Positions 1 to 64,000 of a DNA stretch of 64,000 nt are shown in pieces. The translations under genes and the position numbers were made by a program. How positions within the stretch are numbered: position 1 is the first letter of the stretch; each line of letters begins with the position of its first letter. The notes under the pieces are model-generated. The model was not told the DNA's origin. It saw nothing but the letters and a program-made list of their open reading frames with translations, and made no database searches. Source of the DNA: a bacterium (lineage in GTDB: Bacteria > UBP14 > UBA6098); assembly GCA_023145965.1 (NCBI GenBank), contig JAGLDC010000007.1, positions 5,574 to 69,573 on the forward strand, in the 5' to 3' direction.

Positions 1-198
1 GGCCAACAATTGGTATCCCATGCAGAAACTGACGATTTGTATGTGAGTATCGACGAAGTAGTTGATAAGATGCAGCGCCAACTTAAAAAGTATAATGAAA
101 AATTTAAAGAACACCGTGGTTTATCGGATGAAGAGAAGAAAATTTTTGCTGAAAAAATAACAGAAGAACTCCTTGAAGGACAAGACCAGATCAGATGA
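1..198 (+). CDS. hpf: Ribosome hibernation promoting factor / sigma-54 modulation protein, 3' fragment (5' end lies outside the window)
   Basis: The frame is open from nt 1. The C-terminal segment AETDDLYVSIDEVVDKMQRQLKKYNEKFKEH aligns to the conserved C-terminus of short HPF/YfiA (..DMYAAIDGLIDKLARQLTKHKDKLKQH). It lies directly upstream of hprK, as in rpoN-hpf-hprK clusters. Confidence 0.55.
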   Translation, partial: GQQLVSHAETDDLYVSIDEVVDKMQRQLKKYNEKFKEHRGLSDEEKKIFAEKITEELLEGQDQIR

Positions 199-1163
199 CG
201 GATTTGATTGTCAAGAAATTTTACGAAAAGAAAAAAGAAAGCTTTAAGCTCTCTTTGGTTGCAGGTACTGATGGTCTGAGCCGCAAGATACTAAGACCAG
301 TTATTCAAAGGCCTTCGTTTCTTCTTGCCGGATATAGTGCTGGTTTCGCGGAAAAAAGGCTTCAGGTTCTCGGTAAAACAGAGATGACTTTTCTTGAAAG
401 TCTTTCTGAGGAAGAAGCTAAAACGAGTTTTCGCCGACTTGCAGATTATCCCATTCCCGCTGTTATATTATCTAGGGGAATAGCTCCTAGTGACTACATG
501 GTTCATATAGCCGACAAATATAATATCCCACTTATAGTATCCGGCTTAAGTACCGATGAGATTTTCAATCAAATCACCGTGTATCTTGATTTTGTGTTTT
601 CACCTCAGATCAGAATACATGCAACCATGATGGATGTCTATGGGGTTGGTATTTTATATACCGGCCCAGCCGGTATCGGCAAATCTGAATGTGCGCTGGA
701 TCTTGTTGAAAGGGGACACAGGCTTATTGCCGACGATGTTGTCACCCTCCGAAGACGTGCAGGCGATGTTCTTATTGCCGCCGGCGCACCCGAAGCTGGA
801 CATCATATCGAGATACGCGGAGTCGGTATAGTGGATATCGAGAGGTTGTTTGGCGTTCGTGCCATCAGAATGCAGAAGCGCGTCGAGCTGGAGGTTCGTC
901 TCGAGCTTTGGAACGACCTTCAAGATTACGAAAGACTGGGTATCGAGGAGACGCAAACTACGTATATCAGTGTCCAGATACCTAAAATTACAATACCCAT
1001 CTCGCCCGGTAAGAATATCACAGCAATCAGCGAAGTCATTGCTATGAACCACATGCTCAAGGTTTATGGCCATCATCCAGCCAAGGAATTTGTGGCTCGT
1101 ATGCAGGAGATGATTAAGCGCAAAGAGGGGCTTCATAAGTATTTGGAATCGGATTTCGAATGA
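195..1163 (+). CDS. hprK: HPr kinase/phosphorylase
   Basis: 322 aa. Walker A/P-loop GPAGIGKSECALDLVERGHRLIADD is typical of HprK (GxSGxGKSExALELxxRGHRLVADD). The 4-nt overlap with the hpf stop is consistent with an operon. Confidence 0.9.
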   Translation: MTDLIVKKFYEKKKESFKLSLVAGTDGLSRKILRPVIQRPSFLLAGYSAGFAEKRLQVLGKTEMTFLESLSEEEAKTSFRRLADYPIPAVILSRGIAPSDYMVHIADKYNIPLIVSGLSTDEIFNQITVYLDFVFSPQIRIHATMMDVYGVGILYTGPAGIGKSECALDLVERGHRLIADDVVTLRRRAGDVLIAAGAPEAGHHIEIRGVGIVDIERLFGVRAIRMQKRVELEVRLELWNDLQDYERLGIEETQTTYISVQIPKITIPISPGKNITAISEVIAMNHMLKVYGHHPAKEFVARMQEMIKRKEGLHKYLESDFE

Positions 1164-1186
1164 AATCGGGTAAATAGGTCGTAATT

Positions 1187-1975
1187 TTGAACTTAAATAG
1201 CAGATGTAATAATTCAATCTTTGTGGTTTTAATGGCGTTAATAGCTATTACTTCGACAACGATTTGGTCTTCCTCTATATCCGCAAAAGGCAATGCTCTG
1301 CTGTGTGAAATACCTTTAGGAAGAGATTCTCTTTATGAGACAAATATTGTTGGAATTAATACGAGTGGCGATTCTACTCCTTTCGTTTTTTCAGTAGCAC
1401 CCAACAATGAGAAATTTTATGAACCATTACAGAATATTGGTTGGTTAATAGCAGTTCCAGAAACACTATGGGCAAAACCAAACGGCCAAACTCAACCTCT
1501 TAAGATACTTACTAAATTCCCAGGAAATCCCCTTTTAACCAACAGGCATTTTTCAGCCTCCATTATAGTTCGGCAAGCATCTAAAGGCACCATTTCACTT
1601 GGAGTTGCGTTAAAAGTTAGACTCGAAACTGTGGCGAGCAGGTTAGTTCCCGAAAACCTAAATCGACTTGCGTTAATACCATCTAAGATTAGTTATAATG
1701 GTGATATCGACTCATTATATATTTTCAATGGAACAAAATTGGTCGATACGGTCGAAGTATATTGGACAGATCACCTCGGTAGAAAAAGGAATTCTGAAAA
1801 AGTTTTTCTTTTTCGAAGAATATTGTTGTGGGAATTACCTCTTCACACTATATTCTTGGAACCTAAATGCGGTGAATGGATATTTTTTAAAAAAAATATT
1901 TCTGAAATCGATTCACATGGTTATATTGTTTGCAATGGTAGAGAGAATTATATATATTCTAGGATAGGGGAATAA
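1187..1975 (+). CDS. Hypothetical membrane-anchored/secreted protein in a low-GC patch
   Basis: 262-aa ORF with an N-terminal hydrophobic helix (IFVVLMALIAITSTTIW). I recognise no conserved motif. The AT-rich codon usage differs from neighbouring genes. Confidence 0.3.
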   Translation: MNLNSRCNNSIFVVLMALIAITSTTIWSSSISAKGNALLCEIPLGRDSLYETNIVGINTSGDSTPFVFSVAPNNEKFYEPLQNIGWLIAVPETLWAKPNGQTQPLKILTKFPGNPLLTNRHFSASIIVRQASKGTISLGVALKVRLETVASRLVPENLNRLALIPSKISYNGDIDSLYIFNGTKLVDTVEVYWTDHLGRKRNSEKVFLFRRILLWELPLHTIFLEPKCGEWIFFKKNISEIDSHGYIVCNGRENYIYSRIGE

Positions 1976-1993
1976 TTTTAAAGCGGGAAATAT

Positions 1994-2698
1994 ATGGTTG
2001 AGATCAAGCTAAGGCAATTATTGGTTATACTGATTCTTACTTTTTCGACTCTCCTTTTTAGTGCAGGGCAAAGATTAGGAACCAGTGAGGATTTTTCATT
2101 TCTTCCTACCGATGCTATCGGTGAAGGCACTGGCGATGAGGCTTATATTTATAGTCTTTTTACGATGTGCCCACTCCAATTGGAATTATTGGATCCTACG
2201 GATACTGTTTGGAATGTTGATTTTGGTACTGCATGTTGGGGATGCTATGCAATGCATGATACAGGATTTGCTTTCAGGAATACCGGTTGCATTGGCGCAA
2301 ATATTAAATTAGCTGTTGAGAGTGATATTTGGTCCAGTAGCACAACACCGCCAGCTAATCCCGGTTTCAATAAGTTCCTGCTCTGGGCTTTAGCGGTTAG
2401 AACCTGGCATACTTCTTATGACAATGATGATTTCTGGCTCGATTACGATACCAATCGCACAGTTTGTTTAATAGATACAGTTCCCAATTATGATAAGATT
2501 GCTTCCAACAGATTCTATAATTATTCTTGCGATGCTATTCCCCGTCTTGTGCCGCCCATGGACGCCACAGGGATGAATTTGCATCCCAGAAAAGATTTTA
2601 TATTGCTATTACTTCTTCAGAGTCCGAATGCGATAGACCCTGAAGATACTTCCGTTACAATAATTTTGCATGTTGTAGCTGAGCCAATTGGAGGTTAA
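1994..2698 (+). CDS. Hypothetical secreted Cys-containing protein
   Basis: Signal-peptide-like N-terminus (LLVILILTFSTLLFSAGQ). Eight or more Cys residues. No recognisable family. Confidence 0.45.
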   Translation: MVEIKLRQLLVILILTFSTLLFSAGQRLGTSEDFSFLPTDAIGEGTGDEAYIYSLFTMCPLQLELLDPTDTVWNVDFGTACWGCYAMHDTGFAFRNTGCIGANIKLAVESDIWSSSTTPPANPGFNKFLLWALAVRTWHTSYDNDDFWLDYDTNRTVCLIDTVPNYDKIASNRFYNYSCDAIPRLVPPMDATGMNLHPRKDFILLLLLQSPNAIDPEDTSVTIILHVVAEPIGG

Positions 2699-2817
2699 AA
2701 AATATTTATATTTAAATAAAAATTACTTGACTGAAAACGATAATCATCTTATTTTATTTAGTAATTGAGTATTTTGAGAATAATATATGCTTACCACTTT
2801 AAGGAGGTTCAAGCGGT

Positions 2818-4158
2818 ATGAAAACCATGAGAAAGTTTTGGGGAACAATCGCAATAGCGATCGCCATTCTTGCTTTTACTGGGTCGGCCATTGCACAGAC
2901 TGCTGTGATGGAGACTAGAGAAACGAGGACGGAGACTTCTCCGATAATTGATCGCGAAGATGTTACACCACTCGATTCAAGACCCGCTACACCGGTTATG
3001 ACGCCGGCAGAAACGGCACCTTTGATGAGAACGCTCTCGGACGGCCACGGTCCAGCCCCAATTATTCCGGGTGAAGCTATGGATGTTGATTCGAGGGACA
3101 TATATATTTATGTCACACTCTTAGCTCCAATCGGTCCAGACCCACCTGATACCGTTAAAATTATTAGCAAGAATTGCACCGATGGTAACGAAGCTGTCGA
3201 GTTTAAGACCGACCTCGGTCCTACCGGTTATTATGGCGATTTCTTCAATGTATATCGAGATACATTACCGCTTTTCTTTATGACTCAACTCGATACCACG
3301 CCAGCAAACAGAAACCTCATCGGCAGAACGGTAATTCGATTCTTCACCGATGATTTCGAAGGCACAACCGAGCTTCCGGATACTTTATGGCAGCATTATG
3401 AGGGTATGAGCAAGGGTGTTTGCGATACGTTGATCAACCTCTTCTATGCTTTCACCACGGTTGACACGGGTGCTTCGGCGCCGGATGGTTATTCGGAATC
3501 ATCTTTCCCAAGCTGGTGTATGTGCGAATACGACCAATCATTTTATTATCATCTCACATACGGGAATACTAATTTCTGGTCGGTTCCAAATGCCGATGAG
3601 CGCTTTGTTAATTGCTCTGATTTAGATCCGATGGGTATTCGTCAGATCATGGAATGGGATGCAGTTTCACAAGTTCCAGTCGTTATAGCTTATAAGCATT
3701 CACTTTTCGGGTGGACTGATGCTCCACTTATGGTTGGCCATGTTTACGAAGTTAGTGGCGATTACGCGGCTATCGATGCTCGCGATGATGAATATGAGTA
3801 TTTCCAGACTTACACACCTGGAATCATTCCTGAGACAGATTCTGTGTTCACTTTGGCTTACAGTCCTATATATGGTGGCAGAAATATCATTATGCTTCCG
3901 TTTAAGGCATCCATTGTAGAAGGCATAACAGATAGAGTTACACTGGAAGTTTCTATTGAAGAAGCGGGAAGTGCTCATGGTATAGAACTCAAGAGAATTG
4001 ATGTTTGGAATGGTAGTTCATTTGTTTGGACGCAGATTGCTTATGAGCATTCATTATTTGGATGGTCTGAGAACCCGCATCTTAGGCCTGGAAAGGTATA
4101 TTACATTTATCTTGAGACAACATCAGGAACAGTTTCCTTCACTTGGCCAATAACGTAA
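2818..4158 (+). CDS. Hypothetical secreted protein with a Pro/Thr-rich linker and two copies of a ~35-aa internal repeat
   Basis: Strong SD AAGGAGG at 2801-2807, 10 nt before the ATG. Signal peptide MKTMRKFWGTIAIAIAILAFTGSAIAQ. Repeats VIAYKHSLFGWTDAPLMVGHVYEV and QIAYEHSLFGWSENPHLRPGKVYY. Confidence 0.6.
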   Translation: MKTMRKFWGTIAIAIAILAFTGSAIAQTAVMETRETRTETSPIIDREDVTPLDSRPATPVMTPAETAPLMRTLSDGHGPAPIIPGEAMDVDSRDIYIYVTLLAPIGPDPPDTVKIISKNCTDGNEAVEFKTDLGPTGYYGDFFNVYRDTLPLFFMTQLDTTPANRNLIGRTVIRFFTDDFEGTTELPDTLWQHYEGMSKGVCDTLINLFYAFTTVDTGASAPDGYSESSFPSWCMCEYDQSFYYHLTYGNTNFWSVPNADERFVNCSDLDPMGIRQIMEWDAVSQVPVVIAYKHSLFGWTDAPLMVGHVYEVSGDYAAIDARDDEYEYFQTYTPGIIPETDSVFTLAYSPIYGGRNIIMLPFKASIVEGITDRVTLEVSIEEAGSAHGIELKRIDVWNGSSFVWTQIAYEHSLFGWSENPHLRPGKVYYIYLETTSGTVSFTWPIT

Positions 4159-4197
4159 TTCTTACTAATTAATGCAAATAAACTTATCGGAGGAATA

Positions 4198-5232
4198 ATG
4201 AAAAAAATAATCTGCATGATGCTAATGTTGACAGCAATTCTCATTACGAATTCACTCGTCGCTGAAGTGCTAGAACCATGTGATGTTTGCACCAATCAGC
4301 TAATCGCGCTCCAGATCTATAATGATCCCTATTATCAAGGTGGAAGTCTGGTGTCGCCGTCAAGCACTTCTGATGATCTAAGTTGTTGTCCCGGGATGTT
4401 GGCCGATGGCGAAGTAGCTCACAGGGACTTTCCTGATACTTTGGCGTTTGGGAACACGATAGATTCGCTTATTACTCTATTTTCCAGCGATACGATTGTA
4501 CCATATTCAACTTCTGCTACTTGGTGGCACCAAGATTTGTTTCCAGGAACTTCTATAGAGGTTCCTCCTCAAGTTCAGGAATGCTGCTGTGTAGATGGTA
4601 TTTTTTGGAAAGCAAAGATGTTTGATGACGCTACATCGACTTGGTCTGAGTGGACAGATGTCCATCAAGCTGGACAGGGTAATACTTCTTTTGGTACAAT
4701 TCTTGTAGCGGCAATTAGCACTGGTGCATTTAAACAACCCGGTTATGGCGGTAATATGTCTTTTGAGTGCAATGTCGATAGTGTTGCCATTTATGTTTGG
4801 GATTGTGCTAATGAACCTGGTATGGAAGGAACCCTTGGCGAATTTGCAGCTAAGGTTGCTACTTATCCCGATAATTCATCTATGGGTCTCGATACCTTGA
4901 TTCTAAGGAGATGGGCAATCCCGACTGGTATTGATGAGAATCCAAAATTACCGCGCGAATATTTCATCTCGCAGAACACGCCGAACCCGTTCAACGCTAC
5001 TACGGCTATCCAGTATGGTCTTCCAGAGGAAGCTGAAGTTCGCGTTGATGTTACAAATCTCCTTGGACAAAGGGTTGCTACTCTCGTTGACGAGAGGCAG
5101 TCTGCAGGATTTAAGCGCCTCATTTGGGATGGTCGCGACAATGTGGGTCACGAGCTACCGAGTGGAGTTTATTTCTATCAGATTAAGGCTAATAGCTTTA
5201 TCGATAAGAAGCGCGCTATCTTGATGAAGTAA
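4198..5232 (+). CDS. Secreted Cys-rich protein with a T9SS (Por) C-terminal sorting domain
   Basis: SD GGAGG lies 6 nt before the ATG. Signal peptide present. The C-terminal ~80 aa, NPFNATTAIQYGLPEEAEVRVDVTNLLGQRVATLVDE..LPSGVYFYQIKANSF..KRAILMK, matches the type-A T9SS CTD pattern (PNPFN..T.I.Y.LP....V.L.IYD..G..V..L......G.H...WDG.......SGVYFY.L). Confidence 0.7.
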   Translation: MKKIICMMLMLTAILITNSLVAEVLEPCDVCTNQLIALQIYNDPYYQGGSLVSPSSTSDDLSCCPGMLADGEVAHRDFPDTLAFGNTIDSLITLFSSDTIVPYSTSATWWHQDLFPGTSIEVPPQVQECCCVDGIFWKAKMFDDATSTWSEWTDVHQAGQGNTSFGTILVAAISTGAFKQPGYGGNMSFECNVDSVAIYVWDCANEPGMEGTLGEFAAKVATYPDNSSMGLDTLILRRWAIPTGIDENPKLPREYFISQNTPNPFNATTAIQYGLPEEAEVRVDVTNLLGQRVATLVDERQSAGFKRLIWDGRDNVGHELPSGVYFYQIKANSFIDKKRAILMK

Positions 5233-5256
5233 GAGATTATTACTTGACTATTAAAG

Positions 5257-5288
5257 AGGGAACTCAGTGTGGGTTCCCTTTTTTATTT
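5257..5288 (+). terminator. Rho-independent terminator after the cargo gene
   Basis: Stem AGGGAAC (5257-5263) pairs with GTTCCCT (5273-5279), 9-nt loop, followed by TTTTTATTTT. Confidence 0.6.
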
Positions 5289-5343
5289 TGTTATATTCGA
5301 TTGGGGTTGTTATCCTGACCTGTAAATGATATATTAATTTATT

Positions 5344-6621
5344 ATGAGAAATGTATTTATTACTATATTATTATTAGTCTCGACTTTTGCCGTGGCAGAA
5401 TCTGTCCCTCTCATTACTATAGATGGTGCAATTAATCCCGTTAGTGCGAAATTTATATTGCGTAACCTCGAACAGGCGCAGGAAGAGGGCGCATCCTGTT
5501 TTATTATTTTATTAGATACGCCGGGCGGTCTTATGACCTCGACAGAAGACCTCACCCGTGCTATTATGTCATCAGATGTGCCGGTTGTTGTTTATGTGTA
5601 TCCTCGCGGAGGACGAGCAGCAAGCGCGGGGGTATTTATTTCTTATTCATCACATATTGTGGCTATGACACCTGGAACTCGCATCGGTGCAGCTCATCCT
5701 GTTTCGATGATGGGCTCTGGTGGCAAATCGGACTCGACCGAGACCATGATGGAAAAAGTAGCCAACGATGCAGTAGCCAATGTCAGGGCCATGGCCTTGG
5801 AACGAGGTAGAAATCCCGATTGGCCGGAAAAGGCGGTTCGTAAATCCGAGAGTATTACCGCCGATAAAGCGCTAGAGTTGGGTGTTGTCGATCTTATTGC
5901 TGAGGATGTTGAGGATTTATTAATCAAGATCAACGGTTTGGCATATGGTCTAGAAAAGGAAGATACATTAAGGCTTAAAAAGCCTGTTGCAATCGAACGA
6001 AAGATGACCAATGTCGAGGACTTCCTATTCGTTATTTTGAACCCAAACATTGCATATATGTTGATGATGCTCGGAATGGTTGGAATTTATCTGGAACTTC
6101 AAAATCCGGGGGGAATACTACCGGGTGTCGTGGGGGCAATTTCGATATTACTTGCTCTTTATGCATTTCAAATACTACCTGTTAATTATGTAGGCATAGC
6201 CTTTTTAATATTGGCAGTCGCACTTTTTATTCTCGAAGCTAATACACCTACGTTTGGTCTTTTAACTACAGGAGGGGTTGTTTCGATGTTAGCTGGAAGT
6301 TTTCTTTTGACGAGCGGTAACGCTACGCTCTTCACTATATCGTGGTCAGTTATTTTACCAACAGTCGCGCTTGCGGCTATCATATCTATATTTGTTTTAT
6401 GGAAGGCTGTAAAGGCGCGGATTTCCCAACCAAAAACTGGCAAAGAAGGCATGATCGGTTTAAAAGGTGTGGTTGTGGAGAAGGCTAGTCCAAATCTGAA
6501 GAATTCTTATATTGAGATTCACGGAGAGCTATGGGCGGCATTTGGCGAAGGCCTCAGTCTTGGGAACGAGGTTGTTGTGATCGCTATCGAATCCGGCAAA
6601 CTTAAGGTGAAAAAAGTCTGA
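5344..6621 (+). CDS. NfeD-like membrane-bound serine protease (ClpP-class protease domain, TM segments and a C-terminal OB-fold)
   Basis: N-terminal ClpP-like domain (LLDTPGGLMTSTEDLTRAI..GGRAASAGVFISYSSHIVAMTPGTRIGAAHPV), central hydrophobic helices, and a C-terminal beta-rich NfeD tail. Confidence 0.8.
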   Translation: MRNVFITILLLVSTFAVAESVPLITIDGAINPVSAKFILRNLEQAQEEGASCFIILLDTPGGLMTSTEDLTRAIMSSDVPVVVYVYPRGGRAASAGVFISYSSHIVAMTPGTRIGAAHPVSMMGSGGKSDSTETMMEKVANDAVANVRAMALERGRNPDWPEKAVRKSESITADKALELGVVDLIAEDVEDLLIKINGLAYGLEKEDTLRLKKPVAIERKMTNVEDFLFVILNPNIAYMLMMLGMVGIYLELQNPGGILPGVVGAISILLALYAFQILPVNYVGIAFLILAVALFILEANTPTFGLLTTGGVVSMLAGSFLLTSGNATLFTISWSVILPTVALAAIISIFVLWKAVKARISQPKTGKEGMIGLKGVVVEKASPNLKNSYIEIHGELWAAFGEGLSLGNEVVVIAIESGKLKVKKV

Positions 6622-6688
6622 TCGTTTTTCACTCTATATCTGTTCAAATTACCCAAAAAAGTGGATAGGCGCTTATCCTTATTGTGTT

Positions 6689-9292
6689 ATGAAAAAAAAC
6701 CCAATCAATATAGATTCTCTGCTTCCGTTAGTTCGAAGACCGGCTAGATATATTGGCGGAGAATTTGGTGCTATTAAAAAGAAAGAAGCTGAAGACTCGC
6801 TTCGATTTTGTCTTTGTTTTCCTGAAATCTACGAGGTTGGGATTTGCCATACTGGAGGATTAATTCTCTATAAGGCCGTGAATGATTATCCCAAGCTTGT
6901 TTGCGAGCGCGCCTACTGCCCGGCAAAAGATATGGACGAGATTCTAAGAGAAAAGAATATTCCACTTTTTTCAATTGAGTCCAAGATTTCACTTTCGGCT
7001 TTCAGGGTTGTGGGCTTTTCACTCGAATATGAGATGTCGTTTACTAATGTGCTTGAAATGCTCGATCTCGCTAATGTTCCAATCTATGCTGATAAGAGAT
7101 CGGAGGAAGATCCGATAGTAATCGCTGGAGGGCCTTGCGTATTTCAGCCCGAACCGATAGCACCTTTTTTCGATCTAATTGTAATTGGCGACGGTGAGAT
7201 TATTTTGCCTGAAATTCTCGAAAAAATCCGGGTTTCTAATCTAGATAGAAGAGCATTGCTTTCAGAATTATCTCAATTTGAGGGAGTATATGTTCCTTCG
7301 CTGTATCGAGAGATATTTCAAGGCTGCGAGTTTAAGGGATTCGAGCCTATTGACGCAGCCTTAAATAGACCCTTTCCTATAAAATCTATACAAGTATATA
7401 ATTTCCAGGATTATAAACCACAGCCTATAGTTCCATGGGTAGAAGCAATCCATGATAGATTGAGTGTCGAGGTTATGCGAGGGTGTGGGCGTGGCTGTAG
7501 ATTCTGCTCAGCTGGATGGATATATAGACCTGTTAGAGAGAAAGATCCCGATTTGATAATCGAAGAAACAACGGAACAAATTGCAAAAACTGGCTGGGAA
7601 GAAATTGGCCTACTCTCGCTTTCGGCAACAGATTATAGCGAAATTAGAACGGTTTTGAGTCGGTTAAGTCCTATTGCGGACAAAAAAATGCTCAGTATCT
7701 CGCTACCGTCAATTCGTCCGAATGAGATAGATGCCACCACTTTAACCGTGCTTTCAATGGTTCGAAAGTCATCCATGACTTTTGCCCCGGAAGCAGCTAC
7801 AGAAAGACTCCGAAAGGTAATAAATAAGAGCATAGATATTGACGAGCTTCTAAAAACGATGGAGCTTATTTTTTCTCACGGTTGGAAAACAATAAAGCTT
7901 TATTTTATGGTAGGTCTTCCAACTGAAACAGAAGAAGATGTTCTGTCTATTGCGGATTTATGTATTAAATGTGATAATATTGCCAGAAAATACAGAGCTA
8001 AAATCAACGTATCGATATCGCCTTTTATACCTAAACCACACACGCCTTTTGCTTGGGAGGGACAGATTTCGGCAGGAGAGATTAAGCACCGCGTGGGTCT
8101 GGTGAAATCGGCTCTTTCCCGCAGGAAAATCAAGATAACAGGACGAGACTCATTTCTTTCGAGTATAGAAACAATACTTTCCCGAGCTGATAGACGCATT
8201 TCTAAGGTTATCGAAGAGGCATGGAAACTGGGTGGTGGTTTCGCTGCTTGGGATGAGAATAATGATGTTTATATTTGGAAAGAAGCATTCGAGAATACCG
8301 AATATGATTTTAATAAACAGCTTTTACCACTCGATCCAAATGAAGTAGCCCCTTGGGAACTCGTCTCTAAAGGCGTTCCTAAATCTTTCTTATTAAATGA
8401 AAGAGAAAAGGCTTATTCAACAAAATATTCACCGAGTTGCTTTGAGCGTGGAGGGTGTAATAATTGCGGTATATGTGACTTTTATACTCAGGATGAATCA
8501 ACAAGACAAAAAGCCCATGTTCCCAAAATAACATCGGTCAATTCCGATTATGGAAGAAGGGTAAAAACTCGGAGGATCAAACCTATTGCTTCTAATCTCG
8601 TTCGAGTCAGATATTCTAAAACAGGAAATACCAGATGGTTAGGGCATCTCGACACAACACGGACTTTAATCCGCGCTATTCGTAGAGCAGAATGGGATAT
8701 GGCATATTCAGAGGGACATCACAAACACCCAAAAATTGCCTTCGGACCTCCTCTTCCAACTGGTTATCAAAGCAGAGCGGAATTTATGGATATCGAGTTT
8801 GTTTCCTCCATTCCATCAATACATGATTTATCATCCAACCTCCCAAATGGAATGGAAATTATTAATGATGAAAGAATATTTAAAAAGGGCAGTAGCCTTT
8901 TTGATTCCATAGGTGCTGCACTCTATAGAGTCTTCCTTCCAGAAGATATCGCCGAGCGCTATACAGAATCACTGGAAAGCCTATTTTTAAGAGATGTGAT
9001 ACCATTCACCCGTAGGGGGAAAGAAATTGATATTAAACGATTCTATAAAGCGCATTCATTTGAAAAGGCAGATAATAATGGAGTTAATTTATTCCTTATA
9101 TTGAATTGCAATTCACAAGGTTCCGGCAGACCGGATGAATATATTTCTTTTGTCGGTATCAAGCAGCCCTTTGCTCATGGAATAGAATATATTCGTGAAG
9201 AGCTTATGGTTGAACATGCAGATATTTACTTTGACCCCTTTGGAGGAAGGTGGGGAACTTGGGATGAATGGATTTTACATGAACATAATTAA
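6689..9292 (+). CDS. Radical SAM protein, TIGR03960-like N-terminal part fused to a DUF2344/TIGR03936-like C-terminal part
   Basis: N-terminus PARYIGGEFGAIKKK..FCLCFPEIYEVGICHTGGLILY resembles the TIGR03960 signature. CxxxCxxC motif MRGCGRGCRFCSAGW. The C-terminal 250 aa (VRVRYSKTGNTRWLGHLDTTRTLIRAIRRAEWDMAYSEGHHKHPKIAFGPPLP) resembles the radical-SAM-associated DUF2344. Confidence 0.75.
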   Translation: MKKNPINIDSLLPLVRRPARYIGGEFGAIKKKEAEDSLRFCLCFPEIYEVGICHTGGLILYKAVNDYPKLVCERAYCPAKDMDEILREKNIPLFSIESKISLSAFRVVGFSLEYEMSFTNVLEMLDLANVPIYADKRSEEDPIVIAGGPCVFQPEPIAPFFDLIVIGDGEIILPEILEKIRVSNLDRRALLSELSQFEGVYVPSLYREIFQGCEFKGFEPIDAALNRPFPIKSIQVYNFQDYKPQPIVPWVEAIHDRLSVEVMRGCGRGCRFCSAGWIYRPVREKDPDLIIEETTEQIAKTGWEEIGLLSLSATDYSEIRTVLSRLSPIADKKMLSISLPSIRPNEIDATTLTVLSMVRKSSMTFAPEAATERLRKVINKSIDIDELLKTMELIFSHGWKTIKLYFMVGLPTETEEDVLSIADLCIKCDNIARKYRAKINVSISPFIPKPHTPFAWEGQISAGEIKHRVGLVKSALSRRKIKITGRDSFLSSIETILSRADRRISKVIEEAWKLGGGFAAWDENNDVYIWKEAFENTEYDFNKQLLPLDPNEVAPWELVSKGVPKSFLLNEREKAYSTKYSPSCFERGGCNNCGICDFYTQDESTRQKAHVPKITSVNSDYGRRVKTRRIKPIASNLVRVRYSKTGNTRWLGHLDTTRTLIRAIRRAEWDMAYSEGHHKHPKIAFGPPLPTGYQSRAEFMDIEFVSSIPSIHDLSSNLPNGMEIINDERIFKKGSSLFDSIGAALYRVFLPEDIAERYTESLESLFLRDVIPFTRRGKEIDIKRFYKAHSFEKADNNGVNLFLILNCNSQGSGRPDEYISFVGIKQPFAHGIEYIREELMVEHADIYFDPFGGRWGTWDEWILHEHN

Positions 9293-10598
9293 AGGTCTTC
9301 CGGCTAGAATGTTAACCTATCGCGCCCTTTTGGCAGCCCATAGAGGTGCTGGATTGGAAGGCTATCTCGATAGGCTTCTCGCTCAGGAGGCATTATCCAT
9401 TCAGGATAACGCCCTGGCCTATGCTATATGCATGGCAGTATATAGACATCTTTTCAAAATCGATCGAATAATTGATGAGTTTACACCGAGCAAAAAAATC
9501 GATGATGAAATAAGAATAATCTTGCAGATGGGCACTGCTCAATGGCTTTATTTTTCTAAAATACCTAGCCATGCAATCGTATCTACATCTGTTGATTTGG
9601 TCCGCAAGATTAAAAAGAGCAGCGCAACAGGCTTCGTAAATGCTGTTATGCGAAAGATAACTTCCTCTAAAATTTATAGTTTTGATTATGCGAACGATAT
9701 CGAGAAAATAAGTGTGGAATACTCACATCCGAGATGGCTTATTGAAAGATGGATAAAAAGATACGGCATGGATTTCACGATCGCCTTGGTCGAAGCAAAC
9801 AATGAAGAACCACCATTGACTATTCGAGTTAACACTCGTGCTTTGAATGTCGAAGATATGCAGAACCAGCTTCTTTCAGTGGGTATTGCAAATTCGGCCG
9901 ATGAAGACTATCCCGAATATTTAACTATCGAAGAAAAACGAAATCCAGCGATGCTCCCCGGATTTACCCAAGGCCATTTCACAGTTCAAGATCCAGCTTT
10001 TGGCCTCCCGGTTTGGATTCTTGCCCCAAGACCTGGAGAAAAGGTGCTGGAAATCGGTTGTGCCCCCGGGGGTAAGCTTTCCCATCTTGCTGAGATTGCG
10101 GGAGGCGATATTGAGCTTCATGGTGTCGATATATCACCCGAAAGGATCGGTTTTACAAGTAATAATCTTGATCGTTTAGGGCTTCTCGAAGATGTTCATC
10201 TTCAAATTGCCGATGTTTTAGATCTTGATATGAAAGGGTATTATGATGCTATATTGCTTGATGTGCCGTGTTCTTCTCTTGGTGTAATTCGTCGTCACCC
10301 GGAGATAAGATATAATAGAAAACCCGATGATATTGAAAGTTTGGCAATTCTTCAACACAAACTCATCGATAAGGCAGTATCGCTCTTAGCGCCAAGGGGT
10401 AGGCTTATTTATTGTTCTTGCTCGACAGAGCCACAGGAGGGTGAGGACCATTTTTCTGTGTTACCTGCTGGCATGAGATTTAAAAAGATAATATCTGGTA
10501 TTCCGTCAAAATATAAAGAGGGTGATTTTGTCCGAACTTGGCCGCAAAGAGATAATCTCGATGGCGCTTTCATCGCGTCGGTCGAACTAGAAAGCTAA
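9279..10598 (+). CDS. rsmB: 16S rRNA (cytosine967-C5)-methyltransferase RsmB/Sun family (NusB-like N-domain plus SAM-dependent methyltransferase)
   Basis: SAM-binding motif VLEIGCAPGGKLSHLAE and catalytic LDVPCSSLGVIRRHPEIRY. The start is chosen at MNIIKGL (the ORF-track start at 9195 would overlap the previous gene by ~100 nt). Confidence 0.8.
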   Translation: MNIIKGLPARMLTYRALLAAHRGAGLEGYLDRLLAQEALSIQDNALAYAICMAVYRHLFKIDRIIDEFTPSKKIDDEIRIILQMGTAQWLYFSKIPSHAIVSTSVDLVRKIKKSSATGFVNAVMRKITSSKIYSFDYANDIEKISVEYSHPRWLIERWIKRYGMDFTIALVEANNEEPPLTIRVNTRALNVEDMQNQLLSVGIANSADEDYPEYLTIEEKRNPAMLPGFTQGHFTVQDPAFGLPVWILAPRPGEKVLEIGCAPGGKLSHLAEIAGGDIELHGVDISPERIGFTSNNLDRLGLLEDVHLQIADVLDLDMKGYYDAILLDVPCSSLGVIRRHPEIRYNRKPDDIESLAILQHKLIDKAVSLLAPRGRLIYCSCSTEPQEGEDHFSVLPAGMRFKKIISGIPSKYKEGDFVRTWPQRDNLDGAFIASVELES

Positions 10599-11149
10599 GT
10601 GTGCTTTCTGTTTTCCCTGTCTTTTTCAGCCTCTAATTCGCTGAATATGCATCCACACCAACGCTGGCGATAGAGCCCCATTTTCTTGCTTTCCGTAATA
10701 CCTTTTCCCCATAAGGGTCTGAAATCTCGATATAGAAAGGTAATGCCATGTTTTGTGGCGGCGCTTTCTGCTGTTGAGATTATCGCCGAGTGATCTTGAT
10801 ATTTAGAATAAAGAAGTGTAGTGGTGAAAGCAGAAAAGCCCTCTTTTTTTGCTATTTTTGCTGTTTTTTCGAGTCGTTCGGAATAACAAAATTCGCACCT
10901 CTTACCCTTATCGAAACCCTCTAGAAGAAGCTTAAGGTTATCGTTTAGCAGATATTTATCTTCATATATTACCGGTAGATCGACAGCTTCTGCAAATTGC
11001 ACTACAACTGAGCGCCTTTTTTTCCATTCGCCATATGGATGTATCGATGGATTGAACCATAAACCAGCAACGTCAAAATCCTCCTCTCGGAGGTTTTTAA
11101 CACACATGACAGCACAGGGGGCACAACAAATATGAAGCAAGACTTTCAT
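10595..11149 (-). CDS. queH: Epoxyqueuosine reductase QueH (DUF208 family)
   Basis: N-terminus MKVLLHICCAPC and the Cys-rich C-terminus RWCGCIFS are characteristic of DUF208/QueH. 184 aa. Confidence 0.75.
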   Translation of the reverse strand: MKVLLHICCAPCAVMCVKNLREEDFDVAGLWFNPSIHPYGEWKKRRSVVVQFAEAVDLPVIYEDKYLLNDNLKLLLEGFDKGKRCEFCYSERLEKTAKIAKKEGFSAFTTTLLYSKYQDHSAIISTAESAATKHGITFLYRDFRPLWGKGITESKKMGLYRQRWCGCIFSELEAEKDRENRKHT

Positions 11150-11267
11150 TGTATTTCTTCTATAAATTCCTCGAACAGAACCTCTTAAGGTTTTTGTTTT
11201 CGGTCTTTATTTTTGGATGGCAATTAGTTTATTTTATTGGGATTCTGCAACTTTACTTCGTTTCAGT

Positions 11268-12194
11268 TTATGACAATAGACCCTCGATTATCAAATCGAC
11301 TGCTTCATCCTCGGAAAGACCCCTAGACAACAGAGTTTCGAGCTGTTTATTATCGACACTGCCAATAGCGGCTTCGTGTGTAACATGGGCTTTTGCGTTC
11401 TTAACCTCGACAATTGGCACTGCCTTGGCAGTTGCGTCATCTTGGACTATTTCTTTGCAATCGACATGGCCACGCGCATAAGGTGCATCGGCAATGAGGA
11501 CGTTGTATATTTCGGCGCGTGCCCGATCTCGAACCGCTATTCGTGAATTTAAGACTCCCACCGCGTGTTCGCCTAAAAGATACGCAGATTCTTTTATCTT
11601 TATTATATCGTCGCCTTTGCCGCTTATCTTAGATGTCATCTCCATGGTGCTACCTGCTGCCACGGTGGTTTCATAATCGATGTCGATTAAACCAACACGC
11701 CCTTTGATTAATTCGAAATCCGTTTTGAAACGGGCATTTTCTGCAAGCTTAACCCTCGCTTTAGGAATTACTGTAATTCCCCCGAGAGGGCTGTGTATAT
11801 GACGCTCGAGATATCGATATTCTGCGCCATTTTCGACTACAATTTCAGCATCCATAATATGCTTGACATCGACTGAGGATGGAAAAACGCAATGCGCGAA
11901 TATGTTGATCTTTGCTCCTTCGCCGACTCGCACATTCATCCTAATGTGCTGCAGTGCGTATTCATGAAGAACACCGAAACATAAATGCACCGGTTTTTCG
12001 ATAACGACCCCATTGAGAACATTCATAACCACGCGAACGCCGTCACTCATCTCTTCTGTGTAAACCTTAAGGCCTTTAACGAGTTTGCTGTCGGTGACTT
12101 TATTAAGGTTTATCGTTAAACGAGGCGCGGTTGGATCATGCATGAGGTTTTCCAAACCAGCTGCTGAATAAAGTTTTTTGGCGTCCATACTCAT
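11268..12194 (-). CDS. sufD: Fe-S cluster assembly protein, short SufB/SufD family
   Basis: 308 aa, directly downstream of sufC with a 4-nt overlap. Beta-helix-like repeat region with a C-terminal helical LSRGLSEDEAVDLIIEGLL, typical of SufB/SufD. Confidence 0.65.
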   Translation of the reverse strand: MSMDAKKLYSAAGLENLMHDPTAPRLTINLNKVTDSKLVKGLKVYTEEMSDGVRVVMNVLNGVVIEKPVHLCFGVLHEYALQHIRMNVRVGEGAKINIFAHCVFPSSVDVKHIMDAEIVVENGAEYRYLERHIHSPLGGITVIPKARVKLAENARFKTDFELIKGRVGLIDIDYETTVAAGSTMEMTSKISGKGDDIIKIKESAYLLGEHAVGVLNSRIAVRDRARAEIYNVLIADAPYARGHVDCKEIVQDDATAKAVPIVEVKNAKAHVTHEAAIGSVDNKQLETLLSRGLSEDEAVDLIIEGLLS

Positions 12195-12925
12195 TTCCCT
12201 CCATTGAAGCTTGGGTGGTTTTTATGGTCGCAGGGAATGCACTGATGCGAGAAATATTTCGTTATTTTTGAAATATCGCCTTTGTCAACTATCTTGCCGC
12301 AACATATAAGAAATGCATTTTCAGCATGGCTTAAAACCTCCATGCTGTGCGTAATAAGGATAACTGTAGCACCTATCTCTTTCAGATATTTAAGGGATTC
12401 AAAAATCCGATTGAGTGAAGCAACATCGATTCCGGAATCGGGTTCATCGAGCATCACAAGTTTCGGTTTCATAGCGAGTATCGAAGCAAGCTCGATTTTC
12501 TTTCGTTCACCACCACTGAGTGTTTTATCGACAGCACGATTCAAATACTCGTCGGGATTGATTCCAACCTTGTCGAGAACGGAAGAAACCGCCTTTGGTG
12601 ATTTATCCTTTGCGGAGGCTTTAATGAAGGCGCTAACCCTCATGCCCTCATATCGAGCCGGTTCTTGCCAAGCGAGTGTGATCCCGAGGCGCGCACGCTC
12701 GTCTATCGGCATGTTTTTTATAGACTTGCCCATAAATTGAATATCACCGGAAAAATGGCGATAGCCTTCGAGGCCCATAATAGTGAATGCTGTTGTTGAT
12801 TTGCCGGCACCGTTTGGCCCGACCAAAGCATGAATATGGCCATCCCAGAAATCGATATTTAAACCGTCTAGAATTTTACTTCCACCGAGTTCGAGAGTTA
12901 CATCTTTAATAATTAATTTGCCCAT
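12191..12925 (-). CDS. sufC: Fe-S cluster assembly ATPase SufC
   Basis: Walker A GPNGAGKST, ABC signature LSGGERKK, Walker B LVMLDEPDSGID. 244 aa. Confidence 0.9.
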   Translation of the reverse strand: MGKLIIKDVTLELGGSKILDGLNIDFWDGHIHALVGPNGAGKSTTAFTIMGLEGYRHFSGDIQFMGKSIKNMPIDERARLGITLAWQEPARYEGMRVSAFIKASAKDKSPKAVSSVLDKVGINPDEYLNRAVDKTLSGGERKKIELASILAMKPKLVMLDEPDSGIDVASLNRIFESLKYLKEIGATVILITHSMEVLSHAENAFLICCGKIVDKGDISKITKYFSHQCIPCDHKNHPSFNGGK

Positions 12926-13407
12926 TATTTATCTTTTAACTCCTTAAGTTTAGAAAGCACCGCCTCTGCGTGTCCTTGAACCTTAACTTTGAGCCAATGG
13001 TAGGCGATTACTCCATTAGCGTCTATCAAGAGCGTGCTTCTCACTACACCGTGGTATTCTCTTCCGAAGTTTTTCTTGAGTTGCCATGCTCCATATTTTT
13101 CTATAACCTCGTGCGATGGATCGGAGAGAAGTAGAATAGATAATTCCTGTTTTTCGATAAATCTTGCGTGGCTTTGAGGTGAGTCAGGACTTATCCCGAT
13201 AATCGAAGCCCCATTTTCCTCGAATTCCGGTTTCAGGGCACTGAATGCTTGGGCTTCTTTGGTGCAACCAGAAGTGTTGTCCTTAGGATAGAAGTAAAGA
13301 GCAATCCATTTTCCGTGGAACTCTGAGAGAGAATGCTCTTTGCTGTTAGCTGAAAGAAGTTGAAATTCAGGAGCAGGATTGCCGATTAATTTGTTTTTAT
13401 TTTCCAA
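12925..13407 (-). CDS. bcp: Thiol peroxidase Bcp / PrxQ (peroxiredoxin)
   Basis: FYPKDNTSGCTKEAQAF contains the peroxidatic Cys in the canonical Bcp context (FYPKxxTPGCT). 160 aa. Confidence 0.85.
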   Translation of the reverse strand: MENKNKLIGNPAPEFQLLSANSKEHSLSEFHGKWIALYFYPKDNTSGCTKEAQAFSALKPEFEENGASIIGISPDSPQSHARFIEKQELSILLLSDPSHEVIEKYGAWQLKKNFGREYHGVVRSTLLIDANGVIAYHWLKVKVQGHAEAVLSKLKELKDK

Positions 13408-13430
13408 CGTTATTCGACCTTACTATCGTT

Positions 13431-14126
13431 TTATATATTGTGAGGCATTTGGCTATTTTCAGAAGGTTTGTAGCCAATTCTATCGAAAGGATTGACTACT
13501 GAAGATGCTATGTTCTTGAGGTGTGCGCTTATTCTCTTCAGATACCTAGCGGCTAGAGCGACAAGAACACGTTGATTACATGTTAGCGTCAGATCGAGTT
13601 CCTCTTCTTGTATCATTTCAGCGATAATATTTTCGCATAGTTTTGAGTTAATTTGATGGATAGCCATCACCTCATGTGCGGTATTTGAATCTGCAATTTC
13701 GAATGCTTCTAGAGTTTTATCGAACATTTTGTCAACATTGCTGTTAACCGTGCGAAGTTGGTCTATGATCGGCGCAAAAGAAAACTGACGGCCATAGAGT
13801 CCCCATAACTCGAAAAAGTTTTTTGAATAATCACCTAGTCGCTCGATATCGACGGCAATAGTCGTAAGAACTAATGCTGCTGTTGTATCTTGTTTTCTTG
13901 AGATCGAAAGGTGTTCCAGAACTTTTTTTCTTGTGTCGATCTCGTATTTATTAATGAGTTTATCAGTTTCATATATCATATTTTTATCAGCTGATTCTCC
14001 AAGGAAAAGTGGGGCAGCGGCTCTTGTGAAAAACTCCTTTGCTATTTGTAGCATTTCAGATGTTTCCTTAAAGGCCTGCCGTAAAAGGTCATCATTGTTC
14101 CAGAGAGATAAAAGTTGCTTAAACAT
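13431..14126 (-). CDS. PhoU-like domain protein (partner of the Na/Pi cotransporter)
   Basis: 231 aa, all-helical, with a two-repeat PhoU-like layout. The start codon directly abuts the transporter stop (TAAATG). Confidence 0.55.
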   Translation of the reverse strand: MFKQLLSLWNNDDLLRQAFKETSEMLQIAKEFFTRAAAPLFLGESADKNMIYETDKLINKYEIDTRKKVLEHLSISRKQDTTAALVLTTIAVDIERLGDYSKNFFELWGLYGRQFSFAPIIDQLRTVNSNVDKMFDKTLEAFEIADSNTAHEVMAIHQINSKLCENIIAEMIQEEELDLTLTCNQRVLVALAARYLKRISAHLKNIASSVVNPFDRIGYKPSENSQMPHNI

Positions 14127-15248
14127 TTAAAATCCTTTCGTTAGGAATATTAAAAGTAATGGTATTCCGTAAAATAATAGGCAGATATATATAAGTGCAA
14201 AACCCCTTTTCTTCGTTACATAACTGGCTATAAACTTCGCCAAAGAAATTGGTATTTTACGAAGAGGATACCAAATAGCCATTCCTGAGAGGTTAAAAAG
14301 AAGATGGACAAAGGATGTAGCGATGGCGACAGGGCTTTGTGTGACAAGCGCGGCAAGAAGAGCTGTAATTGTTGTTCCGATATTGGAACCGATTGTATAT
14401 GGGAAAACCTGCTCTAAAGACAATATGCCGGCCCCTACCAGGGGCACCGCTAGGGATGTAACCACCGAGCTCGACTGAATTATTGCTGTAAGTAACATAC
14501 CGATAACAAGGCTTCTTAGAGGTTTGGCAAATAGATAGTTATGCAGTAAACGTTCTATCTTGCCAATAACGAGAGATTTCATTGCTTTAACTAGTTGAGT
14601 TAAAGCAACGAAAAGGAATGCAAAAGCTAAGACAAGGCCTAAAATACCTGCTAGTTTTGCATTGGATATGGAACCTGCGATTAAAGATAGAATAAATTCA
14701 GCCAGAGGAGAAACTAACACTTTCAGGGGACTAGCAATTTTAAAACCGCCAACACCGCAAAATATTCCGGATAGAAAAATAGCTGATTTTTCGAGGTAAT
14801 GAGTGAAACTTTCGAGTGGCAAAAAGATTAAAACCGAAAGCATATTAAACACATCATGGATTATTGCGCCGGAAAATGCTCTTCTAAACTCGGTCGGTCT
14901 GGTTATATGGGCTAGGGAAACAAGCGAGTTTGTGACTGTGGTTCCTATGTTTGCCCCCATTATTATTGGGATAGCTCCCCGAATTGGCACAACTCCAGCT
15001 GCCACCATGCCCACTACAACAGAGGTTGTGCATGAGGAACTCTGCACAAGGCTAGTTGCCAATATCCCAATAAATAAACCGATAAGTGGATTGGAGGTTA
15101 AAGTGAATAGTCTCGAGGCAAAATCACTCCCGAACATCTTGAATGAGCATGACATCATCTCGATACTTACTAGAAATAAATATAAAAAGACAAATAATCC
15201 GACAACCTTCGATGTCGTAATTAATTTCTCTTTTAATTTTACGTCCAA
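14127..15248 (-). CDS. Na+/phosphate cotransporter, NptA/type II family
   Basis: Duplicated motifs QSSSCTTSVVVGMVAAG..IMGANIGTTVTN and QSSSVVTSLAVPLV..IGSNIGTTITA are typical of Na/Pi cotransporter family (PF02690) repeats. Confidence 0.8.
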   Translation of the reverse strand: MDVKLKEKLITTSKVVGLFVFLYLFLVSIEMMSCSFKMFGSDFASRLFTLTSNPLIGLFIGILATSLVQSSSCTTSVVVGMVAAGVVPIRGAIPIIMGANIGTTVTNSLVSLAHITRPTEFRRAFSGAIIHDVFNMLSVLIFLPLESFTHYLEKSAIFLSGIFCGVGGFKIASPLKVLVSPLAEFILSLIAGSISNAKLAGILGLVLAFAFLFVALTQLVKAMKSLVIGKIERLLHNYLFAKPLRSLVIGMLLTAIIQSSSVVTSLAVPLVGAGILSLEQVFPYTIGSNIGTTITALLAALVTQSPVAIATSFVHLLFNLSGMAIWYPLRKIPISLAKFIASYVTKKRGFALIYICLLFYGIPLLLIFLTKGF

Positions 15249-15263
15249 TTTAGCCCTTTCGGG

Positions 15264-15632
15264 TTATTTTTTTTCGAGCAGGACAGTGTCTTCATGAGTA
15301 TATCTCGGAGTGCACATACAAAGGAAGACCAGTGGTGTATTGCTGGTGTTTTTAATCCTATGCGGCACGCCCGGGAGGTTGGCTATAGCATCACCTTTTT
15401 TTACTGGTTGTTGTTCGTTATTTATCTCCATCAACCCTTTGCCCTCGAGAATATAATATATTTCCTCCGAGGTTTTGTGAATATGGATTATAGTTGAATC
15501 GCCTGGATATACGATGGCTTCGGCTAGCGATTGGCGTTCAATGTTGCTATTAGCTGGAGACATTATCTCCCTAATTTCACTTTTATCTTTAGTGATAAAA
15601 GCCTCGATATCGTTTCTATTTATAACGAACAT
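15264..15632 (-). CDS. Cupin domain protein
   Basis: Small beta-barrel motif GDSTIIHIHKTSEEIYYILEGKG..GDAIANLPGVPHRIKN (two-His cupin motif). Confidence 0.7.
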   Translation of the reverse strand: MFVINRNDIEAFITKDKSEIREIMSPANSNIERQSLAEAIVYPGDSTIIHIHKTSEEIYYILEGKGLMEINNEQQPVKKGDAIANLPGVPHRIKNTSNTPLVFLCMCTPRYTHEDTVLLEKK

Positions 15633-15725
15633 TTACACTCCTCTGAAGGCTGTCACGATTCGTGCTACGCCCTTCGGACGCACGAATCCTCACCTCGACA
15701 CCAATTCTTCTCCCGCGCCAGCTTA

Positions 15726-18104
15726 TTATTTTACTTCAATGACATATGGCATAAGATAGAGCGCTTCGTAATCTTCGAACGGAAAGATTGGTGCTTTTTT
15801 CAATTCATTCAGAACGGGCATTTGTTTGACCATGCTATCGAACATATTATCGACCATAGAGCTGGTTCCCGGAAGGAACCACAGTTCGAGGTTTTTTTCA
15901 TCTGCGCCGGATTCTTGAACAATGTAATCCAGTGCATCGAGGAAACCACCCAAGGAATCCACAAGTCCTACCTCGTGGGCACGTTCGCCTGTCCACACGC
16001 GTCCTCGACCGAGAACATCTACGCTATCGACAGGAATTTCACGGCTATCTGCGACCCAATCCTTGAATATGTCGTAGAATCTAAGCGAACCACTTTGGAT
16101 GCGTTCGCGTTGTTGAGTCGAGAATGTATCTGTTGAGGAATAGATGCCTGAATTTTGGCCTCGTTCGAATGTTGTTGTCGATATTCCGATTTTATCGTAA
16201 AGCCCGCCTAAAGCGAATTTCCCGGAAATGACTCCTATTGAGCCTGTTATTGTAACATTGTCGGCAAATATTTTCTTTGCTGGCATGGAAACGAGGTAGC
16301 CACCACTAGCGGCTGCATTACCCATGCTTACGACAAGAGGTTTTTTCTCTGCGGCATCGGTGAGGGCATGCGCCATAAGGTCGCTAGCTAGCGCGCTTCC
16401 TCCTCCGGAATTTACGCGTAGTAAAATGCCTTTTACAGATCTATTCTTCTTTGCAGCATTGACTGCCGCGATAATTTCCGTTTCTCCAACATTGGATCCT
16501 CCAAGAAGTCCACCGGACCCACCTTTTCCTTTAATAATATTACCTTCTATAACTATAACAGCTATTCGATCGGGTTCACCCCACTCCATTTTGCGATATT
16601 CTTGCATAGCGAAAATGCCGAATGGTTGTGGTTTGAGGTCTTTTTCTTTCTTGATAAATTTCTCAAACTGGTCGAAATACATAAGCGAATCGATGAGGCC
16701 TAGCGAGTCTGATTCTAGGTCGTTATATGGCCCATTATCGACAAGCTCTTTCGCTTTTTCAATTGTAATTCCGCGACTTTCGGCTATGCCAGAGAGGAAT
16801 TCCTTGTTGTAAGAATCTAGAAGCTCGTTTATGTTTTGTGCGGCATATTCTGAAGGTTCACTTCTGGTAAACATCTCCATAGCGGACTTGTATTCGCCAA
16901 TATTAACGAAATCAGGTTCGACACCTATCTTTTCAAATGTCCCCTTGAAAAACTTCATCTCGGCGCGAAGACCTAGAATGCCTATGCCGTTTCCAGATGG
17001 TGGAACAGCGATGAAATTAGCTACACTAGCGAGATAATAAGACAGGTTACCAAGATTGTCCGCATAGATATATATCTCTTTGCCATTAGCTTTAAATTCT
17101 TCGAATATATTCCTCAACTCCTCAGCCTGAGCGAAATCGAAACTAGGGGATTTATAACGAATAATAAGCGCCGATATCTGGTCATCTTCGGAGGCGCGCT
17201 GTATAGTCCTTAGAAGGTTAGCGAAGGTCTTTTTCTTGCCTTTAAAAATTCCTGACTGCGCCTTTTCGGCGTATTCGCCGTTTAGATCCAGACGAAGAGG
17301 ATAACTGGGTAGCTTAAAAAGACTAGGCAAGCGTTTGGAACTTGCTAAGGAATATATAGTGTATTCTGACCATTCATCGTCGATTCCGCTGGAGGCCACA
17401 GCTCCAACGCCGCCGAATGGGTTATCTATTCGGATTCCAGCGGATATTTCATCTACAGTCTCGCCAAGAATGTCTTCACCCAGATAGTCATATCTACCGA
17501 AAAAGCGAATGCCGTCCAGAAGGTGAAGCTCTCCACCGACACCCCACCCCAGGTCTTCCCAATCGACATTGTTCTGTTTAAGCATATCGCCAAAGATGGT
17601 AACGCGCCATGTTTTTGGTCGCAATGCCAAACCAAGCCTATGGCCTTTCATTGCCTGAGTGTTTTCATAGGTCCAACCCGCAGAGACAAAATCCCACGGA
17701 CGAACAATAGCACCAAATATCCATCCGTTACGCCAACCTTCGCCCCATGCGTCGGATGATGTCCATGTGCGTAGATAGCCCAATCCGAATGTGCGTTCAC
17801 CTAGGCCTGCTCCTAGCGTCCAACGTTTCATGCCTACTATATTTTCGTATCCGCCACCGAGGCCATTCAAGTTGAAAAGAATACCGTGTGTGTTCTCTAT
17901 GTTTAAAGCAGAACTAGAGTCACTAGAAAAACTCCCGAATATCGCTGATTCGGCGCCATGGTCGAGGCCAAGATATCCGGGATTAGTATGCATTCCCATG
18001 GGGTCGTCAATTGCGGCTGTTCCCCAATAAACGCCCTGCGCCACACAAAATCCCGCTAGTGCTAAAAGTATAAGCGCGCGGTTAAACGGTCTATTCATTC
18101 TCAC
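15726..18104 (-). CDS. sppA: Signal peptide peptidase SppA (67K type, two ClpP-fold domains) with a ~260-aa N-terminal Gly/Trp/Tyr-rich beta-rich extension
   Basis: C-terminal 530 aa carries two SppA domains (..ALIIRYKSPSFDFAQAEELR..; ..GILLRVNSGGGSALASDLM..SMGNAAASGGYLVSMPAKKIFADNVTITGSIGV). The N-terminal 260 aa after the signal peptide MRMNRPFNRALILLALAGFCVAQG is rich in G, W, Y and D with alternating patterns, resembling an outer-membrane beta-barrel. Confidence 0.8.
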   Translation of the reverse strand: MRMNRPFNRALILLALAGFCVAQGVYWGTAAIDDPMGMHTNPGYLGLDHGAESAIFGSFSSDSSSALNIENTHGILFNLNGLGGGYENIVGMKRWTLGAGLGERTFGLGYLRTWTSSDAWGEGWRNGWIFGAIVRPWDFVSAGWTYENTQAMKGHRLGLALRPKTWRVTIFGDMLKQNNVDWEDLGWGVGGELHLLDGIRFFGRYDYLGEDILGETVDEISAGIRIDNPFGGVGAVASSGIDDEWSEYTIYSLASSKRLPSLFKLPSYPLRLDLNGEYAEKAQSGIFKGKKKTFANLLRTIQRASEDDQISALIIRYKSPSFDFAQAEELRNIFEEFKANGKEIYIYADNLGNLSYYLASVANFIAVPPSGNGIGILGLRAEMKFFKGTFEKIGVEPDFVNIGEYKSAMEMFTRSEPSEYAAQNINELLDSYNKEFLSGIAESRGITIEKAKELVDNGPYNDLESDSLGLIDSLMYFDQFEKFIKKEKDLKPQPFGIFAMQEYRKMEWGEPDRIAVIVIEGNIIKGKGGSGGLLGGSNVGETEIIAAVNAAKKNRSVKGILLRVNSGGGSALASDLMAHALTDAAEKKPLVVSMGNAAASGGYLVSMPAKKIFADNVTITGSIGVISGKFALGGLYDKIGISTTTFERGQNSGIYSSTDTFSTQQRERIQSGSLRFYDIFKDWVADSREIPVDSVDVLGRGRVWTGERAHEVGLVDSLGGFLDALDYIVQESGADEKNLELWFLPGTSSMVDNMFDSMVKQMPVLNELKKAPIFPFEDYEALYLMPYVIEVK

Positions 18105-18429
18105 TCCTTATTATTGTTTAACTAATTCCACTATCAAAATATCGGTTTTATTTATGATTTTCTGGAATTCTCCAAGATATCTTCTCTTTTATCTGCACAA
18201 TCGGTGGGATTGTCGCAGGCTCAGTGTTTCTTCATCCTTTCATCGGGAAAACATGATATCGAGCATATGCATAAAAGGCAATAGCAAAATCGTTATCGTT
18301 CATTTCGATAAAGCGTTTGAGCCATGAAGGATACATCTCGAAAAAGCCTTTGTCATTAGCTCGTATAGAATCTCCATAATTTGATTTTTTGCTAAATTCC
18401 TTGTGCAAATATACAGAATTATCACCACT

Positions 18430-19287
18430 CTAAATTACGATTTTCCCATGTCTTGCGCAATGACAATTGAGATTTACCGCTACTGGAAGAGAAGCAATAT
18501 GGCATGGATAGACTTCTATGAAAACATCGAGTGCGGTGGTTTTTCCTCCCATACCCATAGGCCCCACTCCGGTTTCGTTTATTTCAGACAATAAAGTATT
18601 TTCTAAATCAGCGTAAAACGGATTTTTGTTTCTTTGTCCTATATCTCTGAGGAGGGCTTTTTTTGCGAGAAAAGCGCATTTTTCAAATGTGCCACCGATT
18701 CCGACTCCAACAATTACAGGTGGACATGGATTCCCTCCGGCTTGGATAACAGAATGTAAAACGAATTTCCTCACGCCATCGATACCGTCGGCGGGTTTAA
18801 GCATGGCGATTCGGCTCATATTCTCACTTCCGCCACCCTTAGGAGCATATATAATTTCGATTCTATTACCTTCGACAATCTCAAGCCAAATTATTGGCGG
18901 TGTGTTATCGCCGGTATTCGATGCGCGGTCTAATGGGTCTCTGACAATTGATTTTCTCAGATAACCATTAAGATGCCCTTTGGATACCCCCTCTGCAATT
19001 GCAGAATATATATCTCCGTCTGCAATTTCGACTTCTCTCCCAAGCTTAACAAAAAAAACAGAAAAACCGGTGTCCTGACAAAGGGGGGAATTTTCAACAG
19101 ATGCAAGTTGGGCATTTTGGATTATCTGTTCGAGAGTCCAAATTGCGATAGGATTGTCTTCGTGATTATAGCAGTCTTCGATTCGCTTAAGAACATCACA
19201 TGGAAGATTTGCGCAAACAGAAATACATAAACGCTCGACGGCTTCAACAACCTTAGAGGCATGAATCGAGCGCATAATTTCCTCCAA
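18430..19287 (-). CDS. fumA: Class I fumarate hydratase / L(+)-tartrate dehydratase alpha subunit (Fe-S hydro-lyase)
   Basis: CQDTGFSVFFVKLG contains the hallmark CQDTG motif of class I fumarase/TtdA alpha subunits. 285 aa. Confidence 0.8.
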   Translation of the reverse strand: MEEIMRSIHASKVVEAVERLCISVCANLPCDVLKRIEDCYNHEDNPIAIWTLEQIIQNAQLASVENSPLCQDTGFSVFFVKLGREVEIADGDIYSAIAEGVSKGHLNGYLRKSIVRDPLDRASNTGDNTPPIIWLEIVEGNRIEIIYAPKGGGSENMSRIAMLKPADGIDGVRKFVLHSVIQAGGNPCPPVIVGVGIGGTFEKCAFLAKKALLRDIGQRNKNPFYADLENTLLSEINETGVGPMGMGGKTTALDVFIEVYPCHIASLPVAVNLNCHCARHGKIVI

Positions 19288-19305
19288 TATATTGAAAAGG
19301 AAAAA

Positions 19306-19977
19306 TTACTTTTTCTTTTTTTTCTTTTGGCAAAATTCTAGAAAAGCGCTTGTTAGCTTTTCCACACCGTCTGCTCCTTTAGAAAGGGAGCAATCTGGCG
19401 CAATTCCAGAGACAGAAAAAAGTAGATTTTCTTGATCGAAAACGACCTCCTGAGGCCCTACTTTGACAGGTGCAATGCCAAGCGGCGATAAAATACCTGT
19501 AAGGCTGGCATCTTCACCCATGACAATAATTGGTTCTTCAGCAGATCTTTTGAGGGCTATCATAACAAGTGCACCACCGTAACCCATACTCCCAATGGGT
19601 TTTCCTCTAACGTGCATTCCGACGATAAGGTCTTGCACAGTCCTTACCACACGGGCATCTGCGCCTGCATCTTCAATGTCAGAAAGCAATGTTATGGGTC
19701 CGCGCCCACCCGGCACAATGAGCCCATCTAGATCTTGAGGGTCGATTTCAGCAACTGAAGCAATATCTCCACGAAGTATTGGCGAGCATTCGGCAAGTAT
19801 ATCGCGAATAGGAGTATATTTACCACGTCCCGCAGTAGGGACAAGGTCTTTTGGGATAAGATTTACAACCAACCCACCGAGCTTTTCAAGCTCGCGGTAA
19901 ATCAATGTGACCTCGTGAATCTGCGTTCCGGTTTCGTAACCTAGACCAGAGAATAGTATTCCAATTTTACCGGGCAA
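19306..19977 (-). CDS. elbB: DJ-1/PfpI superfamily protein, ElbB-like (glutamine amidotransferase-like class 1 fold)
   Basis: KIGILFSGLGYETGTQIHE and LIVPGG align with E. coli ElbB (KIGVILSGCGVYDGSEIHE, LIVPGG). It ends in a poly-Lys tail (QKKKKKK) encoded by an A-rich tract. Confidence 0.65.
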   Translation of the reverse strand: MPGKIGILFSGLGYETGTQIHEVTLIYRELEKLGGLVVNLIPKDLVPTAGRGKYTPIRDILAECSPILRGDIASVAEIDPQDLDGLIVPGGRGPITLLSDIEDAGADARVVRTVQDLIVGMHVRGKPIGSMGYGGALVMIALKRSAEEPIIVMGEDASLTGILSPLGIAPVKVGPQEVVFDQENLLFSVSGIAPDCSLSKGADGVEKLTSAFLEFCQKKKKKK

Positions 19978-20244
19978 CTAATCTACTTTGTCGATTGTAT
20001 CTATATTTACTGCTTTTTTGCCGTAACGATTTTTGCCAAATCTAACCATTCCATCGATCAAACTAAAAAGCGTGAAATCTCTGCCCATTCCGCAGTTTTC
20101 ACCGGGATGGAATTTAGTCCCGTGTTGGCGGACTATTATACTTCCCGCGTTGATTCTCTCGCCAGAAAAAACCTTAACGCCAAGCCTTTGACCTTGAGAG
20201 TCCCTTCCATTGCGAGAACTCCCTACACCTTTCTTATGAGCCAT
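19978..20244 (-). CDS. rpmA: 50S ribosomal protein L27
   Basis: [29 protein letters not shown] is the near-invariant L27 N-terminus. The start is chosen at the second ATG, which is preceded by GGAGGA. Confidence 0.9.
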
Positions 20245-20422
20245 ATTGTCCTCCATCTACTTCTCTTAAACTCAGAAATATCATTAGTTTATTCATTTAT
20301 TACTATATGGCAAGCAGTTTTTTTAAATTTATTCTTATATATTGAGGAAATGGTATCGGTTTTCATAAATAGTATGAGGAACATATTGTAGTTATTAACG
20401 ACCATGCTTTAATTGATTTGGA

Positions 20423-20451
20423 TTGACATAGTAAATTGATTTTTTATATTT
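20423..20451 (+). promoter_or_regulatory. Sigma70-type promoter (TTGACA-N16-TATATT) for the HIT-plsC-leu-acc array
   Basis: TTGACA at 20423-20428 and TATATT at 20445-20450, about 25 nt upstream of SD GGAG and the ATG at 20475. Confidence 0.45.
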
Positions 20452-20474
20452 CAATATTAAAAATTGGAGTTAAA

Positions 20475-20954
20475 ATGGAAAAAATTTGGGCACCCTGGCG
20501 AATGGAATATATCGAGAGTTCCGGTGATAAAACCGGTTGTTTTTTGTGTGATGCTTTTGCATCGCTCGAAGACAGAGCTAATCTTGTTCTTGCAAGGCGT
20601 AAGCATGCTTTTCTTTTAATGAACCGCTATCCTTACACAAATGGTCACTTAATGGCTGTGCCAATCAAACATACTGGCGACTTGGACGATTTAAGCCCTG
20701 CCGAATTAACCGGGACTATGGAGTTAGTGAATGAATCTGTTCGGGCGCTGAGGGAAGTGATTTGTGCTCAGGGATTCAATATTGGTATCAATCTTGGGGC
20801 TGTCGCTGGAGCGGGTATGATAGACCATGTTCATATCCACATAGTCCCTCGATGGCTTGGAGATACGAATTTTATGCCAGTTTTGGGAGAAACTAAGGTT
20901 ATTAGTGAACACCTACTCGAAACCTACGATAAACTCAAATCCTCTTTTGAATGA
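20475..20954 (+). CDS. HIT family (histidine triad) nucleotide hydrolase/transferase
   Basis: Histidine triad HVHIHIVPRW. The start is chosen at MEKIWAPW, preceded by SD GGAG. Confidence 0.85.
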   Translation: MEKIWAPWRMEYIESSGDKTGCFLCDAFASLEDRANLVLARRKHAFLLMNRYPYTNGHLMAVPIKHTGDLDDLSPAELTGTMELVNESVRALREVICAQGFNIGINLGAVAGAGMIDHVHIHIVPRWLGDTNFMPVLGETKVISEHLLETYDKLKSSFE

Positions 20955-21661
20955 TTAAGCGAATTGCCGCATCGATTTTTTTCACTATTTGTGCTCCGTT
21001 CCTTTTTTTTGGTTCGATTTTTGCTTATATTTCATTTAAAATTGCAGGCTTATTTGGAAAAAGTGTGTTGCTCGTTGTGAGCAGAATTGTCCATTTGCTT
21101 TGGGGCAGGTTTGCGGTATATTCCGCGCTATCATCCGTTCGAGTGGTGGGAAAAAAGAAGATTCCCCATGGGAAGGCAGTTGTGATGTATTCGAATCACG
21201 CGAGTTTTTTTGATATACCAATAATCTCAGGATTTGTTTTGCCCTCCGGTATCTATGTTGCGCGTAAGGGACTGGCTTTATCACCAGCAATAAAGGCCTC
21301 GGGAGGTGTGCTTATTGAGCAGAAGAGCACACGAAAGGAAATTAGAAACATTCGAGAGATAGTCTCCAAAATAAAAGCAGGTCGTTCTTTTATTATTTTC
21401 CCAGAGGGCACGCGCTCGCGCGATGGCTCTGTTGGTGAGCTGAAAGCTGGTTCTCTTAAAATAGCTCAGTGGGCGGAAGTTCCTGCTATACCAATAAGAA
21501 TTGAAGGTTCGAGAGATTTGCTGGCAAGAGGTATGATGTGGCCAAAACCAAGCAAAATTGTTGTTTACATCGGCGATCCCATTACATGCGATGAGATACG
21601 AGCAGATTCGTCTGCAGTTTTGGAAAAAATAACCGATTTTTATACAAGAAACACGAATTAA
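20951..21661 (+). CDS. plsC: 1-acyl-sn-glycerol-3-phosphate acyltransferase
   Basis: Acyltransferase motifs NHASFFD (HX4D) and FPEGTRS. N-terminal TM helix. 4-nt overlap with the HIT gene. Confidence 0.8.
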   Translation: MIKRIAASIFFTICAPFLFFGSIFAYISFKIAGLFGKSVLLVVSRIVHLLWGRFAVYSALSSVRVVGKKKIPHGKAVVMYSNHASFFDIPIISGFVLPSGIYVARKGLALSPAIKASGGVLIEQKSTRKEIRNIREIVSKIKAGRSFIIFPEGTRSRDGSVGELKAGSLKIAQWAEVPAIPIRIEGSRDLLARGMMWPKPSKIVVYIGDPITCDEIRADSSAVLEKITDFYTRNTN

Positions 21662-21674
21662 TGGGGGAGAAGAG

Positions 21675-22931
21675 ATGGGCAAGACCATCGCTGAGAAAAT
21701 TTTAGCTAAGAACGCTGGTATTGAGTCCGTTATGTCGGGACAGATTGTAACTTCGAGACCCGATGTAGTGCTTTCTCACGATAATAGCGCTGCGATAATC
21801 GGTCATTTCAAGAAACTGGGTGTAGAGAAGGTCAAAATCCCTGATAAAATAGTAATAGTATTAGATCATGTCACTCCAGCCGCTACGGAAATTTATGCTA
21901 CAAATCATAAAAAGATTCGGGAGTTTGTAAATAAACAGGGGATAAGCCACTTTTTCGATATTGGACGCGGAATATGTCATCAAGTTCTACCGGAGGAGGG
22001 TTTTTCGACACCGGGAGCGCTTATTCTTGGAGCGGATAGCCATACAACATCGCATGGAGCATTTGGAGCATTTGCTGCTGGGATAGGCAGGAGCGAAGTA
22101 GCAGTTTTATGGGCTACGGGTGAACTATGGTTAAGAGTTCCCGAGAGCTTTATTATTCGTCTTTCTGAAGAATTTCACGAATTTGTGTCGCCGAAGGATT
22201 TAGCCCTTCATATTATAGGTAAAATCGGCGCCGATGGCGGGATTTATAAATCCATTGAATTCGCTGGACCAGGGCTTAAATCGCTGGGGATATCGGGCAG
22301 GTTTGTCCTGTCGAATATGGCAGCGGAGATGGGAGCTAAAGCGGGTATATGTCATCCGGATGATGAGGTGCTTCATTGGCTCGAGGGTAGGGCGAAACGA
22401 GAGTTGAAGCCCGTACTTCCAGATGACGATGCTATCTATGAGCGCGAATTTAATTTCGCTTTGGAAGATGTCGAGCCTATGATTGCTCGTCCACACACAG
22501 TGGATAATGTGGATTTGGCGAAAAACGCAGAGGATATTGTTCTTGATCAGGTGCTTATAGGAACATGCACAAATGGCAGGCTCGACGATCTTCACGCTGC
22601 ACGAAAGATTCTCGGAGGAAGAAAGGTTGCGCGTGGTGTTCGAATGTTGGTTTTTCCAGCGAGCAGAGAGGTATATATATCAGCGGCTTCAGATGGCACA
22701 TTTGCCTCATTGGCTGAGGCCGGTGCCACTATAATGAATCCCGGTTGTGGTCCATGCCTTGGTGCACATGAAGGTGTAATGGCGCCTGGTGAGGTTACAC
22801 TTTCCACAGCAAACAGAAATTTTAAAGGCAGAATGGGTTGTCGTGATTCAGAGATATATCTTGCTAGCCCTTTCACCGCAGCGGCTTCGGCGATTACCGG
22901 TAGAATAACAGACCCAAGGGAGTTTCTATGA
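21675..22931 (+). CDS. leuC: 3-isopropylmalate dehydratase (aconitase family) large subunit, small archaeal-type
   Basis: 418 aa aconitase-family catalytic domain with Cys ligands (GTCTNGR, PGCGPCLG), typical of LeuC/HACN large subunits. Confidence 0.8.
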   Translation: MGKTIAEKILAKNAGIESVMSGQIVTSRPDVVLSHDNSAAIIGHFKKLGVEKVKIPDKIVIVLDHVTPAATEIYATNHKKIREFVNKQGISHFFDIGRGICHQVLPEEGFSTPGALILGADSHTTSHGAFGAFAAGIGRSEVAVLWATGELWLRVPESFIIRLSEEFHEFVSPKDLALHIIGKIGADGGIYKSIEFAGPGLKSLGISGRFVLSNMAAEMGAKAGICHPDDEVLHWLEGRAKRELKPVLPDDDAIYEREFNFALEDVEPMIARPHTVDNVDLAKNAEDIVLDQVLIGTCTNGRLDDLHAARKILGGRKVARGVRMLVFPASREVYISAASDGTFASLAEAGATIMNPGCGPCLGAHEGVMAPGEVTLSTANRNFKGRMGCRDSEIYLASPFTAAASAITGRITDPREFL

Positions 22932-23434
22932 TCATCGAAGGAAAGGTTTTTAAATATGGCGACGATGTTAACACTGATGTCATCTTTCCGGGAAAATACA
23001 CATACGAGCCTTTTACACCCGAGCAGATGGCCGAGCACGCCCTCGAAGATCTAGACCCGACATTCAGGGGGCGATGCGAAGTAGGAGATATTATAGTATC
23101 AGGAAAGAACTTCGGTTGTGGGTCGAGTAGAGAACAAGCAGCAATTGCTATACATGCTGCTGGTTGCAGGGCGATAATCGCCCCGAGTTTTGCTAGGATA
23201 TTTTATAGAAATTGCCTTAATAGCGGTTTATTTGCATTGACAAATAGCGAAATCCAGAGTAAAATTGTAAACTATGATAGGATCAAGATCGATATTGATA
23301 ATGGAACTATCGAGGTTAATGGAGAAGTTTTTCGCTTTCCAAAGCCCTCCGAAGATGTTATCGGTATCCTGGAAGCAGGCGGTTTGATACCGTATACTCG
23401 TTTGAAACTTGAGACAACGAGGGGAGATAGGTGA
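22928..23434 (+). CDS. leuD: 3-isopropylmalate dehydratase small subunit (swivel domain)
   Basis: 168 aa. NFGCGSSREQAAIAI is the LeuD/aconitase swivel-domain signature. 4-nt overlap with leuC. Confidence 0.8.
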   Translation: MIIEGKVFKYGDDVNTDVIFPGKYTYEPFTPEQMAEHALEDLDPTFRGRCEVGDIIVSGKNFGCGSSREQAAIAIHAAGCRAIIAPSFARIFYRNCLNSGLFALTNSEIQSKIVNYDRIKIDIDNGTIEVNGEVFRFPKPSEDVIGILEAGGLIPYTRLKLETTRGDR

Positions 23435-23919
23435 ACACAAACAAGGTCAAAGAGATACTCAAGATGATCGAGGAAAGTCCACTGGACCAATTAGAGATCG
23501 AAGTCAAACAGTTCGGAGGTAAGGGAATTCGCGTTCGAAAAGGTTCTCTTGCCAACTCTGATAGTTGTGATGTTCGCTCGCCGAATACAATAGATATGGT
23601 TGGTTCTTCATTTAAGGACACCACCTCAGCAAAGTCTTCGGAAAGCGAAAGTCTCGAAAGGGAGCTCAATGATAACCAGATCGAAATCGTTTCTCCGATT
23701 GTTGGCACTTTCTACCGAGCACTATCGCCAGATTCACCGCCTTATGTAGAAGAGGGCGAGTCGATTAGCGCTAATCAGGTTGTTTGCATTGTAGAGGCCA
23801 TGAAGTTGATGAATGAGATTCAATCCGAGGTTTCTGGTGTAGTGGAGAAGATATTGGTTGAAAACAATCACCCTGTCGAATTTGGTCAAGTAATGTTTAT
23901 AATTAACACCCAGAAGTAA
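23431..23919 (+). CDS. accB: Biotin carboxyl carrier protein
   Basis: Biotinyl-lysine motif CIVEAMKLMNEI. GTG start overlapping the leuD stop. Confidence 0.85.
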   Translation: MNTNKVKEILKMIEESPLDQLEIEVKQFGGKGIRVRKGSLANSDSCDVRSPNTIDMVGSSFKDTTSAKSSESESLERELNDNQIEIVSPIVGTFYRALSPDSPPYVEEGESISANQVVCIVEAMKLMNEIQSEVSGVVEKILVENNHPVEFGQVMFIINTQK

Positions 23920-23920
23920 T

Positions 23921-25114
23921 ATGTCAATCGATGTAATAAAACTACTTTCCCAAATGCCCTCGAAAGAAGTTTCGGATTTGCACCTTAGGGTCAACATGCC
24001 GCCAATATATCGTATTCACGGTAAGCTTGTTCCTGCACTTAGGGAGTTTCTTTCCAAAGAGGATATGGAGAATCTCATTCACCATATTTTGACTGAGAAG
24101 CAAAGGCAACGCTTCGATGAGGAATGGGAACTTGACATGGGTTTAAATGTTCCTACCGGCGAGCGTTTTCGTGTCAATATCTATCGCGAACGTGGAACTC
24201 CGGGAATAGCCTTCAGGCTTGTTAGCGCTCAAGTCCCAGATTTCAACGAGTTAAATCTTCCAAATATTTTGAAAAAGCTATCTACGCAACCTCGTGGATT
24301 ATTATTAGTTACAGGTGTTACCGGTTCTGGTAAATCGACTACTCTTGCCTCTATGATAGATTTTGTTAACAGGAATAAAGGTGTCAATATTCTCACTATC
24401 GAAGACCCTATCGAATATGTTCATACAAATAGAAGGTCTATCATTGCTCAGCGAGAGATAGGAGGCGATTGCAGGTCTTTTGCTATGGGATTGAGGCAAG
24501 CTCTTCGACAGGATCCAGATGTTATTTTGGTTGGCGAGATTCGCGATGCAGATACTATGTCAATTGCCCTTTCGGCGGCGGATACAGGGCATTTGGTAAT
24601 GAGCACACTTCACACTTTGGATAGCTTACAAACAATATATCGAATATTGTCATTTTTTCCGCCACATCAGCACCAGGAGATTCGACATCTGCTTTCGAGC
24701 ACTTTACAAGCAGTTATCTCCCAACGGCTTGTTCCAAGAAGTGATAAACCCGGGCGTGTTCCTGCAGTAGAGATATTAATAGGCACAGGTGCGGTTCGAG
24801 AGTGTATTGTCGATTCATCTAAAACGACTTCGATTAGAGATTTAATATCTGAGGGTGCCAGTCAATATGGTATGCAGAGTTATGACCAGTCCCTGATGTG
24901 GTTTTACCAGAATGGTGCGATTTCACTTGAACTTGCTCTCGAAAACTCCACTAACCCAGATGATTTCAAGCTTCGCGTGGATGGTGTTCTCTCGGGTTCC
25001 GACCGCGGTTGGGCCGAGTTTGCCGCTACACAGAGTGATGTATCCCACGAGGAGAATGAAAACTCGATTAAGAAATCGAAAAAGAGTAGGGGGGATAAGT
25101 CCTCAGATGCTTAA
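23921..25114 (+). CDS. pilT: PilT/PilU-family type IV pilus retraction ATPase, inserted between accB and accC
   Basis: Walker A GVTGSGKSTTLASM. PilT C-terminal motifs SIRDLISEG and GMQSYDQSL. Extra acidic/Lys-rich C-terminal tail of ~35 aa. Confidence 0.85.
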   Translation: MSIDVIKLLSQMPSKEVSDLHLRVNMPPIYRIHGKLVPALREFLSKEDMENLIHHILTEKQRQRFDEEWELDMGLNVPTGERFRVNIYRERGTPGIAFRLVSAQVPDFNELNLPNILKKLSTQPRGLLLVTGVTGSGKSTTLASMIDFVNRNKGVNILTIEDPIEYVHTNRRSIIAQREIGGDCRSFAMGLRQALRQDPDVILVGEIRDADTMSIALSAADTGHLVMSTLHTLDSLQTIYRILSFFPPHQHQEIRHLLSSTLQAVISQRLVPRSDKPGRVPAVEILIGTGAVRECIVDSSKTTSIRDLISEGASQYGMQSYDQSLMWFYQNGAISLELALENSTNPDDFKLRVDGVLSGSDRGWAEFAATQSDVSHEENENSIKKSKKSRGDKSSDA

Positions 25115-26453
25115 GAAAGTTCTTGTCGCAAACAGGGGAGAGATTGCCCTGCGTGTGATTCGGGCCTGTCGCGAACTCGATATTCCGACGGTAGCTGTGT
25201 ATTCGACGGCTGATAGGTTTAGTCTTCCTGTATTGCTTTCAAATGAATCAATCTGCATAGGTGCTCCTAAACCCTTCGAGAGTTATCTCGATTCGAGGAG
25301 GATTCTATCTGCTGCAATTATAAGCAATTCCGATGCTATACATCCAGGATATGGATTTTTAGCAGAGAATGCGGATTTCGCGGAGAAATGCTTCGCCCAT
25401 GGTATAAAATTCATCGGGCCAACTGCGAATATGATTCGTCAGATGGGTGATAAAGTGAAGGCAAAAGAGATAATGGATGAAGTAGGCATACCGACTATAC
25501 CCGGTTCTAAAGGATTAGTGGAAAGTTACGATAGGGCTTTGGCCGTTGCCGAAGAGATATCCTATCCCATTATGATCAAGGCTGCATATGGTGGTGGTGG
25601 TAAAGGGATGAGGATAGTCCGCAAACAGGATGAGCTCAAAGGGAGCTTTTCCATAGCAAAACTCGAGGCAGAGAATGCCTTTGGAAATTCTGGTGTTTAT
25701 CTCGAACGATATGTAGAGAATCCGAGACATATAGAAGTGCAGCTTCTCGGCGACGGTAAAGGAAAAGTTATCTATCTGGGTGAGAGGGATTGTTCGATTC
25801 AAAGAAGGCATCAAAAACTTATAGAAGAATCGCCTTCACCTGCAGTTGATGAAATCACTAGAAAGATGATAGGCGAGACTGCCGCGCGAGGTGCTTCTGT
25901 GATAAAATATGAGGGAGCTGGCACTATCGAATTCCTTCTCGATGTGAGCGGCGATTTTTATTTTCTGGAGATGAACACGAGGATTCAAGTCGAGCATCCA
26001 GTGACTGAAAGCGTTGTAGATATGGATCTGGTGAAAGAGCAAATAAGAATAGCTAACGGATTGGGATTATCGAGGTCTCAAGATGATATTTCGCTTTCAG
26101 GACACGCAATAGAATGCCGTATCAATGCCGAGGATCCCTCGAAAGGTTTTGCACCAAGGCCTGGGAAGATAACTGCTTTTCATCCACCGGGAGGGCCCGG
26201 TGTTCGCGTCGATACACATGCTTATGCTGAATATGTTATTACGCCGTATTACGATTCCATGATAGCCAAACTTATTTGTCGTGGTCGTGATCGTGCCGAG
26301 GCACTTGCCCGAATGAACCGCGCGCTGGATGAATTTATTATCGAGGGAATTCCGACCACTATTCCATTTCATAAAAAGGTCATAAACGATCCAAATTTTA
26401 TCGCAGGCGATTATAATACAGCTTTTATCGAACGCTTTTCGAATAATTTGTGA
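25107..26453 (+). CDS. accC: Biotin carboxylase subunit of acetyl-CoA carboxylase
   Basis: MLKKVLVANRGEIALRVIRACRELDIPTVAVYS is the canonical AccC N-terminus, with ATP-grasp motifs. The start overlaps the pilT stop by 8 nt (ATGCTTAA). Confidence 0.9.
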   Translation: MLKKVLVANRGEIALRVIRACRELDIPTVAVYSTADRFSLPVLLSNESICIGAPKPFESYLDSRRILSAAIISNSDAIHPGYGFLAENADFAEKCFAHGIKFIGPTANMIRQMGDKVKAKEIMDEVGIPTIPGSKGLVESYDRALAVAEEISYPIMIKAAYGGGGKGMRIVRKQDELKGSFSIAKLEAENAFGNSGVYLERYVENPRHIEVQLLGDGKGKVIYLGERDCSIQRRHQKLIEESPSPAVDEITRKMIGETAARGASVIKYEGAGTIEFLLDVSGDFYFLEMNTRIQVEHPVTESVVDMDLVKEQIRIANGLGLSRSQDDISLSGHAIECRINAEDPSKGFAPRPGKITAFHPPGGPGVRVDTHAYAEYVITPYYDSMIAKLICRGRDRAEALARMNRALDEFIIEGIPTTIPFHKKVINDPNFIAGDYNTAFIERFSNNL

Positions 26454-26517
26454 TAAGCTTTTTTAATAAAAATTGATTATGTTACACCGAATCGATTCTA
26501 ATCTAAAGGAGATCATC

Positions 26518-27636
26518 ATGCCGAAGAAAAAAATAGCTGTTTTACCCGGTGACGGTGTAGGTAACGATGTCATGGAAGCCACTTTTATTGTTCTCGATCA
26601 ATTAAAACCCGATGTCGATTATGAATGGGGAGATATTGGTTGGGAATTCTGGCGCACCGAGGGGGATGCACTACCCGAAAGGACTATCGAGCTTCTAAAA
26701 AGAACCGATGCCTGCCTTTTCGGAGCGATTACGAGCAAGCCTAAGGAAGAGTGTGAGGAGGAACTTGTCCCGGAACTGAGGGGCAAAGGATTGGTCTATC
26801 GTTCACCTATAGTTCAATTACGACAGTTGCTCGATCTATATGTGAACTATCGTCCCTGTAAGGCATATAAGAATAATCCACTTATTTACCGAGAGGGCAT
26901 CGATTTACATGTTTTTAGGGAGAACACCGAGGGGCTTTATTCAGGTGTTGAGTATCATCCTTTAACGGATGATCTAAGAGCCAAAATGATCGAACACAAT
27001 AAAAATCTGAAAAAATTCGAGGGAATCGATGGGGATGATATAGCGATCTCATGCAGGGTTTTCTCTCGGCGTGGATGCGAGAGAATAGTGCGTTCAGCGT
27101 TCGAGTTTGCAAAAACAAAGGGGTATAAGACAGTTACTGTCGTTGAAAAACCGAATGTAATCCGCGAAACCTCGGGATTAATGGTTCGCGAAGCGCGTAA
27201 AGTAGCCAGTGAATTCCCCGGGATAGAACTTTGGGAGACCAATGTCGATGCTATGTGCATGTGGTTACTGAAGAATCCCCTTGAATATAGCGTTCTTGTA
27301 TCTAGCAATATGTTTGGAGACATTGTAAGTGATCTCTGCGCCCAATTGGTTGGAGGTTTAGGTTTTGCCAGCTCGGGAAGTTGGAGCGATCATTACGCGC
27401 TTTTCGAGCCCACGCATGGAAGTGCTCCAAAGTATTATGGGTTATATAAGGTCAATCCCATTGCGATGATACTTTCAACCGGCTTGATGCTTGATTATAT
27501 CGGCGAATGCGATAAGGCTGTGGCTTTGGAAAGTGCCGTTGCAAAAGTTGTCGCCGATGGCAAGGTTAGGACATATGATATGGGCGGATCAAATTCAAGC
27601 TTAGAGCTTGGGGAAGCAATCGCAGCGAAACTATGA
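26518..27636 (+). CDS. Isocitrate/3-isopropylmalate dehydrogenase family protein (LeuB- or Icd-like)
   Basis: NMFGDIVSDLCAQLVGGLGFASSGS and LRQLLDLYVNYRP are signatures of the beta-decarboxylating dehydrogenase family. An Icd-like insert is present, so LeuB versus IDH is unresolved. Confidence 0.7.
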   Translation: MPKKKIAVLPGDGVGNDVMEATFIVLDQLKPDVDYEWGDIGWEFWRTEGDALPERTIELLKRTDACLFGAITSKPKEECEEELVPELRGKGLVYRSPIVQLRQLLDLYVNYRPCKAYKNNPLIYREGIDLHVFRENTEGLYSGVEYHPLTDDLRAKMIEHNKNLKKFEGIDGDDIAISCRVFSRRGCERIVRSAFEFAKTKGYKTVTVVEKPNVIRETSGLMVREARKVASEFPGIELWETNVDAMCMWLLKNPLEYSVLVSSNMFGDIVSDLCAQLVGGLGFASSGSWSDHYALFEPTHGSAPKYYGLYKVNPIAMILSTGLMLDYIGECDKAVALESAVAKVVADGKVRTYDMGGSNSSLELGEAIAAKL

Positions 27637-27660
27637 TATAACACCGTTAAAGTATAGAAT

Positions 27661-27699
27661 AGAGCAAAAAAGGTGAAATAATTTTGCCTTTTTTGCTCT
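27661..27699 (+). terminator. Perfect 13-bp stem hairpin (probable terminator) ending the HIT..dehydrogenase array
   Basis: AGAGCAAAAAAGG (27661-27673) pairs with CCTTTTTTGCTCT (27687-27699) around a 13-nt loop. The T-rich 3' arm lies inside the stem. Confidence 0.5.
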
Positions 27700-27734
27700 A
27701 TAAAATGATGCGTTGATTCTTTCCTTAAAAAAGA

Positions 27735-27761
27735 AAAATATTTATTGACAGAATTAAAGCC
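27735..27761 (+). promoter_or_regulatory. Candidate sigma70 promoter TTGACA-N15-TATAGA upstream of the MEMO-AMMECR1 gene
   Basis: TTGACA at 27735-27740 and TATAGA at 27756-27761, in a 230-nt AT-rich intergenic region. Confidence 0.35.
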
Positions 27762-27864
27762 AATATATAGATTAAAAAGATTATACAGAAGTTGTGAGAT
27801 TGGAAGTTAATACTTTTATTTACTTTGGAGGCATGTAGAGAATAATTGCGACTAATTAGTTAGT

Positions 27865-29382
27865 TTGACCAGCAAGCAAAGGGAGCGCATGAAAAGCAGG
27901 GGAGCCAATAATCGCTTCCATAGGATGTCGAGGCTGGTAAGTTATGGGGTTGCAGTATTCCTCTTGACTCTACCCGCTAAAGTCGCTTTTTCTTTTGAAA
28001 ATGTGCGACCTTGTTGTTGTGCCGGTTATCAATACCCAACTCAACAATCGGAACTTTATTCTCAGGTAGAGGCCTTTCTAAAGCTCTATCCTACCGAATC
28101 CCAATTTAGCAGTATTCAGGCCATCATCGCTCCACAGGCGCCTTATGTATATATCGGCCCTATTCTAGGTGCTGCCTATTCGAATCTGATAAATAAGAAT
28201 TTTGATAGAATTATTATTCTCGGATATGACCCGACAGCAATAGTGCCGACTTTGTATATCGGTGCAAAGATAGCCACGCCCTTGGGACAATTGCGTTCTG
28301 ATGATGTGCTCGCTTCTCGATTAATCGATGAATCCAACATCAAATTCGAAATAGTCGATGCGGAATATCCCCTTCCCGGATCCATAGAGGCCCAATTGCC
28401 ATTTTTGCAATATCTCTATGGTGAAAGACCACTGCTTGCGATAGGATTGGGAGGACAAACTTCTCAAGAGGCTATTAAATTGGGTAATTCGATCTCAGAG
28501 ATTGTGGGCGATAGTAGAACTCTAATTATTGGTGTGTCGAATCTCTCTCAATATTATGATTCTGGTTCTGGAGAGGGAATGGATAGACTTCTTATAGATA
28601 GGTTAAAAGGGTTTGAGTTAGAAAAAATGGGCATCGAATTCGAACAGGGTAGGATACAAGCGGAAAGTCCTGCCGTTCTCATTGCTACCTTGCAAATTGC
28701 TCAAGAAAACGAAGCGGATTATATCGAAATACTACGCTATGCAAATTCGGCTGTTTTAAGCGGAGATCAGCAATCGACAGTTGGTTACCTCACTGCTGCT
28801 ATTGGAAATAAAAAACCTTCTACAGGCGAGATTGAGTGTTTTTCCACCGACGAGGAGAAATATCTTCTTAATTTAGCACGAATGGCGATTAAAGATGTGT
28901 TGGCAATTCCTCGAGAACCCGAAATATCCCAACAGAAGCCAACTGATAATGTCCACCCAGATGGTATTTATCTTACAATCGATTATCAAGGCAAAATCAG
29001 AGGAGGATGTAGCCTTCTTTTTTCCGGTCAACCAATCGACGATTTAATCTCAAGTGCTGCACAATCGGCAGCTTTTAATGATCCCAGGTTCAATCCTATT
29101 ACTTTTGAAGAATTAAATGATCTTAATATAACTTTGCATATGCTCTTTAATGCTCGAAGAATAAATTCTCCCTCTAATTTCGATCCAAATAAAGACGCGA
29201 TTTTTATCAGCAAAGGAAGTTATTCGGCTCTAGTTTTTCCGGGAGAACTTAATTTATTGCTCAAAAAGGAAGAGATTCTCGGTAGAGCTTGTATTAATGC
29301 TGGCCTGCTGTCGAATTGTTGGCGTCAAAACGAAACAAGTGTTTGGTCTTTTGATATCCAGATTGTAAAGGAGGAAAGGTGA
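27865..29382 (+). CDS. MEMO1-family (AmmeMemoRadiSam protein B-like) and AMMECR1 (protein A-like) fusion with an N-terminal basic/hydrophobic anchor
   Basis: VRPCCCAGYQYPTQQSELYSQVEAFL aligns to the Memo N-terminal signature (RKPAVAGQFYPGDPEELRKQ). The C-terminal 180 aa (LNLARMAIKDVL..GCSLLFSGQPIDDLISSAAQSAAFNDPRFNPI) is an AMMECR1 domain. A 46-aa N-terminal extension has a Lys/Arg-rich start then LVSYGVAVFLLTLPAKVAF. Confidence 0.7.
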   Translation: MTSKQRERMKSRGANNRFHRMSRLVSYGVAVFLLTLPAKVAFSFENVRPCCCAGYQYPTQQSELYSQVEAFLKLYPTESQFSSIQAIIAPQAPYVYIGPILGAAYSNLINKNFDRIIILGYDPTAIVPTLYIGAKIATPLGQLRSDDVLASRLIDESNIKFEIVDAEYPLPGSIEAQLPFLQYLYGERPLLAIGLGGQTSQEAIKLGNSISEIVGDSRTLIIGVSNLSQYYDSGSGEGMDRLLIDRLKGFELEKMGIEFEQGRIQAESPAVLIATLQIAQENEADYIEILRYANSAVLSGDQQSTVGYLTAAIGNKKPSTGEIECFSTDEEKYLLNLARMAIKDVLAIPREPEISQQKPTDNVHPDGIYLTIDYQGKIRGGCSLLFSGQPIDDLISSAAQSAAFNDPRFNPITFEELNDLNITLHMLFNARRINSPSNFDPNKDAIFISKGSYSALVFPGELNLLLKKEEILGRACINAGLLSNCWRQNETSVWSFDIQIVKEER

Positions 29383-30698
29383 ACAGGCCTATTCCCAGAA
29401 GGTTTAGGGGGGAACCGGAGATAGAAAGGAAACGGAATAGGAGTTTCTCGCTTATAGATTTTTTAAAAGGGTTCAGGTTGCCGGGTTTATTTATTCTAAT
29501 TGGTATTTTAACAGTAGCAATTTTCCATTTCCTTGGGGGCGAGACTCAAGCAAAACCAATTACTCCGGAAATTCAGTTATCCTCTCTCGATGTAAAATGC
29601 AGGCTTTGTGGTGAGATCAAGCGGGACGAGTCACTTTATATCTCTCTTACAAATGCAGGTATGACTCCGCGAATAGTATATGATATCAATTGCGCTTTCG
29701 ATGGAGTGTTCGATCCCAAAAAAATAATGCCCGGAGATAGATATACCATAGATACCGATAATGAGGGCAAACTGGTCGAGTTCGAACTGGAGCGTTCTCC
29801 ATGGGAGCATTATAGAATTAAACGCCAATGTGATACACTTCTGGGCGTTAAGGATACAATCCCTTTAACTTATGTTATCAAGGCTGCAAAAGGTGAAGTC
29901 AGCAATACTCTTTGGGAATCCATGGTTAATAAAGGTATTCCTGCTGAAGTTATTCTTAGGTTCACCGATATCCTTTCTTTTAATGTTGATTTTCTCACTG
30001 AAACCCGTGATGGCCAGCGCTTTGCGCTTCTTTATGAAGAATATATATTTCATGGTGATGTTATAAAGGTAGGGCGAGTTGTGGCCGCCGAATATTGGAT
30101 TTCAGATACAAGTTATGGCGGGATTTATTACATGGACCCAGACAGTGTCTCGGGATATTATACACTGAGTGGCAAAAACACTAAGAAGGCGCTTTTAAAG
30201 ACACCGCTTACTTACAGACGAATATCGAGTTATTTTTCAAAGAGCCGTTTTCATCCGATTTTAAAAATCTATCGGCCGCATCTCGGTGTTGACTATGCTG
30301 CTCCATCTGGAACGCCAGTTTCTGCCTCGGGTTCCGGCGTGGTAACTTTCGCTGGTTGGAAGGGTGGTTATGGCAATTTTATACAGATTAAGCACGAAGG
30401 TAACATCGTGACTATGTATGGTCACCTTAAGGGATTCGCAGGTGGAATAAAAAAGGGTGTCCGAGTGAAACAAGGACAACTTATCGGTTATGTCGGGACT
30501 ACGGGACTTTCTACCGGGCCACATCTAGATTACAGGGTTAAAGTTAGAGGAGATTTTGTTAATCCCTTGCGCTATGCCTTCCCCGATGGCCCGCCTGTTA
30601 AAAATAAGTATATAAGTGATTTCAAGGAAAAGGCAGTGGATTATATTGGTCTTCTTGAAGCACTAACAGAAAATAATTTCGCTGTAAGGACTCAATGA
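29379..30698 (+). CDS. M23 family (LytM-type) peptidoglycan endopeptidase with N-terminal TM and an OapA/Csd3-like domain
   Basis: HLGVDYAAPSGTPVSASGSGVVTFAGW..GHL..GPHLDYRV are the HxxxD and HxH zinc motifs of M23. GTG start overlapping the upstream stop (GTGA). Confidence 0.85.
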   Translation: MNRPIPRRFRGEPEIERKRNRSFSLIDFLKGFRLPGLFILIGILTVAIFHFLGGETQAKPITPEIQLSSLDVKCRLCGEIKRDESLYISLTNAGMTPRIVYDINCAFDGVFDPKKIMPGDRYTIDTDNEGKLVEFELERSPWEHYRIKRQCDTLLGVKDTIPLTYVIKAAKGEVSNTLWESMVNKGIPAEVILRFTDILSFNVDFLTETRDGQRFALLYEEYIFHGDVIKVGRVVAAEYWISDTSYGGIYYMDPDSVSGYYTLSGKNTKKALLKTPLTYRRISSYFSKSRFHPILKIYRPHLGVDYAAPSGTPVSASGSGVVTFAGWKGGYGNFIQIKHEGNIVTMYGHLKGFAGGIKKGVRVKQGQLIGYVGTTGLSTGPHLDYRVKVRGDFVNPLRYAFPDGPPVKNKYISDFKEKAVDYIGLLEALTENNFAVRTQ

Positions 30699-30846
30699 TT
30701 AAACTTGACTTTTTGCAAATAATGTTTTAATTAATAAGCTTGTTTGAAGTCGTTATTAGTATGGGAAATGGAAAATATTGTTAAGTATAAGTTTGAATAG
30801 AAAGAATTTTATTTTTAATCCGATACTCCCGAGGAAGGGGGCATTA

Positions 30847-33800
30847 ATGGAATTTAACGCAAGAATAACGAGTGTCGCTATTGTATGCGTATTGCTTTTA
30901 GGTTCGGGCGTTCTTTTTGCTCAACCTACGGAACCACTTTGCGCAGATTTAGTGACAACCGGTTACGGCCTTATTGGTGATACCCTCGAAGGCGATTTGG
31001 TGCTTTCAGGATTCGTTAAAGGGCACAGTGTTTCGCTTGAAGTGATGCCGATGTGTGTTTCTCCAACGCGCCAATACCGTTTTTTCCGCACACCACTGGG
31101 AGCTTCGGTGCCTGATCTACAGACAGATTGGATGCCGATGGCATACACCAATATGGATGGTGGTGGTGACAGCGAAGTATTCAAATACTATGCCGCCGTG
31201 ACCGACGGTGATACAGTGACGTATTCCAATCCTGACGAGGATCCTGCAATGGACCTCTGGCTTATGCACGATTGGTATCGTCCTGACCGTATCGAGGGGA
31301 TTTCGACTTACTATTATCCGAGCCCCACGCGCATTCGTATCAACTGGTATAAAGGCACTGACAGCGCTTCTGGAGTTTATAAATATTATATTTATCGAGC
31401 TCCAAGTGGCCTAGGATATACACTCGAGTATATCGATCCTACCGAAACTCCTATCGATTCGGTTCTAGATGATGGTCGTGCTTGGTATGATTGGTCGGAT
31501 TATGAAGTTACTCCGGATGAATGTTACTGGTATGTTATTGTCCCGATGGACAAAGCTGGATGGATACGCAGGGATGGCAATGATATTTTCCGTCGTTGCG
31601 CCGCAGTTTCCGGTTTTGGATTCCCGCCTTGCGCTCAACTTCAGCCGCTAGACAGATATCATGTCGGTGGTGGTGTGACAATTCGCGTTAATCTCGATGC
31701 TTGCCCCGGCGACCCCGACGAGGTAGTTCAATATCGGTTCCGCAAGTATGGTGTCTTTATTGATTCGGTTTCCGGCGATCCCGATATGTATATCATGGAT
31801 GAAACGGACTGGACGGATACACCGTTCTACTTCTTCTCGACGATGGAGTGTTCGACATACACATTTAGTGCACAGGCGAGATACCTCGGAGGAACGACAA
31901 GTCCTTGGTCTCACCTTATACCGACCTATCCACTTACCACAAACGATCCCACGCCTCCGGGGTGCCCGGATGAAATGTTCGCGCATTCGTATGGCGAGGA
32001 TGGTATATATGTTCATTTCGAGCAAGATCCGGGGGACGATTGTGGAAGTGGAATCCTCGGTTATCACCTTTTCCGTTTCCCTGCCGATTCGATCAGCGAT
32101 CATCTTCCACCGGACTCCAGCGATATTGCTGATTATGTGCTCTGGGAATATTATGTGAACGAAGAGGGGATTTATACATTCCAGGATGATGGCCCGACCG
32201 ACCCGGTTATTGATCTTATAGATAATGTCACATATTATTATGTAGTATGTCCTTATGATTCTGCTGGCTGGACAAATTGGCTTGATTGTGGGGATCTTCA
32301 GATAGATACCGCAACTGTTGATAAGGGCGTTGCCGCGCCAATGGCAAATAGGCTTCCGGCATATGCTTGCGATGGGGAGATTTATGTTGAATTCGTAGAT
32401 ACAACCCGTTGTGATGCCACCGAGGTCGAGATACAATGGTCGGCGGAACCGGAATTTGGCGGCGCGACATTCGTCGGCGTTGGCCCGATACCATTACACG
32501 GTGATACCGCGATCGGCGGTTTCTTCGATTTCACGAACCATGACGACGGTATCTGCACTAACTGGGATACGCTACAAGTCAATATCAGTGGTCTTTATGA
32601 AACACAGTGGTTCTTCCGCGCGCGTTTCTACGATATTCACAGCAACGTTTCCGAGTGGAGCAATATTTCTATAACACGCGTTGATAATACTCCGCCAACG
32701 ACAACGAGCATTATTAATGTTCAGTCTTTCTCGGATAGCGTTAATACTGTCGATATTCTTTTGAACTGGGATGAAAGTGATTTCAACGATGCTGATGGAA
32801 TTGGTATCGATTCGGTAAAAGTCTATCGTTCAGCAATGGCAGGCGATTTAGGAACCGTAATTGCCACAGTTTCCAAATTTGATAACAAGTTCGTCGATTA
32901 CGATCCTGTTCCGACGAACAACTGGCACGATAATGTTTATCGAGTGGTGCCTTATGATTATTGCGGACATATGAACACCGAGGGCGGCCAAGGTTGTTTT
33001 GCAGCACTTGGACAGCATCCGCCGGCAGTCCCGCGTATCGACACGGTTCTTGTTAGTCACTATCTCGATTCCTTCACTATAGTATGGTCGGATACCGGCA
33101 TAAGCCCGCTTACGACGAAATATGTTCTTCGCCACGGTGGAACCGAAAGCTGGCTTTGGATCGGCGACACAATTATCGCCCCCAATACTCACCTCGGCAC
33201 GGTGCCTTCGCATCGCTACACCTTCCCAATAGAGGAACTTTTCGGTGGCCCGAGGCATTATTTCATGATGTATGCCCTTGATGGTGAATCCCCGGCTAAC
33301 CAGAGCGGTTGGTCAGAGGTTTTTGCTTTCGATCTTCCTGAGGCGTTGACCGTCACGGATACTATTCATATTCGCGCTGGATGGAACTTTATCAGTCTTC
33401 CGGTTATGCCAGCCAATAATGAGGCTAATGTCATATTCCCCGGTGGACTTGATTATTATGAATGGAATCCAACGACCTCGATATATGATCCGATTACTGT
33501 TATGCAACCGGGTAAAGCCTATTGGGTGCTTATGTCATCCACAGCGGATTATCCGATTACAGGTATTCCTGTGGTCAGAGTCGAGGAGACTGAAATTGGC
33601 CCTGGATGGTGGAGTATTGGAACTCCTTATGATTCTACTGTTGCAATGCTTGGGAGCGGTTTTACCTGGGACGGAACCGGTTGGGCACGAGCCTACGGTT
33701 ACGATGGTGAAACACCTTATTATACGACAACCCATCTGAATGGTGGAGAGGCGTATTGGCTTCTTCTCAGCGGAACAGGGGATTTTTATTCCGAAGCTGG

Positions 33801-34464
33801 AATGGCTAAAGGGATAGTCGATGATCCGGTTATCGATTGGAACATAAACATCGATATAGATGGCAGTCCCATCGAACTGGCATATTCGACTCACGCCGAA
33901 AGCGGAATCGATGCGGCAGATATTGTAATGCCGCCTGCGCCGCCATCGGGTGCCTTCAGCCCATGTTTCGTTGACGAATCTGGCTATCGTTACTTGCGCG
34001 AGGTAAGGCCGGATGGTGTATGGAATATCTCGGCGCCATATGGCTCTATCATTAGCTGGAACGCAAAGGCGCTTCCTTCGGTTGAACTTGAGATTGTTAC
34101 CGATTTTGGGACGTTTGATATGCACAAGGTTGAAAGCATAGAATTCCTTGGGACAGCGAAAGTTGTTACAAAGGGCGTTCTTCCGACCGAGTTTACTCTT
34201 GGTCAGAATGTTCCAAATCCATTCAATGCTACATCTACGGTGCCGTTCAGCGTTCCGGTGGATTCAAGAGTGTCCATTAAGATATACGACATCAATGGCC
34301 ACACGATTTCGACCCTCGTCGAGAGCTATGTCGAGGTTGGAAGCCATCGTGTTGTTTGGGATGGTTTGGACGATCTCGGACGATCTGTTCCTTGTGGAAT
34401 TTACCTTTGTAGGATGGAAGCGGGGAGCTTTGCCGAGACAAGGCGAATGCTTCTAGTGAAATAG
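30847..34464 (+). CDS. Giant secreted surface protein (1205 aa) with a T9SS C-terminal sorting domain
   Basis: Signal peptide MEFNARITSVAIVCVLLLGSGVLFAQ. Aromatic/Asp-rich beta-sandwich-like repeats. C-terminus QNVPNPFNATSTVPFSVPVDSRVSIKIYDINGHTISTLVE..HRVVWDGLDDLGRSVPCGIYLCRMEAG matches the type-A T9SS CTD. Confidence 0.75.
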   Translation: MEFNARITSVAIVCVLLLGSGVLFAQPTEPLCADLVTTGYGLIGDTLEGDLVLSGFVKGHSVSLEVMPMCVSPTRQYRFFRTPLGASVPDLQTDWMPMAYTNMDGGGDSEVFKYYAAVTDGDTVTYSNPDEDPAMDLWLMHDWYRPDRIEGISTYYYPSPTRIRINWYKGTDSASGVYKYYIYRAPSGLGYTLEYIDPTETPIDSVLDDGRAWYDWSDYEVTPDECYWYVIVPMDKAGWIRRDGNDIFRRCAAVSGFGFPPCAQLQPLDRYHVGGGVTIRVNLDACPGDPDEVVQYRFRKYGVFIDSVSGDPDMYIMDETDWTDTPFYFFSTMECSTYTFSAQARYLGGTTSPWSHLIPTYPLTTNDPTPPGCPDEMFAHSYGEDGIYVHFEQDPGDDCGSGILGYHLFRFPADSISDHLPPDSSDIADYVLWEYYVNEEGIYTFQDDGPTDPVIDLIDNVTYYYVVCPYDSAGWTNWLDCGDLQIDTATVDKGVAAPMANRLPAYACDGEIYVEFVDTTRCDATEVEIQWSAEPEFGGATFVGVGPIPLHGDTAIGGFFDFTNHDDGICTNWDTLQVNISGLYETQWFFRARFYDIHSNVSEWSNISITRVDNTPPTTTSIINVQSFSDSVNTVDILLNWDESDFNDADGIGIDSVKVYRSAMAGDLGTVIATVSKFDNKFVDYDPVPTNNWHDNVYRVVPYDYCGHMNTEGGQGCFAALGQHPPAVPRIDTVLVSHYLDSFTIVWSDTGISPLTTKYVLRHGGTESWLWIGDTIIAPNTHLGTVPSHRYTFPIEELFGGPRHYFMMYALDGESPANQSGWSEVFAFDLPEALTVTDTIHIRAGWNFISLPVMPANNEANVIFPGGLDYYEWNPTTSIYDPITVMQPGKAYWVLMSSTADYPITGIPVVRVEETEIGPGWWSIGTPYDSTVAMLGSGFTWDGTGWARAYGYDGETPYYTTTHLNGGEAYWLLLSGTGDFYSEAGMAKGIVDDPVIDWNINIDIDGSPIELAYSTHAESGIDAADIVMPPAPPSGAFSPCFVDESGYRYLREVRPDGVWNISAPYGSIISWNAKALPSVELEIVTDFGTFDMHKVESIEFLGTAKVVTKGVLPTEFTLGQNVPNPFNATSTVPFSVPVDSRVSIKIYDINGHTISTLVESYVEVGSHRVVWDGLDDLGRSVPCGIYLCRMEAGSFAETRRMLLVK

Positions 34465-34490
34465 TATCAACCAACTGGATATGAGTAGTT

Positions 34491-37400
34491 ATGATAAAAA
34501 TAAACATAAAGGATAAGGAGCGAGCCTTGAGAGTAAAGACTATGCCTATTATACTCGGTATTCTGGCTCTCGGGCTTTTTGGAAGCCTGTTAGCGCAATC
34601 AGCGCCTGTAGTTGAGCCGGAGCCGGCATATACTGCGGGACATGTCAACCCTTTGCTGTGGTCCGAACCTACAAGCTATAGTGTTACAATTTCAGCTTGG
34701 GAGATTTGGGTTGATACAGCATCTACCGGATTTCCTGATTGGCCGGATTCGGCCTATGAGGAGCTTTTGGGACCAGATAGAATCTCTATCGGCCCGATAC
34801 CGGTGACAGATGCTGCTGATTTCGGTTCTACCTACGGAAGCGAATATGCTTATCCGATCGGTAGCGGTGTTTATGGCGATTCCGACGATCCTCTTACTTC
34901 AGGATTGCGGTATTGTTATAAAGTGCGTTATCGTTGGTACACACCGCCTTCAACTTACGGGTTCTCCGATTGGTCTGAGACACATTGTAGTGTTCAGGAT
35001 GCCGCACCACCTACTGTCGAAATTGATTCTTTACCGGATTGGTGGAATACCGATGAGGTATCGATTCATTATATAGCCAATGATGCCCTCGTTGGTGAAG
35101 TCGATAGTGTGGTATTATATTACAGAATGCCGCCTTCGACCGATTGGATTAGGGTGTTTGCAGAAGCACCGCCACCACCTGGTTACGACGACTATATGGA
35201 ATTTGATATTACAGGAACCGGCGATGGTGAATACGAGTTTTTCATCGGCGCATGGGATGCCTTGGGCAATGGAACCATTCCACTGGGAACGCTTCATGCC
35301 CCAATGGCTGACACAAGGGTTGATGATACTGATCCGACAAGTGCCATTATAGAAACGGAAGATTTACCGCTTTATTATACAGGTTGGCCCGAAGGAATTA
35401 ATCTATTTTTCTCAGCCTCTGATTCATATAGCGGTTTAACAGCAGTCTATCTTGATACCGATTACGGCGATACTCCGCCGTTACCTTTCGATAGTCTATT
35501 TTTCCCGGCTGTGGAAAGTGTCACGCGCGATACCTTCGTATTTTCACGCACCGAGAATGGCGAGTGGAACATTCGTGCTAGAGCTGTCGATTTGGCCGGT
35601 AATCATGAATCAGAAACGACCTGGGATTGGACTTTTTATGTCGATACTCAGGAGCCTGAGTTTACTTCGACAACGGTTATAGACTCGACAACGGTTTCCC
35701 ATCGCTATGATGTTCCTGCAATGCATGGCTGGACAAACTCTCGGGCCGTCAAAGTAACGCCCGAAAGCGCTATCGACCCATTGGTTGATGGTTATGCCAG
35801 CGGCTTGGATACCGTTTCGGTTGCCTCGAATTCGGCATTCACCGAGGATTATATGGCTTTTGTGGCAGGAACACCGCCCTATATTTGGATTACTTCGGAT
35901 GACGACGGCGCAAAGGAAGCATATGTCCATCTCAAGGACAGAGCTACTAATATCAGCGAGTCGAGGTTTGGGGTAATCGAACTCGATACCGAGGTTCCGG
36001 TTCTTTCGGCATGCACACTTTGGAACCATGTAACGCCGGATACCTACACCGACACAACGGTTTCGCTCACTGTCGATGTTACCGCTAATCTCGATCCTTA
36101 TTACGGCTCGGCCAGCGGAATATACTTCGCGCAGAATGCTTCCAATCTTAATTCCATTGATACTGACGATTGGCAGGCGGTAGATGGCGATTATACATTT
36201 ACCTTCGATGGCTTCTCATCGGGCGAGTGGATGACGCTTTATGTTGTAGTTCGCGATAGTGCTGGTAACGTTAGCGAAGCTGCGATAGATAGCATAAGGT
36301 ATATTCATGGAAATAAGTGGGTCGAAATATTCAATATTCGCGATATCGACGGCCCCGATGTTACAGGAAGATACACCGATACAACCGAAATATCTATTGA
36401 GATAGCATACGGTAATGGAATAGATACATTATTGGTTTGGGATGGAAGCTCCATGTTGGGATTACCCGATACTGTTTTCCCTGTGGACGATCCTACCGGT
36501 GATTCGGATACGATAACCATAATTGGCAAACTTGAAAGGACAGACGGTTGGCATACATTGTCCGTTCGCGGAAAGACCGATTATGATATTATCCTCACAG
36601 ATCCGGATACTGCTTCGATAGAGCTTGATATTCAGCATCCGACGGTTCCAGATTTTCTCGTGTTAGACCTTACGATACACACAGAACCTTCAGGTCCTGC
36701 AGATGTTGCCGATACAGGTTGGACGAACGATGCAGATGTTAAAGGCATGTTCACTGGCAGCTACGACACAGGTGGCGAATCCAGTGGAACCGGCCTTTAT
36801 AGGTATAAGGTATCCATCGATACTCTAGTTCTCGGCACTGATGCATTCCCGGGGACTTATCAAGTTGACTTTGCGCTTCCAGTCGCTGATGGCCCTAGTG
36901 ATGTTATCGGTGATGTTCAGGATTCCAGCGGGAATTGGGCCTCTGAAGATGCCGACCCGATTTTCAACATTAAACTCGATACACATATTCCGACTATAGA
37001 CTCGATCCAGCTTTTAGATGCTACAAGTCTTTCACCGGATTATACCGACGATCCAAGTATCGTTGTTAAGATTTTCGGCGATGATGATCCATACACGCCG
37101 GCTTATGCATCGATTTTCGAGGATGGAACGGATTATCCAAATATCGTCCGCTCGATACGCCGTTCATTCAGTTCGGGGACATTAAGTTATATGCTTACAG
37201 ATACGCTCACAGGCGGTATTAAGACGGTTTATGTTGCTCTTATGGATAGAGCTGGGAATATCTCGGCGATTTCTTCGGCCACAATCGTATATAATAAGGA
37301 AATCGTTCTCGACATGTCGCTTTACGACTGCGATAGCGAACCAGAGAATAATGAATGCACGAATGACCCAACTGTTGGTGTGCATTTGTTTGCTTATGGA

Positions 37401-39278
37401 ACTCCGGCTGCAGCTTATATTCTTTCCGAGACACCGGGCGGTTTGCCCGAACCTGACGACCCGCGTTGGATAGACTATCCCGAGAGCGGTGATACTTTAT
37501 TTACCATGGTATTGGATGCCACCGAAGGCGAAAAAGTTATTTATGGATGGCTTCTTTCCGAGAGCTATATAGTCAGTGAGATGGACGAAGACACTATCTA
37601 TCTTGACATGACAGCACCGGAACAGAATGAGGGGTTCTTCGTATGGGATACCACTTCGGGAGATAACTTCCCCACCATATTTAAAGCGGCTATGGGCTGG
37701 TCGAACGAGAGTTATATATTTGCGCAGGTGCCTTTCTCCTATGATGAGGGCTGTGGAACCGATAGTATAAAGTTCTCTGGTGGTATCGACCTTGAGCTCT
37801 GGAGAGACATCGACCATGTTATTGATATCGAGGAACATAGTATTTCATTGGACTTCAGAACGGATAGTCTTCCATTGGTTATCGACACAGACTCCGAGGG
37901 TAGAAAGCAGATAGTTTCGCGTCTTCGCGACTCCGCAGGTAATTGGGGCAATGTTTTCGATCCATTGAGTCAGATAACCATACACGGCGGTTACGATGTT
38001 ACCGCACCTGATTTCGATTTTCTCGATGTTTTCAGTGAAGAGGTTACGGATAGCGTTACTTCGGTGCTTCCGAACTCTCTTCCAATAAAATTCATGGACG
38101 ACCCCGCACCGGGCTTTCTCTGGAAAGTTTGCTGGCAGATCGACTCCGATCCAACCAGGATAAGTTGCACGACTTACGATTCAACCTGGGATACGCCTGC
38201 CGATAGTATTTTCTATGCGGCTTTCCCGGGCGATTTAACAAGTGGTCTTGTTCCCGATCAGCATTACGATCTCAGTATAGTAGTGATCGATTCGGCGGGT
38301 AATCCAAGCGATCTTAAAACAGCGGATCTATTAATAATACCGGATTCAATCGAGTTCGCTTTCGAGGTTGTCGATACTAATGATCTCGAAGATAGCGATT
38401 ACTGTGGCGAAGTAACTGTCGCCACGCATGTTATGATGGATAATCCTCCGGATTATATGAGATTCGGCGAAAGCGCAAGCGGTTTAGGTAGCTGGATGGA
38501 TTATTCCGAATATGGGGAGTTCACGTTTAGCTCCAGCTTGAACCAGATGAAATATGTCTATGCTCAGATTCGTTATGGAACACAGGAATCAAAGATTGCG
38601 GTAGATTCAATCATTCTCGATACTCAGAATCCAAGCGTTTCTAATATCGAAGCCTTCGATATATCGACTGGCGATAGATATTATTCGGACGATGTGGAAA
38701 TTGGATTTAAGGCCTATGGTGCCAGCGATCCTAATCCGGGTATTGTGGGTGCTATGCTCATTGCTGAGGATGCAGATTTTACACTGAATGTTCAGAAGTG
38801 TGAACTCGATCTTACTGATACAACTTGCACTTATACTGCTTCAGAACTTGCAGATATAGATGATGATGCCTCAGCTTCCGGTGAAATTCGACAGGATGCT
38901 AGAGTATTTTGGGTGAAGTTGCTCGACCGCGCCGAGAACCCGGCTTCGATTAAAATGCCCGCTATTGTTATAGATTTAGATGAAGAGCTTGTGACCAACT
39001 TCCCAAATCCTTTCGATCCGACGGAAGAACCCACTATTGTTAGGGTCAAGGGGATTTCGATAGGTGGATCGGTAGAGGTTAGTATCTATGATAATTATGG
39101 TAACTTGGTATGGAATACGACAGTCTCCGCTCTCGGTGGAAGTAAAACAGTTGATGTTTTGTGGAACGGCAAGAACGGAAAGGGTGATGTTGTTGCCGGA
39201 GGAGTTTATGTGGCAATTGTAGAGGTCGAAGGAGAAATCATAAAACGCAAAATAGCTGTATGGAAGGGGGGTGAGTAG
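34491..39278 (+). CDS. Giant secreted surface protein (1595 aa) with a T9SS C-terminal sorting (FlgD-Ig-like) domain
   Basis: N-terminal signal (MIKINIKDKERALRVKTMPIILGILALGLFGSLLAQS). Many Ig/cadherin-like Asp/Thr-rich segments. C-terminus TNFPNPFDPTEEPTIVRVKGISIGGSVEVSIYDNYGNLVWNTTV..VLWNGKNGKGDVVAGGVYVAIVEVEG fits the CTD pattern. Confidence 0.75.
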   Translation: MIKINIKDKERALRVKTMPIILGILALGLFGSLLAQSAPVVEPEPAYTAGHVNPLLWSEPTSYSVTISAWEIWVDTASTGFPDWPDSAYEELLGPDRISIGPIPVTDAADFGSTYGSEYAYPIGSGVYGDSDDPLTSGLRYCYKVRYRWYTPPSTYGFSDWSETHCSVQDAAPPTVEIDSLPDWWNTDEVSIHYIANDALVGEVDSVVLYYRMPPSTDWIRVFAEAPPPPGYDDYMEFDITGTGDGEYEFFIGAWDALGNGTIPLGTLHAPMADTRVDDTDPTSAIIETEDLPLYYTGWPEGINLFFSASDSYSGLTAVYLDTDYGDTPPLPFDSLFFPAVESVTRDTFVFSRTENGEWNIRARAVDLAGNHESETTWDWTFYVDTQEPEFTSTTVIDSTTVSHRYDVPAMHGWTNSRAVKVTPESAIDPLVDGYASGLDTVSVASNSAFTEDYMAFVAGTPPYIWITSDDDGAKEAYVHLKDRATNISESRFGVIELDTEVPVLSACTLWNHVTPDTYTDTTVSLTVDVTANLDPYYGSASGIYFAQNASNLNSIDTDDWQAVDGDYTFTFDGFSSGEWMTLYVVVRDSAGNVSEAAIDSIRYIHGNKWVEIFNIRDIDGPDVTGRYTDTTEISIEIAYGNGIDTLLVWDGSSMLGLPDTVFPVDDPTGDSDTITIIGKLERTDGWHTLSVRGKTDYDIILTDPDTASIELDIQHPTVPDFLVLDLTIHTEPSGPADVADTGWTNDADVKGMFTGSYDTGGESSGTGLYRYKVSIDTLVLGTDAFPGTYQVDFALPVADGPSDVIGDVQDSSGNWASEDADPIFNIKLDTHIPTIDSIQLLDATSLSPDYTDDPSIVVKIFGDDDPYTPAYASIFEDGTDYPNIVRSIRRSFSSGTLSYMLTDTLTGGIKTVYVALMDRAGNISAISSATIVYNKEIVLDMSLYDCDSEPENNECTNDPTVGVHLFAYGTPAAAYILSETPGGLPEPDDPRWIDYPESGDTLFTMVLDATEGEKVIYGWLLSESYIVSEMDEDTIYLDMTAPEQNEGFFVWDTTSGDNFPTIFKAAMGWSNESYIFAQVPFSYDEGCGTDSIKFSGGIDLELWRDIDHVIDIEEHSISLDFRTDSLPLVIDTDSEGRKQIVSRLRDSAGNWGNVFDPLSQITIHGGYDVTAPDFDFLDVFSEEVTDSVTSVLPNSLPIKFMDDPAPGFLWKVCWQIDSDPTRISCTTYDSTWDTPADSIFYAAFPGDLTSGLVPDQHYDLSIVVIDSAGNPSDLKTADLLIIPDSIEFAFEVVDTNDLEDSDYCGEVTVATHVMMDNPPDYMRFGESASGLGSWMDYSEYGEFTFSSSLNQMKYVYAQIRYGTQESKIAVDSIILDTQNPSVSNIEAFDISTGDRYYSDDVEIGFKAYGASDPNPGIVGAMLIAEDADFTLNVQKCELDLTDTTCTYTASELADIDDDASASGEIRQDARVFWVKLLDRAENPASIKMPAIVIDLDEELVTNFPNPFDPTEEPTIVRVKGISIGGSVEVSIYDNYGNLVWNTTVSALGGSKTVDVLWNGKNGKGDVVAGGVYVAIVEVEGEIIKRKIAVWKGGE

Positions 39279-39280
39279 TC

Positions 39281-41095
39281 ATGAGTAGAAAATTTAAACT
39301 CGACTATCTCTGGATTATCCCGCTTTTCGCATTGGTTTCTTTCTCAGCTTTCGCTCAGGATGGCAGTGCCGGTCAAGCCGGGGAGCTTCTCCGTAGTGGA
39401 CTCGATGCAAGGAGTTTCTCTATGGGCAGAGCATATACTGTAATGCCCACAGGGGGCGATGCCCTCGTTTGGAATCCCGCCGGATTAGGAAAACTCGGAC
39501 GCTGGGAATTTCGTTTCATGCATGCTCAAGGCTATGTCGATAGCAGAACCGAATACGGAAGTTTCGCTATTCCTATCGGGGATCTCGGTGGTTTTGGTAT
39601 AGGCTTTGCCAATGAAGGAGTGACCTCTATAGAGGGCCGCGATGCTTTCAACCGTTCTACCGAAGAAATTTCTTGGGGAGAATCAGCCGCTCTGTTTGGT
39701 TGGGGTCGGGCGTTCATGCAGAACAAATTGTATGGTGGTCTTACCGCTAAATATGTGATGCAGAATATGGGAGACGAATCCGCAAATGGTTTTGGCGGCG
39801 TCGATGTCGGCTTTCTGTCTAAAGAATTCATGTTTAAATATCGCGTTGGTTTGACGCTTCAGAACCTCGGTGCAGCCGAGGTAGCTGGTGATGCCTATCC
39901 GATGACCGTTCGAGCTGGCGTCGGTTGGAGGGTTCTTAATGACCTTTATGTTACAGCCGATGGTGAGATGGTTTCTGGAAGGGATATTTCACCGCGAGTC
40001 GGCGCTGAATATCATCTTGGATGGGTAGCAATCCGCGCAGGATACGATATAATGAAGCCAGAGCTTACATTCGGACTTGGGTTGATGATCGACAATATAG
40101 CCGGTAGAGTTGCAGGGACTTATCCGAGATTAGATTATGCCGGAGGAGCATTAGCGCCGATAGGCAATAATTTTGCGAGAGTTTCTTTGACTCTTATGGG
40201 CGAGGAAATGAGCAAACTTGAGGATATTGAAGGTGATCCGTGTTCACAGTTATCGACCATTGAACCGCATATGAGTAAGCGCGGTTTTGTTGGAGCGAAA
40301 GCAAACTTGATCTACGGAGAATGCCGTTTCAAGGCTGAAGCTCTTGAAGCACCATTTGACATTGAACCTCGTTTTGGCGAAATTCATCCCTTCTTCAATT
40401 CTGCCTATTATGGTAAGTATGGTTCTAACTGGATGACCGAGATAGTTACGGATACTCTAGCTCAGACTGTATTTAGCCAGAAAACACATTATATGTATGC
40501 TGAAACGCGTATGGCTAAAGGCATAGATGAAGAAGCCAAAATCCTTCTTGATCAATTGATTTCGGCAGGTGGCGACAGCGCTCAATATGACCTTCGCCTT
40601 CAATATGATCTAGCTTTGATCAATGAAGAATTAGGCGAAACTGACGCGGCACTTAAGGACTACGAGTCTATCGCAGGGAAGAATGTAGATGACCCTGTTA
40701 AGGTTCTCGCTCTTTATCGTGCAGCAAATATACTCAGAGATAGAGATAAGACGAAGGCAATTAATTACCTAGAGACTTTAGTAAGTAAATATGGATCAGG
40801 CTTTTATGATGAAAGCGGTGAAAGAATCGGCTATCCCATGTTCCCCAAGTATATGGATAACTCGATTGCCGATGACGCTACGATCCTGTTAGCCGATATT
40901 ATTTTCTCCACTGCAAGCGGAGACCCAACCGTGCTTCGTAAAGCATTGGGACTTTATCTAGATGTTTTAATTTACTATCCGGATATGCAAGCTTCGATTC
41001 GTCGTGAAGCTGCGGAAAAAGCCGCTATATGTTTCGAAGAACTTGGAGATTCCGCGAGCGCAGCTTCGATGCGCTCGAAAGCGGGTGAGATTTAA
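39281..41095 (+). CDS. Putative outer-membrane beta-barrel (PorV/PorQ/PorP-type, FadL-like) fused to a C-terminal TPR-like domain
   Basis: Signal peptide ..LFALVSFSAFAQ. N-terminal motif DARSFSMGRAYTVMPTGGDALVWNPAGLG resembles the conserved start of T9SS-associated FadL-like barrels. Gly/aromatic-rich alternating strands follow to ~aa 330. The C-terminal 250 aa is helical repeats (TPR-like). Confidence 0.4.
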   Translation: MSRKFKLDYLWIIPLFALVSFSAFAQDGSAGQAGELLRSGLDARSFSMGRAYTVMPTGGDALVWNPAGLGKLGRWEFRFMHAQGYVDSRTEYGSFAIPIGDLGGFGIGFANEGVTSIEGRDAFNRSTEEISWGESAALFGWGRAFMQNKLYGGLTAKYVMQNMGDESANGFGGVDVGFLSKEFMFKYRVGLTLQNLGAAEVAGDAYPMTVRAGVGWRVLNDLYVTADGEMVSGRDISPRVGAEYHLGWVAIRAGYDIMKPELTFGLGLMIDNIAGRVAGTYPRLDYAGGALAPIGNNFARVSLTLMGEEMSKLEDIEGDPCSQLSTIEPHMSKRGFVGAKANLIYGECRFKAEALEAPFDIEPRFGEIHPFFNSAYYGKYGSNWMTEIVTDTLAQTVFSQKTHYMYAETRMAKGIDEEAKILLDQLISAGGDSAQYDLRLQYDLALINEELGETDAALKDYESIAGKNVDDPVKVLALYRAANILRDRDKTKAINYLETLVSKYGSGFYDESGERIGYPMFPKYMDNSIADDATILLADIIFSTASGDPTVLRKALGLYLDVLIYYPDMQASIRREAAEKAAICFEELGDSASAASMRSKAGEI

Positions 41096-41148
41096 TTATG
41101 AAAAACCAAAAAACCAATATAACTAATATGTTTCCCAAGGAGGAACAA

Positions 41149-42516
41149 ATGAAGTTTAACCGCATCGCAAACGGCGTGATGCTGGCAGTGCTTTTCGGAA
41201 TTATTGCAATTTGTGGAACCCTAGCGGCGCAAGCGCCAGCTGAACTGGATTCTATTTGGTTGCATACTTCCGATGCCAAGTGGGAGAAAACCGACGAAGG
41301 TTTTAATCTCACGATGTCATGGGAGCTTTACATCAAGAAAGCTCAAGATAAAAAAGGCTCTAAATTTTCAGGTGAATGGACTAAACTTTCTCCTGAGAAT
41401 GTAGAGTATACTTATCGCGTAGAAGTAGCTACTGATTCGGTTTTCAGCCAAATCGATAAGACTCAGGAAACTAATGAGGCTTCGCTAGTAATCCGCGATC
41501 TAAACTTTGACAAGTTTTATACTTCCAGAGTGCGTATTGTAGATCCTCCGGTCAATTATCGAGACGATTTCGCTGCCGGAACGATTTATAAACATGAAAA
41601 GGAAACCGGCGGAAAAAGCGAAGAACGAAAAGGCGTTATTGGTTTCTTACTTTTCGCCTTCGATAAGGGCGGATGGCAAACCTACGTTATTATTGCTCTC
41701 GCTTTATTGGGAATCCTGGGAGTTATGCCGATAACATGGTATAGACTTCGTTTGGCGAATATCTTCCCGCCGAATAAACCCGGGTTCTTATATTCGGCTT
41801 TGCCTTTCGATAGAACCGGGAAATGCGATCATCTATCGCCTAAGGGCAATGTCTTTGTTCGCGAAGTGGCAAAATATTGGTCGCGGGCTATGGCGGCTAT
41901 GGCATCCGATCCCTCGAATTGGGAGAGCACCGATGCTTTTATTAAAGCTACGGCTCAAGAACAAGAGGAAGTTAAGAAGCGCCGTTGGATCGAAGAGGGT
42001 CTTCCTGCGATAGAGCAGGCTATCGATGTCTGTAAAAATGGCGTTCCCGGTATCAAACTGAAGAAAAAACCGCTCGACTACCCGTTCCCGCGCGTTCTTC
42101 TCGCGGCGCTGGAAAATCAGAGGATTAACCGCAATAACTGGTGGGCGAGTCAGGAAATGGACAGAGCCGTTGAGAACACCTCGTTTAAAGAAATCGACGA
42201 TCTTAAGGGATGGAGTGTCACGGCATTCTGGGCTTTAGGTTCGGTTGAGCCTATGCTCGGTTTGTTCGGCACTGTTGAAGGAATTCAGAAGGCCTTCATG
42301 AAGATCCAGGAGCAATTAAAGGAAAATCCGGATGCGCCTATGGCCGATACGATTGAAAACCTCGCAGGAGGTATTCATCAAGCGCTTATTACCACGTTCT
42401 TCGGATTGCTCTTCGGTATTCCGTTCATGATGATTTACTATTATTATCGTGGAAAAGCTGATTGGGTTTTCTCCAAATGGGAGGAAATCGTTATCGACCT
42501 ATTAAACAGGGCCTAA
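41149..42516 (+). CDS. exbB: MotA/TolQ/ExbB-family proton channel protein with a ~200-aa N-terminal extracytoplasmic domain
   Basis: C-terminal part has three TM helices and the family motif MLGLFGTVEGIQKAF. Strong SD AAGGAGG lies 5 nt before the ATG at 41149. The N-terminal signal peptide is followed by a beta-rich domain with no recognisable family. Confidence 0.75.
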   Translation: MKFNRIANGVMLAVLFGIIAICGTLAAQAPAELDSIWLHTSDAKWEKTDEGFNLTMSWELYIKKAQDKKGSKFSGEWTKLSPENVEYTYRVEVATDSVFSQIDKTQETNEASLVIRDLNFDKFYTSRVRIVDPPVNYRDDFAAGTIYKHEKETGGKSEERKGVIGFLLFAFDKGGWQTYVIIALALLGILGVMPITWYRLRLANIFPPNKPGFLYSALPFDRTGKCDHLSPKGNVFVREVAKYWSRAMAAMASDPSNWESTDAFIKATAQEQEEVKKRRWIEEGLPAIEQAIDVCKNGVPGIKLKKKPLDYPFPRVLLAALENQRINRNNWWASQEMDRAVENTSFKEIDDLKGWSVTAFWALGSVEPMLGLFGTVEGIQKAFMKIQEQLKENPDAPMADTIENLAGGIHQALITTFFGLLFGIPFMMIYYYYRGKADWVFSKWEEIVIDLLNRA

Positions 42517-42532
42517 CCCAAGGAGGGGCAGA

Positions 42533-43102
42533 ATGCCCAGAAAACAAACAGAGGCTGTACCTTCTGCTGACTGGACCTCCTTAATCGATATCATCTTCCA
42601 GTTGCTCATCTTCTTCATGGTGACGCTGGCTATGGGGACAGTCGAGCAACAGGCTAGTGCCCAGATGGAAGGTGAAATGGATGAGAGCCTACCCGAGTTG
42701 CCCGGAATGAGTAATCTCGGTGAAGCCTTAGAAATCGGCCCCGGCGTGATACTTATTCATGCCGCTTACGATGAAGATAATGAAGTTGCAGGCGATATAG
42801 TAACATATCTCTTTACGAACGAGATCTCGAATATTGAAGAGGCGAAGAAAGATTCAACTCATAGCGCGGGTCCGTTCTCTTGGGATAAAGCCTATAAGAA
42901 GCTGCAAAAGCAGCTTACTTTTGCTCGTGATTACAACGAAAACCTTCCGAGGGTCGAGATGAGGGCTTTTAAGGGAACTCCTTACGGTAATGTTCTCGAT
43001 ATTATGAACCTATGCTATCACGACGAACCCGAAATGAGAATCGATCAGGTATATTTTAGGTTTGCTAGATTAGCTAGAGAGCAATTGGGAGGTGGAAGTT
43101 AG
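42533..43102 (+). CDS. exbD: ExbD/TolR-family biopolymer transport protein (paralogue 1)
   Basis: N-terminal DWTSLIDIIFQLLIFFMVT is the ExbD/TolR TM signature. SD AAGGAGGGG. Confidence 0.75.
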   Translation: MPRKQTEAVPSADWTSLIDIIFQLLIFFMVTLAMGTVEQQASAQMEGEMDESLPELPGMSNLGEALEIGPGVILIHAAYDEDNEVAGDIVTYLFTNEISNIEEAKKDSTHSAGPFSWDKAYKKLQKQLTFARDYNENLPRVEMRAFKGTPYGNVLDIMNLCYHDEPEMRIDQVYFRFARLAREQLGGGS

Positions 43103-43663
43103 ATGCAGAGAAGATATCTTAATCTTGAAAGCGCCGACTGGACGCCTTTAATCGATATTATCTTCCAGTTGATGATCTTCTTCCTGGTAACGATGAGCGT
43201 TCTTCCGGCGGTGAAATCTGCACCGCAGGTCGAGGGGAATATGTCGCTTCCGACACCGAATCAAGGAAGTTCTGAAGTCTCACACCTTATTCAGATATTG
43301 AAGGTCCCTTTCAAATCCGACATGTATGGTTATCTTGTTCTTGACGGCACTCCGCAATCTGCCGAATTCTATAAGGATGTTGACAGAAACCGTCAGTTTT
43401 TAGGTGACCAATATGCATTGGAAAGTGAAATTGTTCTTGGAACAAATATGGGGCTTTGGTTTAACGAGACAAGTCTTAAAGCGAAGTTTCAAGAAGCCTT
43501 CAGTCAACAGGATGTTAAGGTGATTATTAGAGCTGCCAGGAATGTCCCATATGGAGAGGTAGTAAAGGTTCATTCGATATTGTTTAATATCGGTATATCC
43601 AAGATCGCTTGGTTGGATGGCAAGATTGGAACTCTTAAGGCTGACATCAAGGAGGTGAGGTAG
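43103..43663 (+). CDS. exbD: ExbD/TolR-family biopolymer transport protein (paralogue 2)
   Basis: DWTPLIDIIFQLMIFFLVT. The start directly abuts the previous stop. SD GGAGGTGG. Confidence 0.75.
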   Translation: MQRRYLNLESADWTPLIDIIFQLMIFFLVTMSVLPAVKSAPQVEGNMSLPTPNQGSSEVSHLIQILKVPFKSDMYGYLVLDGTPQSAEFYKDVDRNRQFLGDQYALESEIVLGTNMGLWFNETSLKAKFQEAFSQQDVKVIIRAARNVPYGEVVKVHSILFNIGISKIAWLDGKIGTLKADIKEVR

Positions 43664-44230
43664 ATGAGCAAACTCAAACCTACCTATAAAGTTGTCGTTT
43701 TAAGCTTCGTCGTTATTTTATTGGCGATGTCTTTCGGTTGTAGAAACGCTGTCGAAGGCGAGAGCGGTTTCGAAACTGAAGATGGACCGAAGATAATCTT
43801 CCGTGGCGGTTATGGTAATATTGTTATCAAGTATCAACCACCGCCTGAACCAATATTCCAAGTTGGTAATGCAACTCGATATCTCGATTTCAATGAGTTA
43901 CAAAAGAAATTTGGTATCGTCGAGCAACCTTTAATTCTTTCTTATACTGTGAAAACTTCTGTGATGAGTGCGAGTATAGAAAGCAATACGCTTGATCCAG
44001 CATTCGATAACGAAATTCTTGCGGTTATCAAGAGCTGGACCTATACCAGATGGGGCTTTGGTAGATTAAGGATCAAGATTGAAATGGCGAGAAGCCGAGT
44101 TACCGTAGATATGAGTGGAGCTAATCTTGCGGATAGAGTTCCTAATATGAGCATGCCACGCTTTGGCGAAGCCAAAGATATGGTCGCTGCATACGGTTTC
44201 GGAAAGGTTTCTCAGGCAGGTATAGATTAA
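43664..44230 (+). CDS. Lipoprotein / TonB-like energy-transducer candidate (by synteny after exbB-exbD-exbD)
   Basis: Signal peptide ending SFGC (lipobox-like). Short Pro-rich QPPPEPIFQ. C-terminal beta region. The position matches tonB in Bacteroidetes-type exbB-exbD-exbD-tonB loci. Sequence evidence is weak. Confidence 0.3.
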   Translation: MSKLKPTYKVVVLSFVVILLAMSFGCRNAVEGESGFETEDGPKIIFRGGYGNIVIKYQPPPEPIFQVGNATRYLDFNELQKKFGIVEQPLILSYTVKTSVMSASIESNTLDPAFDNEILAVIKSWTYTRWGFGRLRIKIEMARSRVTVDMSGANLADRVPNMSMPRFGEAKDMVAAYGFGKVSQAGID

Positions 44231-44237
44231 TAACAAA

Positions 44238-44270
44238 ACGCCCGTCTTGTGGCGGGCGTATTTTGACATT
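44238..44270 (+). terminator. Rho-independent terminator closing the cargo/Exb unit
   Basis: ACGCCCG (44238-44244) pairs with CGGGCGT (44253-44259), 8-nt loop, then ATTTTGACATTTTTT. Confidence 0.6.
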
Positions 44271-44311
44271 TTTTCGTTATTTAAAGTTAAAACATAAACA
44301 AAGAGGATGAA

Positions 44312-47300
44312 ATGAAGAAAATAATCGCAGGAATCCTTTTTATCGCGTTGATTTCTGTTGTTGGTCTTGTGGCTCAGGATGCAGAAGAGACTACGACAGT
44401 AGTTGATGAAAATATTTTAGCCGAAGAAGCGGATGCTACTGCTACAGAAGCAATCGAAGAAAATTCTCCGGTTAATCCGGCGATGAATCAAACCGGCATT
44501 GGAGGGATTAATGAGGCTTATGAAGCGGGTGCGGAGGCTCTCCAGGAAGGTAATTCAGATTCAGCGATCTCCTATTTCCAAAGCGCTGTTACTATCGCCG
44601 ATGTATTCCTTGGCGGTATTGTCGATCCTAGCGAAGAAGCTCAGGCTAAATATTTTAAAGGTCTTGCGCTTTATTATTGGGGGAAATTGGCAAAAGATGA
44701 CGGTAAGCTCGACGAGGCTTCTGCGGAATTCGGAGAGGCAATTAGCGCTTTTACAGCGATAGAGAAACTCGGGCGTTTTTATCTCGATAGTAAATATCGA
44801 AGAGCACTGTGTTCTTATCGTCAGTACCAAAATGCTAAGGTAGAAAATTCGCAGATTCGTAAGCTTGGTCAGTCATACGGCGATCTTCGAGATTTTCTCG
44901 AAGACCCTGCTCTTCAAGAGGCCAAGGATGAAATGGTCTCTGAGATCGAGAGCGGGAATTATTTTTCAGCATTATGCCTATTAAGACGCGGGCAAATCAA
45001 GACTTTCGATCCCTCTGAGTATAAAGCAGCTAAAAACGATCTTATTACAGCAGCAGGTTATTTCGCGGAGTTGGTAGATGCCAAAAACCAGCAAATAGCT
45101 ATTGTATCGAAATTAATGGAAGGGCTTACACATTATTACATAGCCAGATTATATATGCAGGTTACCCCGGAAAACTGGGAAGAGGTGGCTCTTTCTAATA
45201 AAGAGAGAGATGCGGTCATTATGGAGGAACTAGAAACAGCTGATACGAGGTTGAAGGCCGCAAAGTCCTCAGTGGGAGCATTTGCTACCGCAGTGCCTTA
45301 TATCGATTTCGCTATACTCTATAATAAAATTGCTCGAGGTGCCGCTGGTGATGCTTCAAAGCTTCGCGAGGCTTTAGAAACCCTTTCAAGCCAATCAGCT
45401 TCTGGGATATGGTCAAAGGAAAAAGACATACTTGCAGCAGATGCACAATTGCTGCGCTATTTTTCAGGGGAAGCGAATGCCGGTGCGGCCGTTAACGGAT
45501 GGAGTGGTTTAACGGGGAAAGATAAGATTGCAAATTACTGGATAGGTTGGGTTAAATTCATTGAGGCAATTGAAGAACCAAATAACTATCCCCAGTCCTC
45601 AGCTCAATTTAATAATTTCTTATCTGGTGGTAGTGGGTCAACGCGTGAAGCTATCATGCGTGCCGATGCAAAATTTAGAGATGCTGAATGTATATTCTGG
45701 GATGCTACTCTTAAAGAGCTTGCCCCTCTTCTTCAAGAAGCCAAAGGTACATACGAATCCCTTATTTCAAGCAGTGGAGCTTATTTCCGCTATCTTCCAG
45801 AAGAAATCCTCAAGCAAGCAGAAGTTAGGATTCAGATCATTGAAGTTCAACAGAGAATGGCAAGTGGAACCAGTGATATTAACCGCGTGATTACGAACCT
45901 TAAAATGCAAGGTCTTAATCTACCAGATGATGCGGCAGCTTATCTCAATTTTGGCCAATACTTCCTAGAAAAGGCAAACCGAGAAGCTGGCGACAAGCGT
46001 ATCCGCGATGTGGGTTTAGCTATAGGTCTTTTTAATCATGTAGCACAGAATTCATCGGTTAAAGCCGGTTTATTGCAGGAAGCTAAGTTCCTCAAAGGTG
46101 TGGGTTATGTTAAGAAGGCTACAGCTGTTCAGTCCCAAGAAGAAGCTTCTTCCGCAATGAAAGAAGCACAGCAGATTCTTAATGGCGTCACCGGTAAATT
46201 GGCAACAGAAGCGAAATATGCTATCGGTGTTGGTTTCTTCAATATAGAGGATAAGGCCAATGCGAGAACAGCGCTTAATAGCTTTAAAGATAACTATCTT
46301 CGTCCTGCTTTTGTATATGGAATGTCGAGCGATGGTTGTGTTACTAAAGGAACATATCTTCGCAAAGTTATTTCAAGCACAGACAGGTCGGACACATGGC
46401 ATATCAAAGCAACTTTGGCTTTTGATGGTCTCGAGTGTAAAAGCAGTATTCCCCCTCAATCAAACGATTTAAAATCTATCGGTTCACCGATTACATATGA
46501 GTCTCTTGCCGATGCAAAAGCACAAATGGATGAACTTAGATCTAAAGCTATTCTTATGTGGGAGAAAGTCAGCCCAGGAATGAATGCGTATCCGGCAGAT
46601 GATCTAATTCCAGATATGCCACCAAAAACGACTATTCTTGTTCAATTTCAAATTGTCGATCCTAATGATAAAACCATAAGCGGTGATCATTCTCTTATTA
46701 TAGACAACGATACTGAGATTGCTGAAAAAACGGATGGAAGCACCTATCGCGCAACTCTTAGCAGAGCGACACATAAGATAGAAGTTAACTTTAGAGGCTA
46801 TTATAAGTTTTCCGAGGAGCTTTCAATTACAGAAGAACAAACGGTTCCTTTAGTTCTAAAAAAGGCTGTTCGTTATGTCAGAAGAGGTTCTGATGTTGAT
46901 AATACAAATCAACCGATGGCCATCACTGCCGACGATGAGCAGTTATTCGTTGCAAGCAACGATAAGAAAACCATATTTAGACGCAATGCAGGGGAAAACC
47001 TCATTGGTTCGATTAATTATGAAGATATCGGTGTTTCAGCAGTTACCGGTTTAGCCCTCGATGGTGATTATTTGTTAGTGGTCGATGGTCGTTCGGGGCA
47101 AGTTAAGCTCACCACGGTCGATGGCTCAGATGTTCAGCCTATTGCGGTTAAGGGCGAATCTTATGGTGGTTCACCGTTAGTGAAGCCATTAAGCGCGATT
47201 TCTGTGGATGGCAGATATTATGTTGTCGATGCTGGCAATAGCCGTATTGTTGTTTTCGAGGGGATTAATTTCAGGAGTAAATTCGGAGTTGATCAGCTAG

Positions 47301-47674
47301 AGCATCCAATGGGAATTGCCTATAGAGCAAGTGATAGCAGGCTTTTAGTCACTGATATTGTCCAAGGGAAGGTGTTTGTTTTTTCAAAGACAGGAGACAT
47401 GATTGAGAGTTTCGCACTACCTAATCTAAAAAGCCCAAGTAGTATCTTCGTTGACCCTGATGGTTTTATCCTTATCTCGGACTATGTTAGCAATGCAATT
47501 TACAAATATACGAACAGATTCGAACCTCTCGGTGAAGTTACAGGTGAGATTGAGGCTCCGATTGCTATTGCGCAAATAGGGAGTGGTCCTGATGCAACAC
47601 TTTTTGTTGCATGTCAAGATGTTGTCGCAGTATTAAAGGGCGCATGGGACAATGCCTATACGCCGTCTAAGTAA
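44312..47674 (+). CDS. Large secreted TPR-like and NHL-repeat beta-propeller protein (1120 aa)
   Basis: Signal peptide MKKIIAGILFIALISVVGLVAQ. Long helical-repeat region. C-terminal NHL repeats (YVVDAGNSRIVVFEG; LLVTDIVQGKVFVFSKTGD; ILISDYVSNAIYKY). Confidence 0.6.
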   Translation: MKKIIAGILFIALISVVGLVAQDAEETTTVVDENILAEEADATATEAIEENSPVNPAMNQTGIGGINEAYEAGAEALQEGNSDSAISYFQSAVTIADVFLGGIVDPSEEAQAKYFKGLALYYWGKLAKDDGKLDEASAEFGEAISAFTAIEKLGRFYLDSKYRRALCSYRQYQNAKVENSQIRKLGQSYGDLRDFLEDPALQEAKDEMVSEIESGNYFSALCLLRRGQIKTFDPSEYKAAKNDLITAAGYFAELVDAKNQQIAIVSKLMEGLTHYYIARLYMQVTPENWEEVALSNKERDAVIMEELETADTRLKAAKSSVGAFATAVPYIDFAILYNKIARGAAGDASKLREALETLSSQSASGIWSKEKDILAADAQLLRYFSGEANAGAAVNGWSGLTGKDKIANYWIGWVKFIEAIEEPNNYPQSSAQFNNFLSGGSGSTREAIMRADAKFRDAECIFWDATLKELAPLLQEAKGTYESLISSSGAYFRYLPEEILKQAEVRIQIIEVQQRMASGTSDINRVITNLKMQGLNLPDDAAAYLNFGQYFLEKANREAGDKRIRDVGLAIGLFNHVAQNSSVKAGLLQEAKFLKGVGYVKKATAVQSQEEASSAMKEAQQILNGVTGKLATEAKYAIGVGFFNIEDKANARTALNSFKDNYLRPAFVYGMSSDGCVTKGTYLRKVISSTDRSDTWHIKATLAFDGLECKSSIPPQSNDLKSIGSPITYESLADAKAQMDELRSKAILMWEKVSPGMNAYPADDLIPDMPPKTTILVQFQIVDPNDKTISGDHSLIIDNDTEIAEKTDGSTYRATLSRATHKIEVNFRGYYKFSEELSITEEQTVPLVLKKAVRYVRRGSDVDNTNQPMAITADDEQLFVASNDKKTIFRRNAGENLIGSINYEDIGVSAVTGLALDGDYLLVVDGRSGQVKLTTVDGSDVQPIAVKGESYGGSPLVKPLSAISVDGRYYVVDAGNSRIVVFEGINFRSKFGVDQLEHPMGIAYRASDSRLLVTDIVQGKVFVFSKTGDMIESFALPNLKSPSSIFVDPDGFILISDYVSNAIYKYTNRFEPLGEVTGEIEAPIAIAQIGSGPDATLFVACQDVVAVLKGAWDNAYTPSK

Positions 47675-49241
47675 GACATTTATTAAAGTTGCTATCCTCT
47701 TTGGGGGGTTCTTATTTTGTAAGACCCCCCTTTTAGGTCAATATACTATCGACCTTACCGATGGGATATGCTCACAAAGGTTCCTTAATTCCGCCGAAAA
47801 TGTAGCTAAGTCATACGCAAATGATCTTGGTGCCCCCGAATTTCTATCGCAAATGATAGATTCCTCTTTTATTTCAGAAGATTATATATCGACAATTACA
47901 TACCTATATATAGCCCATTTTGCGGCTGGTGTGGATGAAACATATCTAGGAGATATTGCCTTCGTTATGGAGAGGGCTGGGTGTAACAGCCTTCCTGATT
48001 CATTATATAAGCTTCATATGGAAATAAACCCGCGCGACTATAAAGCTATCGGGAATTATGCTATTCTGTTAGCCAAAAACTGGAAATTTAAGGATGCGAG
48101 ACACATTATTGAAAGCAATTTGGGTAAATTTCGTGGTGAGAAAAAAAATAATTTATTAAGAGATCTAGGTCTTGTTAGAGCCCTGGAATATAATCGAAAC
48201 AAAAGTGAAAAAGCTTTATCAGCAGCTTTTGAGGCTTTTAGAAAAACTAGATATGGAACTCGAAAATCGCCTACAACTTTACAAAGAGGTGCTGTAGATT
48301 TTAAAGTTGCCCCTGTAGAAAGCTTCGAAAGCGGTAAATATAGATTCAACGCCTCACTCGAACATGCTGTAGGTTCAGATGGAATTATCCTTAATATTTG
48401 CGGAAGAATTGTTTTTGGAAGGGAAATGACTACGGACATTAAAGAGATCGATCAACTGGATGTTGCTGAGCTTTTAGGAGATATATATATTGCCCCGGGA
48501 GATTATTTACAAAGCGAAAGAGGTGCTTTAGAAGTTATAGGTGATCTTGGAGAATTCGCACCATTTTACGATGGTAGGATAGAACTCGAGATTGAAGTGG
48601 TGTTTCCTGATGGTTCCCGAAAGTATTTTAAAAATAACCCAGAACCCTTAACGCTCGATTCACCACATCTATCCCATATCACGAGCGAGTTATTCTATGG
48701 TAAAGGTGAATGGTCTTGCTCGTTAATGACAGAAATAGCCGATAGTGGAGCCGATTTGCCGGTATTATGGCGCGAATCAGCATATCTATCTACTGCATTA
48801 GAAGATTCAAGCAAATGGGTCGAGGCGATAAACTTCGTCGATTCACTTATGAATATAAAGTTGTATCCGAATCTCTGGGTTTATCGTGGCGCATTGGATT
48901 ACCTTTTAGGCAATTATGTTGCCGCAAGACATCCGTTGTTACAGGCTTTAGAGAATGATCCTAATAATTATTGGGCTATGCATAATCTTGGACTTGTAGA
49001 ATATGAGCTTGGCAATGAATCTCTAGCTGTCGAGCTTCTTATAAAAACCGCAGATATCAATCCTGAAATGAGTGCGAATTATATTGTAGCTGGAGCTATC
49101 TTAGAAGAAGATGGCAAATTAAGGGAAGCTTTAAAATACTACAAGAAGGGGCATTCCAAATCAGCTTTTCGCTCAGATGAAGTTCAAAGTTGGATCAAAA
49201 ATCTGGAGCAACAGCCGGGGATAATGGAGCCGATTGAATAG
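47652..49241 (+). CDS. TPR repeat protein with an N-terminal membrane anchor
   Basis: Hydrophobic N-terminus VAILFGGFLFC. C-terminal TPR units (YRGALDYLLGNYVAARHPLLQALENDPNNYWAMHNLGLVEYELGN..). 23-nt overlap with the upstream gene. Confidence 0.55.
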   Translation: MPIRRLSKTFIKVAILFGGFLFCKTPLLGQYTIDLTDGICSQRFLNSAENVAKSYANDLGAPEFLSQMIDSSFISEDYISTITYLYIAHFAAGVDETYLGDIAFVMERAGCNSLPDSLYKLHMEINPRDYKAIGNYAILLAKNWKFKDARHIIESNLGKFRGEKKNNLLRDLGLVRALEYNRNKSEKALSAAFEAFRKTRYGTRKSPTTLQRGAVDFKVAPVESFESGKYRFNASLEHAVGSDGIILNICGRIVFGREMTTDIKEIDQLDVAELLGDIYIAPGDYLQSERGALEVIGDLGEFAPFYDGRIELEIEVVFPDGSRKYFKNNPEPLTLDSPHLSHITSELFYGKGEWSCSLMTEIADSGADLPVLWRESAYLSTALEDSSKWVEAINFVDSLMNIKLYPNLWVYRGALDYLLGNYVAARHPLLQALENDPNNYWAMHNLGLVEYELGNESLAVELLIKTADINPEMSANYIVAGAILEEDGKLREALKYYKKGHSKSAFRSDEVQSWIKNLEQQPGIMEPIE

Positions 49242-49245
49242 AGAT

Positions 49246-50151
49246 TTAGTCTTCAACCACTGCGGGAGATATATATTTTTTAGGATCTGTCGCTTTTCCT
49301 GATATCCTGACTTCGTAATGAAGATGCACACCTGTAGTGTTACCTGAATTCCCGCAAGTCCCGATGATATCACCCCGTTTAACGGACTGTCCCGGTCTGA
49401 CTTTAATTTCACTTAAGTGTGCATATCGGGTTTCGTAATATGTATGATTTACCCTAACCATCTTGCCATAGCCGTGATACCAGCCTGTAAAACGAACTTT
49501 TCCATCTGCGGTAGCGCGCACCGGTGTCCCTTTTCTTGCACAAATATCAATGCCTTCATGTTGTTTCCAAATGCCAGTAAAGGGATCGAGCCTTTTCCCA
49601 AAGCCAGAACTGACGTAACCCTTCATAGGCCAAATAGAAGGAGTGCGGTCGAATAGCGACTTTCTTTTAGTGAAGTGTTCTTGTGTCTCAAGAATAGCCT
49701 TATTTTCGGTCTGAGCGGCCACTATAAGGGAATCGAGTTTTCTGTCTATTTCTTTAGCGCGAGCTAAGATAATCGGTTGATCGGGATCAAGGTAAGCGAG
49801 TTCTGGGCCACCTATGCCATAAGAAAAATTGGATTCATCGATGGGGGGGAGGTCGGCTACCTCGCGGACTTTCGAGTTAATTTCCCTCAGATTGCCGAAG
49901 AGAATTTCCAGAGAATCTGCTCTATGTTCCATTATCTTTATATTTTGCGCGAGTAACTTATTATTATTGGATTGCGCGCGAGATTGAACAAGCTCATTAA
50001 AATTAAACAGATTGAAGCCGAAAAATAGCACATTTACAAGTATGAGGGCTCCGACTGCGAAAAGAATCCATCGAAGTCGTGAGCCCTCAATTCTGATTTG
50101 CCTGATCTTCCCCGAATGTGGGGGGATTATTTGAAAACTATATTTTCCCAT
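49246..50151 (-). CDS. M23 family peptidase (LytM/EnvC-like, N-terminal TM plus coiled coil)
   Basis: HEGIDICARKGTPVRATADGKV..GNTTGVHLHYEV zinc motifs. Convergent with the TPR gene, 4-nt gap. Confidence 0.85.
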   Translation of the reverse strand: MGKYSFQIIPPHSGKIRQIRIEGSRLRWILFAVGALILVNVLFFGFNLFNFNELVQSRAQSNNNKLLAQNIKIMEHRADSLEILFGNLREINSKVREVADLPPIDESNFSYGIGGPELAYLDPDQPIILARAKEIDRKLDSLIVAAQTENKAILETQEHFTKRKSLFDRTPSIWPMKGYVSSGFGKRLDPFTGIWKQHEGIDICARKGTPVRATADGKVRFTGWYHGYGKMVRVNHTYYETRYAHLSEIKVRPGQSVKRGDIIGTCGNSGNTTGVHLHYEVRISGKATDPKKYISPAVVED

Positions 50152-50193
50152 TTATTAATTGAAATATATTAATTAATTATAATCCGTCAAGGT

Positions 50194-51291
50194 TTAAGGT
50201 CTTATCTGTTCGAGTGCTTTTTCGTCGAGAGCTTTCACGGTTTCCACTAAAATAGCAATCAAGTTATCGACATCATCGCGATGAAGAATGCCATAGTGGC
50301 TATGAATATACCTTGTTGCGATACTGAGTGTCAAACTGGGGATACCCTGTCTTGTGGTAGCAAAACGGCCACCATCGGTACCGCCTTTACTCAAACTTCC
50401 CATCTGATAAGGAATCTTGTTTTTATCTGCTATGTCAAGAACGAAGTCTAAGAGGCGCGGATTGGGAAGAAGGCTTCCGTCCATTACACTGATAGAGGGT
50501 CCTTTTCCAATCTTTTCACCCCATTCAGAGTTGGAACTTCCGGGAATATCGGCGGCAAGCGTAACATCGATAGCTATTGCGATATCCGGATTAACGAAAT
50601 AAGCACATGTTCCAGCGCCGCGAAGTCCAACTTCTTCCTGAACCGAGCCACCGGCATAAAGCGTATTCGGGTGCTTTTGCCCCTTAAGAGCTTTGGCAAC
50701 TTCCATTGCAATAGCGACTCCAATTCTATTGTCCCAAGCTTTAGCCATTAGAAATTTGCCGTCGGGGCCAATTTTCTCAAATTGAGCGTAAGGAACCACG
50801 GGATCGCCGACTTTTACCCCGAATTTCTTTGCGGCTTCGTTGTCTTCGGAGGCACCAATATCGATGTAAAGGTCATCAAGGTCCATAACTTTACTACGCT
50901 CTTCCTGTTTTAAGGAATGAGGGGCCTTTGAGCCGATCATACCATGAACTAGTTTGCCCTGACGAGTGCGAATAACAACCCTTTGGCTAAGTAAGACATG
51001 AGGCCACCAACCTCCGAGTGGGTTGATCTTGAGATAACCACTTTTTGTGATACCGGATATCATAAAACCAACCTCGTCCATGTGGCCTGCGATGAGGATC
51101 GAGGGGGACTTCGAGCTTCCTACTTTCTTGCCGATAGTGCTTCCGAGCCCATCGCGCATGATCTCGCAGAAACCGCCGAGATGCTCCTCTACAATTTTGC
51201 TTACTTCCTCCTCGAAGCCGCTTGGACCGAATGCATCGGTTAATTGGATGAGTAACTTCTCGCGTTCGTCAGATGACTTAATTTTTGCCAT
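50194..51291 (-). CDS. M42 family aminopeptidase (FrvX/YsdC/CelM-like)
   Basis: GHMDEVGFMI and the downstream metal-binding Asp/Glu pattern typical of M42 glutamyl aminopeptidases. Confidence 0.8.
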   Translation of the reverse strand: MAKIKSSDEREKLLIQLTDAFGPSGFEEEVSKIVEEHLGGFCEIMRDGLGSTIGKKVGSSKSPSILIAGHMDEVGFMISGITKSGYLKINPLGGWWPHVLLSQRVVIRTRQGKLVHGMIGSKAPHSLKQEERSKVMDLDDLYIDIGASEDNEAAKKFGVKVGDPVVPYAQFEKIGPDGKFLMAKAWDNRIGVAIAMEVAKALKGQKHPNTLYAGGSVQEEVGLRGAGTCAYFVNPDIAIAIDVTLAADIPGSSNSEWGEKIGKGPSISVMDGSLLPNPRLLDFVLDIADKNKIPYQMGSLSKGGTDGGRFATTRQGIPSLTLSIATRYIHSHYGILHRDDVDNLIAILVETVKALDEKALEQIRP

Positions 51292-51320
51292 GATTTATCC
51301 TTTCGAGAATTTTGAATAAC

Positions 51321-54071
51321 CTATTTATTTCTTAAAGCTGCTTGAGCCGCCGCAAGGCGTGCGACCGGAACCCTATAAGGACTACAACTAACATAATTCA
51401 GGCCAACTCGGTGGCAGAAATCGATAGAATTCGGTTCTCCACCGTGTTCGCCACAAATACCTGCTTTTAGATTTGGATTGGTTTTGCGGCCTAATTCAAC
51501 AGCGATAGATACTAGTTTGCCGACTCCCTTTTGATCGAGGGATTGGAAGGGATCAATATCGTAGATGCCGAGTTTAACATAGTAGGGAAGGAATTTACCT
51601 GCATCGTCGCGCGAGAAACCACAACCCATTTGTGTAAGGTCGTTTGTTCCGAAGCTAAAAAACTCAGCAATAGTGGCTATTTCATCCGCCGTCACGGCAG
51701 CACGGGGAATCTCTATCATAGTGCCTACTTGATAAGGGATATCCTTTTTGGAGAGCCCTGCATCGGTAAGAACTTGGTCTGCCATCTCGACAACAAAATT
51801 CTTTTGAAGCTCTAGTTCTTTGACATTGCCGATCAGAGGAATCATAATTTCAGGATGGACTTCAATTCCCTCTTTGAATACCGTGACTGCAGCTTCCATG
51901 ATCGCTCGGGCTTGCATTTGTGTAATCTCGGGATATGTAATGCCTAGGCGGCAACCGCGATGTCCTAACATGGGGTTTGACTCATGCAAACTCTCTACTT
52001 TCGCTTTAACATCTTCTACAGAGATGCCTATCTGTGTCGCAACTTGTTGCTGCCCTTCGGGATCATGGGGAAGGAATTCATGTAAGGGTGGGTCGAGGGT
52101 TCTAATTGTTGCTGGTCTGCCATTGAGCGCGCGGAAAATACCCTCGAAATCGTCGCGTTGCATAGGAAGAATTTTGTCTAGGGCTTTTTTGCGGCCTTCA
52201 ATATTGTTTGCCATTATCATCTCTCTGAATGCCACAATACGGTCGCCTTCAAAGAACATGTGTTCCGTTCTACATAGTCCAATTCCTTGGGCGCCGAATT
52301 TTACCGCAATAACAGTGTCGCGCGGGGTGTCAGCATTTGTCCGCACACCAAGTTTGCGAATTTCGTCGGCCCAACTCATGAATTCCTCGTATTGTGCGTA
52401 TAGAAGGGAATCTTTCGGTTGAAGGGTGCCATTGAGAACCTGGAGTATTTCCGATGGCTTAACTTCGATCGGTCTTGCATATACATCGCCGGTGAATCCA
52501 TCGATGGAAATCATATCACCTTCATTGAATGACCTATTTTCGATTTTTAGAGTTCGGGATTTGTAATTGATCACAAGCTCTCCAGCGCCAGCTACGCAAG
52601 GAACTCCCATTCCACGGGCAACGACTGCGGCATGAGATGTCATACCCCCTCGTGAGGTTAGGATACCCTTAGAGATGGCCATTCCACCGATGTCCTCTGG
52701 AGTAGTCTCGATTCGAGTAAGTATAACGCGAGTGTGTTCTTCCAGATACGCCTTGCGTTCATGTTTAGGTAATTTTGCAGCTTCCGCTTTAGCTTTCGAG
52801 ATTATCTCTTCAGCTTTCTCGGAATTAAAGACTATAACTCCTGTCGCACCACCCGGGGATGCAGGCAAACCTGATGCCATCACTAAGCCTTCATCGCGCG
52901 CCTTTTTTTGATCTTTTGAGTCTAAGATGGGAGCAAAAAGCTGGTTGAGTTGGTCAGCTGGCACCCGAGAAATAGCCTCGTTTTTAGTGATAAAGCCATC
53001 TTCGACCATTTCAGTGGCAATTCTCAGGGCAGAAAATATAGTCCTTTTGCCACTACGGGTTTGAAGCATCCAGAGTTTATTATTTTCAATAGTAAATTCA
53101 ACATCCTGCATCTCGCGATAACGCTCTTCGAGTTTTTCGCGTATGTGAAGAAGCTCTTCATATGCTTTTGGCATATTTTCCTGAAGTTCTTTGATTGGCT
53201 TAGGCGTTCTGATCCCAGCGACGACATCTTCGCCCTGAGCATTCATTAAATATTCGCCATAGAATACGTTCTCGCCGGTGGCTGGGTTCCGTGTGAAGGC
53301 GACTCCGGTTCCACAATTCTCACCCATGTTACCGAAGACCATGGCCTGAATATTAACTGCTGTTCCGAGAAGGCCTTTGATATTGTTTAATTCGCGATAT
53401 TTGATAGCACGAGAATTGTTCCAGCTTCCGACTACTGCGCCGATCGAGCTTTTCAATTGCTCAAATGGGTCCGTTGGGAAATCACTACCCGTGTGTTCTT
53501 TGTAGATATTAAGATAATCATCGACAAGTTCCTTAAGATCATCCGCGCTCAGATCCATGTCGAGTTACACACCGCGTTCGTCTTTTTTAGCTTGAATTGC
53601 CTCTTCGAATTTTTCGTGGGGAACATTCATTACTACATTGCCGAACATATTAATAAATCTTCGATAGGCATCCCATGCAAAACGTTCGTTAGAGGACTTA
53701 TTAGCAAGGCCTTTAACAGATTTTGGGTTTAAGCCAAGATTGAGGACAGTGTCCATCATCCCGGGCATCGATACAGAGGCGCCCGAGCGAACTGAAACGA
53801 GAAGTGGATTATCTGAATCTCCAAGTTTCTTTTTCATGGCCTTCTCGAGTTTATGCATATACTCTTCTATGTCGGTCCAAAGGCCTTCAGGATAGGTGCA
53901 TTCGTGTTTGTGATAATAATCACAAACACTTGTAGATATTGTGAATCCAGGCGGAACAGGCAAGCCTAGCTTAGACATCTCTGCGAGGTTGGCTCCTTTA
54001 CCTCCGAGAATATCCTTCATTCCTGCGTTTCCTTCAGCTTCGTTCGGGCCGAAAAAGTATAGACATTTCAT
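51321..54071 (-). pseudogene. ppdK: Pyruvate, phosphate dikinase interrupted by one in-frame TAA (stop at 53565-53567 on the minus strand); two ORFs of 168 and 745 aa
   Basis: N-terminal ORF carries the PPDK ATP-grasp start (..[27 protein letters not shown]..). The C-terminal ORF carries phospho-His and PEP-utilising domains (..GGMTSHAAVVARGMG.., ..GICGEHGGEP..). The junction reads KKDERGV-TAA-LDMDLSADDLKEL in one frame, where PPDKs have GVKLDxDL. Confidence 0.8.
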
Positions 54072-54092
54072 ATAACCTCCTAATTTGCTTGA

Positions 54093-55520
54093 CTAATAGG
54101 TGTCCGAGCATTTTTCTTTATTTAACAACATTTTATCTTTTTCTGGGTTCTCAGTTAATTCGATTGGATATTTGCCATTAAAGCATGCCGTGCAAAATGT
54201 GGTATGCGGCAACCCCTCGATTGACATCATTCCTTCGAGTGAGAGATAACCTAATGTATCCGCGCCGATGAATTTAGCTGTATCTTCAAGAGAAGTGTGG
54301 CTTGCGATAAGCTGATCGGATGTCGGAGTGTCTATGCCATAATGACAAGGGAATTTAATTGAAGGGCTTGCGACCCGCATGTGCACCTCGGCGGCACCGG
54401 CTTCTCGTAACATGGATACCAAAGCTTTCGATGTAGTTCCTCTAACAATAGAATCATCGACAACTACAACACGCTTATTATAGAGCACGCCTCTCACTGG
54501 ATTATATTTAATCCTCACTCCAAAGTCGCGTATTGCCTGCCTGGGTTGAATAAATGTTCTTCCGATATAATGATTTCTAATGAGCCCGAATTCGAAAGGT
54601 ATGCCGCTTTCTCTCGAATAACCGAGTGCAGCGGTATTCGAGCTATCCGGCACGCTGATGACTATATCCGCTTCAGCAGGTTGCTCTTGAGCGAGAACTC
54701 TCCCCATTCTCCTTCTAATTTTATCCACATTTGTGTCGAATATTCGGCTGTCAGGTCGGGAAAAATATATAAACTCAAATATACAAGGAGAGGGAGTTAC
54801 CGGTTTGAAAGGGAATAATGATTCAACATTGCCTCGGTTATCGGCAATTATCATTTCACCCGGTTCGAGAGTTTTACCCATGGGGAGGTCTAAAAGATCG
54901 AACGCACAAGACTCACTCGCTACGACGGTTCCTCCTTCCGGAGTACGTGTGATCCCAAGCGGCCGGAATCCAGATGGATCGCGAACGGCAATAAGCGAAT
55001 CCAGCGTAAGAAATACCAGTGAATAAGCTCCTTTGACTTGCGAGAGAGCATCGGCTATACCTTCTGCTGTGGTTCTGCATGGACTTTTCGCGAGAAGGTG
55101 AAGAATAACTTCGGTATCTGTTGAAGTGCGAAAAATGGAGCCTTCTTGTTCCATTTTTCGCCGAAGCTCACGGGCATTAATGAGATTGCCATTATGCGCT
55201 CCGGTGATTGTTCCTCGTTTATAATTAATTGTGAAAGGCTGAGAATTGGCAAAATTCGTTGATCCTGTAGTGGAATATCTAACATGTCCGATAGCTGCCG
55301 AGCCGACCAAATCCTTTAATGTTTCGGGAGAACCAAAGACTTGATTAACAAGACCGAGGCCCTTTCTCTCGATTAACTCTTTTCCATCGGAGATGACTAA
55401 ACCTGCAGATTCTTGACCTCTATGTTGAAGAGCATAAAGACCCATATAGGCCTTGATAGCCGCATCCGGAACGCCAATCAAGCCAACGATTCCACAGTAT
55501 TCACCAAAATTACTGCTCAT
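54093..55520 (-). CDS. purF: Amidophosphoribosyltransferase
   Basis: N-terminal nucleophile region EYCGIVGLIG, glutaminase domain, and a PRTase C-terminal domain with a Cys-rich Fe-S region. Confidence 0.9.
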   Translation of the reverse strand: MSSNFGEYCGIVGLIGVPDAAIKAYMGLYALQHRGQESAGLVISDGKELIERKGLGLVNQVFGSPETLKDLVGSAAIGHVRYSTTGSTNFANSQPFTINYKRGTITGAHNGNLINARELRRKMEQEGSIFRTSTDTEVILHLLAKSPCRTTAEGIADALSQVKGAYSLVFLTLDSLIAVRDPSGFRPLGITRTPEGGTVVASESCAFDLLDLPMGKTLEPGEMIIADNRGNVESLFPFKPVTPSPCIFEFIYFSRPDSRIFDTNVDKIRRRMGRVLAQEQPAEADIVISVPDSSNTAALGYSRESGIPFEFGLIRNHYIGRTFIQPRQAIRDFGVRIKYNPVRGVLYNKRVVVVDDSIVRGTTSKALVSMLREAGAAEVHMRVASPSIKFPCHYGIDTPTSDQLIASHTSLEDTAKFIGADTLGYLSLEGMMSIEGLPHTTFCTACFNGKYPIELTENPEKDKMLLNKEKCSDTY

Positions 55521-55529
55521 CGATTCCTT

Positions 55530-56891
55530 CTACTTTAAATGTGAAACTCCAGACGACAATAACTTTCCACTTCCAAGTTTATATATTTTGTTATCGAGTC
55601 CTGTGAAGTCTTTTAGTGCGTTACGACCATCGAAAATTAGCTTAGCTTTATCGACTATCCGAGCCCAATCATATGTCTTATGATTAGTCGAGATAAGCAC
55701 CAAGTCAGCATTTTCGAGAAGTTCGTCTGTCAGTTCGACAGACTTGAATTCTCTATTTTTCCAAGTGATGCTTGGAACAAAAGGATCATTATAAACAACT
55801 TCGGCGCCTTTAGAATCGAGGATTTCTAATAGATCGAGACTTGGAGATTCCCTTACATCGGATATGTCGTTTTTGTAAGCCATACCCAAAAGAACGATCT
55901 TGGAGCCTTTTATTGCTTTTCCGAATTTATTGAAAAGTTCACCAACCTGAGAAACAACATATGCTGGCATGTTTCCGTTGATCTCGCCAGCTAATTCTAT
56001 AAAGCGCGCGTAGTAATTAAGACTCTTTAGCTTCCAAGAAAGGTAATGTGGGTCGATAGGAATGCAATGCCCGCCGAGTCCCGGGCCGGGATAAAAAGGC
56101 ATAAAACCAAAAGGTTTTGTTGCAGCGGCATTAATTATTTCCCATACATCTACGCCAAGGCGATCACACATAAGCGCAAGCTCGTTAACCAAGCCGATAT
56201 TAACACTGCGGAAAGTATTCTCGAGGAGTTTGACCATTTCGGCTGCTTTTGTAGATGAAACCGGAATAGCCTTCTCGATTGTTTTTTCATAGAACTCCAT
56301 CGCTATCTTTGTGCAAGCGGGGGTGACACCACCGACAATTTTCGGAGTGTTAAAAGTCTGGTAAGTCGGATTTCCCGGGTCCACTCGTTCGGGAGAGAAG
56401 GCGAGGAAAATGTCCTCGCCGACTTTAAAGCCGGTTTCCTCTAATATCGGAAGTATAAGTTCTTCGGTAGTGCCGGGATAGGTTGTTGACTCAAGGATCG
56501 AGATAGTTCCCTTTTTAAGATACTTTCTTATCTTCTCGGTTGCATCGAGAATATAGGAAACATCAGGGTCTTTTGTTTTGTTAAGTGGAGTAGGAACGCA
56601 TATAAGGATAATATCTGCCTGTGCCATGACTGAAGGATCGGTGGTGCATTTCATAAGACCACTGTTGACCAGATCGGCTACGGTTTCAGCAGGAATATCG
56701 TCAACATCGGAACCACCCGAGTTCAAAGTATTAACTTTTTTCTCTGAAACATCATAACCATCTACATGAAAACCGACCTTACAGGCCTCTACTGCAAGAG
56801 GTAATCCGACATATCCCATTCCTATAACGCACACTCGTGCGTTACAATCCTGAACTTTTTTCGATAAGATTTCGGCGGTTAAATTTGCCAT
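55530..56891 (-). CDS. Nucleotide-sugar dehydrogenase (UDP-GlcNAc/ManNAc 6-dehydrogenase family, WbpA/WecC-like)
   Basis: Rossmann motif VCVIGMGYVGLPLAVE. Catalytic-Cys region GLGGHCIPID. Confidence 0.85.
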   Translation of the reverse strand: MANLTAEILSKKVQDCNARVCVIGMGYVGLPLAVEACKVGFHVDGYDVSEKKVNTLNSGGSDVDDIPAETVADLVNSGLMKCTTDPSVMAQADIILICVPTPLNKTKDPDVSYILDATEKIRKYLKKGTISILESTTYPGTTEELILPILEETGFKVGEDIFLAFSPERVDPGNPTYQTFNTPKIVGGVTPACTKIAMEFYEKTIEKAIPVSSTKAAEMVKLLENTFRSVNIGLVNELALMCDRLGVDVWEIINAAATKPFGFMPFYPGPGLGGHCIPIDPHYLSWKLKSLNYYARFIELAGEINGNMPAYVVSQVGELFNKFGKAIKGSKIVLLGMAYKNDISDVRESPSLDLLEILDSKGAEVVYNDPFVPSITWKNREFKSVELTDELLENADLVLISTNHKTYDWARIVDKAKLIFDGRNALKDFTGLDNKIYKLGSGKLLSSGVSHLK

Positions 56892-56927
56892 CGATTTCTC
56901 CTTCTAGGTCTTATTAGTGTTTTTTGT

Positions 56928-58841
56928 TTATCTAATTGAAGTGCCGGGAGGAAGATCCCCATCCACGGTTAACACTTTAACTGCATCGCCCGCTCCGGCA
57001 GCTAATAACATACCTTGGGATTCATATCCTCTTATTTTAGCCGGTTCGAGGTTGATAACTACTACAATTGTCTTGCCAATTAATTCCTCTGGTCTATACC
57101 AAGGGGCAATACCGGCGACAATTTGACGGATTTCAGTGCCTAGATCGACTTTTAGAAGTAAAAGCTTGTCTGCATTCGGAGCGCTGACGCAGTCGATCAC
57201 TTTTCCGAGGGCTAATTTGATCTTGGCGAAATGCCCGATATCGATAAGTCCCTCAGCGGAATCGGTTGTCGGAAGGGGATGATCCTTCCCTTGAATCTCT
57301 TTCATCATTTCCTTTTTATCTATACGTGGGAATAGCGGTAAACCAACAGTTATTCGACGATTAGCACGCAAAACACCCCATTCGAAGGCCTTATCTAGCT
57401 CGATGTTGCCTTTTTCGATCCCCAGCCTAAGTCTTAGTTCTTCACATGTGTCGGGCATCACAGGCCAGAATAGAATCGAGCAAATTCTAAGAGCTTCCGC
57501 AGCATTGTATAAAACTGTTGCTAAGCGTTCGTATTCTCCCAGTTTTGCCAATTTCCAAGGAGCGGTGCGTTCGAGATAGCGGTTAGTTTCTGAAACTAAT
57601 TGATTAGCAGCCTCTAATCCCCTGGAAAGTCTGAATGACCAAACTTCATCTCGAAGTTTGGTCGCAGTTTTTTGGGCAGTTTCTTTAAGCTCAATCTCAT
57701 CATCGTGAGCCTCTCCGGGATTAGGAATAATGCCTTTGAAATTTTGTTGAATAAGGCCGAGAACGCGACTCGTTAAGTTGCCGAAATCATTTGCTAAATC
57801 GGTGTTGAGTCGTAGTATCATCGACTCGAACGAAAACTGCGAATCGTTTGCAATTACGCTATCACGGATGAGGAAATAGCGGAGTGCATCTGCCCCCATA
57901 AGCTTGATAAGTTTGGAAATGGGGACGGCATTACCGAGAGACTTTCCCATTTTAACATCCTCTACCATCCACCAACCATGGCTGAATACAGTTTTTGGTG
58001 GTTCGATACCGAGGGCATGCAACATCGTAGGCCAATAAACAGCATGAGTAGTAACTATGTCTTTTGCCATTAAATGGATATCTGCTGGCCAGCGGTATTC
58101 GAATTTGCCCATTTGCTCGGGCCAACCAATAGCCGTAATATAATTAAGCAAGGCATCAAACCAGACATAACAAACGAAATCCTTATCGAAAGGAAGCTCG
58201 ATTCCCCAAGAGAGGCGATCTTTTGGTCTGGAAATGCAAAGGTCGTTCAGAGGGCGCCGCAAAAAGCCCAAAATTTCGTTGCGTCTCGACTCAGGTTTAA
58301 TGAAATCGGGGTGTTGATTAATATGATCGATTAGCCATTGTTGATGCTTACCCATGCGGAAGAAATAATTCTTTTCAGTAAGTTTCTTGACGGGGCGATG
58401 GCAATCGGGACACTTTCCATCCTGAATATCTTTTTCTGTCCAGAATCTTTCGCAGGGTGTGCAATACCATCCACTGTATTCATCTTGATAGATATCCCCG
58501 AGTTCCCAGAGCATATTAAGTGCATGTTTAACGGCCTTCTCATGAGCTTTATCAGTCGTTCTTATGAAGTGGTCGTAATTGATATTCAGCTCTTTCCAAA
58601 ACCTCTTAAAATTTTTCACATAAATATCACAATGTTGTTTTGGTGTCATACCTTTAGAGGAAGCGGCTTCAGCAACTTTTTGACCATGTTCGTCGGTTCC
58701 AGTGAGAAAAAACACCTCTTCTCCAGCGATCTTTCTGTAGCGTGAAATGGTGTCCGCGAGGACAGTAGTATATGCATGTCCAAGATGCGGATTATCATTT
58801 ACATAATATAGAGGTGTAGTGATGAAAAATGGCTTATCCAT
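56928..58841 (-). CDS. metG: Methionine--tRNA ligase with a C-terminal tRNA-binding (EMAP-like) domain
   Basis: HIGH motif NPHLGHAYT, KMSKS variant KMGKSLGN, Zn knuckle CPDCHRP, and a C-terminal OB-fold. Confidence 0.9.
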   Translation of the reverse strand: MDKPFFITTPLYYVNDNPHLGHAYTTVLADTISRYRKIAGEEVFFLTGTDEHGQKVAEAASSKGMTPKQHCDIYVKNFKRFWKELNINYDHFIRTTDKAHEKAVKHALNMLWELGDIYQDEYSGWYCTPCERFWTEKDIQDGKCPDCHRPVKKLTEKNYFFRMGKHQQWLIDHINQHPDFIKPESRRNEILGFLRRPLNDLCISRPKDRLSWGIELPFDKDFVCYVWFDALLNYITAIGWPEQMGKFEYRWPADIHLMAKDIVTTHAVYWPTMLHALGIEPPKTVFSHGWWMVEDVKMGKSLGNAVPISKLIKLMGADALRYFLIRDSVIANDSQFSFESMILRLNTDLANDFGNLTSRVLGLIQQNFKGIIPNPGEAHDDEIELKETAQKTATKLRDEVWSFRLSRGLEAANQLVSETNRYLERTAPWKLAKLGEYERLATVLYNAAEALRICSILFWPVMPDTCEELRLRLGIEKGNIELDKAFEWGVLRANRRITVGLPLFPRIDKKEMMKEIQGKDHPLPTTDSAEGLIDIGHFAKIKLALGKVIDCVSAPNADKLLLLKVDLGTEIRQIVAGIAPWYRPEELIGKTIVVVINLEPAKIRGYESQGMLLAAGAGDAVKVLTVDGDLPPGTSIR

Positions 58842-58879
58842 ATTTTGCTTCCTTTTTTGACTCTGAAAAATAATTATAT

Positions 58880-58908
58880 AATATAAATTTTATTTATCTC
58901 CGTGTCAA
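58880..58908 (-). promoter_or_regulatory. Sigma70-type promoter for metG (minus strand: TTGACA-N17-TATATT)
   Basis: Reverse complement of 58903-58908 is TTGACA. Reverse complement of 58880-58885 is TATATT. It lies ~38 nt upstream of the metG ATG, with AAGGAAG as SD. Confidence 0.5.
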
Positions 58909-58937
58909 TCCATCTTTCTCGTTTTCAGGAACTTCTG

Positions 58938-59004
58938 CTTCCTAAAATATATGTAAGAATTAATGTGACAGTAGCATTCTTTATTTATGCATAGTTTTAG
59001 GAAG
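58938..59004. repeat. 10-bp inverted repeat (CTTCCTAAAA / TTTTAGGAAG) separated by 47 nt in the AT-rich divergent intergenic region
   Basis: Read directly: 58938-58947 and 58995-59004 are reverse complements. Confidence 0.4.
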
Positions 59005-59142
59005 AATAATTATGTCGAATTCACATTGTCATTAGCAATTTTATAATTCAATGAAAAAGAAAATATACTCCTAATGTCGGAAATCATAATTAATATAATT
59101 TTTTTTGTATTACACATTAAACAATTAATTGAACTTTTACCC

Positions 59143-59171
59143 TTGACACACAAGCGATTGAGGTATATAAT
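59143..59171 (+). promoter_or_regulatory. Consensus sigma70 promoter TTGACA-N17-TATAAT driving tRNA-Glu
   Basis: TTGACA at 59143-59148 and TATAAT at 59166-59171, both perfect hexamers with a 17-nt spacer. The tRNA starts ~20 nt downstream. Confidence 0.65.
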
Positions 59172-59191
59172 TTGCTCGAATTTTTAAATAG

Positions 59192-59266
59192 GGCGGTATC
59201 GTCTAGGGGTTAGGACAGATGGTTCTCAGCCACCAAACCGGGGTTCGATTCCCCGTACCGCTACCA
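59192..59266 (+). tRNA. tRNA-Glu (anticodon CUC), 75 nt with encoded CCA
   Basis: Manual fold: acceptor GGCGGTA/TACCGCT (G1-U72 wobble), D-stem GTCT/GGAC, anticodon stem GATGG/CCACC (one A-C mismatch), loop TTCTCAG giving anticodon CTC, variable loop of 4 nt, T-arm CGGGG-TTCGATT-CCCCG. The D-arm resembles tRNA-Glu (TCGTCTAG..GGACA). Confidence 0.75.
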
Positions 59267-59272
59267 GTTTAT

Positions 59273-59299
59273 AAAAGCGGGTTTCTTACCCGCTTTTTA
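59273..59299 (+). terminator. Rho-independent terminator after tRNA-Glu
   Basis: AAAAGCGGGT-ttctt-ACCCGCTTTTT: a 7-10-bp GC-rich stem plus a T5 tract. Confidence 0.7.
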
Positions 59300-59352
59300 T
59301 TTATAGAAATTCAGATTGAATAATGCATTCAGATTGCTTAACCTATTCTAAA

Positions 59353-59697
59353 ATGATAACCCGAACTGACAGAATTTTCATCTATGTCTCTGATATTGAT
59401 CGAGCTATTCGTTTCTATGGCGTTACTCTCGGTCTTAAACGCATCTCCGGTTTCGAAGGCGATATACTCTTCGACACAGGCAATGTGCCGTTGATGCTTG
59501 TCCCTGGGCGAGGGCGTGGTGGAACCTACACAGGAGCTGATGTTTGCCTTTGGACAGACGATATAAACGGTGATTATGGAAGATTGGTTGTGTCTGGAGT
59601 GAATTTTTTCAAACCACCATCGCGAGAAAAATGGGGGGGATGGCTGACCGGTTTATACGATTCTGAAGGAAATCGAATATACCTCATTCAGTATTAG
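59353..59697 (+). CDS. VOC/glyoxalase-bleomycin-resistance family protein
   Basis: MITRTDRIFIYVSDIDRAIRFYGVTLGLK is a typical VOC N-terminal beta-alpha-beta-beta-beta start. ~114 aa. Confidence 0.65.
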   Translation: MITRTDRIFIYVSDIDRAIRFYGVTLGLKRISGFEGDILFDTGNVPLMLVPGRGRGGTYTGADVCLWTDDINGDYGRLVVSGVNFFKPPSREKWGGWLTGLYDSEGNRIYLIQY

Positions 59698-60260
59698 TGT
59701 TCACTTAGTTCTAATGACTCGATAAAACACTTAATTATATTCATGTCGAGTCGCGGTAAACGTGCGCCACCATTTAGAATGAATATGCTATCACCAAACT
59801 CGCCAAACCCGATAAAATACGATACCGGCTCAGCATCAAAACGACTTGATTTTTTATTGGCTTTGAATAATTCTATCTTGATCCCATTGGATGTTGAGTA
59901 TTCATGTCTGCATATTGATTCTATTGTAGCATCGTTATTATATTTAGTTAAACAATTATTAAGTGGGCCTTCGAGAGTCTCTTTTGGACCAATTATCGTG
60001 AAAAACTGGGTTTGATCGGCAGGAGGCGATTTAAATAACGCCATTCGGCAATCATTTGGAGGAAAATATCTGAACCATTGATAGGTCCAATATAAATTCT
60101 TTATTTTATAAGGATCGAAAACTATCCATCTTGGAGGAAGTCTGTAAGAAGTATTCTCTGTAGAAAAATTCTTCCATTTTTCGAGAGAGTTACCATTACA
60201 GGATAATAGAAAAGAAATTGCTACCAACAAAAATATAAAATTTAATAATCTTGCATTCAA
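59694..60260 (-). CDS. Hypothetical lipoprotein/secreted protein
   Basis: Signal peptide MNARLLNFIFLLVAISFLLSC (lipobox LLSC). No recognisable domain. Confidence 0.5.
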   Translation of the reverse strand: MNARLLNFIFLLVAISFLLSCNGNSLEKWKNFSTENTSYRLPPRWIVFDPYKIKNLYWTYQWFRYFPPNDCRMALFKSPPADQTQFFTIIGPKETLEGPLNNCLTKYNNDATIESICRHEYSTSNGIKIELFKANKKSSRFDAEPVSYFIGFGEFGDSIFILNGGARLPRLDMNIIKCFIESLELSEH

Positions 60261-60361
60261 AATACTCCAATTTTTGAAAATAAACTACTCTAGCTAGAGA
60301 TTTTAGTCAAGCGGATTTTGAAATGAATTTAAATTATACTAAAAAGGGCGGGAAAAAAGCG

Positions 60362-61951
60362 TTAATCCATGATTATGCTGTCATAACGCCATGAACGAAT
60401 TCCGTATGGAGTATTGACAAATACTGGCGAAGCATAAGCATCGGTTGTGTCAACAAGATTGGCAGCTCCGAGAAAACCAGGGAGCTGGACCATAATGACG
60501 CCATCGCCAGCGGAGGAGGCATCTGAAGAATCTATTACCTTTAAACAATATATTCCTTCATTTCCTTGAATAAAAATGTGTCGAGGCTCGTAGGAGGATG
60601 TAATCGGTATAGAAAGTGAACTATAACCATAGTTGCAAAATGAGTCTCGAGCGGCGACTTGAAAATACAAACTATCACAATAAGGGGGTGTTATTCCACT
60701 GAAAATCGTGTCTGAAACAAATGTGGTTTCCACAATGTCAGAGCATGTCTGGATTATCTCGAAAGGTGCATCTAAACCAAAAAGATCTTCCGCACTCCAA
60801 GTCAATACGAAAGGTTCTCCAACAGCGAGGGAATCGGGGCCATCGAGGGTTAATTCTGGTCCCCTTGAATCCAGGGGGCCGATATCGTGTGCTCTACTTG
60901 AAGTTGTATCTGTAATGACTATCTGCCAAATGCGGTTTAGCTCACGGTTGTGATACCAAAGATAGCTCCCATCGAAACAAAGTCCCTCGGCTCCAAGACC
61001 GATGTTTGGCACCTGATAACATCCTGTAAATGTTCGACTCGCGAGATCTGCCCTAATAATTCTGCCATAGTTATTGCTCCCCCAGAGATAACCATGTCCA
61101 TATGCAAGACCTTCCATTCCTGTGCAAGTGTCTATATGTGCCCATGTGAGGGTGTCCCAACCCGATGTAATGGGGAGAGTCGATGTTAGGTCGAATGCTA
61201 ATATGAAAATTCTATTTGACCAAATTCGGCTATCATAATAGGCAGCATATAGCGAATCGCCAATAACCTGAACGTCTTGAATAGATGAGCCATGTTCAGG
61301 AACTGTAGCAATATGAGTTTCAATTCCAGTAAATAGCTCTATACTATATATTTGAGTTGGATTCGACCCTGAACGGGCGAAATAGATTTTGTAATCTTCT
61401 GCATCAATATCGCAATTAAGTGAATCGCCTAGGAATATTGAATCGCGTGGTGGTGAGGCAACGGGATCTATATAATCCGAATAATAAAGGTAGCCGCTTG
61501 TGTAATCGTATATCCAATATGAGCCCAACATATACCCAAGACCCCAACCATAGTGTGGTCTTGTTGAAATATCTATAGAATCAATAACTTGAAATGTATC
61601 AAGAAAATTAACAACCTCGATTTGCACTATCCAATTTGTTCCATCCGTATCGGGTAGATCATGGCTCATAACCCATTCGAAGCAATGAGTCCCTGGAGTT
61701 ATTTCGAAACCGAGATCTCCATCATCGTTTATTAATGAATCCAATGGAACTGACCACGTATAGCCGGAGTCAGCGGACATAATTGCTGAAACATGCGCAG
61801 TTTCTCCTGAAAGAATGTAACAAATTTCCACAATAGTTTGGTCATCACAAATCGTATCTTGAGAGAACCAAATTTCATCGATAGTTGGATCGGCATGTAA
61901 GGCAGTCGATAGGAGAAAAATTATAAAAAATAAACTAATATATTTTTCCAT
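60362..61951 (-). CDS. Hypothetical secreted beta-rich (propeller-like) protein
   Basis: Signal peptide MEKYISLFFIIFLLSTALHA. Recurring YD/W/G-rich segments. No recognisable family. Confidence 0.5.
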   Translation of the reverse strand: MEKYISLFFIIFLLSTALHADPTIDEIWFSQDTICDDQTIVEICYILSGETAHVSAIMSADSGYTWSVPLDSLINDDGDLGFEITPGTHCFEWVMSHDLPDTDGTNWIVQIEVVNFLDTFQVIDSIDISTRPHYGWGLGYMLGSYWIYDYTSGYLYYSDYIDPVASPPRDSIFLGDSLNCDIDAEDYKIYFARSGSNPTQIYSIELFTGIETHIATVPEHGSSIQDVQVIGDSLYAAYYDSRIWSNRIFILAFDLTSTLPITSGWDTLTWAHIDTCTGMEGLAYGHGYLWGSNNYGRIIRADLASRTFTGCYQVPNIGLGAEGLCFDGSYLWYHNRELNRIWQIVITDTTSSRAHDIGPLDSRGPELTLDGPDSLAVGEPFVLTWSAEDLFGLDAPFEIIQTCSDIVETTFVSDTIFSGITPPYCDSLYFQVAARDSFCNYGYSSLSIPITSSYEPRHIFIQGNEGIYCLKVIDSSDASSAGDGVIMVQLPGFLGAANLVDTTDAYASPVFVNTPYGIRSWRYDSIIMD

Positions 61952-62013
61952 AACTGTTTAGTATAAGAATAGTTAAATCAAATATCAACAATTAAGAAAA
62001 CATAATCAAACTG

Positions 62014-63339
62014 CTATTTCAGATATAGTAGCTTGACAAAGCTTGTATTAAGCGAAGCCATTCTGGCAAAATATATACCTGCTGGGACACTTTCATTCGG
62101 TGACCAAATAGTAGGCTCACCGGTGGAAAAAGCAATTTTGACAATTAAATTTCCTTTTACATCGAAAATATCCACTTTAGAAGGCACTAGTTTTTGTATT
62201 TCTTCGCAGGTATTTTTTATTTCAATTTGCACCGCAGAATTGAAGGGATTGGGGTAAGTTTTAATTGAATATTCAGTTGGCTCGAGAGGTTTTTCTTTTG
62301 AGGATAAAGGTCCGTTATATACCCACATCACTGCGTCGGCGATAACAACATCGCCATCTATTGCGGTCCTATCTCCAAGACTGACATAACCGCCATTGCC
62401 AGCATAGAAATCGTAATTTCCCAGGTAGTGCCATTCCCCATCCAACCCTTTTTGGGAAACGAACATACTATCATTGCCAGTGCCGAAAATGCGAATAAAG
62501 ACATTATCACATCGGTTAGCCCCTGCAAGCCACCACATATAGATCGAATACTCTCCAGCATTTGGTAGATCAGGTTGCCAACGTGCCCAACTCTGGATAG
62601 TGTCGGTTCCGTCGCACCATATATAATCATCCTCCCAACCACCGGAATATGTTCCATCGTTCCATGATCCTCCTGAGGTGAATTCAGGGTCGCTATTATC
62701 GACGATTATTGAATCACCTCCAGTTCCACCCCCATAAACCGGTGCTGTTATACTACGGTGGGTGCAATAACCGTTGGCATAGGCAAAACCCTGTCGTCCT
62801 TCGTGATCGTTCCAATTTGTTAAGTAGCGCCAAGATTCGTTCCACCCAGAGGTGTAATCAATGAATGTTCCTTCTCCGAGAATGGCCGGCATCGAGGTAT
62901 GAACGAGAACATAAAAGCTGGCTGTTTTAGTTCCTCGGTTGTAATAACTATGAGCCCATATTAATTGAGGATGCACACAATCACGAAGATCGAAGCTGTT
63001 TGAACTACCACTCGTGTAACAATAGGTTTCAGTTCCCTGTACCGAGGCATCGAAGGCGTTTTCATGGATTGACATGAACCTTTCATAACCTCCTGAATTG
63101 GCTATAGAGCATCGATCATCAAGGGAAACATAGATGTCGGTGCTACGAGTCATGCCCACTGTAACGCCTGCTGATTCGAGATAGGATTTGGCATAAAAAG
63201 CCACGTCGAGGTTTGCGTTTTTTTCCCAATAAGATGGCCCTGTAGCCCCCGAGTCCGTGCCGCCGTGCCCGGGATCAAGAATAACATTTGCAGAAAAAAG
63301 GTTTAATACGATCACTAAAAGGAGGATTAATCTTTTCAT
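62014..63339 (-). CDS. N-acetylmuramoyl-L-alanine amidase (Amidase_3/AmiC family) with a T9SS C-terminal sorting domain
   Basis: N-terminal catalytic motifs ILDPGHGGTDSGATG ..EKNANLDVA.. RFMSIHENAF. A middle beta-rich domain. C-terminus YPNPFNSAVQIEI..KVDIFDVKGNLIVKI..VPAGIYFARMASLNTSFVKLLYLK fits the type-A T9SS CTD. Confidence 0.75.
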   Translation of the reverse strand: MKRLILLLVIVLNLFSANVILDPGHGGTDSGATGPSYWEKNANLDVAFYAKSYLESAGVTVGMTRSTDIYVSLDDRCSIANSGGYERFMSIHENAFDASVQGTETYCYTSGSSNSFDLRDCVHPQLIWAHSYYNRGTKTASFYVLVHTSMPAILGEGTFIDYTSGWNESWRYLTNWNDHEGRQGFAYANGYCTHRSITAPVYGGGTGGDSIIVDNSDPEFTSGGSWNDGTYSGGWEDDYIWCDGTDTIQSWARWQPDLPNAGEYSIYMWWLAGANRCDNVFIRIFGTGNDSMFVSQKGLDGEWHYLGNYDFYAGNGGYVSLGDRTAIDGDVVIADAVMWVYNGPLSSKEKPLEPTEYSIKTYPNPFNSAVQIEIKNTCEEIQKLVPSKVDIFDVKGNLIVKIAFSTGEPTIWSPNESVPAGIYFARMASLNTSFVKLLYLK

Positions 63340-64000
63340 TTATTTATCTCCTTTATGCAATCTCTGTCAAGAATAAACTGTCCATCGCTGGTAGTAAGGA
63401 GAAGGCCATGTTTAGGATTGTAATCGATATCGGTGATTATATATTCCGAGTATTCTGCGGCTATCTCGATAGCTTGAGAAATTGTAGTATCTTCAATACC
63501 AACAAATATAATATTGCTTTGGATGATCTCCTCGCCATCATCCTTCAACTGAAGTTGAATGATACCCGAGGGCTTCTCGGTGAAGAATGGTTTATCCCCA
63601 TAAGGTAGTTTTATCGATATTCTTGACAAGACATCATATAGAAAAACAACGCCGGAAATATCCTCTAAGAGGACAAATTTTCCATCTTTGGAAACAACTG
63701 GAGAGAAAAGAAATTTGGACTCATCTCCAAGCTCGATTTGCTGGGTTTGTTGATTTATTGTGTCCATCGACCAGGCTACTCCGGCTCTATCGCACCATAG
63801 GAAACCACCTTCTATTGGCACAACCAAATATGCACCACCTTGAAAAACTTCGATTAATTCGCTATGGATCGAGAAGGTATAAATTTTTTGACCATCAGAG
63901 AATACAAGATCGCCGTTTTTGTTGAATGAGGGTGGCCCAAGATTGAAATCGCCATATATAGACCGGTTTTTCTTTTTATGAGAATCATAAACAAAGACAT
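63336..64000 (-). CDS. PD40/WD40-like beta-propeller repeat protein (TolB-like), 5' end outside the window
   Basis: The frame stays open to the window edge upstream of the TTG listed by the ORF track. PD40-like repeats: SKDGKFVLLEDISGVVFLYDV, NKNGDLVFSDGQKIYTF. 4-nt overlap with the amidase start. Confidence 0.5.
   Translation of the reverse strand, partial: VFVYDSHKKKNRSIYGDFNLGPPSFNKNGDLVFSDGQKIYTFSIHSELIEVFQGGAYLVVPIEGGFLWCDRAGVAWSMDTINQQTQQIELGDESKFLFSPVVSKDGKFVLLEDISGVVFLYDVLSRISIKLPYGDKPFFTEKPSGIIQLQLKDDGEEIIQSNIIFVGIEDTTISQAIEIAAEYSEYIITDIDYNPKHGLLLTTSDGQFILDRDCIKEINK

Follow-up and report, generated by a model that had tools for sequence, protein, structure and literature searches.

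A degenerate Memo-AMMECR1 fusion with an apparent export segment, encoded in overlap with an M23 endopeptidase gene in uncultured bacteria

The domains Memo and AMMECR1 are of ancient origin and have been linked to disease in humans. To our knowledge, their biochemistry is still unknown, and in bacteria they are known only from a three-gene system, AmmeMemoRadiSam, that includes a radical SAM enzyme. In the literature that we searched, we found nothing relevant on AmmeMemoRadiSam, or on AMMECR1 in combination with Memo, peptidoglycan or isoprenoid; Memo-AMMECR1 systems are said to be treated by Burroughs et al. in 2019 (J Biol Chem 294:10211). The locus analyzed here, in a 64-kb stretch of bacterial DNA (the window), raises the question of what a Memo-AMMECR1 protein might do when it is encoded away from any such enzyme and its gene runs directly into that of a peptidoglycan endopeptidase (Table 1).

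Both domains reside in a single chain, with Memo (protein B) preceding AMMECR1 (protein A), as proposed in the initial annotation: one open reading frame matched the Pfam profiles of Memo (PF01875; 102.7 bits against a threshold of 27) and AMMECR1 (PF01871; 83 bits against 25). The protein B profile TIGR04336 was likewise matched above its cutoff (134.8 versus 26 bits), and the protein A profile TIGR04335 scored below its own (87.1 versus 99 bits). The previously given length of 505 aa holds for translation from a TTG at 27865 (ORF 27865-29382, + strand), but the ATG at 27889 is the likelier start, in agreement with the NCBI protein (P0001) and the start position in relatives, and yields the shorter product. 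The concern that a frameshift artifact had merged two genes can be set aside, because the one-ORF fusion recurs in at least 17 independent assemblies and thus represents a genuine single gene. Fusion in itself had been presented as an unusual trait, which it is not, B/A fusions being common among canonical homologs.

Table 1. Features of the fusion locus, in coordinates of the window
Feature	Coordinates	Strand	Basis or remark
Promoter-like site: TTGACA, 17-nt spacer, TAGATT	27745..27773	+	Consensus scan, 10/12
Leader RNA hairpin around SD, AUG and codons 1-23	27843..27958	+	Conservation, folds, covariance model
Degenerate Memo-AMMECR1 fusion gene	27889..29382	+	497 aa from ATG 27889
N-terminal export-type segment (predicted), aa 1-35	27889..27993	+	Sequence heuristics, model
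TGT TGT TGT, Cys42-44 ("CCC")	28012..28020	+	Aligned with canonical "PAV" before conserved AG
Memo domain	28018..28797	+	Pfam, human MEMO1 alignment, residue tables, Foldseek
AMMECR1 domain	28870..29364	+	Pfam, TIGR04335, residue tables, Foldseek
M23 (MepM/Csd3/ShyA-like) peptidoglycan endopeptidase gene	29379..30698	+	Profile and motif matches
Co-directional downstream unit	30847..49241	+	Gene calls, gap sizes, domain matches

The fusion belongs to a clade that we sampled as the source protein and 17 relatives from UBP14, Zixibacteria and allied lineages, all carriers being uncultured candidate phyla. No TIGR04337-type radical SAM gene was detected in the window, either by profile search or by phmmer with a genuine TIGR04337 protein, and the radical SAM gene at 6689 belongs to the B12-binding type TIGR03960/TIGR03936 (629 bits), which differs from TIGR04337; both observations bear out the initial annotation. 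The same pattern extends to the relatives: none of about 17 clade loci has a TIGR04337-like gene within 6-10 kb, whereas such a gene adjoins 17 canonical loci.

With numbering mapped to human MEMO1 by phmmer, the Memo half of the source protein carries the replacements H49>Q, G51>P, H81>P, H131>G, D189>N, H192>Q and C244>E, and the cysteine of the AMMECR1 motif LRGC(I/M)G has been lost (IRGGCS in the source protein and RG[GAS]x in relatives, with DPRF kept). Across the 18 clade members, H81, H131, H192, C244, G51 and the RGC cysteine are all gone; D189 is replaced by Asn in 17 members and by Glu in one (L097), and H49 persists only in P0005. Approximately 75 canonical homologs, 11 of which were re-checked in detail, keep all these Memo residues along with the RGC cysteine, and all canonical fusions examined have LRGC[IM]G. 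The loss of the Memo active-site residues and the AMMECR1 cysteine would account for the missing radical SAM partner. The initial annotation had overlooked this wholesale loss, which is here the decisive feature.

These data bear directly on the possibility that the fusion is a canonical AmmeMemoRadiSam component acting in trans with a TIGR04337 enzyme encoded elsewhere in the genome. Such an enzyme could lie beyond the 64 kb of the 118.6-kb contig that were searched, and both the TIGR04336 score and the NCBI name of the protein, "AmmeMemoRadiSam system protein B," would fit. Nevertheless, with the residues that never vary among canonical A and B proteins lost, TIGR04335 below its cutoff, and the enzyme missing within 6-10 kb in about 17 clade loci, we consider this reading very unlikely; the NCBI label overstates what degenerate fusions of this kind are.

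A profile search of 1.84 billion representatives resolved the degenerate fusions as a discrete clade scoring 415-875 bits, with the next match at no more than 285 bits. A separate, broad profile search contributed a single additional degenerate member (P0290), and a pattern scan of metagenomes produced 67 matches, only 4 of them new true instances. Within its neighborhood, the fusion is the fastest-evolving gene, with 57% identity between the same two genomes in which neighboring genes are 65-89% identical and, at depth, 28% compared with 50-55% for the M23 peptidase. Such rapid evolution fits lost catalytic constraint. Together with the loss of catalytic residues, it could also betray a decaying remnant, a functionless pseudogene in progress; however, 18 lineages retain intact ORFs of 473-500 aa, with identities down to 22% (range 22-57%), 28 alignment columns are invariant among 12 members, the predicted fold is confident, and the translational coupling and dedicated leader described below are conserved, all of which makes decay scarcely credible.

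Indeed, both folds are retained in the structural prediction. The AlphaFold2 model of the fusion has a mean pLDDT of 85.5, and Foldseek matched its Memo half to human MEMO1 (3bcz; TM 0.79-0.80) and its AMMECR1 half to the homologs 1vaj, 1zq7 and 1wsc (TM 0.55-0.70), 1vaj also matching this half with an E value of 5e-16. The family motifs TPLG, SIExQLPF and DPRF are still present. No new catalytic set emerged: among the clade members, there is no invariant nucleophile or metal ligand beyond the residues shared with canonical proteins, and the clade-specific invariant residues are limited to Q59, P163, P181, N218, R466 and S475, plus the conservative variants Y97, L170 and L219. Judged solely by the canonical residue set, the fusion is most likely a catalytically dead derivative.

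Retention of the folds and motifs would also suit a re-tooled enzyme, in which a remodeled site, for example one relying on thiol chemistry of N-terminal cysteines, acts on an envelope substrate and requires no radical SAM enzyme. Most members do have Cys at the corresponding RPxCC position (six have CC and seven a single C), but P0005, P0017 and L098 have none; furthermore, the clade lacks an invariant nucleophile or metal ligand of its own, the fusion outpaces all its neighbors in evolution, and the AMMECR1 half is scarcely recognizable in L025, L097 and L098, so that we find this alternative quite improbable. As for the Cys triplet that had been reported as a substitution in the highly conserved AVAG of Memo, the three cysteines are there, but they replace the weakly conserved "PAV" rather than being inserted into AVAG, and as a triplet they occur only in the source genome. 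We rejected the triplet as a lipidation or catalytic site, given that it is genome-specific, that the fusion has no lipobox (its cysteines come after R-P-x), and that Cys is missing in P0005, P0017 and L098.

The N-terminus of the fusion consists of a basic n-region (+5) followed by an uncharged stretch of 15-21 residues, with hydrophobic L16-F34 being the sole such segment in the whole protein; in the AlphaFold2 model, residues 4-33 form a helix, and a candidate signal peptidase site is found between AFS and FE. Equivalent segments are present in all clade members, those of the deep branches being signal peptides of the short, classical kind. A Tat motif was not recognized in the N-terminus, where KSRGANNRF has no twin arginine in register. 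From these sequence features, we infer an export-type N-terminus, acting either as a permanent anchor or as a signal peptide that is cleaved off, which would place the protein in the periplasm. Thus, the segment types that the initial annotation had described, a basic stretch and a hydrophobic helix, hold up, but the extension spans 38 aa from the ATG rather than 46, and it is not an unusual trait, inasmuch as most canonical fused homologs have an N-terminal hydrophobic segment or a lipobox. We had also considered the conserved tail "SRGAxKRF" as evidence for a cytoplasmic anchor; this was undermined by a codon test that puts the conservation at the nucleotide level, and further weakened by the deep branches, in which the tail is missing and the signal peptides are short and ordinary.

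The constraint on the beginning of the coding sequence is that of a leader RNA of ~115 nt. Synonymous-site conservation in this region is 0.739, against a background of 0.364, and the conserved N-terminal peptide of the fusion is hence explained by constraint on the leader at the nucleotide level. Stem P1 pairs 27847-53 with 27948-54 and stem P2 pairs 27868-73 with 27933-38, whereas the anti-SD sequence CGCUUCC (27913-19) pairs with the SD sequence GGGAGCG (27881-87) or, alternatively, with GGGGAGC (27899-905), within the invariant apical block AGCAGGGGAGC (27895-905). This architecture recurs in 9 of 10 independent minimum free energy folds (z from -1.3 to -4.7); the source leader itself folds with z = -1.29 over 27843-27958 and z = -0.11 over 27815-27945, an interval that leaves the 3' strand of P1 outside. 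A covariance model of the leader found one match per clade locus and none elsewhere. With 10-13 sequences, covariation statistics were nonsignificant; from MAFFT alignments, RNAalifold retrieved nothing more than the invariant apical hairpin, and realignment with the covariance model left the register of P2/P3 unfixed. Rfam 15 assigned no family to the region, its best score (30.7 bits against a gathering threshold of 56) falling on an upstream terminator-like hairpin. Upstream of the leader, the TTGACA element shows no variation among the 10 clade loci that were aligned, and its relative position is the same throughout. The leader is a candidate new cis-regulatory element, and it illustrates how RNA-level constraint can pass for a conserved peptide motif.

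Immediately downstream, as previously noted, the stop codon of the fusion (TGA, 29380-82) overlaps the GTG start (29379-81) of the M23 gene, with GGAGG upstream. The M23 protein has an N-terminal transmembrane helix and the motifs HLGVD, YGHL and GPHLD, and it matches Pfam M23 with 107.6 bits (threshold 28.7); its closest PDB match, in the MepM/ShyA/Csd3/NGO1686 group, has an E value of 5e-46, although NCBIfam equivalog cutoffs are far from reached (ShyC profile, 223.8 versus 700). In its HxH motif, HLD, Asp takes the place of the second His. Coevolution of GPHLD with the dead fusion was ruled out, since 30 of 30 sampled members of the M23 subfamily, down to 38% identity, share the variant. 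The partner is apparently intact, its activity being less than certain in view of this subfamily-wide HxD variant.

A search for the fusion-M23 pair recovered it in all relatives whose flanking sequence was long enough. An overlap, either 4 bp (NTGA) or 1 bp (TAATG), is found in 13 of 14 directly read junctions, and by gene calls the remaining junctions overlap or abut. Two loci, L014 and L015, carry a canonical fusion with an M23-domain gene 2 kb away; this gene is EnvC-like, with a coiled coil and no orthologous N-domain, and we judged it unrelated. The initial annotation had the fusion heading a larger unit, and this is corroborated by the co-directional genes with small gaps (-4, 148, 26, 2, 2, 16, 0, 0, 81 and -23 nt from the fusion on) and by the upstream genes, which vary between lineages while the fusion, M23 and giant genes remain constant. 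The unit continues with two giant proteins with T9SS-type C-terminal domains, then a PorV/PorQ-like barrel plus TPR, and also includes a TolQ/ExbB-like protein, two TolR/ExbD-like proteins, a 188-aa protein, an NHL-repeat protein and a TPR protein. The order of fusion, M23, ~1200-aa and ~1590-aa genes is the same in all relatives with sufficient flanks.

This constancy invites the explanation that the fusion and the M23 peptidase merely share an operon without interacting, the fusion serving the giant-protein/ExbBD apparatus, e.g., as a chaperone or adaptor of the ~1200-aa protein; the two giant genes are, after all, no less constant than M23 from locus to locus, and one promoter and leader head the entire unit. 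However, the overlap of stop and start codons is particular to the junction between the fusion and M23, and the giant genes follow after a gap of 100-250 nt. Overlapping stop and start codons usually go with stoichiometric partners, and we regard co-expression without interaction as rather unlikely.

We lean, if modestly, toward a different role, in which the exported Memo-AMMECR1 pseudoenzyme, made together with the M23 endopeptidase, acts as a noncatalytic helper of that enzyme. The fusion would have descended from an exported form of the AmmeMemoRadiSam system, losing the radical SAM enzyme as its partner, the metal/active-site residues of its Memo half and the cysteine of its AMMECR1 half, with both folds kept. 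The leader hairpin, by burying the ribosome-binding site and start codon, might gate expression of the pair, and the overlapping codons would then deliver the fusion and the membrane-anchored peptidase in fixed proportion. The fusion would form a complex with this MepM/Csd3-type enzyme as its binding, targeting or regulatory subunit, and the pair may carry out local wall remodeling for the downstream giant surface proteins and ExbBD-like motor. The most specific version of this scenario, that the dead protein was exapted as a ligand- or substrate-binding M23 subunit that opens the wall for a giant-adhesin/PorV-like/ExbBD apparatus, is doubtful but would be informative. Canonical radical SAM partners of fusions carry twin-arginine (Tat) signals (motif SRRxF, e.g., SRRDFIK), which points to an envelope substrate, and in several phyla the complete AmmeMemoRadiSam system seems to be exported; if the exapted subunit were real, then, together with these Tat-exported enzymes, it would suggest that the AmmeMemoRadiSam substrate is an envelope molecule, peptidoglycan-linked or lipid-linked. 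The locus does not demonstrate the envelope-associated role suggested by the initial annotation for an active AmmeMemoRadiSam module; what it presents is an apparently dead derivative. As a natural separation-of-function variant, an apparently exported scaffold without catalytic residues that is tied to an endopeptidase could reveal what the scaffold binds.

Compared with known systems, the fusion is closest to AmmeMemoRadiSam, with which it shares a B-before-A arrangement of homologous Memo and AMMECR1 domains, a TIGR04336 score above cutoff, and the fused B/A form that is common there and already so named by JGI. It differs in having the M23 peptidase as constant neighbor instead of a radical SAM gene, in the replacement of residues invariant in canonical members, and in its low TIGR04335 score. 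More specifically, the exported canonical fusions of Ignavibacteria, Bacteroidales and Cloacimonadia (loci L007, L017, L020-L023, L030, L034 and L047) have the same B+A chain behind an N-terminal signal, lipobox or transmembrane segment, but they keep H-G-H-H-D-H-C and LRGCIG, adjoin a TIGR04337 gene and have no M23 attached; an exported canonical fusion with a radical SAM partner is likely the ancestral state of the source protein. Human MEMO1 (PDB 3bcz, 7l5c, 7kq8) has the same fold as the Memo half at 22% identity, whereas its H49, H81, C244, D189 and H192, which we take from the MEMO1 structure papers to be the metal-site residues, correspond to Q, P, E, N and Q in the fusion. The M23 partner has the domain layout, HxxxD motif and catalytic His of MepM, ShyA, Csd3 and Neisseria NGO1686 (PDB 6muk, 3slu, 4rny, 6u2a), with GPHLD for GPHLH, and we know of no Memo-like partner of these characterized enzymes. 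The leader resembles SD-sequestering elements, such as RNA thermometers and translational riboswitches, in its anti-SD/SD pairing within a long hairpin and its alternative pairing, but it reaches ~70 nt into the coding region and belongs to no Rfam family. Finally, EnvC, NlpD and ActS are catalytically dead LytM-domain regulators of cell-wall hydrolases, in which a dead M23 fold activates amidases. By analogy, the fusion may embody the same concept of a periplasmic pseudoenzyme controlling a peptidoglycan hydrolase, although there is no homology and the roles would be distributed differently, the dead module here being Memo-AMMECR1 and the partner an apparently intact M23 peptidase.

The degenerate Memo-AMMECR1 fusion of the window is encoded by a single forward-strand ORF (27865-29382), in which Pfam detects both domains, as proposed in the initial annotation. 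Counted from TTG, the product has 505 aa; an in-frame ATG at 27889, directly preceded by AGGGAG, agrees with the start position in the clade relatives and yields the 497-aa form deposited at NCBI (P0001, on a 118,555-bp contig) under the name "AmmeMemoRadiSam system protein B [bacterium]". The N-terminal extension noted earlier is present, but measures 38 rather than 46 aa from the ATG. With NCBIfam models, the fusion scores 134.8 bits against TIGR04336 (Memo, protein B; cutoff, 26) and 87.1 bits, below the cutoff of 99, against TIGR04335 (AMMECR1, protein A). The CCC substitution preceding AG (28012-28020) is genuine, but it does not replace a highly conserved AVAG: in the alignment, AG is conserved and the replaced PAV is variable. 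Since the ORF, both domains, the overlap with the M23 peptidase gene (stop TGA 29380-82, start GTG 29379-81, GGAGG just 5'), and the type of the radical SAM gene at 6689 (TIGR03960/TIGR03936, B12-binding, a different family) were all checked, the original observation is real, with minor corrections.

Alignment with homologues and directly with human MEMO1 revealed wholesale loss of conserved residues. H49, G51, H81, H131, D189, H192, and C244 (human numbering), invariant in canonical Memo, are Q, P, P, G, N, Q, and E, respectively, in the window protein, and the AMMECR1 motif LRGC(I/M)G reads IRGGCS. The same loss characterizes proteins P0002-P0006, P0015-P0017, P0019, P0020, and P0290 and loci L025, L097, L098, L108, L122, and L155; position 189 is Asn throughout this clade except in L097 (Glu), and H49 is retained by P0005 alone. 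All these residues are kept in ~75 canonical bacterial and archaeal homologues, fused or unfused, 11 of the fused ones having been checked again. When 1.84 billion representative proteins were searched with a profile, the clade formed 8 clusters at 415-875 bits, with the next match at no more than 285; by these scores, it is a discrete, separate group. It is rare, its carriers among species-representative genomes being UBP14 (UBA6098), "Zixiibacteriota" MAGs, and unclassified bacteria. Clade-specific invariant residues (Q59, P163, P181, N218, R466, and S475) and conservative variants (Y97, L170, and L219) were identified; the fusion could be a re-tooled enzyme, but the alignment contains no new nucleophile or metal-ligand set among these invariant residues. 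In the deep-branch members from Zixibacteria and allies (L098:6534-7997, L097:318-1775, and L025:5956-7377), the AMMECR1 half is heavily degenerate, lacking DPRF and, in L098, undetected by Pfam; gene length and position ahead of M23 are kept.

The fusion evolves faster than every neighbor: identity between the window and L001 is 57% for the fusion versus 71% for M23, 72% for giant-1, 82% for IDH, and 89% for the PilT-like protein, and at depth, 28% versus 50-55% for M23. A decaying remnant might diverge in this way, but full-length clade ORFs (473-500 aa) are still found at 22% identity, the AlphaFold2 model (helix 4-33, floppy linker, two folded domains) has a mean pLDDT of 85.5, and Foldseek matches it to MEMO1 (TM 0.79-0.80) and to the archaeal AMMECR1 homologues 1vaj, 1zq7, and 1wsc (TM 0.55-0.70). 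The gene is not decaying, and its rate follows the pattern expected where catalytic constraint has been lost and a structural or binding role is left.

Every clade locus with enough DNA has the order fusion, M23, ~1200-aa FlgD_ig/T9SS-CTD protein, ~1590-aa protein. The fusion and M23 genes overlap (4-bp NTGA or 1-bp TAATG) in 13 of the 14 junctions read directly, with a 3-nt gap in L093, and overlap or abut by gene calls in L097 and L098. Because the upstream genes vary by lineage (IDH in the window, NFACT in L095 and L098, QueA in L096, glycosidase in L025), the module is bounded 5' by the fusion gene. Just 3' of the window IDH gene, a terminator-like, AT-rich inverted repeat (27659-27702, AGAGCAAAAAAGG...CCTTTTTTGCTCT; Rfam matches weak and all sub-threshold) divides the housekeeping operon from the module. 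Farther upstream, a PilT-like T2SSE ATPase gene (23921-25114, forward strand) is embedded between those for BCCP and AccC (biotin carboxylase), an arrangement kept in L001 and L004 at 89% identity. The description of the fusion as heading a cargo/Exb unit is fair, because it is the first of 11 co-directional genes (27889-49241; gaps -4, 148, 26, 2, 2, 16, 0, 0, 81, and -23 nt) that include giants and an ExbB/ExbD-like set. The barrel-TPR gene lies between the two giants and the latter set, and the cluster looks like an unusual T9SS-cargo-plus-motor arrangement. An alternative to a partnership with M23 is that the fusion serves the giant proteins.

Features of the fusion locus and of canonical loci (window coordinates unless a locus is named; residues in 505-aa numbering)
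Feature	Position	Strand	Remark
Promoter-like TTGACA and -10-like TAGATT	27745-27773	+	TTGACA invariant in 10 clade loci
Leader hairpin, ~115 nt	27843-27958	+	encloses SD, AUG, codons 1-23
P1, GCGACU/GGUUGC	27847-53/27948-54
P2, ACCAGC/GCUGGU	27868-73/27933-38
Anti-SD CGCUUCC/SD GGGAGCG	27913-19/27881-87
Alternative anti-SD partner GGGGAGC	27899-905
Memo domain	residues 52-311		Pfam, 102.7 bits; same chain as AMMECR1
AMMECR1 domain	residues 336-500		Pfam, 83 bits; same chain as Memo
M23 codons for GPHLDYRV	30510-30533
Two giants	directly after M23		weak T9SS C-terminal-domain similarity
PorV/PorQ-like barrel with C-terminal TPR repeats	39281-41095	+	604 aa; 79.6 bits, cutoff 90
One TolQ/ExbB-like, two TolR/ExbD-like			further genes of unit
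188-aa unknown, NHL-repeat, and TPR proteins			last genes of unit
Tat-signal radical SAM (AmmeMemoRadiSam)	L007:4573-5691, L017:4106-5362, L020:4628-5860, L022:4633-5874, L023:4559-5812, L034:6746-7885
Tat-signal radical SAM (AmmeMemoRadiSam)	L030:2493-3662, L047:2551-3708	-

The M23 partner (439 aa), which has a TM helix at its N-terminus, contains HLGVD and YGHL motifs. Its nearest solved relatives, Neisseria NGO1686/NMB0315, Helicobacter pylori Csd3, and Vibrio ShyA, have GPHLH, whereas the window protein has GPHLD. In characterized M23 enzymes, the corresponding motif is His-x-His, whose second His is a zinc ligand. Co-evolution of GPHLD with a dead fusion was rejected, as all 30 members of the subfamily that were sampled, at identities as low as 38%, have HLD; in the sequences sampled, it is a trait of the whole subfamily. 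Members of this His-x-Asp subfamily (MepM/Csd3-like; P0164-P0282) come from lineages that include Zixibacteria, UBP14, and Aerophobetes. The window also contains another, smaller M23 gene (49246-50151, reverse strand), which has a canonical HLHYE motif and lies convergent to the last gene of the 11-gene unit.

Consistent with the initial annotation, a phmmer search with a genuine TIGR04337 protein (L007:4573-5691, 396.6 bits) found no homologue of this AmmeMemoRadiSam radical SAM partner in the 64-kb window, and the 6-10 kb flanking the clade members contain no TIGR04337-like gene; at 17 canonical loci, such a gene is adjacent. An unlikely alternative is cooperation in trans between the fusion and a radical SAM enzyme encoded elsewhere in the genome. 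The B+A fusion is a common architecture, for which a JGI label ("protein B/protein A") exists. A hydrophobic segment or lipobox is present at the N-terminus of most canonical fusions, and the radical SAM proteins next to signal-bearing ones have twin-arginine signals (SRRDFIK, SRRNFIK, SRREFIS, TRREF, and KR variants); next to the signal-less fusions of Gastranaerophilales (L039, L041, and L044), the radical SAM protein likewise lacks a signal. Because these signals match, export of the whole system is, as judged from sequence, widespread and probably the ancestral state of the window fusion; they suggest wholly periplasmic systems in Ignavibacteria and Bacteroidales.

In the window fusion, five basic residues precede LVSYGVAVFLLTLPAKVAFSF, the sole hydrophobic segment of the protein, so that, by the positive-inside rule, the domains are predicted to face outward. 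The short h-region, together with a possible cleavage site (AFS|F), points to a cleavable signal, and the signal peptides of deep-branch homologues are short and ordinary. The triple Cys is found in the window genome alone, the clade having CC in 6, a single Cys in 7, and none in 3 members; its R-P-x-C context does not match a lipobox.

Ten clade loci share conserved DNA around the start codon, with additional blocks in the 5' UTR and the first ~22 codons. At shared amino acids, the same codon is used in 73.9% of pairs over codons 1-24 versus 36.4% in the rest of the gene (0.26-0.44 in all other 24-codon windows), and Ser3 AGC, Arg4 AGG, Gly5 GGA, Arg9 CGC, Phe10 TTC, and Leu16 CTG are identical in every pair compared. 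The blocks are complementary to each other, and 9 of the 10 sequences, each folded independently, form the hairpin architecture, the anti-SD being paired with the SD in six folds and the other four using the alternative partner; z-scores are all negative (-1.3 to -4.7). A covariance model yields exactly one match per UBP14-clade locus and none elsewhere in the window, at deep-branch loci, or at canonical loci, confining the leader to a UBP14 subclade; no Rfam family matches it. A few seemingly compensatory changes occur (U-A to A-U at the P1 base; GCGAAUG/CGUUCGC in L093; CCGAC/GUCGG in L005), but formal tests for covariation, run on 10-13 sequences, do not reach significance: pairing cells make up 66-69% versus 33-46% in slid controls, with 30-96 of 500 shuffles equaling the real alignment. 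The leader is under RNA-level constraint; a specific switch model is offered as a hypothesis. Conservation of the N-terminal tail M-x-S-R-G-A-x-K-R-F was considered, and rejected, as a sign of a retained cytoplasmic anchor, because the constraint is on the RNA leader.

The Memo and AMMECR1 domains and their fusion are already known or commonplace, as is, from the present survey, export of the fusion. In the literature searched, no mention was found of the degenerate M23-coupled clade or of the leader RNA; inactive versions may be mentioned in Burroughs et al. (2019), the most relevant paper. The clade is restricted to uncultured phyla, and we infer its role; it gives an enigmatic system a useful, naturally occurring separation-of-function variant. 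Very probably, the fusion is a non-canonical protein without the conserved catalytic set, targeted out of the cytoplasm and co-expressed stoichiometrically with M23. It is plausible, at close to an even chance, that it acts as a binding, targeting, or regulatory subunit of the M23 enzyme, perhaps still binding an ancestral envelope substrate, a role that would be analogous in concept to that of the dead LytM factors EnvC and NlpD.

Follow-up and report, generated by a model that had tools for sequence, protein, structure and literature searches.

A PorV/PorQ-like barrel with a C-terminal TPR domain, encoded between a giant CTD protein and an Exb motor: a candidate dedicated surface-protein carrier in UBP14 and Zixibacteria-labelled genomes

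Results

A conserved gene block around the barrel–TPR gene

The window, by which we mean the whole 64-kb stretch of UBP14 DNA that was analysed, carries a block of genes in which a 604-aa protein combining an N-terminal barrel with C-terminal tetratricopeptide-type (TPR) repeats is encoded between a giant secreted protein and a Ton-type motor (Table 1). The protein is identical (100%) to the NCBI entry KAH81_00830, a hypothetical protein, and a homologue search recovered about 20 full-length homologues at 43–83% identity; two of these, at 46–47% identity, bear the NCBI name 'PorV/PorQ family protein'. The fusion family spans about 21 species, represented by UBP14 and Zixibacteria-labelled metagenome-assembled genomes (MAGs), and in the 21 fusion species the genes are ordered as follows: an M23 peptidase, a giant with a class I C-terminal domain (CTD), a giant with a class II CTD, the barrel–TPR protein, ExbB, two copies of ExbD, a lipoprotein and a TPR/NHL protein. 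This order is kept despite protein identities as low as 25–50%; the opening peptidase is syntenic in 19 of the 21 loci that reach that far and the TPR/NHL protein in all complete loci.

Table 1. Features of the barrel–TPR locus in window coordinates (A1, alignment in which conserved columns were read across 19 homologues of the barrel–TPR protein).
Feature	Position	Strand	Evidence or remark
M23 peptidase opening the conserved block	29379..30698	+	Peptidase_M23 E 3.7e-31
First giant secreted protein, 1228 aa, type-A-like (class I) CTD	30778..34464	+	FlgD_ig 29.8 bits; TIGR04183 E 0.0011
Giant secreted protein, 1595 aa, Ig-like repeats, class II CTD; proposed cognate cargo	34491..39278	+	Big_13, weak CHU_C
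Class II CTD of the 1595-aa protein, last ~100 aa, ending ...IIKRKIAVWKGGE	38976..39275	+	alignment, identity matrix
Shine-Dalgarno-like G-rich run GGGGGGTGAG	39265..39275	+	within 3' end of upstream gene, 6-16 nt before ATG
Barrel–TPR gene, 604 aa	39281..41095	+	ATG start, ORF list
Predicted Sec signal peptide, residues 1-25, cleavage AFA/QD	39281..39355	+	sequence reading
N-terminal hatch (~residues 30-72) and 14-stranded beta-barrel (residues 76-306)	39356..40198	+	
NPAGL motif N65-L69, in hatch	39473..39487	+	invariant in family
C-terminal TPR-like solenoid, residues 320-603, ~14 helices, probably periplasmic	40238..41089	+	
Invariant pair Cys321 and Cys348, first helical hairpin of TPR part	40241..40324	+	A1
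Most conserved TPR loop, Y518-P-M-F-P-K-Y-x-D-N527, candidate partner-binding site	40832..40861	+	A1
ExbB/TolQ-like proton channel with ~170-aa N-terminal periplasmic extension	41098..42516	+	MotA_ExbB E 5e-19; tolQ TIGR02796 E 7e-16
ExbD/TolR-like protein 1	42533..43102	+	PF02472 E 3.7e-9
ExbD/TolR-like protein 2	43103..43663	+	PF02472 E 5e-14
Small lipoprotein, 188 aa, PPPxPIF motif, TonB/TolA-C-terminal-like fold	43664..44230	+	
Secreted TPR and NHL beta-propeller protein, 1120 aa	44312..47674	+	NHL E 3e-5
TPR protein, 529 aa, end of cluster	47652..49241	+	TPR families; found in most loci
Second M23 peptidase, convergent	49246..50151	-	Peptidase_M23 E 7e-34; closes block in many species

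The original prediction had placed the gene between its cargo gene and an Exb motor, with its start codon just behind the cargo stop, and both points are borne out: the TAG of the 1595-aa reading frame occupies 39276–39278, two bases (39279–39280) before the ATG, and an ExbB-like and two ExbD genes lie downstream. Adjacency of the cargo and barrel genes is conserved; the gap measures -19 to +2 nt in the closer clade only and 25–166 nt in the distant species, and translational coupling of the two genes is plausible. A promoter/terminator scan of the block yielded fewer promoter-like sites than the shuffles, which is uninformative, and no convincing internal terminator. As for the motor itself, the ExbB-like protein probably starts at the ATG at 41140, as judged from the AAGGAGG that precedes it and from homologues that begin at a MKFNRI-type signal peptide. 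A fold search with a mediocre model of the 188-aa lipoprotein, built on a shallow alignment, points to a TonB C-terminal-like fold; its hhalign comparison with the TonB proteins of Elusimicrobia was not significant, and a PDB sequence search returned no match. Pfam and NCBIfam searches of the block found no Pal/OmpA-like peptidoglycan-binding domain, and the T9SS core genes (SprA/Sov, PorK/L/M/N, PorU) were not found within the 64-kb window.

A PorV/PorQ-like barrel joined to a TPR solenoid

The AlphaFold2 (AF2) model of the window protein shows an N-terminal hatch, a FadL-fold barrel of 14 strands and then a solenoid of helical hairpins, in agreement with the barrel topology and C-terminal TPR repeats foreseen from the sequence. 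PorV is the best match of the barrel in both structure and sequence: the NCBIfam PorV_fam model (NF033709) aligns residues 35–274 with profile positions 5–301 of 326 at 79.6 bits (E 3.1e-22), a score below the curated NCBI cut-off of 90 bits, and the equivalog models for PorQ (NF033711) and PorV2 (NF052325) reach 38.1 and 42.1 bits against cut-offs of 220 and 325, respectively. The barrel is PorV/PorQ-like. Of the models named in advance as checks on a PorV/FadL-type barrel, the PorV/PorQ-like one gave this sub-cut-off match, but neither PorP/SprF (NCBIfam) nor FadL/TodX (PF03349, Toluene_X; Pfam) gave a match at E <= 0.1. Pfam likewise returned no match to UPF0164 (PF03687) for the window protein; the latter family is at or near threshold in the homologue P0019 and in many long relatives of the barrel. 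A profile search of PDB sequences with the family alignment retrieved no barrel relative, only the TPR domain of CpoB. We rejected identity with PorP/SprF, for which there is no profile match, and with TonB-dependent transporters, because the barrel has 14 strands and lacks a plug domain.

The N-terminus is hydrophobic and conserved in type across the alignment, and AF2 places a helix at residues 8–20 at low pLDDT. The expected N-terminal motifs are present as LDARSFSMGRAY...WNPAGL, but the window protein reads MGRA where the prediction gave MGGA, a form seen in homologues. Within this stretch N65-P66-A67-G68-L69 is invariant in the 19 aligned homologues; an NPA motif is also found in the FadL hatch (PMC8407342).

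In the C-terminal part the TPR_6 match, at 25.6 bits (E 1.7e-5), falls short of its cut-off of 26.3; several homologues have a precomputed PF13174 assignment, and CpoB is the best PDB sequence match. Cys321 and Cys348 are separated by exactly 27 residues in 19/19 homologues, and no cysteine is conserved in the mature barrel, a distribution that fits an oxidising, periplasmic site with an intra- or intermolecular disulfide. The even strand number, the invariant cysteine pair and precedent together suggest that the TPR domain is periplasmic. The most conserved TPR loop has seven invariant residues (Y518, P519, M520, P522, K523, D526 and N527), with residues 518–527 at low pLDDT in the model.

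A CTD subclass genetically tied to PorV-like barrels

The two giants encoded upstream of the barrel end in CTDs of different classes: that of the 1228-aa protein scores 140.0 with class I versus 28.4 with class II, and that of the 1595-aa protein 110.8 with class II versus 34.3 with class I. Class II is marked by a terminal RKIAVxK, and the C-terminus of the 1595-aa protein additionally gives weak matches to PorZ and PorU models. Its CTD is 31–39% identical to barrel-linked CTDs of Elusimicrobia and other MAGs, as against 21–26% to the three other CTDs of this window. Two further CTD proteins of the window exceed the type-A cut-offs: 4198–5232 (TIGR04183, 30.9 bits) and 62014–63339 (PF18962, 32.7 bits).

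Across phyla, a barrel gene lies directly downstream of 44/50 class II CTD genes versus 2/39 class I (type-A-like) ones (p 2e-16), and of 32/37 versus 1/32 once training sequences are removed; since the barrel was used to retrieve the loci, these figures on adjacency are ascertained on loci that contain a barrel, and their weight rests on the contrast between the classes within those loci. The class II CTD is, in short, genetically tied to PorV-like barrels. Barrel-only relatives in other phyla are also paired with the CTD subclass, sometimes as several tandem pairs per locus, and the closest of them lies 13 nt downstream of the gene for a 1329-aa FlgD_ig-CTD protein. In Elusimicrobia MAGs the loci encode a giant CTD protein, a barrel, a TPR protein of about 1000 aa, ExbB, two ExbD and TonB; here the TPR is a separate protein and TonB matches Pfam TonB_C. 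The correspondence between the fused TPR and this separate protein is architectural only. The arrangement of barrel, TPR, giant CTD protein and Ton genes recurs in several uncultured phyla and has hardly been described before; literature searches on UBP14 and on T9SS in Elusimicrobia gave nothing usable.

Comparison with known carriers and TPR-bearing barrels

As had been anticipated, the architecture, a barrel–TPR protein within an Exb operon, is not one seen among canonical T9SS components. PorV (LptO) and PorQ of the Bacteroidota T9SS are barrel-only proteins of about 350–400 aa that lack TPR repeats, and PorV is a general carrier not encoded beside its cargo, whereas the window barrel combines both modules and lies in an operon with its presumptive cargo and a Ton motor. 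A parallel to the proposed role is offered by the PorP/SprF-like carriers of type B substrates, as in the SprB–SprF pair: they are dedicated, encoded beside their cargo and specific for a CTD subclass (PMC12618676, PMC9143113), and SprF anchors a giant adhesin-like protein and is tied via cysteines of its periplasmic C-tail to a motor-driven track (PMC12635249), much as the window protein has a probably periplasmic C-terminal domain with an invariant cysteine pair. However, SprF belongs to another barrel family, and the window CTD is type-A-like rather than type B; the SprF handle is a short CxC tail as opposed to a 285-aa TPR domain; and its motor is GldLM with a GldK track, where the window has ExbB/ExbD/TonB-like neighbours.

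In architecture, the FadL-like proteins TP0548, TP0859 and TP0865 of Treponema pallidum, which are related to UPF0164, also resemble the window protein in having a 14-stranded FadL-fold barrel, a hatch, an NPA motif and a C-terminal alpha-helical, presumed periplasmic extension with a TPR motif (PMC8407342). Their extension is however a short three-helix bundle, a role in nutrient import is proposed for them, and no adjoining CTD cargo or Exb genes have been reported. In Slam (type XI secretion, DUF560), PgaA and BcsC the TPR precedes the barrel, in contrast to the window protein; their barrels are of unrelated families, their cargos are lipoproteins or polysaccharides rather than CTD proteins, and Pfam found no DUF560 match in the window protein. 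Finally, FSU_2396–2403 of Fibrobacter succinogenes (OmpA, two TPR proteins, ExbB, two ExbD and TonB) likewise sets an outer-membrane protein and TPR proteins beside a Ton set, a likeness in gene content; the outer-membrane partner is of the OmpA family and the TPR proteins are separate. FSU_2396 and FSU_2397 are reported as members of a multiprotein complex on the cell surface, and FSU_2400–2403, the Ton genes, as up-regulated on cellulose (PMC6851124).

Discussion

We propose that the barrel–TPR protein is a dedicated carrier and surface anchor of the 1595-aa protein, coupled through its periplasmic TPR domain to the Ton-like motor, a reading that we regard as somewhat probable. Briefly, we advance the following mechanism. 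After export, the CTD of the cargo would remain attached to the barrel on its extracellular side, on the model of PorU–PorV, PorZ–PorQ and SprB–SprF in Bacteroidota; such binding is suggested here by the linkage of the genes. The TPR domain might then hang into the periplasm as a handle, by which the carrier–cargo complex could engage ExbB, the two ExbD proteins, the TonB-fold lipoprotein and the TPR/NHL scaffold, and the proton-motive force could in turn serve to extract the giant surface protein, to hold it or to move it. Coupling to the motor is likewise tentative, as gene neighbourhood alone cannot tell the barrel from another target of that motor.

The barrel might instead be a general PorV, that is, the universal type-A T9SS carrier of this lineage with a lineage-specific TPR extension, serving all CTD proteins. 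PorV is indeed the best match by family and by fold, NCBI applies the PorV/PorQ name to two homologues, and the two ordinary type-A CTD proteins of the window would need PorV. Yet the score falls under the PorV_fam cut-off and those for PorV2 and PorQ far under theirs, in 21 species the gene is fixed in an operon next to one for a special CTD subclass, and in other phyla the barrel-only relatives keep the same pairing, at times in tandem. Such operon locking and cross-phylum CTD pairing are the behaviour of dedicated carriers, and we consider a general carrier unlikely. The tight pairing would also be unexpected for a small-molecule channel and makes it very unlikely, along with PorV being the best match in structure and sequence and the absence of Pfam FadL/Toluene_X matches at E <= 0.1, that the protein is a Ton-energised channel of the FadL type, taking up substrates that are hydrophobic or large. 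Modelled on the proposal for the FadL-like proteins of Treponema pallidum, this would have the periplasmic TPR hand the substrate to periplasmic or inner-membrane carriers, with the giants as surface capture devices; FadL transport has no known requirement for TonB.

Several observations recall an envelope-maintenance or cell-division system of the Tol-Pal kind, in which a barrel-anchored CpoB-like TPR would stand in for Pal/CpoB and the NHL propeller for TolB, with the M23 peptidases remodelling peptidoglycan: CpoB is the best PDB sequence match of the TPR part and has been argued to be ancestrally outer-membrane-anchored (PMC12204202), TolQ is the best NCBIfam match of the channel, in most species the block is bordered by M23 peptidases, and the C-terminal folds of TonB and TolA are alike. 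Nevertheless, we judge it highly improbable: the TPR similarity is generic, the block has no detected Pal/OmpA-like domain, the Elusimicrobia version has a Pfam TonB_C match, and the block includes, as integral and conserved components, two giant surface proteins that bear CTDs. Most improbable of all is an outer-membrane biogenesis accessory with a BamG-like barrel and a BamD-like TPR for assembling or inserting the giants, since PorV scores higher, the neighbourhood contains no BamA, and the giants are soluble-type Ig-repeat proteins with CTDs rather than barrels.

Returning to the dedicated-carrier proposal, one may ask whether the block goes further and forms a self-contained Ton-powered machine for the export and anchoring, or the surface movement, of RKIAVxK-CTD giants, able to work without a canonical T9SS. 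Its parts would be the PorV-like barrel, the TPR scaffolds and the ExbB–ExbD–ExbD–TonB motor, and we consider it because Elusimicrobia-labelled MAGs, and others whose label is also non-FCB, contain the same set of parts; we hold it to be possible but rather unlikely. If true, it would represent a system for secretion or surface motility that had gone unrecognised, and the barrel–TPR fusion would be the clue linking the outer-membrane carrier to the motor.

To our knowledge, T9SS carriers have been studied almost only in Bacteroidota, where the dedicated ones are the PorP/SprF proteins for type B CTDs. The genetic linkage described here suggests that PorV-family barrels, too, may be carriers dedicated to a particular cargo, one with a CTD of a recognisable subclass. 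Such candidate carriers often bear TPR domains, probably periplasmic ones, and at least two deep lineages encode them beside a Ton-type motor. This offers a route to how surface-anchored giants couple mechanically to inner-membrane energy outside Bacteroidota and to the function of many uncharacterised 'UPF0164/PorV-like plus TPR' metagenome proteins; barrel–TPR fusions are common among the relatives of the window barrel.

Architecture and spacing of the barrel-TPR gene

The barrel-TPR gene encodes a 604-aa protein from an ATG, exactly where the original prediction had placed it, and carries the N-terminal motifs quoted there (LDARSFSMGRAY...WNPAGL), with N65-P66-A67-G68-L69 invariant across 19 homologues. 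By sequence, the first 25 residues resemble a Sec signal peptide cleaved at AFA/QD. The barrel had been described as FadL/PorV-like: its PorV affinity stands, with residues 35-274 matching the NCBIfam PorV/PorQ family model (E 3.1e-22), albeit at 79.6 bits, under the curated cut-off of 90, and the PorV2 and PorQ equivalog models weakly, whereas NCBIfam gave no match to PorP/SprF and Pfam none to FadL (Toluene_X). An AlphaFold2 model built on 19 homologues (mean pLDDT 77.8) bears out the expected barrel and helical repeats, with short N-terminal helices forming a hatch, 14 beta-strands within residues 76-306 and about 14 helices within 320-603; the helical half has a borderline TPR_6 match (E 1.7e-5), and its best solved relative is the CpoB TPR domain (E 1.6e-4). 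The mature protein has just three conserved cysteines, all in the helical part: Cys321 and Cys348, which are invariant and keep a constant spacing of 27 residues, and Cys584, shared by most homologues. Both ends of a 14-stranded barrel face the periplasm; hence, the cysteine pattern and strand topology would fit a periplasmic, disulfide-containing helical domain.

Only 2 nt separate the stop codon of the preceding 1595-aa cargo gene (39276-39278) from the barrel-TPR ATG, which follows a G-rich Shine-Dalgarno-like run within the last cargo codons, and another 2 nt separate the barrel-TPR stop (41093-41095) from the first ATG of the ExbB-like ORF. Because the closer clade shows cargo-barrel gaps of -19 to +2 nt, and more distant species gaps of 25-166 nt, what is conserved is adjacency and shared orientation; the predicted translational coupling is plausible in the window, but is no family constant.

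Coordinates of the features discussed
Sequence	Feature	Positions	Strand	CTD
Window	344-aa protein	4198-5232		class I, 4930-5229
Window	867-aa radical SAM fusion	6689-9292		
Window	M23 (LytM-type) peptidase	29379-30698	+	
Window	Giant 1 (1228 aa)	30778-34464	+	class I, 34165-34461
Window	Giant 2, cargo (1595 aa)	34491-39278	+	class II, 38976-39275
Window	Barrel-TPR	39281-41095	+	
Window	ExbB-like, from first ATG	41098-42516		
Window	188-aa lipoprotein-like	43664-44230	+	
Window	Hairpin	44238-44259		
Window	TPR/NHL	44312-47674	+	
Window	M23 (LytM-type) peptidase	49246-50151	-	
Window	Pyruvate phosphate dikinase	51321-54071 (ORFs 53565-54071, 51321-53558)	-	
Window	Amidase	62014-63339	-	class I, 62014-62320
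L032 (Elusimicrobia-labelled)	Parallel module	531-14070		
L037 (Elusimicrobia-labelled)	Parallel module	4269-18575		
L027 (unclassified)	Parallel module	15-12722		
L045 (unclassified)	Parallel module	3945-17158		
L026 ('Clostridia'-labelled)	Class II array	3352-10915		
L036 ('Clostridia'-labelled)	Class II array	3751-9646		
L049 ('Clostridia'-labelled)	Class II array	5223-10852		
L083	FGE-sulfatase-family gene	12655-13395		

A CTD subclass linked to PorV-like barrels

Four proteins with a T9SS-like C-terminal domain (CTD) are encoded in the window. When their last 105 residues are aligned with CTDs of related loci, two classes emerge: class I, ordinary and type-A-like, ending in ...LLVK or ...LYLK, and class II, with extra residues behind the PNPF motif and in mid-domain and a terminal RKIAVxK. 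The cargo CTD shares 31-39% identity with class II CTDs of Elusimicrobia-labelled and other MAGs, as against 21-26% with the class I CTDs from the same genome. Profile HMMs for both classes, run over all ORFs of 80-odd loci, recovered 50 class II and 39 class I ORFs. Since these loci were fetched through the barrel, the informative quantity is the contrast between the classes within the same loci: 44 of the 50 class II ORFs, from several phyla, end less than 400 nt (mostly less than 100 nt) upstream of a same-strand PorV-like barrel gene, against 2/39 for class I (Fisher p 2e-16). This difference persists upon removal of profile-building sequences and duplicates (32/37 against 1/32, p 3e-13). 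Throughout the lineage, giant 1 is class I in every species and giant 2, which adjoins the barrel, class II. The closest barrel-only relative in a 1.8-billion-protein library is encoded 13 nt downstream of the gene for a 1329-aa protein whose C-terminus carries a FlgD_ig domain.

As a separate observation, the amidase of the window combines an N-acetylmuramoyl-L-alanine amidase domain (Amidase_3) with Golvesin_C and a CTD that scores above the T9SS type-A threshold; the protein looks to be a peptidoglycan amidase bound for the cell surface or medium.

A fixed operon with a predicted Ton-type motor

The protein is 100% identical to hypothetical protein KAH81_00830 from an NCBI MAG labelled only 'bacterium', and about 20 homologues match it over the full length, at 43-83% identity. 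With each GTDB species represented by a single genome, the complete fusion turned up in 21 species, the closest being 'bacterium UBP14_UBA6098' and some carrying the Zixibacteria label. By tblastn with the window proteins, all 21 share one gene order: M23 peptidase, giant 1 (~1200 aa), giant 2 (~1560 aa), barrel-TPR, long ExbB, ExbD, ExbD, a ~185-aa protein and a ~1100-aa TPR/NHL protein, often followed by another TPR protein and an M23 peptidase in convergent orientation, with protein identities falling to 25-50%. The M23 peptidases bracketing the block, both syntenic in most of these species, hint at some connection with peptidoglycan remodelling.

In the ExbB-like protein, which has roughly double the usual length, a signal peptide and a ~170-aa periplasmic extension precede the C-terminal MotA_ExbB domain (E 5e-19; best NCBIfam match TolQ). 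The true start of the protein is probably the ATG at 41140, since this has a strong AAGGAGG site and the signal-peptide-like start MKFNRI common to homologues. Two distinct ExbD/TolR paralogues follow. The 188-aa protein has no family match in Pfam or NCBIfam. In 17/17 homologues, the signal peptide ends in a conserved, lipoprotein-like Cys26 and a PPPxPIF motif is present. By fold, the predicted core of the 188-aa protein best matches TonB C-terminal domains; on that basis, the protein would be a TonB-like transducer, unusually short and perhaps anchored by a lipid. With moderate confidence, we read these four proteins as a motor of the Ton/Tol type whose transducer is a short protein with a TonB fold. 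The TonB-like and TPR/NHL genes lie 81 nt apart, and the gap contains a GC-rich hairpin (7 pairs, 6 G-C) with a T-rich tail, which scored best on the minus strand in our scan and may serve for internal attenuation or RNA processing.

Parallel modules and related barrels

Four loci carry a parallel module: a class II giant (1500-1900 aa), a PorV-like barrel (433-506 aa), a ~1000-aa protein with TPR_6- and YfiO-like repeats, ExbB, ExbD, ExbD, TonB (Pfam TonB_C, E 1e-12) and a ~290-aa protein with a FlgD_ig-like segment. This is the module of the window with the TPR as a separate protein. Three 'Clostridia'-labelled loci contain tandem arrays of ~520-620-aa class II CTD proteins, one or two preceding each PorV-like barrel (317 or 403-431 aa); given their outer-membrane barrels, these MAGs may be diderm or wrongly labelled.

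An exhaustive barrel profile search yielded 18,065 cluster representatives (E <= 1e-3), only about five matching over the whole length. Because about 41 of the best 150 matches measure at least 490 aa, and 9/10 long ones sampled have C-terminal TPR repeats, a barrel with a C-terminal TPR is a recurrent architecture in this PorV/UPF0164-like branch; the TPR type seen here is rare, and fusions with a different kind occur in L028 (a Zixibacteria MAG) and L025 (an Elusimicrobiota MAG). Three matches (P0052, P0083 and P0087; 1254-1361 aa) each contain 3-4 separate barrel-profile matches, which could mean several fused barrels or gene calls that have run together. In L083, a few kb away from a barrel-only pair of cargo and carrier, there is a gene of the FGE-sulfatase family, to which GldK, PorK and GldJ belong; this gene may indicate a T9SS or track component in the organism concerned.

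Proposed role and comparison with known systems

On the best-supported reading, which we consider somewhat probable, the barrel-TPR protein is the dedicated carrier and anchor of the 1595-aa protein, tied to a Ton-like motor. The class II CTD would remain bound to the barrel at the cell surface, while the presumably periplasmic TPR would act as a handle joining carrier to motor and TPR/NHL scaffold; energy might serve (i) extraction from a translocon; (ii) tensioning; or (iii) lateral movement. Close precedents exist: type B T9SS substrates have their own adjacently encoded PorP/SprF carriers and stay bound to them (PMC12618676, PMC9143113), and SprF is tied via conserved cysteines of its periplasmic C-tail to the motor-driven track that propels the SprB adhesin (PMC12635249). 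The genetic logic is the same, although the barrel-TPR protein is not of the SprF/PorP family; its invariant Cys pair is reminiscent of the SprF C-tail cysteines, but may form merely an internal disulfide.

A general PorV with an extension is an unlikely reading: the barrel scores under the family cut-off and follows a class II cargo. A Tol-Pal-like division module is suggested by the TPR (CpoB-like), the channel (TolQ-like) and the M23 peptidases on either side, but seems improbable beside the two conserved giant CTD proteins. We give similarly little credence to a Ton-energised FadL-type importer, against which the lack of a Pfam FadL match speaks. A BamG/BamD-like assembly factor, which could likewise pair a TPR with a barrel, is highly improbable.

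The barrel is homologous to PorV/PorQ and would work in a like manner, but it scores under the curated cut-off and has an additional domain. FadL-fold barrels extended at the C-terminus by a TPR-containing segment have been described only for three T. pallidum proteins, whose authors saw no others in the Pfam FadL family (PMC8407342). Slam, PgaA and BcsC have TPR and barrel in the opposite order and serve other cargos. In F. succinogenes, an OmpA, TPR, TPR, ExbB, ExbD, ExbD, TonB block is linked to cell-surface complexes (PMC6851124). Our literature searches returned no account of PorV-family carriers dedicated to a CTD subclass, of frequent TPR fusion in such carriers, or of their operon link to a Ton-type motor. 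The module would gain in interest if it works independently of the canonical T9SS.

Other genes of the window

Pyruvate phosphate dikinase appears to be split into a 168-aa N-terminal ORF and a 745-aa ORF; the cause could be a frameshift or a fault in the assembly, or the gene could truly be split. Elsewhere, an 867-aa protein fuses the B12-binding radical SAM protein TIGR03960 to its usual partner, TIGR03936.

Follow-up and report, generated by a model that had tools for sequence, protein, structure and literature searches.

The window, that is, the whole 64,000-nucleotide stretch of a UBP14 genome analysed here, carries a compact cluster of eight genes (G1 to G8), the fourth of which encodes a long TolQ/ExbB-class motor subunit with an FN3-like domain at its periplasmic end (Table 1). 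The order of these genes, all on one strand, was identical in 26 of 26 loci wherever the contig reached, down to 42% identity. Genes within the cluster are separated by 0–81 nt, with G5–G6 and G6–G7 directly abutting. All cluster-bearing relatives are uncultured organisms (Zixibacteria, UBP14 and relatives); they amount to ~22 GTDB species, with MAGs from hydrothermal, sediment and digester samples. Since G4 always lies inside this one conserved cluster, it is probably part of an envelope-spanning machine of uncultured Zixibacteria and UBP14 that has not been described before. A promoter scan of the cluster gave counts at background level, and the one feature that a terminator scan returned was a GC-rich hairpin lying between G7 and G8. 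Genes for M23 peptidases are found on both sides of the cluster; in several loci, synteny extends to the downstream gene.

Table 1. Genes of the cluster, and parts of gene G4, with positions given in the window.
Feature	Position	Strand	Length or residues	Character or basis
G1, giant surface protein	30778..34464	+	about 1228 aa (start approximate)	T9SS type-A-like C-terminal domain
G2, giant Ig-rich surface protein	34491..39278	+	1595 aa	Borderline T9SS-like C-terminal domain
G3, PorV-family outer-membrane barrel with CpoB-like TPR	39281..41095	+		Profile matches
Shine-Dalgarno AAGGAGG of the true G4 start	41137..41143	+		Read directly in sequence
G4, long TolQ/ExbB-class motor subunit	41149..42516	+	455 aa	PF01618, homologues, Foldseek, TolQ profile
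G4 signal peptide	41149..41229	+	aa 1-27	K2/R5, hydrophobic core, ...LAA before QA; read in sequence
G4 periplasmic FN3-like beta-sandwich	41236..41568	+	aa ~30-140	Predicted fold
G4 flexible linker	41569..41628	+	aa 141-160	pLDDT <50 at aa 140-157
G4 interfacial helix and TM1	41635..41745	+	aa 163-173 and 175-199	AlphaFold2 secondary structure
G4 enlarged cytoplasmic helical domain	41746..42210	+	aa 200-354	AlphaFold2 helices, dense invariant columns
G4 TM2-loop-TM3 channel core	42211..42513	+	aa 355-455	Residue-level TolQ alignment, PF01618
G5, ExbD/TolR paralogue 1	42533..43102	+	189 aa	PF02472 37.2 bits, TM motif LIDIIFQLL
G6, ExbD/TolR paralogue 2	43103..43663	+	186 aa	PF02472 52.9 bits, same TM Asp motif
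G7, conserved lipoprotein	43664..44230	+	188 aa	Invariant Cys after signal peptide
G8, secreted protein	44312..47674	+	1120 aa	TPR and NHL matches
G9, TPR protein	47652..49241	+	529 aa	TPR families

The frame of G4 is open from 41098 to 42516 (+), which yields 472 aa when counted from its first ATG and 455 aa from the ATG at 41149. The preliminary description, made from the sequence alone, had chosen the second of these on the strength of its Shine-Dalgarno motif, and several independent observations agree with that choice. The motif lies 5 nt upstream of the ATG and recurs with the same spacing in six related loci; homologues begin at the matching alignment position; and the NCBI record lists a product of 455 aa with 100% identity to G4. 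In one related locus (L007), an in-frame TAA stands just 5′ of the start position, so that an upstream start is impossible there. The ATG at 41098 was therefore rejected, given the conserved motif in front of 41149, the upstream stop in L007, and the downstream starts of the homologues. An apparently conserved "KEEQ" upstream of G4 is merely the Shine-Dalgarno motif in translation. The four peptide strings quoted in the preliminary description were all found in the G4 translation.

Assignment of G4 to the ExbB/TolQ/MotA superfamily, as first proposed, was borne out by both sequence and structure. The protein matched the Pfam MotA_ExbB profile (PF01618) with 68.7 bits (cutoff 22.9, E 5e-19), a match that covers only aa 333-462 of the 472-aa open frame, and its model aligned with cryo-EM and crystal chains of TolQ and ExbB with a Foldseek probability of 1.0 and TM-scores of 0.49-0.57, normalised to the target, those for the cryo-EM structures being about 0.53-0.57. 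A profile of the G4 family likewise matched E. coli TolQ (E 9e-12), in which GLFGTVWGI and ALIAT align with GLFGTV.GI and ALITT of G4, both invariant across the family; the conserved pore-lining threonines of TM2 and TM3 are T145 and T178 in TolQ, and both are kept in G4. The position of TolQ E173 and ExbB E176 is occupied by V or Q in the G4 family. G4 did not reach the equivalog cutoffs of either TIGR02796 (tolQ; 58.5 bits against 221) or TIGR02797 (exbB; 36.2 bits against 206), and no GldL or PorL structure was among its best 50 Foldseek PDB matches. Full-length or near-full-length homologues formed 57 clusters at 43-84% identity, and when sister systems in which ExbB is short were sought, by way of ExbD2 and of weak G4 outgroup matches, nothing emerged beyond members of this family and a single ordinary ExbB-ExbD pair.

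The layout of G4 was read from an AlphaFold2 model (pLDDT 78), in which the order given in the preliminary description, a signal peptide and a beta-rich domain followed by a three-TM core, is indeed seen. The signal-peptide segment forms a helix of its own (aa 3-24), and its putative cleavage site is marked in the alignment by A27, nearly invariant among homologues and usually followed by Q. The extracytoplasmic domain, for which ~200 aa had been claimed, proved to be smaller: the mature periplasmic extension is ~145 aa long, roughly 105 aa of it folded and the rest linker, and part of the surplus length of the protein is instead cytoplasmic. From the model and the TolQ alignment, we estimate that the cytoplasmic domain is longer than that of TolQ (230 aa) by roughly 60 aa. 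It is also the most conserved part of G4, with a mean pairwise distance of 0.46, compared with 1.27 in the FN3 domain. The linker varies in both length and sequence among homologues. An R/K-rich WYRLRLANIFPPNKPGF segment follows TM1, in agreement with the positive-inside rule, and TM2 and TM3 span aa 355-392 and 398-454, respectively.

We are confident in placing the N-terminal domain in the FN3 class, based on a confident fold prediction together with weak but consistent sequence signals. The pLDDT is 82-95 over most of the domain, whose beta-sandwich spans aa 35-139 of the AlphaFold2 model and which shows the seven-strand FN3 topology with a core Trp in strand B and a core Tyr in strand F. 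The Pfam FN3 profile (PF00041) gave 16.1 bits on this domain, under its gathering cutoff of 25, and sub-threshold matches in 13 of 23 family N-domains (best E 0.0024); because the score is below the gathering threshold, the domain is best named FN3-like. When the N-domain profile was compared with 1.84 billion representatives, the output was dominated by giant multi-FN3 proteins, which supports the FN3 kinship and does not inform on other ExbB fusions. The same 23 N-domains gave no matches at E<=10 to DUF2341 (PF10102), DUF3450 or other ExbB-associated Pfam domains, and these identities were rejected. In the closest homologue pair, the domain has a dN of 0.15 with synonymous sites saturated, a pattern indicative of purifying selection. 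It evolves ~2.5 times faster than the G4 core, at a rate similar to those seen for periplasmic and surface parts of the cluster.

The genes around G4 point to both an inner-membrane motor and outer-membrane parts. Immediately downstream, the ExbD/TolR paralogue G5 was syntenic in 26 of 26 loci; the start codon of G6 abuts the G5 stop, with a GGAGG of its own at the junction. A fusion of the two paralogues in four loci (L013 and L019-L021) was considered and rejected, as in-frame stops are present there. All 15 of the G7 sequences compared carry a lipobox Cys after the signal peptide, and the G7 profile matched nothing in the PDB. The N-terminal two-thirds of G8 are helical or TPR, and a six-bladed NHL beta-propeller (Pfam NHL) forms the C-terminus, the G8 profile matching NHL propellers (Pizza, TRIM71, PknD) with E-values down to 5e-43 over positions ~820-1040. 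The next gene, G9, was detected strongly by tblastn only in loci L005-L010 and was weak or absent elsewhere; it is possibly an accessory part of the apparatus that is clearly present only in closer relatives.

Upstream, G3 combines a barrel in its N-terminal ~300 aa with a CpoB-like TPR domain in its C-terminal ~300 aa. It scored 79.6 bits on the NCBIfam PorV_fam profile (NF033709), under the cutoff of 90; its family profile matched F. johnsoniae PorV (6h3i_F) with E 8.7e-9 over almost the full length of the latter, across residues 2-239 and 322-399, and CpoB with E 9e-4, and some homologues are named "PorV/PorQ family protein" by NCBI PGAP. G1 matched FlgD_ig with 29.8 bits (above the cutoff of 27), and its C-terminal 120 aa reached 24.6 bits on TIGR04183 (cutoff 23), compared with 19.0 bits in a whole-protein scan. 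For G2, we obtained 40.2 bits on Big_13, a weak CHU_C match, 22.5 bits for the C-terminal 120 aa on TIGR04183 (cutoff 23), and a match to PorZ and PorU C-termini. We consider the T9SS type-A C-terminal domains of both proteins borderline on these scores. A clear Por_Secre_tail cargo is encoded elsewhere in the same genome, at 62014-63339. The preliminary description had asked whether N-extended ExbB homologues always co-occur with genes for T9SS-CTD cargo; within this family they do so consistently, as the PorV-family gene lies directly 5′ of G4 in all 26 related loci, preceded by the two giant proteins with T9SS-type C-termini where the contig reaches. No SprA/Sov, PorU or GldK/N genes were found within the cluster.

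No TonB/TolA-type membrane protein was found among the cluster genes, and neither an OmpA-like Pal nor a TolA or TolB-type protein was found among G1 to G9. An adaptor of the TonB or TolA kind may nevertheless be encoded in another part of the genome. The only small protein, G7, is poorly supported as a TonB or TolA: a lipobox Cys replaces the TM anchor, the PDB holds no match, and the TonB_C signal is insignificant: the TonB_C profile matched one of 15 family members (E 0.14), and an HHalign comparison with an E. coli TonB sequence gave a probability of 2%, over a 23-residue W-x-Y motif only. While any likeness of G7 to the TonB C-terminal domain is thus unproven, this faint motif may mean that the system has a conventional transducer after all, one that is unusual in being anchored by lipid.

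Comparison with characterised systems places the cluster close to several of them. With E. coli TolQ and ExbB (PDB 8odt, 5sv0, 9ddo), G4 shares PF01618, a three-TM, N-out fold and the TM2/TM3 pore motifs, and in both cases ExbD/TolR partners with a TM Asp adjoin (here G5 and G6, ...LIDIIFQL...). G4 is however twice as long, with a predicted cleavable signal peptide, a folded FN3-like domain and highly conserved extra cytoplasmic residues, and its cluster lacks TonB/TolA, TolB and Pal. N-terminal appendages on A subunits are not new in themselves, and TtpC of the Vibrio TonB2 system is one such case. Large periplasmic N-terminal domains on TolQ/ExbB-like A subunits are already known, and the non-flagellar "generic ion transporter" A subunits bear DUF2341 or DUF3450 (PMC12505986), whereas the G4 domain is FN3-like and its context comprises a PorV-like barrel and giant CTD proteins with no TonB. 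The "long" ExbB proteins of Serratia marcescens and Alphaproteobacteria similarly carry a periplasmic N-extension behind a signal peptide, an Ala/Pro-rich stretch of about 50 aa on average for which disorder is predicted and which cryo-EM does not resolve (PMC9008036). In contrast, the G4 extension is predicted with confidence to be folded, ~105 aa plus linker, and is not visibly Ala/Pro-rich, and the cluster is without a TonB/HasB paralogue. The N-terminal region of G4 thus differs from the Ala/Pro-rich, DUF2341 and DUF3450 types, and does not correspond to the known, common ExbB extension that the preliminary description had allowed for.

At the level of the whole cluster, a single TolQ-like subunit is likewise accompanied by two TolR-like paralogues in Fibrobacter succinogenes FSU_2396-2403 and in the Myxococcus Agl-Glt gliding machinery (AglR/Q/S), as in G4 to G6, and the "core complex" of the latter consists of AglR/Q/S and GltD/E/G/C (PMC3169522). 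Both systems co-encode large TPR proteins and outer-membrane parts, and are envelope-spanning, PMF-driven and act on surface proteins, as we propose for the cluster. In Agl-Glt, a TM TonB-like protein, GltG, binds AglR, whereas none was found in the cluster; furthermore, AglR is without a periplasmic domain, and the outer-membrane part of the cluster is PorV-family. The T9SS and Bacteroidetes gliding systems (GldLM/PorLM, the PorV shuttle, and the CTD cargo SprB/RemA) resemble the cluster in joining a 5:2-type motor to a PorV-family barrel and to giant adhesin-like proteins with Ig-like C-terminal sorting domains, which are borderline in G1 and G2. They differ in that the motor of the cluster is of the TolQ/ExbB-ExbD class rather than GldL/GldM, and in that its PorV paralogue carries a fused TPR domain.

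Elsewhere, 5:2 ion-driven motors (MotAB, ExbBD, TolQR, GldLM, AglRQS, ZorAB) are now regarded as general carriers of inner-membrane energy, and the way force leaves them is system-dependent and still debated for Ton and Tol. The reading that we tentatively favour, with slightly less than even confidence, is that a ring of five FN3 domains serves as a periplasmic coupling or docking module built into the motor, within the conserved eight-gene apparatus. G4 would be the pentamer-forming (A) subunit of a proton-driven TolQ/ExbB-type 5:2 motor, with a G5-G6 heterodimer in the pore of the pentamer. After removal of the signal peptide, each protomer would present its FN3-like domain in the periplasm, tethered by the ~20-residue flexible linker to the helix preceding TM1. 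The ring would then engage G7, G8 or the G3 TPR domain as its partner in the periplasm, and inner-membrane proton flow would thereby be harnessed to secrete, anchor or move G1 and G2 at the outer membrane.

It is the lack of a TonB/TolA-type adaptor in the cluster that leads us to propose the FN3 ring as the docking module. A domain of ~105 aa held by a tether of ~20 aa should have a reach of only a few nanometres, too short for an outer-membrane barrel or surface cargo, so that, if the modelled domain docks at all, the periplasmic G3 TPR domain, G7 or G8 would be the likelier targets. The preliminary description had suggested a cargo- or barrel-docking module; the strict gene association partly supports the docking idea. 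The periplasmic N-extension of Serratia ExbB, which touches the force transducer HasB, provides a precedent (PMC9008036). In a mirror-tree analysis, co-variation with the FN3 domain was highest for G7, at a partial correlation of 0.50 when the core was controlled for but only 0.23 relative to the average over the remaining parts; with margins this small and confounded by phylogeny, we treat G7 as a lead only. FN3 domains are frequently mere spacers, which counts against the docking reading.

Two loci in Elusimicrobia, in which distant G3 homologues adjoin MotA/MotB and a FliG-like protein, provide independent support for a link of 5:2 motors to PorV-like/TPR barrels; in one of them, a 6438-aa FN3-rich protein is encoded upstream. 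In a bolder version of the coupling reading, which we regard as possible though rather doubtful, the FN3-bearing pentamer is itself the mechanical output and replaces the TonB/TolA/GldM transducer, and the Elusimicrobia loci are an independently motorised second version. This output would drive a TPR/NHL scaffold and the PorV-TPR barrel that secrete, anchor or move G1 and G2. If true, a TolQ/ExbB pentamer with its own folded periplasmic domain and no adjacent TonB/TolA gene would represent a different kind of coupling, for which the cluster supplies a compact, co-encoded set of candidate partners. As far as our searches show, the constant pairing of G4 with a PorV-family barrel and giant CTD-bearing proteins is the first tie of Tol/Ton-type motors to T9SS-type outer-membrane parts, and the linkage hints at how poorly known phyla of the FCB group place or move very large surface proteins.

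An alternative that we think unlikely, though it is the strongest of the competing readings, keeps the FN3 domains inside the motor as a five-domain collar round the periplasmic domains of ExbD1 and ExbD2. Such a collar would, with the same low likelihood, control channel assembly, plugging or activation, or keep the ExbD heterodimer in register. The ~20-aa tether would hold the FN3 domain close to the membrane, near the point at which the periplasmic parts of the ExbDs leave it, and the co-variation of the FN3 domain with the ExbD TM and G4 TM2/3 (partial r 0.30-0.43 with the core controlled, 0.22-0.32 against the mean of the others) is as high as that with any external partner. Both ExbDs are also long, at about 186-189 aa compared with about 140 aa, which leaves room for an extra contact; judging from Pfam alignment spans, this unusual length is due to an insert after the TM. 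However, the co-variation is weak and confounded by shared phylogeny, and the FN3 domain evolves far faster than the ExbD TM and the core that it would have to fit. A collar of this kind also leaves unexplained how a motor without TonB or TolA reaches the co-encoded outer-membrane parts.

It is improbable, in our judgement, that the cluster is this lineage's Tol-Pal-like system for envelope maintenance or cell division, with the FN3 domain a lineage-specific spacer and the giant proteins mere neighbours. Much of the gene content is consistent with such a role: by sequence and by structure alike, G4 is most similar to TolQ, CpoB is the nearest match of the G3 TPR part, G8 carries both TPR and a beta-propeller, the kinds of domain found in CpoB and TolB, and the cluster is flanked by M23 peptidase genes. 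For the TPR and beta-propeller combination of G8, PorE offers another comparison (PMC12204202). Yet the TIGR02796 score is far below its cutoff, the cluster has no Pal-type OmpA-like lipoprotein, TolA or TolB-type propeller, and the same order of G1, G2 and the PorV-like barrel in every locus is hard to see as chance.

Still less credible is an ordinary Ton system for TonB-dependent nutrient uptake with a decorated ExbB, which we consider very improbable. Its attraction is a gene order, ExbB-ExbD-ExbD and then a small protein, resembling that of Fibrobacter succinogenes FSU_2400-2403 (ExbB-ExbD-ExbD-TonB; PMC6851124), and in two distant loci TonB-dependent receptor genes follow within a few kb. 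These receptor genes are not conserved neighbours, though, and none adjoins the cluster within the window, while G4 falls far under the TIGR02797 cutoff and G7 is a lipoprotein that does not match TonB_C significantly. Finally, that the N-terminal region is an annotation artefact, with the true start internal and no N-domain, is barely conceivable given the Shine-Dalgarno motif conserved 5 nt upstream of the ATG at 41149, the stop codon in L007, the protein-level conservation of the N-domain in the 57 homologue clusters, a dN well under the saturated dS, and the confidently predicted fold of the domain.

In the conserved G4 cluster, an apparent TolQ/ExbB-class motor that lacks a TonB/TolA adaptor is tied to T9SS-type outer-membrane parts, which makes the cluster a compact and testable example. 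Its eight genes encode two giant proteins (G1, G2), a PorV-like-TPR protein (G3), a long ExbB homologue (G4), two ExbDs (G5, G6), a lipoprotein (G7), and a TPR-NHL protein (G8). The long ExbB-type reading frame of the preliminary description was confirmed, with all quoted peptide strings present, and its Shine-Dalgarno-supported start at 41149 was borne out: the AAGGAGG at 41137-41143 is identical in motif and spacing in six related loci, one related locus (L007) has an in-frame TAA just 5' of the equivalent position, and the NCBI product (P0001, 455 aa) is 100% identical. Taken together, these observations identify 41149 as the true start and leave a mis-called start with a negligible probability; the seemingly conserved upstream "KEEQ", present where a few homologues were called too long, is simply the Shine-Dalgarno read as protein.

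Pfam MotA_ExbB matches only the last quarter of G4 (aa 333-462 of the 472-aa ORF; 68.7 bits, cutoff 22.9), and its overall architecture was taken from an AlphaFold2 model built from 28 homologues (pLDDT 78). In the proposed comparison with ExbB, TolQ, GldL, and PorL, the solved structures nearest the G4 core were TolQ and ExbB (Foldseek probability 1.0; TM-score ~0.5-0.57, target-normalised), with ZorA ranking well below them and GldL/PorL absent among the best 50 matches of G4. The family profile matches E. coli TolQ at E 9e-12, and the family retains the TolQ motifs GLFGTV.GI (TM2) and ALITT (TM3), with V or Q at the position of TolQ E173. G4 thus falls within the TolQ/ExbB class but is an orthologue of neither, since its scores against the NCBIfam equivalogs lie far under the cutoffs (TolQ 58.5 bits, cutoff 221; ExbB 36.2 bits, cutoff 206). 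Compared with its TolQ counterpart, the cytoplasmic domain has roughly 60 additional residues, and no other region of G4 is as conserved, which suggests a cytoplasmic partner or a regulatory role. Motifs in this domain include FPPNKPGFLY, NGVPGIKL, and LAALEN.R.N.N.WW.SQEMDRA.

The N-terminal extracytoplasmic domain had been put at ~200 aa; a beta-rich periplasmic domain is indeed modelled, but the mature periplasmic part spans ~145 residues, ~105 of them folded. The N-terminal helix has the features of a Sec signal peptide (K2 and R5, then a hydrophobic core, then small residues leading up to Ala27, which is nearly invariant and in most cases precedes a Gln), and whether it is cleaved or retained as an anchor, the beta-domain is periplasmic, in agreement with the N-out topology of TolQ and ExbB. 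Structure prediction of this region, as had been advised, gave a beta-sandwich that also folds confidently by itself (pLDDT 84.6, pTM 0.75). At E ≤ 10, PDB matches of the domain profile are exclusively FN3-containing proteins (titin E 0.006, DCC 0.05), Pfam fn3 gives a sub-threshold match in 13 of 23 members, and high scores against 1.84 billion representatives pile up on giant multi-FN3 proteins; these signals of FN3 kinship are weak, and all agree in direction. W58, the typical FN3 core Trp, is invariant, as are the Asp-Ser pairs D34-S35 and D96-S97, while the strand-F Tyr (Y124) is nearly so. The domain is translated and under selection: the closest pair has a dN of 0.15 with synonymous sites saturated. 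It evolves ~2.5 times faster than the G4 core (mean distance 1.27 vs 0.51), much as the cluster's periplasmic and surface components do.

A protein search with G4 returned 57 clusters of homologues that are complete or almost complete in length (43-84% identity, mostly 445-468 aa) and, past those, just two weak matches to ordinary ExbB. A scan of GTDB species yielded 22 loci, all from MAGs of uncultured organisms that carry the label "bacterium", UBP14, or Zixibacteria, the nearest being UBP14_UBA6098 (82% identity). The order and strand of G1-G8 were identical in 26 of 26 fetched loci, as far as each contig extends, and the suggested check for co-occurrence of N-extended ExbB with genes of the T9SS C-terminal sorting domain (CTD) type came out positive for this family, G1/G2 lying upstream in all 26 loci where the contig reaches; the CTD scores of G1 and G2 in the window are near the cutoff. 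Intergenic gaps are 0-81 nt in the window, G5/G6 and G6/G7 abut, and every gene is preceded by its own GGAGG. The 81-nt G7-G8 gap holds the sole clear stem-loop within the cluster, which could be an attenuator or RNA-stability element. M23 peptidase genes lie on either side, and synteny of the downstream one extends to at least six related loci, among them the distant L023 and L025; the cluster may therefore have a connection with cell-wall remodelling.

Features of the G4 cluster and its surroundings (nucleotide positions refer to the window; G4 domains are from the AlphaFold2 model)
Feature	Position	Strand	Description
G4 ORF	41098..42516	+	472 aa from first ATG; 455 aa from ATG 41149
G4 N-terminal hydrophobic helix	aa 3-24
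G4 beta-sandwich	aa 35-139
G4 disordered stretch	aa 140-157
G4 short helix	aa 163-173
G4 TM1	aa 175-199
G4 helical cytoplasmic domain	aa 200-354; 41746-42210
G4 two long TM helices	aa 355-392, aa 398-454
G1			~1200 aa; FlgD_ig/T9SS-like C-terminus
G2			~1550 aa; Ig-rich; C-terminus similar to G1
G3			~600 aa; PorV-like + TPR
G5, G6			two ExbDs
G7	43664-44230		~185 aa
G8			~1100 aa
GC-rich hairpin	44238-44259	-	ACGCCCGCCACAAGACGGGCGT; weaker form on plus strand
Por_Secre_tail cargo	62014-63339	-	441 aa; N-acetylmuramoyl-L-alanine amidase + Golvesin_C + Por_Secre_tail (32.7 bits vs Pfam cutoff 27)
M23 peptidase gene	29379-30698	+
M23 peptidase gene	49246-50151	-
T2SSE-family secretion/pilus ATPase gene	23921-25114	+	among housekeeping genes 5' of cluster

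The proteins encoded beside G4 are predicted to span the envelope. The N-terminal half of G3 matches F. johnsoniae PorV (6h3i_F) over almost its full length (E 8.7e-9), and CpoB is the top PDB match of its C-terminal TPR half; on NCBIfam PorV_fam, G3 scores 79.6 bits, under the cutoff of 90. On the T9SS type-A sorting model (cutoff 23), the C-terminal 120 residues reach 24.6 bits in G1 and 22.5 bits in G2, and they also match PorU and PorZ C-termini. T9SS-type sorting is plausibly in use in the source genome, given the clear Por_Secre_tail cargo elsewhere in the window. Both ExbD-family proteins carry a TM Asp. G7 is identified as a lipoprotein by a Cys after its signal peptide that is invariant in 15 of 15 aligned sequences; searches of PDB and Pfam gave no match for it. 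A PPP.P.F motif is invariant in it, and a W-x-Y-T-R-x-G segment aligns, non-significantly, with the E. coli TonB C-terminal domain. Among the parts compared, G7 co-varies most with the FN3 domain, and it may act as an adaptor of TonB-C-like type held by a lipid anchor. In G8, ~700 helical/TPR residues are followed by a C-terminal NHL propeller of six blades (E as low as 5e-43).

A joint reading, which we hold tentatively and at slightly less than an even chance, is that a G4 pentamer would surround a G5/G6 heterodimer as a 5:2 motor, with the five tethered FN3 domains forming a periplasmic docking module built into it; these domains would bind G7, G8, or the G3 TPR region and so connect the passage of protons with what takes place at the PorV-like barrel and the giant proteins it serves. 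This reading draws on a cluster that spans the whole envelope yet lacks a TonB/TolA adaptor, on the Serratia ExbB, whose periplasmic extension contacts the transducer HasB (PMC9008036), and on an independent association, that of distant G3 homologues in Elusimicrobia with an adjoining 5:2 motor of a different kind. The cargo- or barrel-docking role first suggested for the N-terminal domain survives only in part: genetic association with barrel and CTD genes is strict (26 loci), but direct contact with either is unlikely because the ~20-residue tether should not span to the outer membrane; an intermediary within the periplasm is the more plausible docking target. The short tether, and a co-variation of FN3 with the TM parts that equals that with any outside partner, would also fit an intra-motor collar on the ExbD periplasmic domains, which we consider rather unlikely. 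The TolQ-like best matches of G4, the CpoB-like TPR of G3, the G8 beta-propeller, and the flanking M23 peptidases would suit a Tol-Pal-like system peculiar to this lineage, in which the giant proteins are bystanders, but no Pal, TolB-type protein, or TonB/TolA-type membrane protein was found within the cluster and linkage to G1-G3 is invariant, making this improbable. An ordinary Ton uptake system is very improbable.

The distant G3 homologues (P0229 and P0230; PorV-like/UPF0164 + TPR) occur in two Elusimicrobia MAG loci (L027:1-14657 and L029:906-6380) beside a FliG-like protein (FliG_M + FliG_C matches), a MotA of 254-258 aa, and a MotB that includes an OmpA domain; immediately upstream of these genes, L027 also encodes an FN3-rich protein of 6438 aa. 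To our knowledge, Elusimicrobia generally lack flagella. The outer-membrane module is paired in these loci with a 5:2 motor type other than TolQ/ExbB, and motors joined to a PorV-like/TPR module may represent a wider, undescribed class.

Decorated ExbB-like subunits are not new as a general idea. Periplasmic N-terminal appendages on non-flagellar A subunits have been recorded as a general, uncharacterised phenomenon, including DUF2341, DUF3450, and "extraordinarily large periplasmic domains" (PMC12505986), and the Serratia ExbB extension is disordered and Ala/Pro-rich (PMC9008036). The FN3-like domain of G4 matches none of these and, on this comparison, is not one of the described ExbB extensions; literature text searches found no paper describing an FN3-ExbB fusion or the G1-G8 cluster. 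The systems nearest in architecture are the "core complex" of Myxococcus Agl-Glt (one TolQ-like and two TolR-like subunits, TPR proteins, and the TonB-like GltG) and the Fibrobacter FSU_2396-2403 region (OmpA, TPR proteins, and ExbB-ExbD-ExbD-TonB), while the likeness to T9SS lies in the outer-membrane parts (PorV, CTD cargo). Unlike these three systems, the G1-G8 cluster has no TM transducer, carries FN3 on the presumed pentamer subunit, and fuses its PorV-like protein to a TPR domain.

Comparison of N-termini (window 34491-, 39281-, 41149-, and 44312-) revealed that the predicted Sec signal peptides of G2, G3, G4, and G8 all end in Ala-Gln (LLAQS, FAQDG, AAQAP, and VAQDA), as do those of most G4 homologues. 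These ends resemble the "Q-rule", which has been reported as a Bacteroidetes-specific feature that does not extend to the FCB group as a whole (PMC5837995).

Follow-up and report, generated by a model that had tools for sequence, protein, structure and literature searches.

An in-frame TAA codon in the ppdK gene of a cold-seep metagenome-assembled genome: a probable recent strain-level nonsense allele

The pyruvate, phosphate dikinase (PPDK) gene ppdK of an uncultured cold-seep bacterium is interrupted by an in-frame TAA at codon 169 in the 64,000-nucleotide stretch of DNA analysed here (hereafter, the window). On balance, we regard this codon as probably real, i.e., as a very recent strain-level loss-of-function allele that was captured by the re-assembly of a metagenome-assembled genome (MAG). 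The codon is an ordinary strain-level nonsense variant or a consensus error and not a recoding signal.

The window, whose GC content is 0.431, is part of a MAG that was recovered from the South China Sea (Site-F cold seep) and reassembled with MetaWRAP/SPAdes (PMC9357000). Zhang et al. 2022 (Sci Data 9:480, PMC9357000) obtained 23 Illumina metagenomes from this site; MEGAHIT assembly was followed by binning and then by metaSPAdes re-assembly of each bin via MetaWRAP. The records SAMN18200488/SRR13892591, which are used below, correspond to sample SW_4 of that study (PMC9357000).

Results

The ppdK reading frame is interrupted at codon 169

The entire ppdK locus occupies positions 51321..54071 of the minus strand (916 codons plus the stop codon). 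On this strand, the sequence around the break reads GAC GAA CGC GGT GTG TAA CTC GAC ATG GAT CTG, with the premature TAA located at 53567..53565. The stop separates an N-terminal ORF of 168 amino acids plus stop (53565..54071, minus strand), which encodes the initial portion of the PPDK_N ATP-grasp domain, from a C-terminal ORF of 745 amino acids that begins at Met172 (51321..53558, minus strand) and encodes the remainder of PPDK_N, the mobile phospho-His domain and the PEP/pyruvate-binding domain. Both ORFs are in the same frame, and their fused translation is a full PPDK from end to end. In a tblastn comparison, an intact homologue, P0001, aligned to the window over residues 1–916 with 99.9% identity, the stop at codon 169 being the sole difference. 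Thus, the division of PPDK into 168-aa and 745-aa ORFs, which was originally noticed from the letters of the window, was confirmed by the sequence, the ORFs and tblastn; the ATG located 6 nt 3′ of the TAA was likewise found in the minus-strand sequence, and the two halves proved to be otherwise intact, as had been stated. Judged against the gene calls of near-identical reference contigs, ppdK is the only split gene in the 48 kb that were compared.

The identity of the gene product is clear. The fused (intact) protein contains the Pfam domains PPDK_N (PF01326), PEP-utilizers (PF00391) and PEP-utilizers_C (PF02896), PPDK_N being the one that is split across the 168-aa and 745-aa ORFs, and the fused translation matched the PPDK structures 1KBL, 1DIK and 9PZL with E = 0 over residues 12–916. 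When the 745-aa fragment was searched against GTDB genome contigs, PPDKs from other phyla with 52–60% identity were among the matches listed. The catalytic phospho-His motif G-G-x-T-S-H-A-A-V-V-A-R is present, with T478, S479 and H480 invariant in the 120 best homologues, and every other residue that is invariant across these homologues is retained in the fused protein as well. The invariant residues are distributed between the two pieces: the 168-aa piece has G23-G24-K25-G26-A27-N28-L29, R95-S96-G97 and M105-M106-D107-T108, and the 745-aa piece has D323, E325, Q337 and the catalytic H480, as well as the PEP-binding domain.

Translation of the window allele is predicted to end after residue 168, part-way through the ATP-grasp nucleotide-binding domain. 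The break site presumably falls in the helical sub-domain (residues about 112–196) of the 1996 PPDK structure paper. Neither fragment alone would contain a complete ATP site, so that, unless the fragments reassemble, the allele would be expected from its sequence to be without PPDK activity; the truncated products are probably inactive. Whether the cell could tolerate such a loss would hinge on pyruvate kinase, PEP synthase or PEP carboxykinase encoded elsewhere in the genome.

Two other assemblies of the same sample carry an intact allele

A protein search was run with the fused translation, in which Lys was placed at the stop. It yielded P0001, a protein of 916 amino acids listed at 100% identity, whose own sequence has Gln at position 169. 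P0001 is encoded on scaffold_72 of the ENA assembly of SAMN18200488 (118,555 bp) and on a 47-kb Logan contig of SRR13892591. The order of genes, namely those for MetRS, nucleotide-sugar (UDP-sugar) dehydrogenase, purF, ppdK, M42 peptidase and M23 peptidase, is common to the window and both contigs. The comparison covered 48,089 of the 64,000 window bases (those outside 16622..32532) and revealed 99.97% identity between the window and the other assemblies, with 8 differences and 0 indels. At the site of interest, direct alignment gave GTG CAA CTC in both other assemblies versus GTG TAA CTC in the window; the altered base, 53567, is T in place of C on the coding strand and A in place of G on the plus strand. 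A single uninterrupted chain, as is typical of PPDK (ca. 880–1070 amino acids), is encoded by the allele of both other assemblies and is broken in the window by the TAA at codon 169. The window allele combines an in-frame stop, set against an intact orthologue at the same locus, with a truncation that removes essential residues, as a nonsense loss-of-function allele does.

Since both other assemblies read CAA, the change is a C>T transition (CAA>TAA). A single-base nonsense change does account for the split, as was originally proposed, the other assemblies differing from the window at one base of the codon; the specific change that had been put forward, AAA (Lys) to TAA, is replaced by one from Gln, because this is what the two assemblies from the same population encode. 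It had also been anticipated that a consensus error would reveal itself by an AAA codon in the reads; a sense codon was indeed found in the other assemblies, but it is CAA rather than AAA.

Column 169 is variable and always sense in the 120 best homologues, where it is occupied by K (40), E (31), V (23), T (10), D (7), A (6), S (2) or Q (1). The statement that PPDKs have Lys at this place holds only in part: nine of the 12 closest relatives have K, as against 40 of the 120 homologues overall. All 120 homologues are single chains of 883–1071 amino acids. Met172, the potential restart residue, is part of the intact protein and is common to a few close relatives (six of the 120 homologues), which indicates that it is older than the stop and was not made alongside it.

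Differences specific to the window are mostly synonymous

Of the eight differences, six set the window apart from both other assemblies; each of these is a G:C>A:T change. Five of these are synonymous third-position changes: ATC>ATT at 41943, AAG>AAA at 41946, GAG>GAA at 45649, TGC>TGT at 52272 (minus strand; Cys, ppdK codon 600) and AAG>AAA at 53583 (minus strand; Lys, ppdK codon 163, 16 nt upstream of the stop). The sixth is the CAA>TAA change at 53567 (minus strand), i.e., Q169*. Randomly placed G:C>A:T changes in these genes are expected to be 27.9% synonymous, 67.5% missense and 4.6% nonsense, and the probability of at least five synonymous changes out of six under random placement is 0.008. 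The window-specific variants therefore look like strain polymorphism that has been filtered by selection, that is, like a second strain haplotype, and their synonymous nature suggests that the window itself represents a genuine strain haplotype.

Since the synonymous variant at 53583 is only 16 nt away from the stop, the two changes should lie on one de Bruijn path (with k above 17) and so come from the same reads; this linkage makes a real nonsense allele likelier than an error. Within ppdK, nothing but the stop and two synonymous changes distinguishes the window from the intact allele, and a gene with no further damage has had no time for decay. The reference assemblies also disagree with each other at a single position, 48401, where the window has the base of the Logan contig; a discrepancy of this kind would follow from strain bubbles being resolved in different ways by different assemblers. 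The only missense difference from the reference scaffold, AAG>GAG (K103E) at 10843 in the QueH gene (10595..11149, minus strand), is at a site covered by one reference assembly.

The six window-specific differences are also clustered, forming two close pairs, with spacings of 3 nt and 16 nt, and two singles; the probability of two such pairs under random placement is about 3e-5. The direction bias and the clustering of pairs could be a processing peculiarity of this assembly, or they may reflect a mosaic resolution of strain bubbles by different assemblers. The uniform G:C>A:T direction suggested damage of the ancient-DNA type, i.e., deamination, as the main cause of the differences; this was rejected in view of the five synonymous changes out of six and of the pairs, whose members affect opposite strands.

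ppdK lacks a protein accession in GenBank

NCBI accessions of the window proteins, all of them on a contig of 72,174 nt, were obtained by exact protein look-up. The 1120-aa hypothetical protein (locus tag KAH81_00855), the TPR protein, the M23 peptidase and the M42 peptidase are MCK5832199, MCK5832200, MCK5832201 and MCK5832202, respectively, and purF, the nucleotide-sugar dehydrogenase and MetRS are MCK5832203, MCK5832204 and MCK5832205. There is no accession for ppdK, which is flanked by the consecutive accessions MCK5832202 (M42 peptidase) and MCK5832203 (purF), with no number between them. Judging from this gap, GenBank most likely annotates ppdK as a pseudogene with an internal stop, and the gap, along with the lack of matches to the fragments in a protein collection, fits a PGAP pseudogene call. 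Neither fragment was found by exact look-up in this collection of 15 billion proteins, which is weak evidence, the index being incomplete. Indeed, the 604-aa product of another ORF of the window was also not on record, despite the presence of identical DNA and the same gene call on a reference contig. JGI metagenomes, scanned with a query that had N at the variable base, gave 0 matches to either allele; that index is likewise incomplete.

The 604-aa ORF just mentioned (39281..41095, plus strand; positions 6749..8563 of reference contig L085) is the last of three adjacent, very large ORFs of 1228, 1595 and 604 amino acids at 30778..41095 (plus strand), on which Pfam is nearly silent (a weak match to FlgD_ig and a faint one to Big_13). 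They may encode secreted or surface proteins, since other proteins of the same contig have Por_Secre_tail (T9SS) domains. Further downstream (41149..49241, plus strand), genes for ExbB, ExbD and a second ExbD form a cluster, after which come a 188-aa ORF, the 1120-aa protein KAH81_00855, which has no Pfam match, and the TPR protein of 529 amino acids. For the M23 peptidase (49246..50151, minus strand), the annotations disagree on the start site of the same ORF, with 228 amino acids according to NCBI and 301 according to ENA/Logan. The left edge of the window (195..1163, plus strand) and the region upstream of it on contig L083 (1..5820) contain a conserved string of genes for LptC, an LptB-like ABC ATPase, sigma-54, a radical-SAM protein, a ribosome hibernation factor and HPr kinase.

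Discussion

The observations can be brought together in the following way. Q169*, a single C>T change from CAA to TAA, would have arisen on one strain-level haplotype of the uncultured cold-seep bacterium. The authors' assembly and bin re-assembly would have followed this haplotype, which would have brought the TAA allele into the deposited MAG, while two other assemblies of SW_4 would have followed the intact one. The TAA allele would then be a ppdK loss-of-function allele and a nascent pseudogene rather than a programmed feature. A single assembly shows T at 53567, and the two others, both of SW_4, have C at this position; we infer that the T is present in the reads and was not introduced by the assembler.

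The opposite view, that the population contains only CAA and that the T stems from a sequencing error, from DNA damage by deamination of cytosine or from mismatches being corrected when MetaWRAP/SPAdes re-assembled a recruited subset of reads, is the main rival and, in our view, the less likely account. In its favour, two independent pipelines recovered CAA from the SW_4 reads, and the stop was seen in a single assembly. Moreover, all window-specific changes are in the direction expected of deamination, and the MAG was made by read recruitment followed by re-assembly, a step that is able to fix minority or erroneous bases. Random error does not, however, readily produce a set in which all five remaining window-specific changes are synonymous (P = 0.008, as given above), which argues that most peculiarities of this assembly are real polymorphism; among the synonymous variants, the one at 53583, 16 nt away, is on the same path as the stop. 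Each close pair consists of a C>T next to a G>A, i.e., of changes on opposite strands, and clusters of deamination on a single strand are not expected to give such pairs. Finally, with 53–81 Gb per sample and >90% of bases at Q30 (PMC9357000), an error in the consensus of a contig of >70 kb is unlikely.

The remaining alternatives take the stop for real and ascribe to it another meaning. One can imagine that the gene is a functional split or recoded gene, in which TAA is read through or translation reinitiates at AUG172, so that the 168-aa and 745-aa fragments form an active PPDK or gain a new role. Both halves are undamaged and the ATG is only 6 nt past the stop; termination–reinitiation over such distances is known in bacteria. 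Yet an intact allele is present in the same population, and the stop is not conserved in relatives, as would be expected of programmed recoding, since all 120 homologues have a sense codon at column 169. Nor do the homologues, single chains of 883–1071 amino acids throughout, point to a naturally split enzyme, and Met172 existed before the stop. Translation signals speak against independent initiation as well: 18 of 28 genes here have a Shine–Dalgarno sequence and the native ppdK start is preceded by AGGAGGT (54075..54081, minus strand, 3 nt upstream of the ATG), whereas none was found before the internal ATG at 53558, where the preceding sequence is ...GGTGTGTAACTCGAC, so that this ATG would be usable only by termination-coupled reinitiation. 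In addition, the break divides the ATP-grasp active site, so that invariant K25 and R95 are on a different fragment from D323, E325 and Q337. Of the 50 long ORFs of the window, 26 are closed by TAA, more than by TAG (13) or TGA (11), and, as the original prediction had maintained, TAA is an ordinary terminator with no sign of a code change. Reassignment of TAA to Gln, which came to mind because the intact allele encodes Gln, was rejected on the same stop usage. An Rfam scan of the window gave nothing beyond tRNA-Glu(CUC), its sole tRNA; a suppressor tRNA was not seen there. A split or recoded gene is, in our opinion, very improbable. Its most elaborate form, a real allele at intermediate frequency in which reinitiation at AUG172 yields a reconstituted PPDK or a 745-aa phospho-His/PEP-domain protein with a new role, has hardly any likelihood, though it would, if true, amount to a naturally arisen split within an ATP-grasp domain. 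Scarcely any weight can be given either to the suggestion that the window contains a decaying paralogue while a second, intact ppdK resides elsewhere in the same genome. Identical synteny on 99.97%-identical DNA identifies the intact copy as an allele of this very locus rather than a paralogue, contrary to what had been considered originally; the window itself contains no second PPDK-like sequence, and the gene is free of other damage. Thus, among the causes first listed for the split, a recent nonsense mutation and an assembly error both stand, and readthrough and reinitiation found no support.

The biological weight of the finding is slight: a single MAG has a single premature stop, and annotation pipelines flag such stops as a matter of routine. 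If the allele is real, it provides a small example of a loss-of-function variant that segregates in an uncultured cold-seep bacterium and affects central carbon metabolism. The case also calls for some caution, as the re-assembly of bins can settle on a base that is strain-specific or wrong and is absent from other assemblies of the same sample; metabolic reconstructions should treat ppdK of this MAG as neither missing nor split before the reads have been checked.

The fused protein of the window resembles the PPDK of Clostridium symbiosum (EC 2.7.9.1; PDB 1KBL, 1DIK, 9PZL) in its three domains and in the T-S-H480 residues; unlike in the latter enzyme, the frame is broken at codon 169, which corresponds approximately to C. 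symbiosum residue 166, a His. With bacteria that use codes 4/25 and with TAG-recoded phages, the locus shares an in-frame stop, here at a position where the other allele encodes Gln. In contrast to such stop-reassigned systems, TAA terminates 26 of 50 ORFs of the window, TAG and TGA are also used, and the stop at codon 169 is not conserved in relatives. A further likeness is to pseudogenes flagged by PGAP for an "internal stop", which similarly have a single in-frame stop in an otherwise conserved gene and no accession between those of the flanking genes. The present case differs from them in that an intact allele is documented in the same population and is distinguished by only two further differences, both synonymous, and so the event has either been caught at the stage of polymorphism or is an error.
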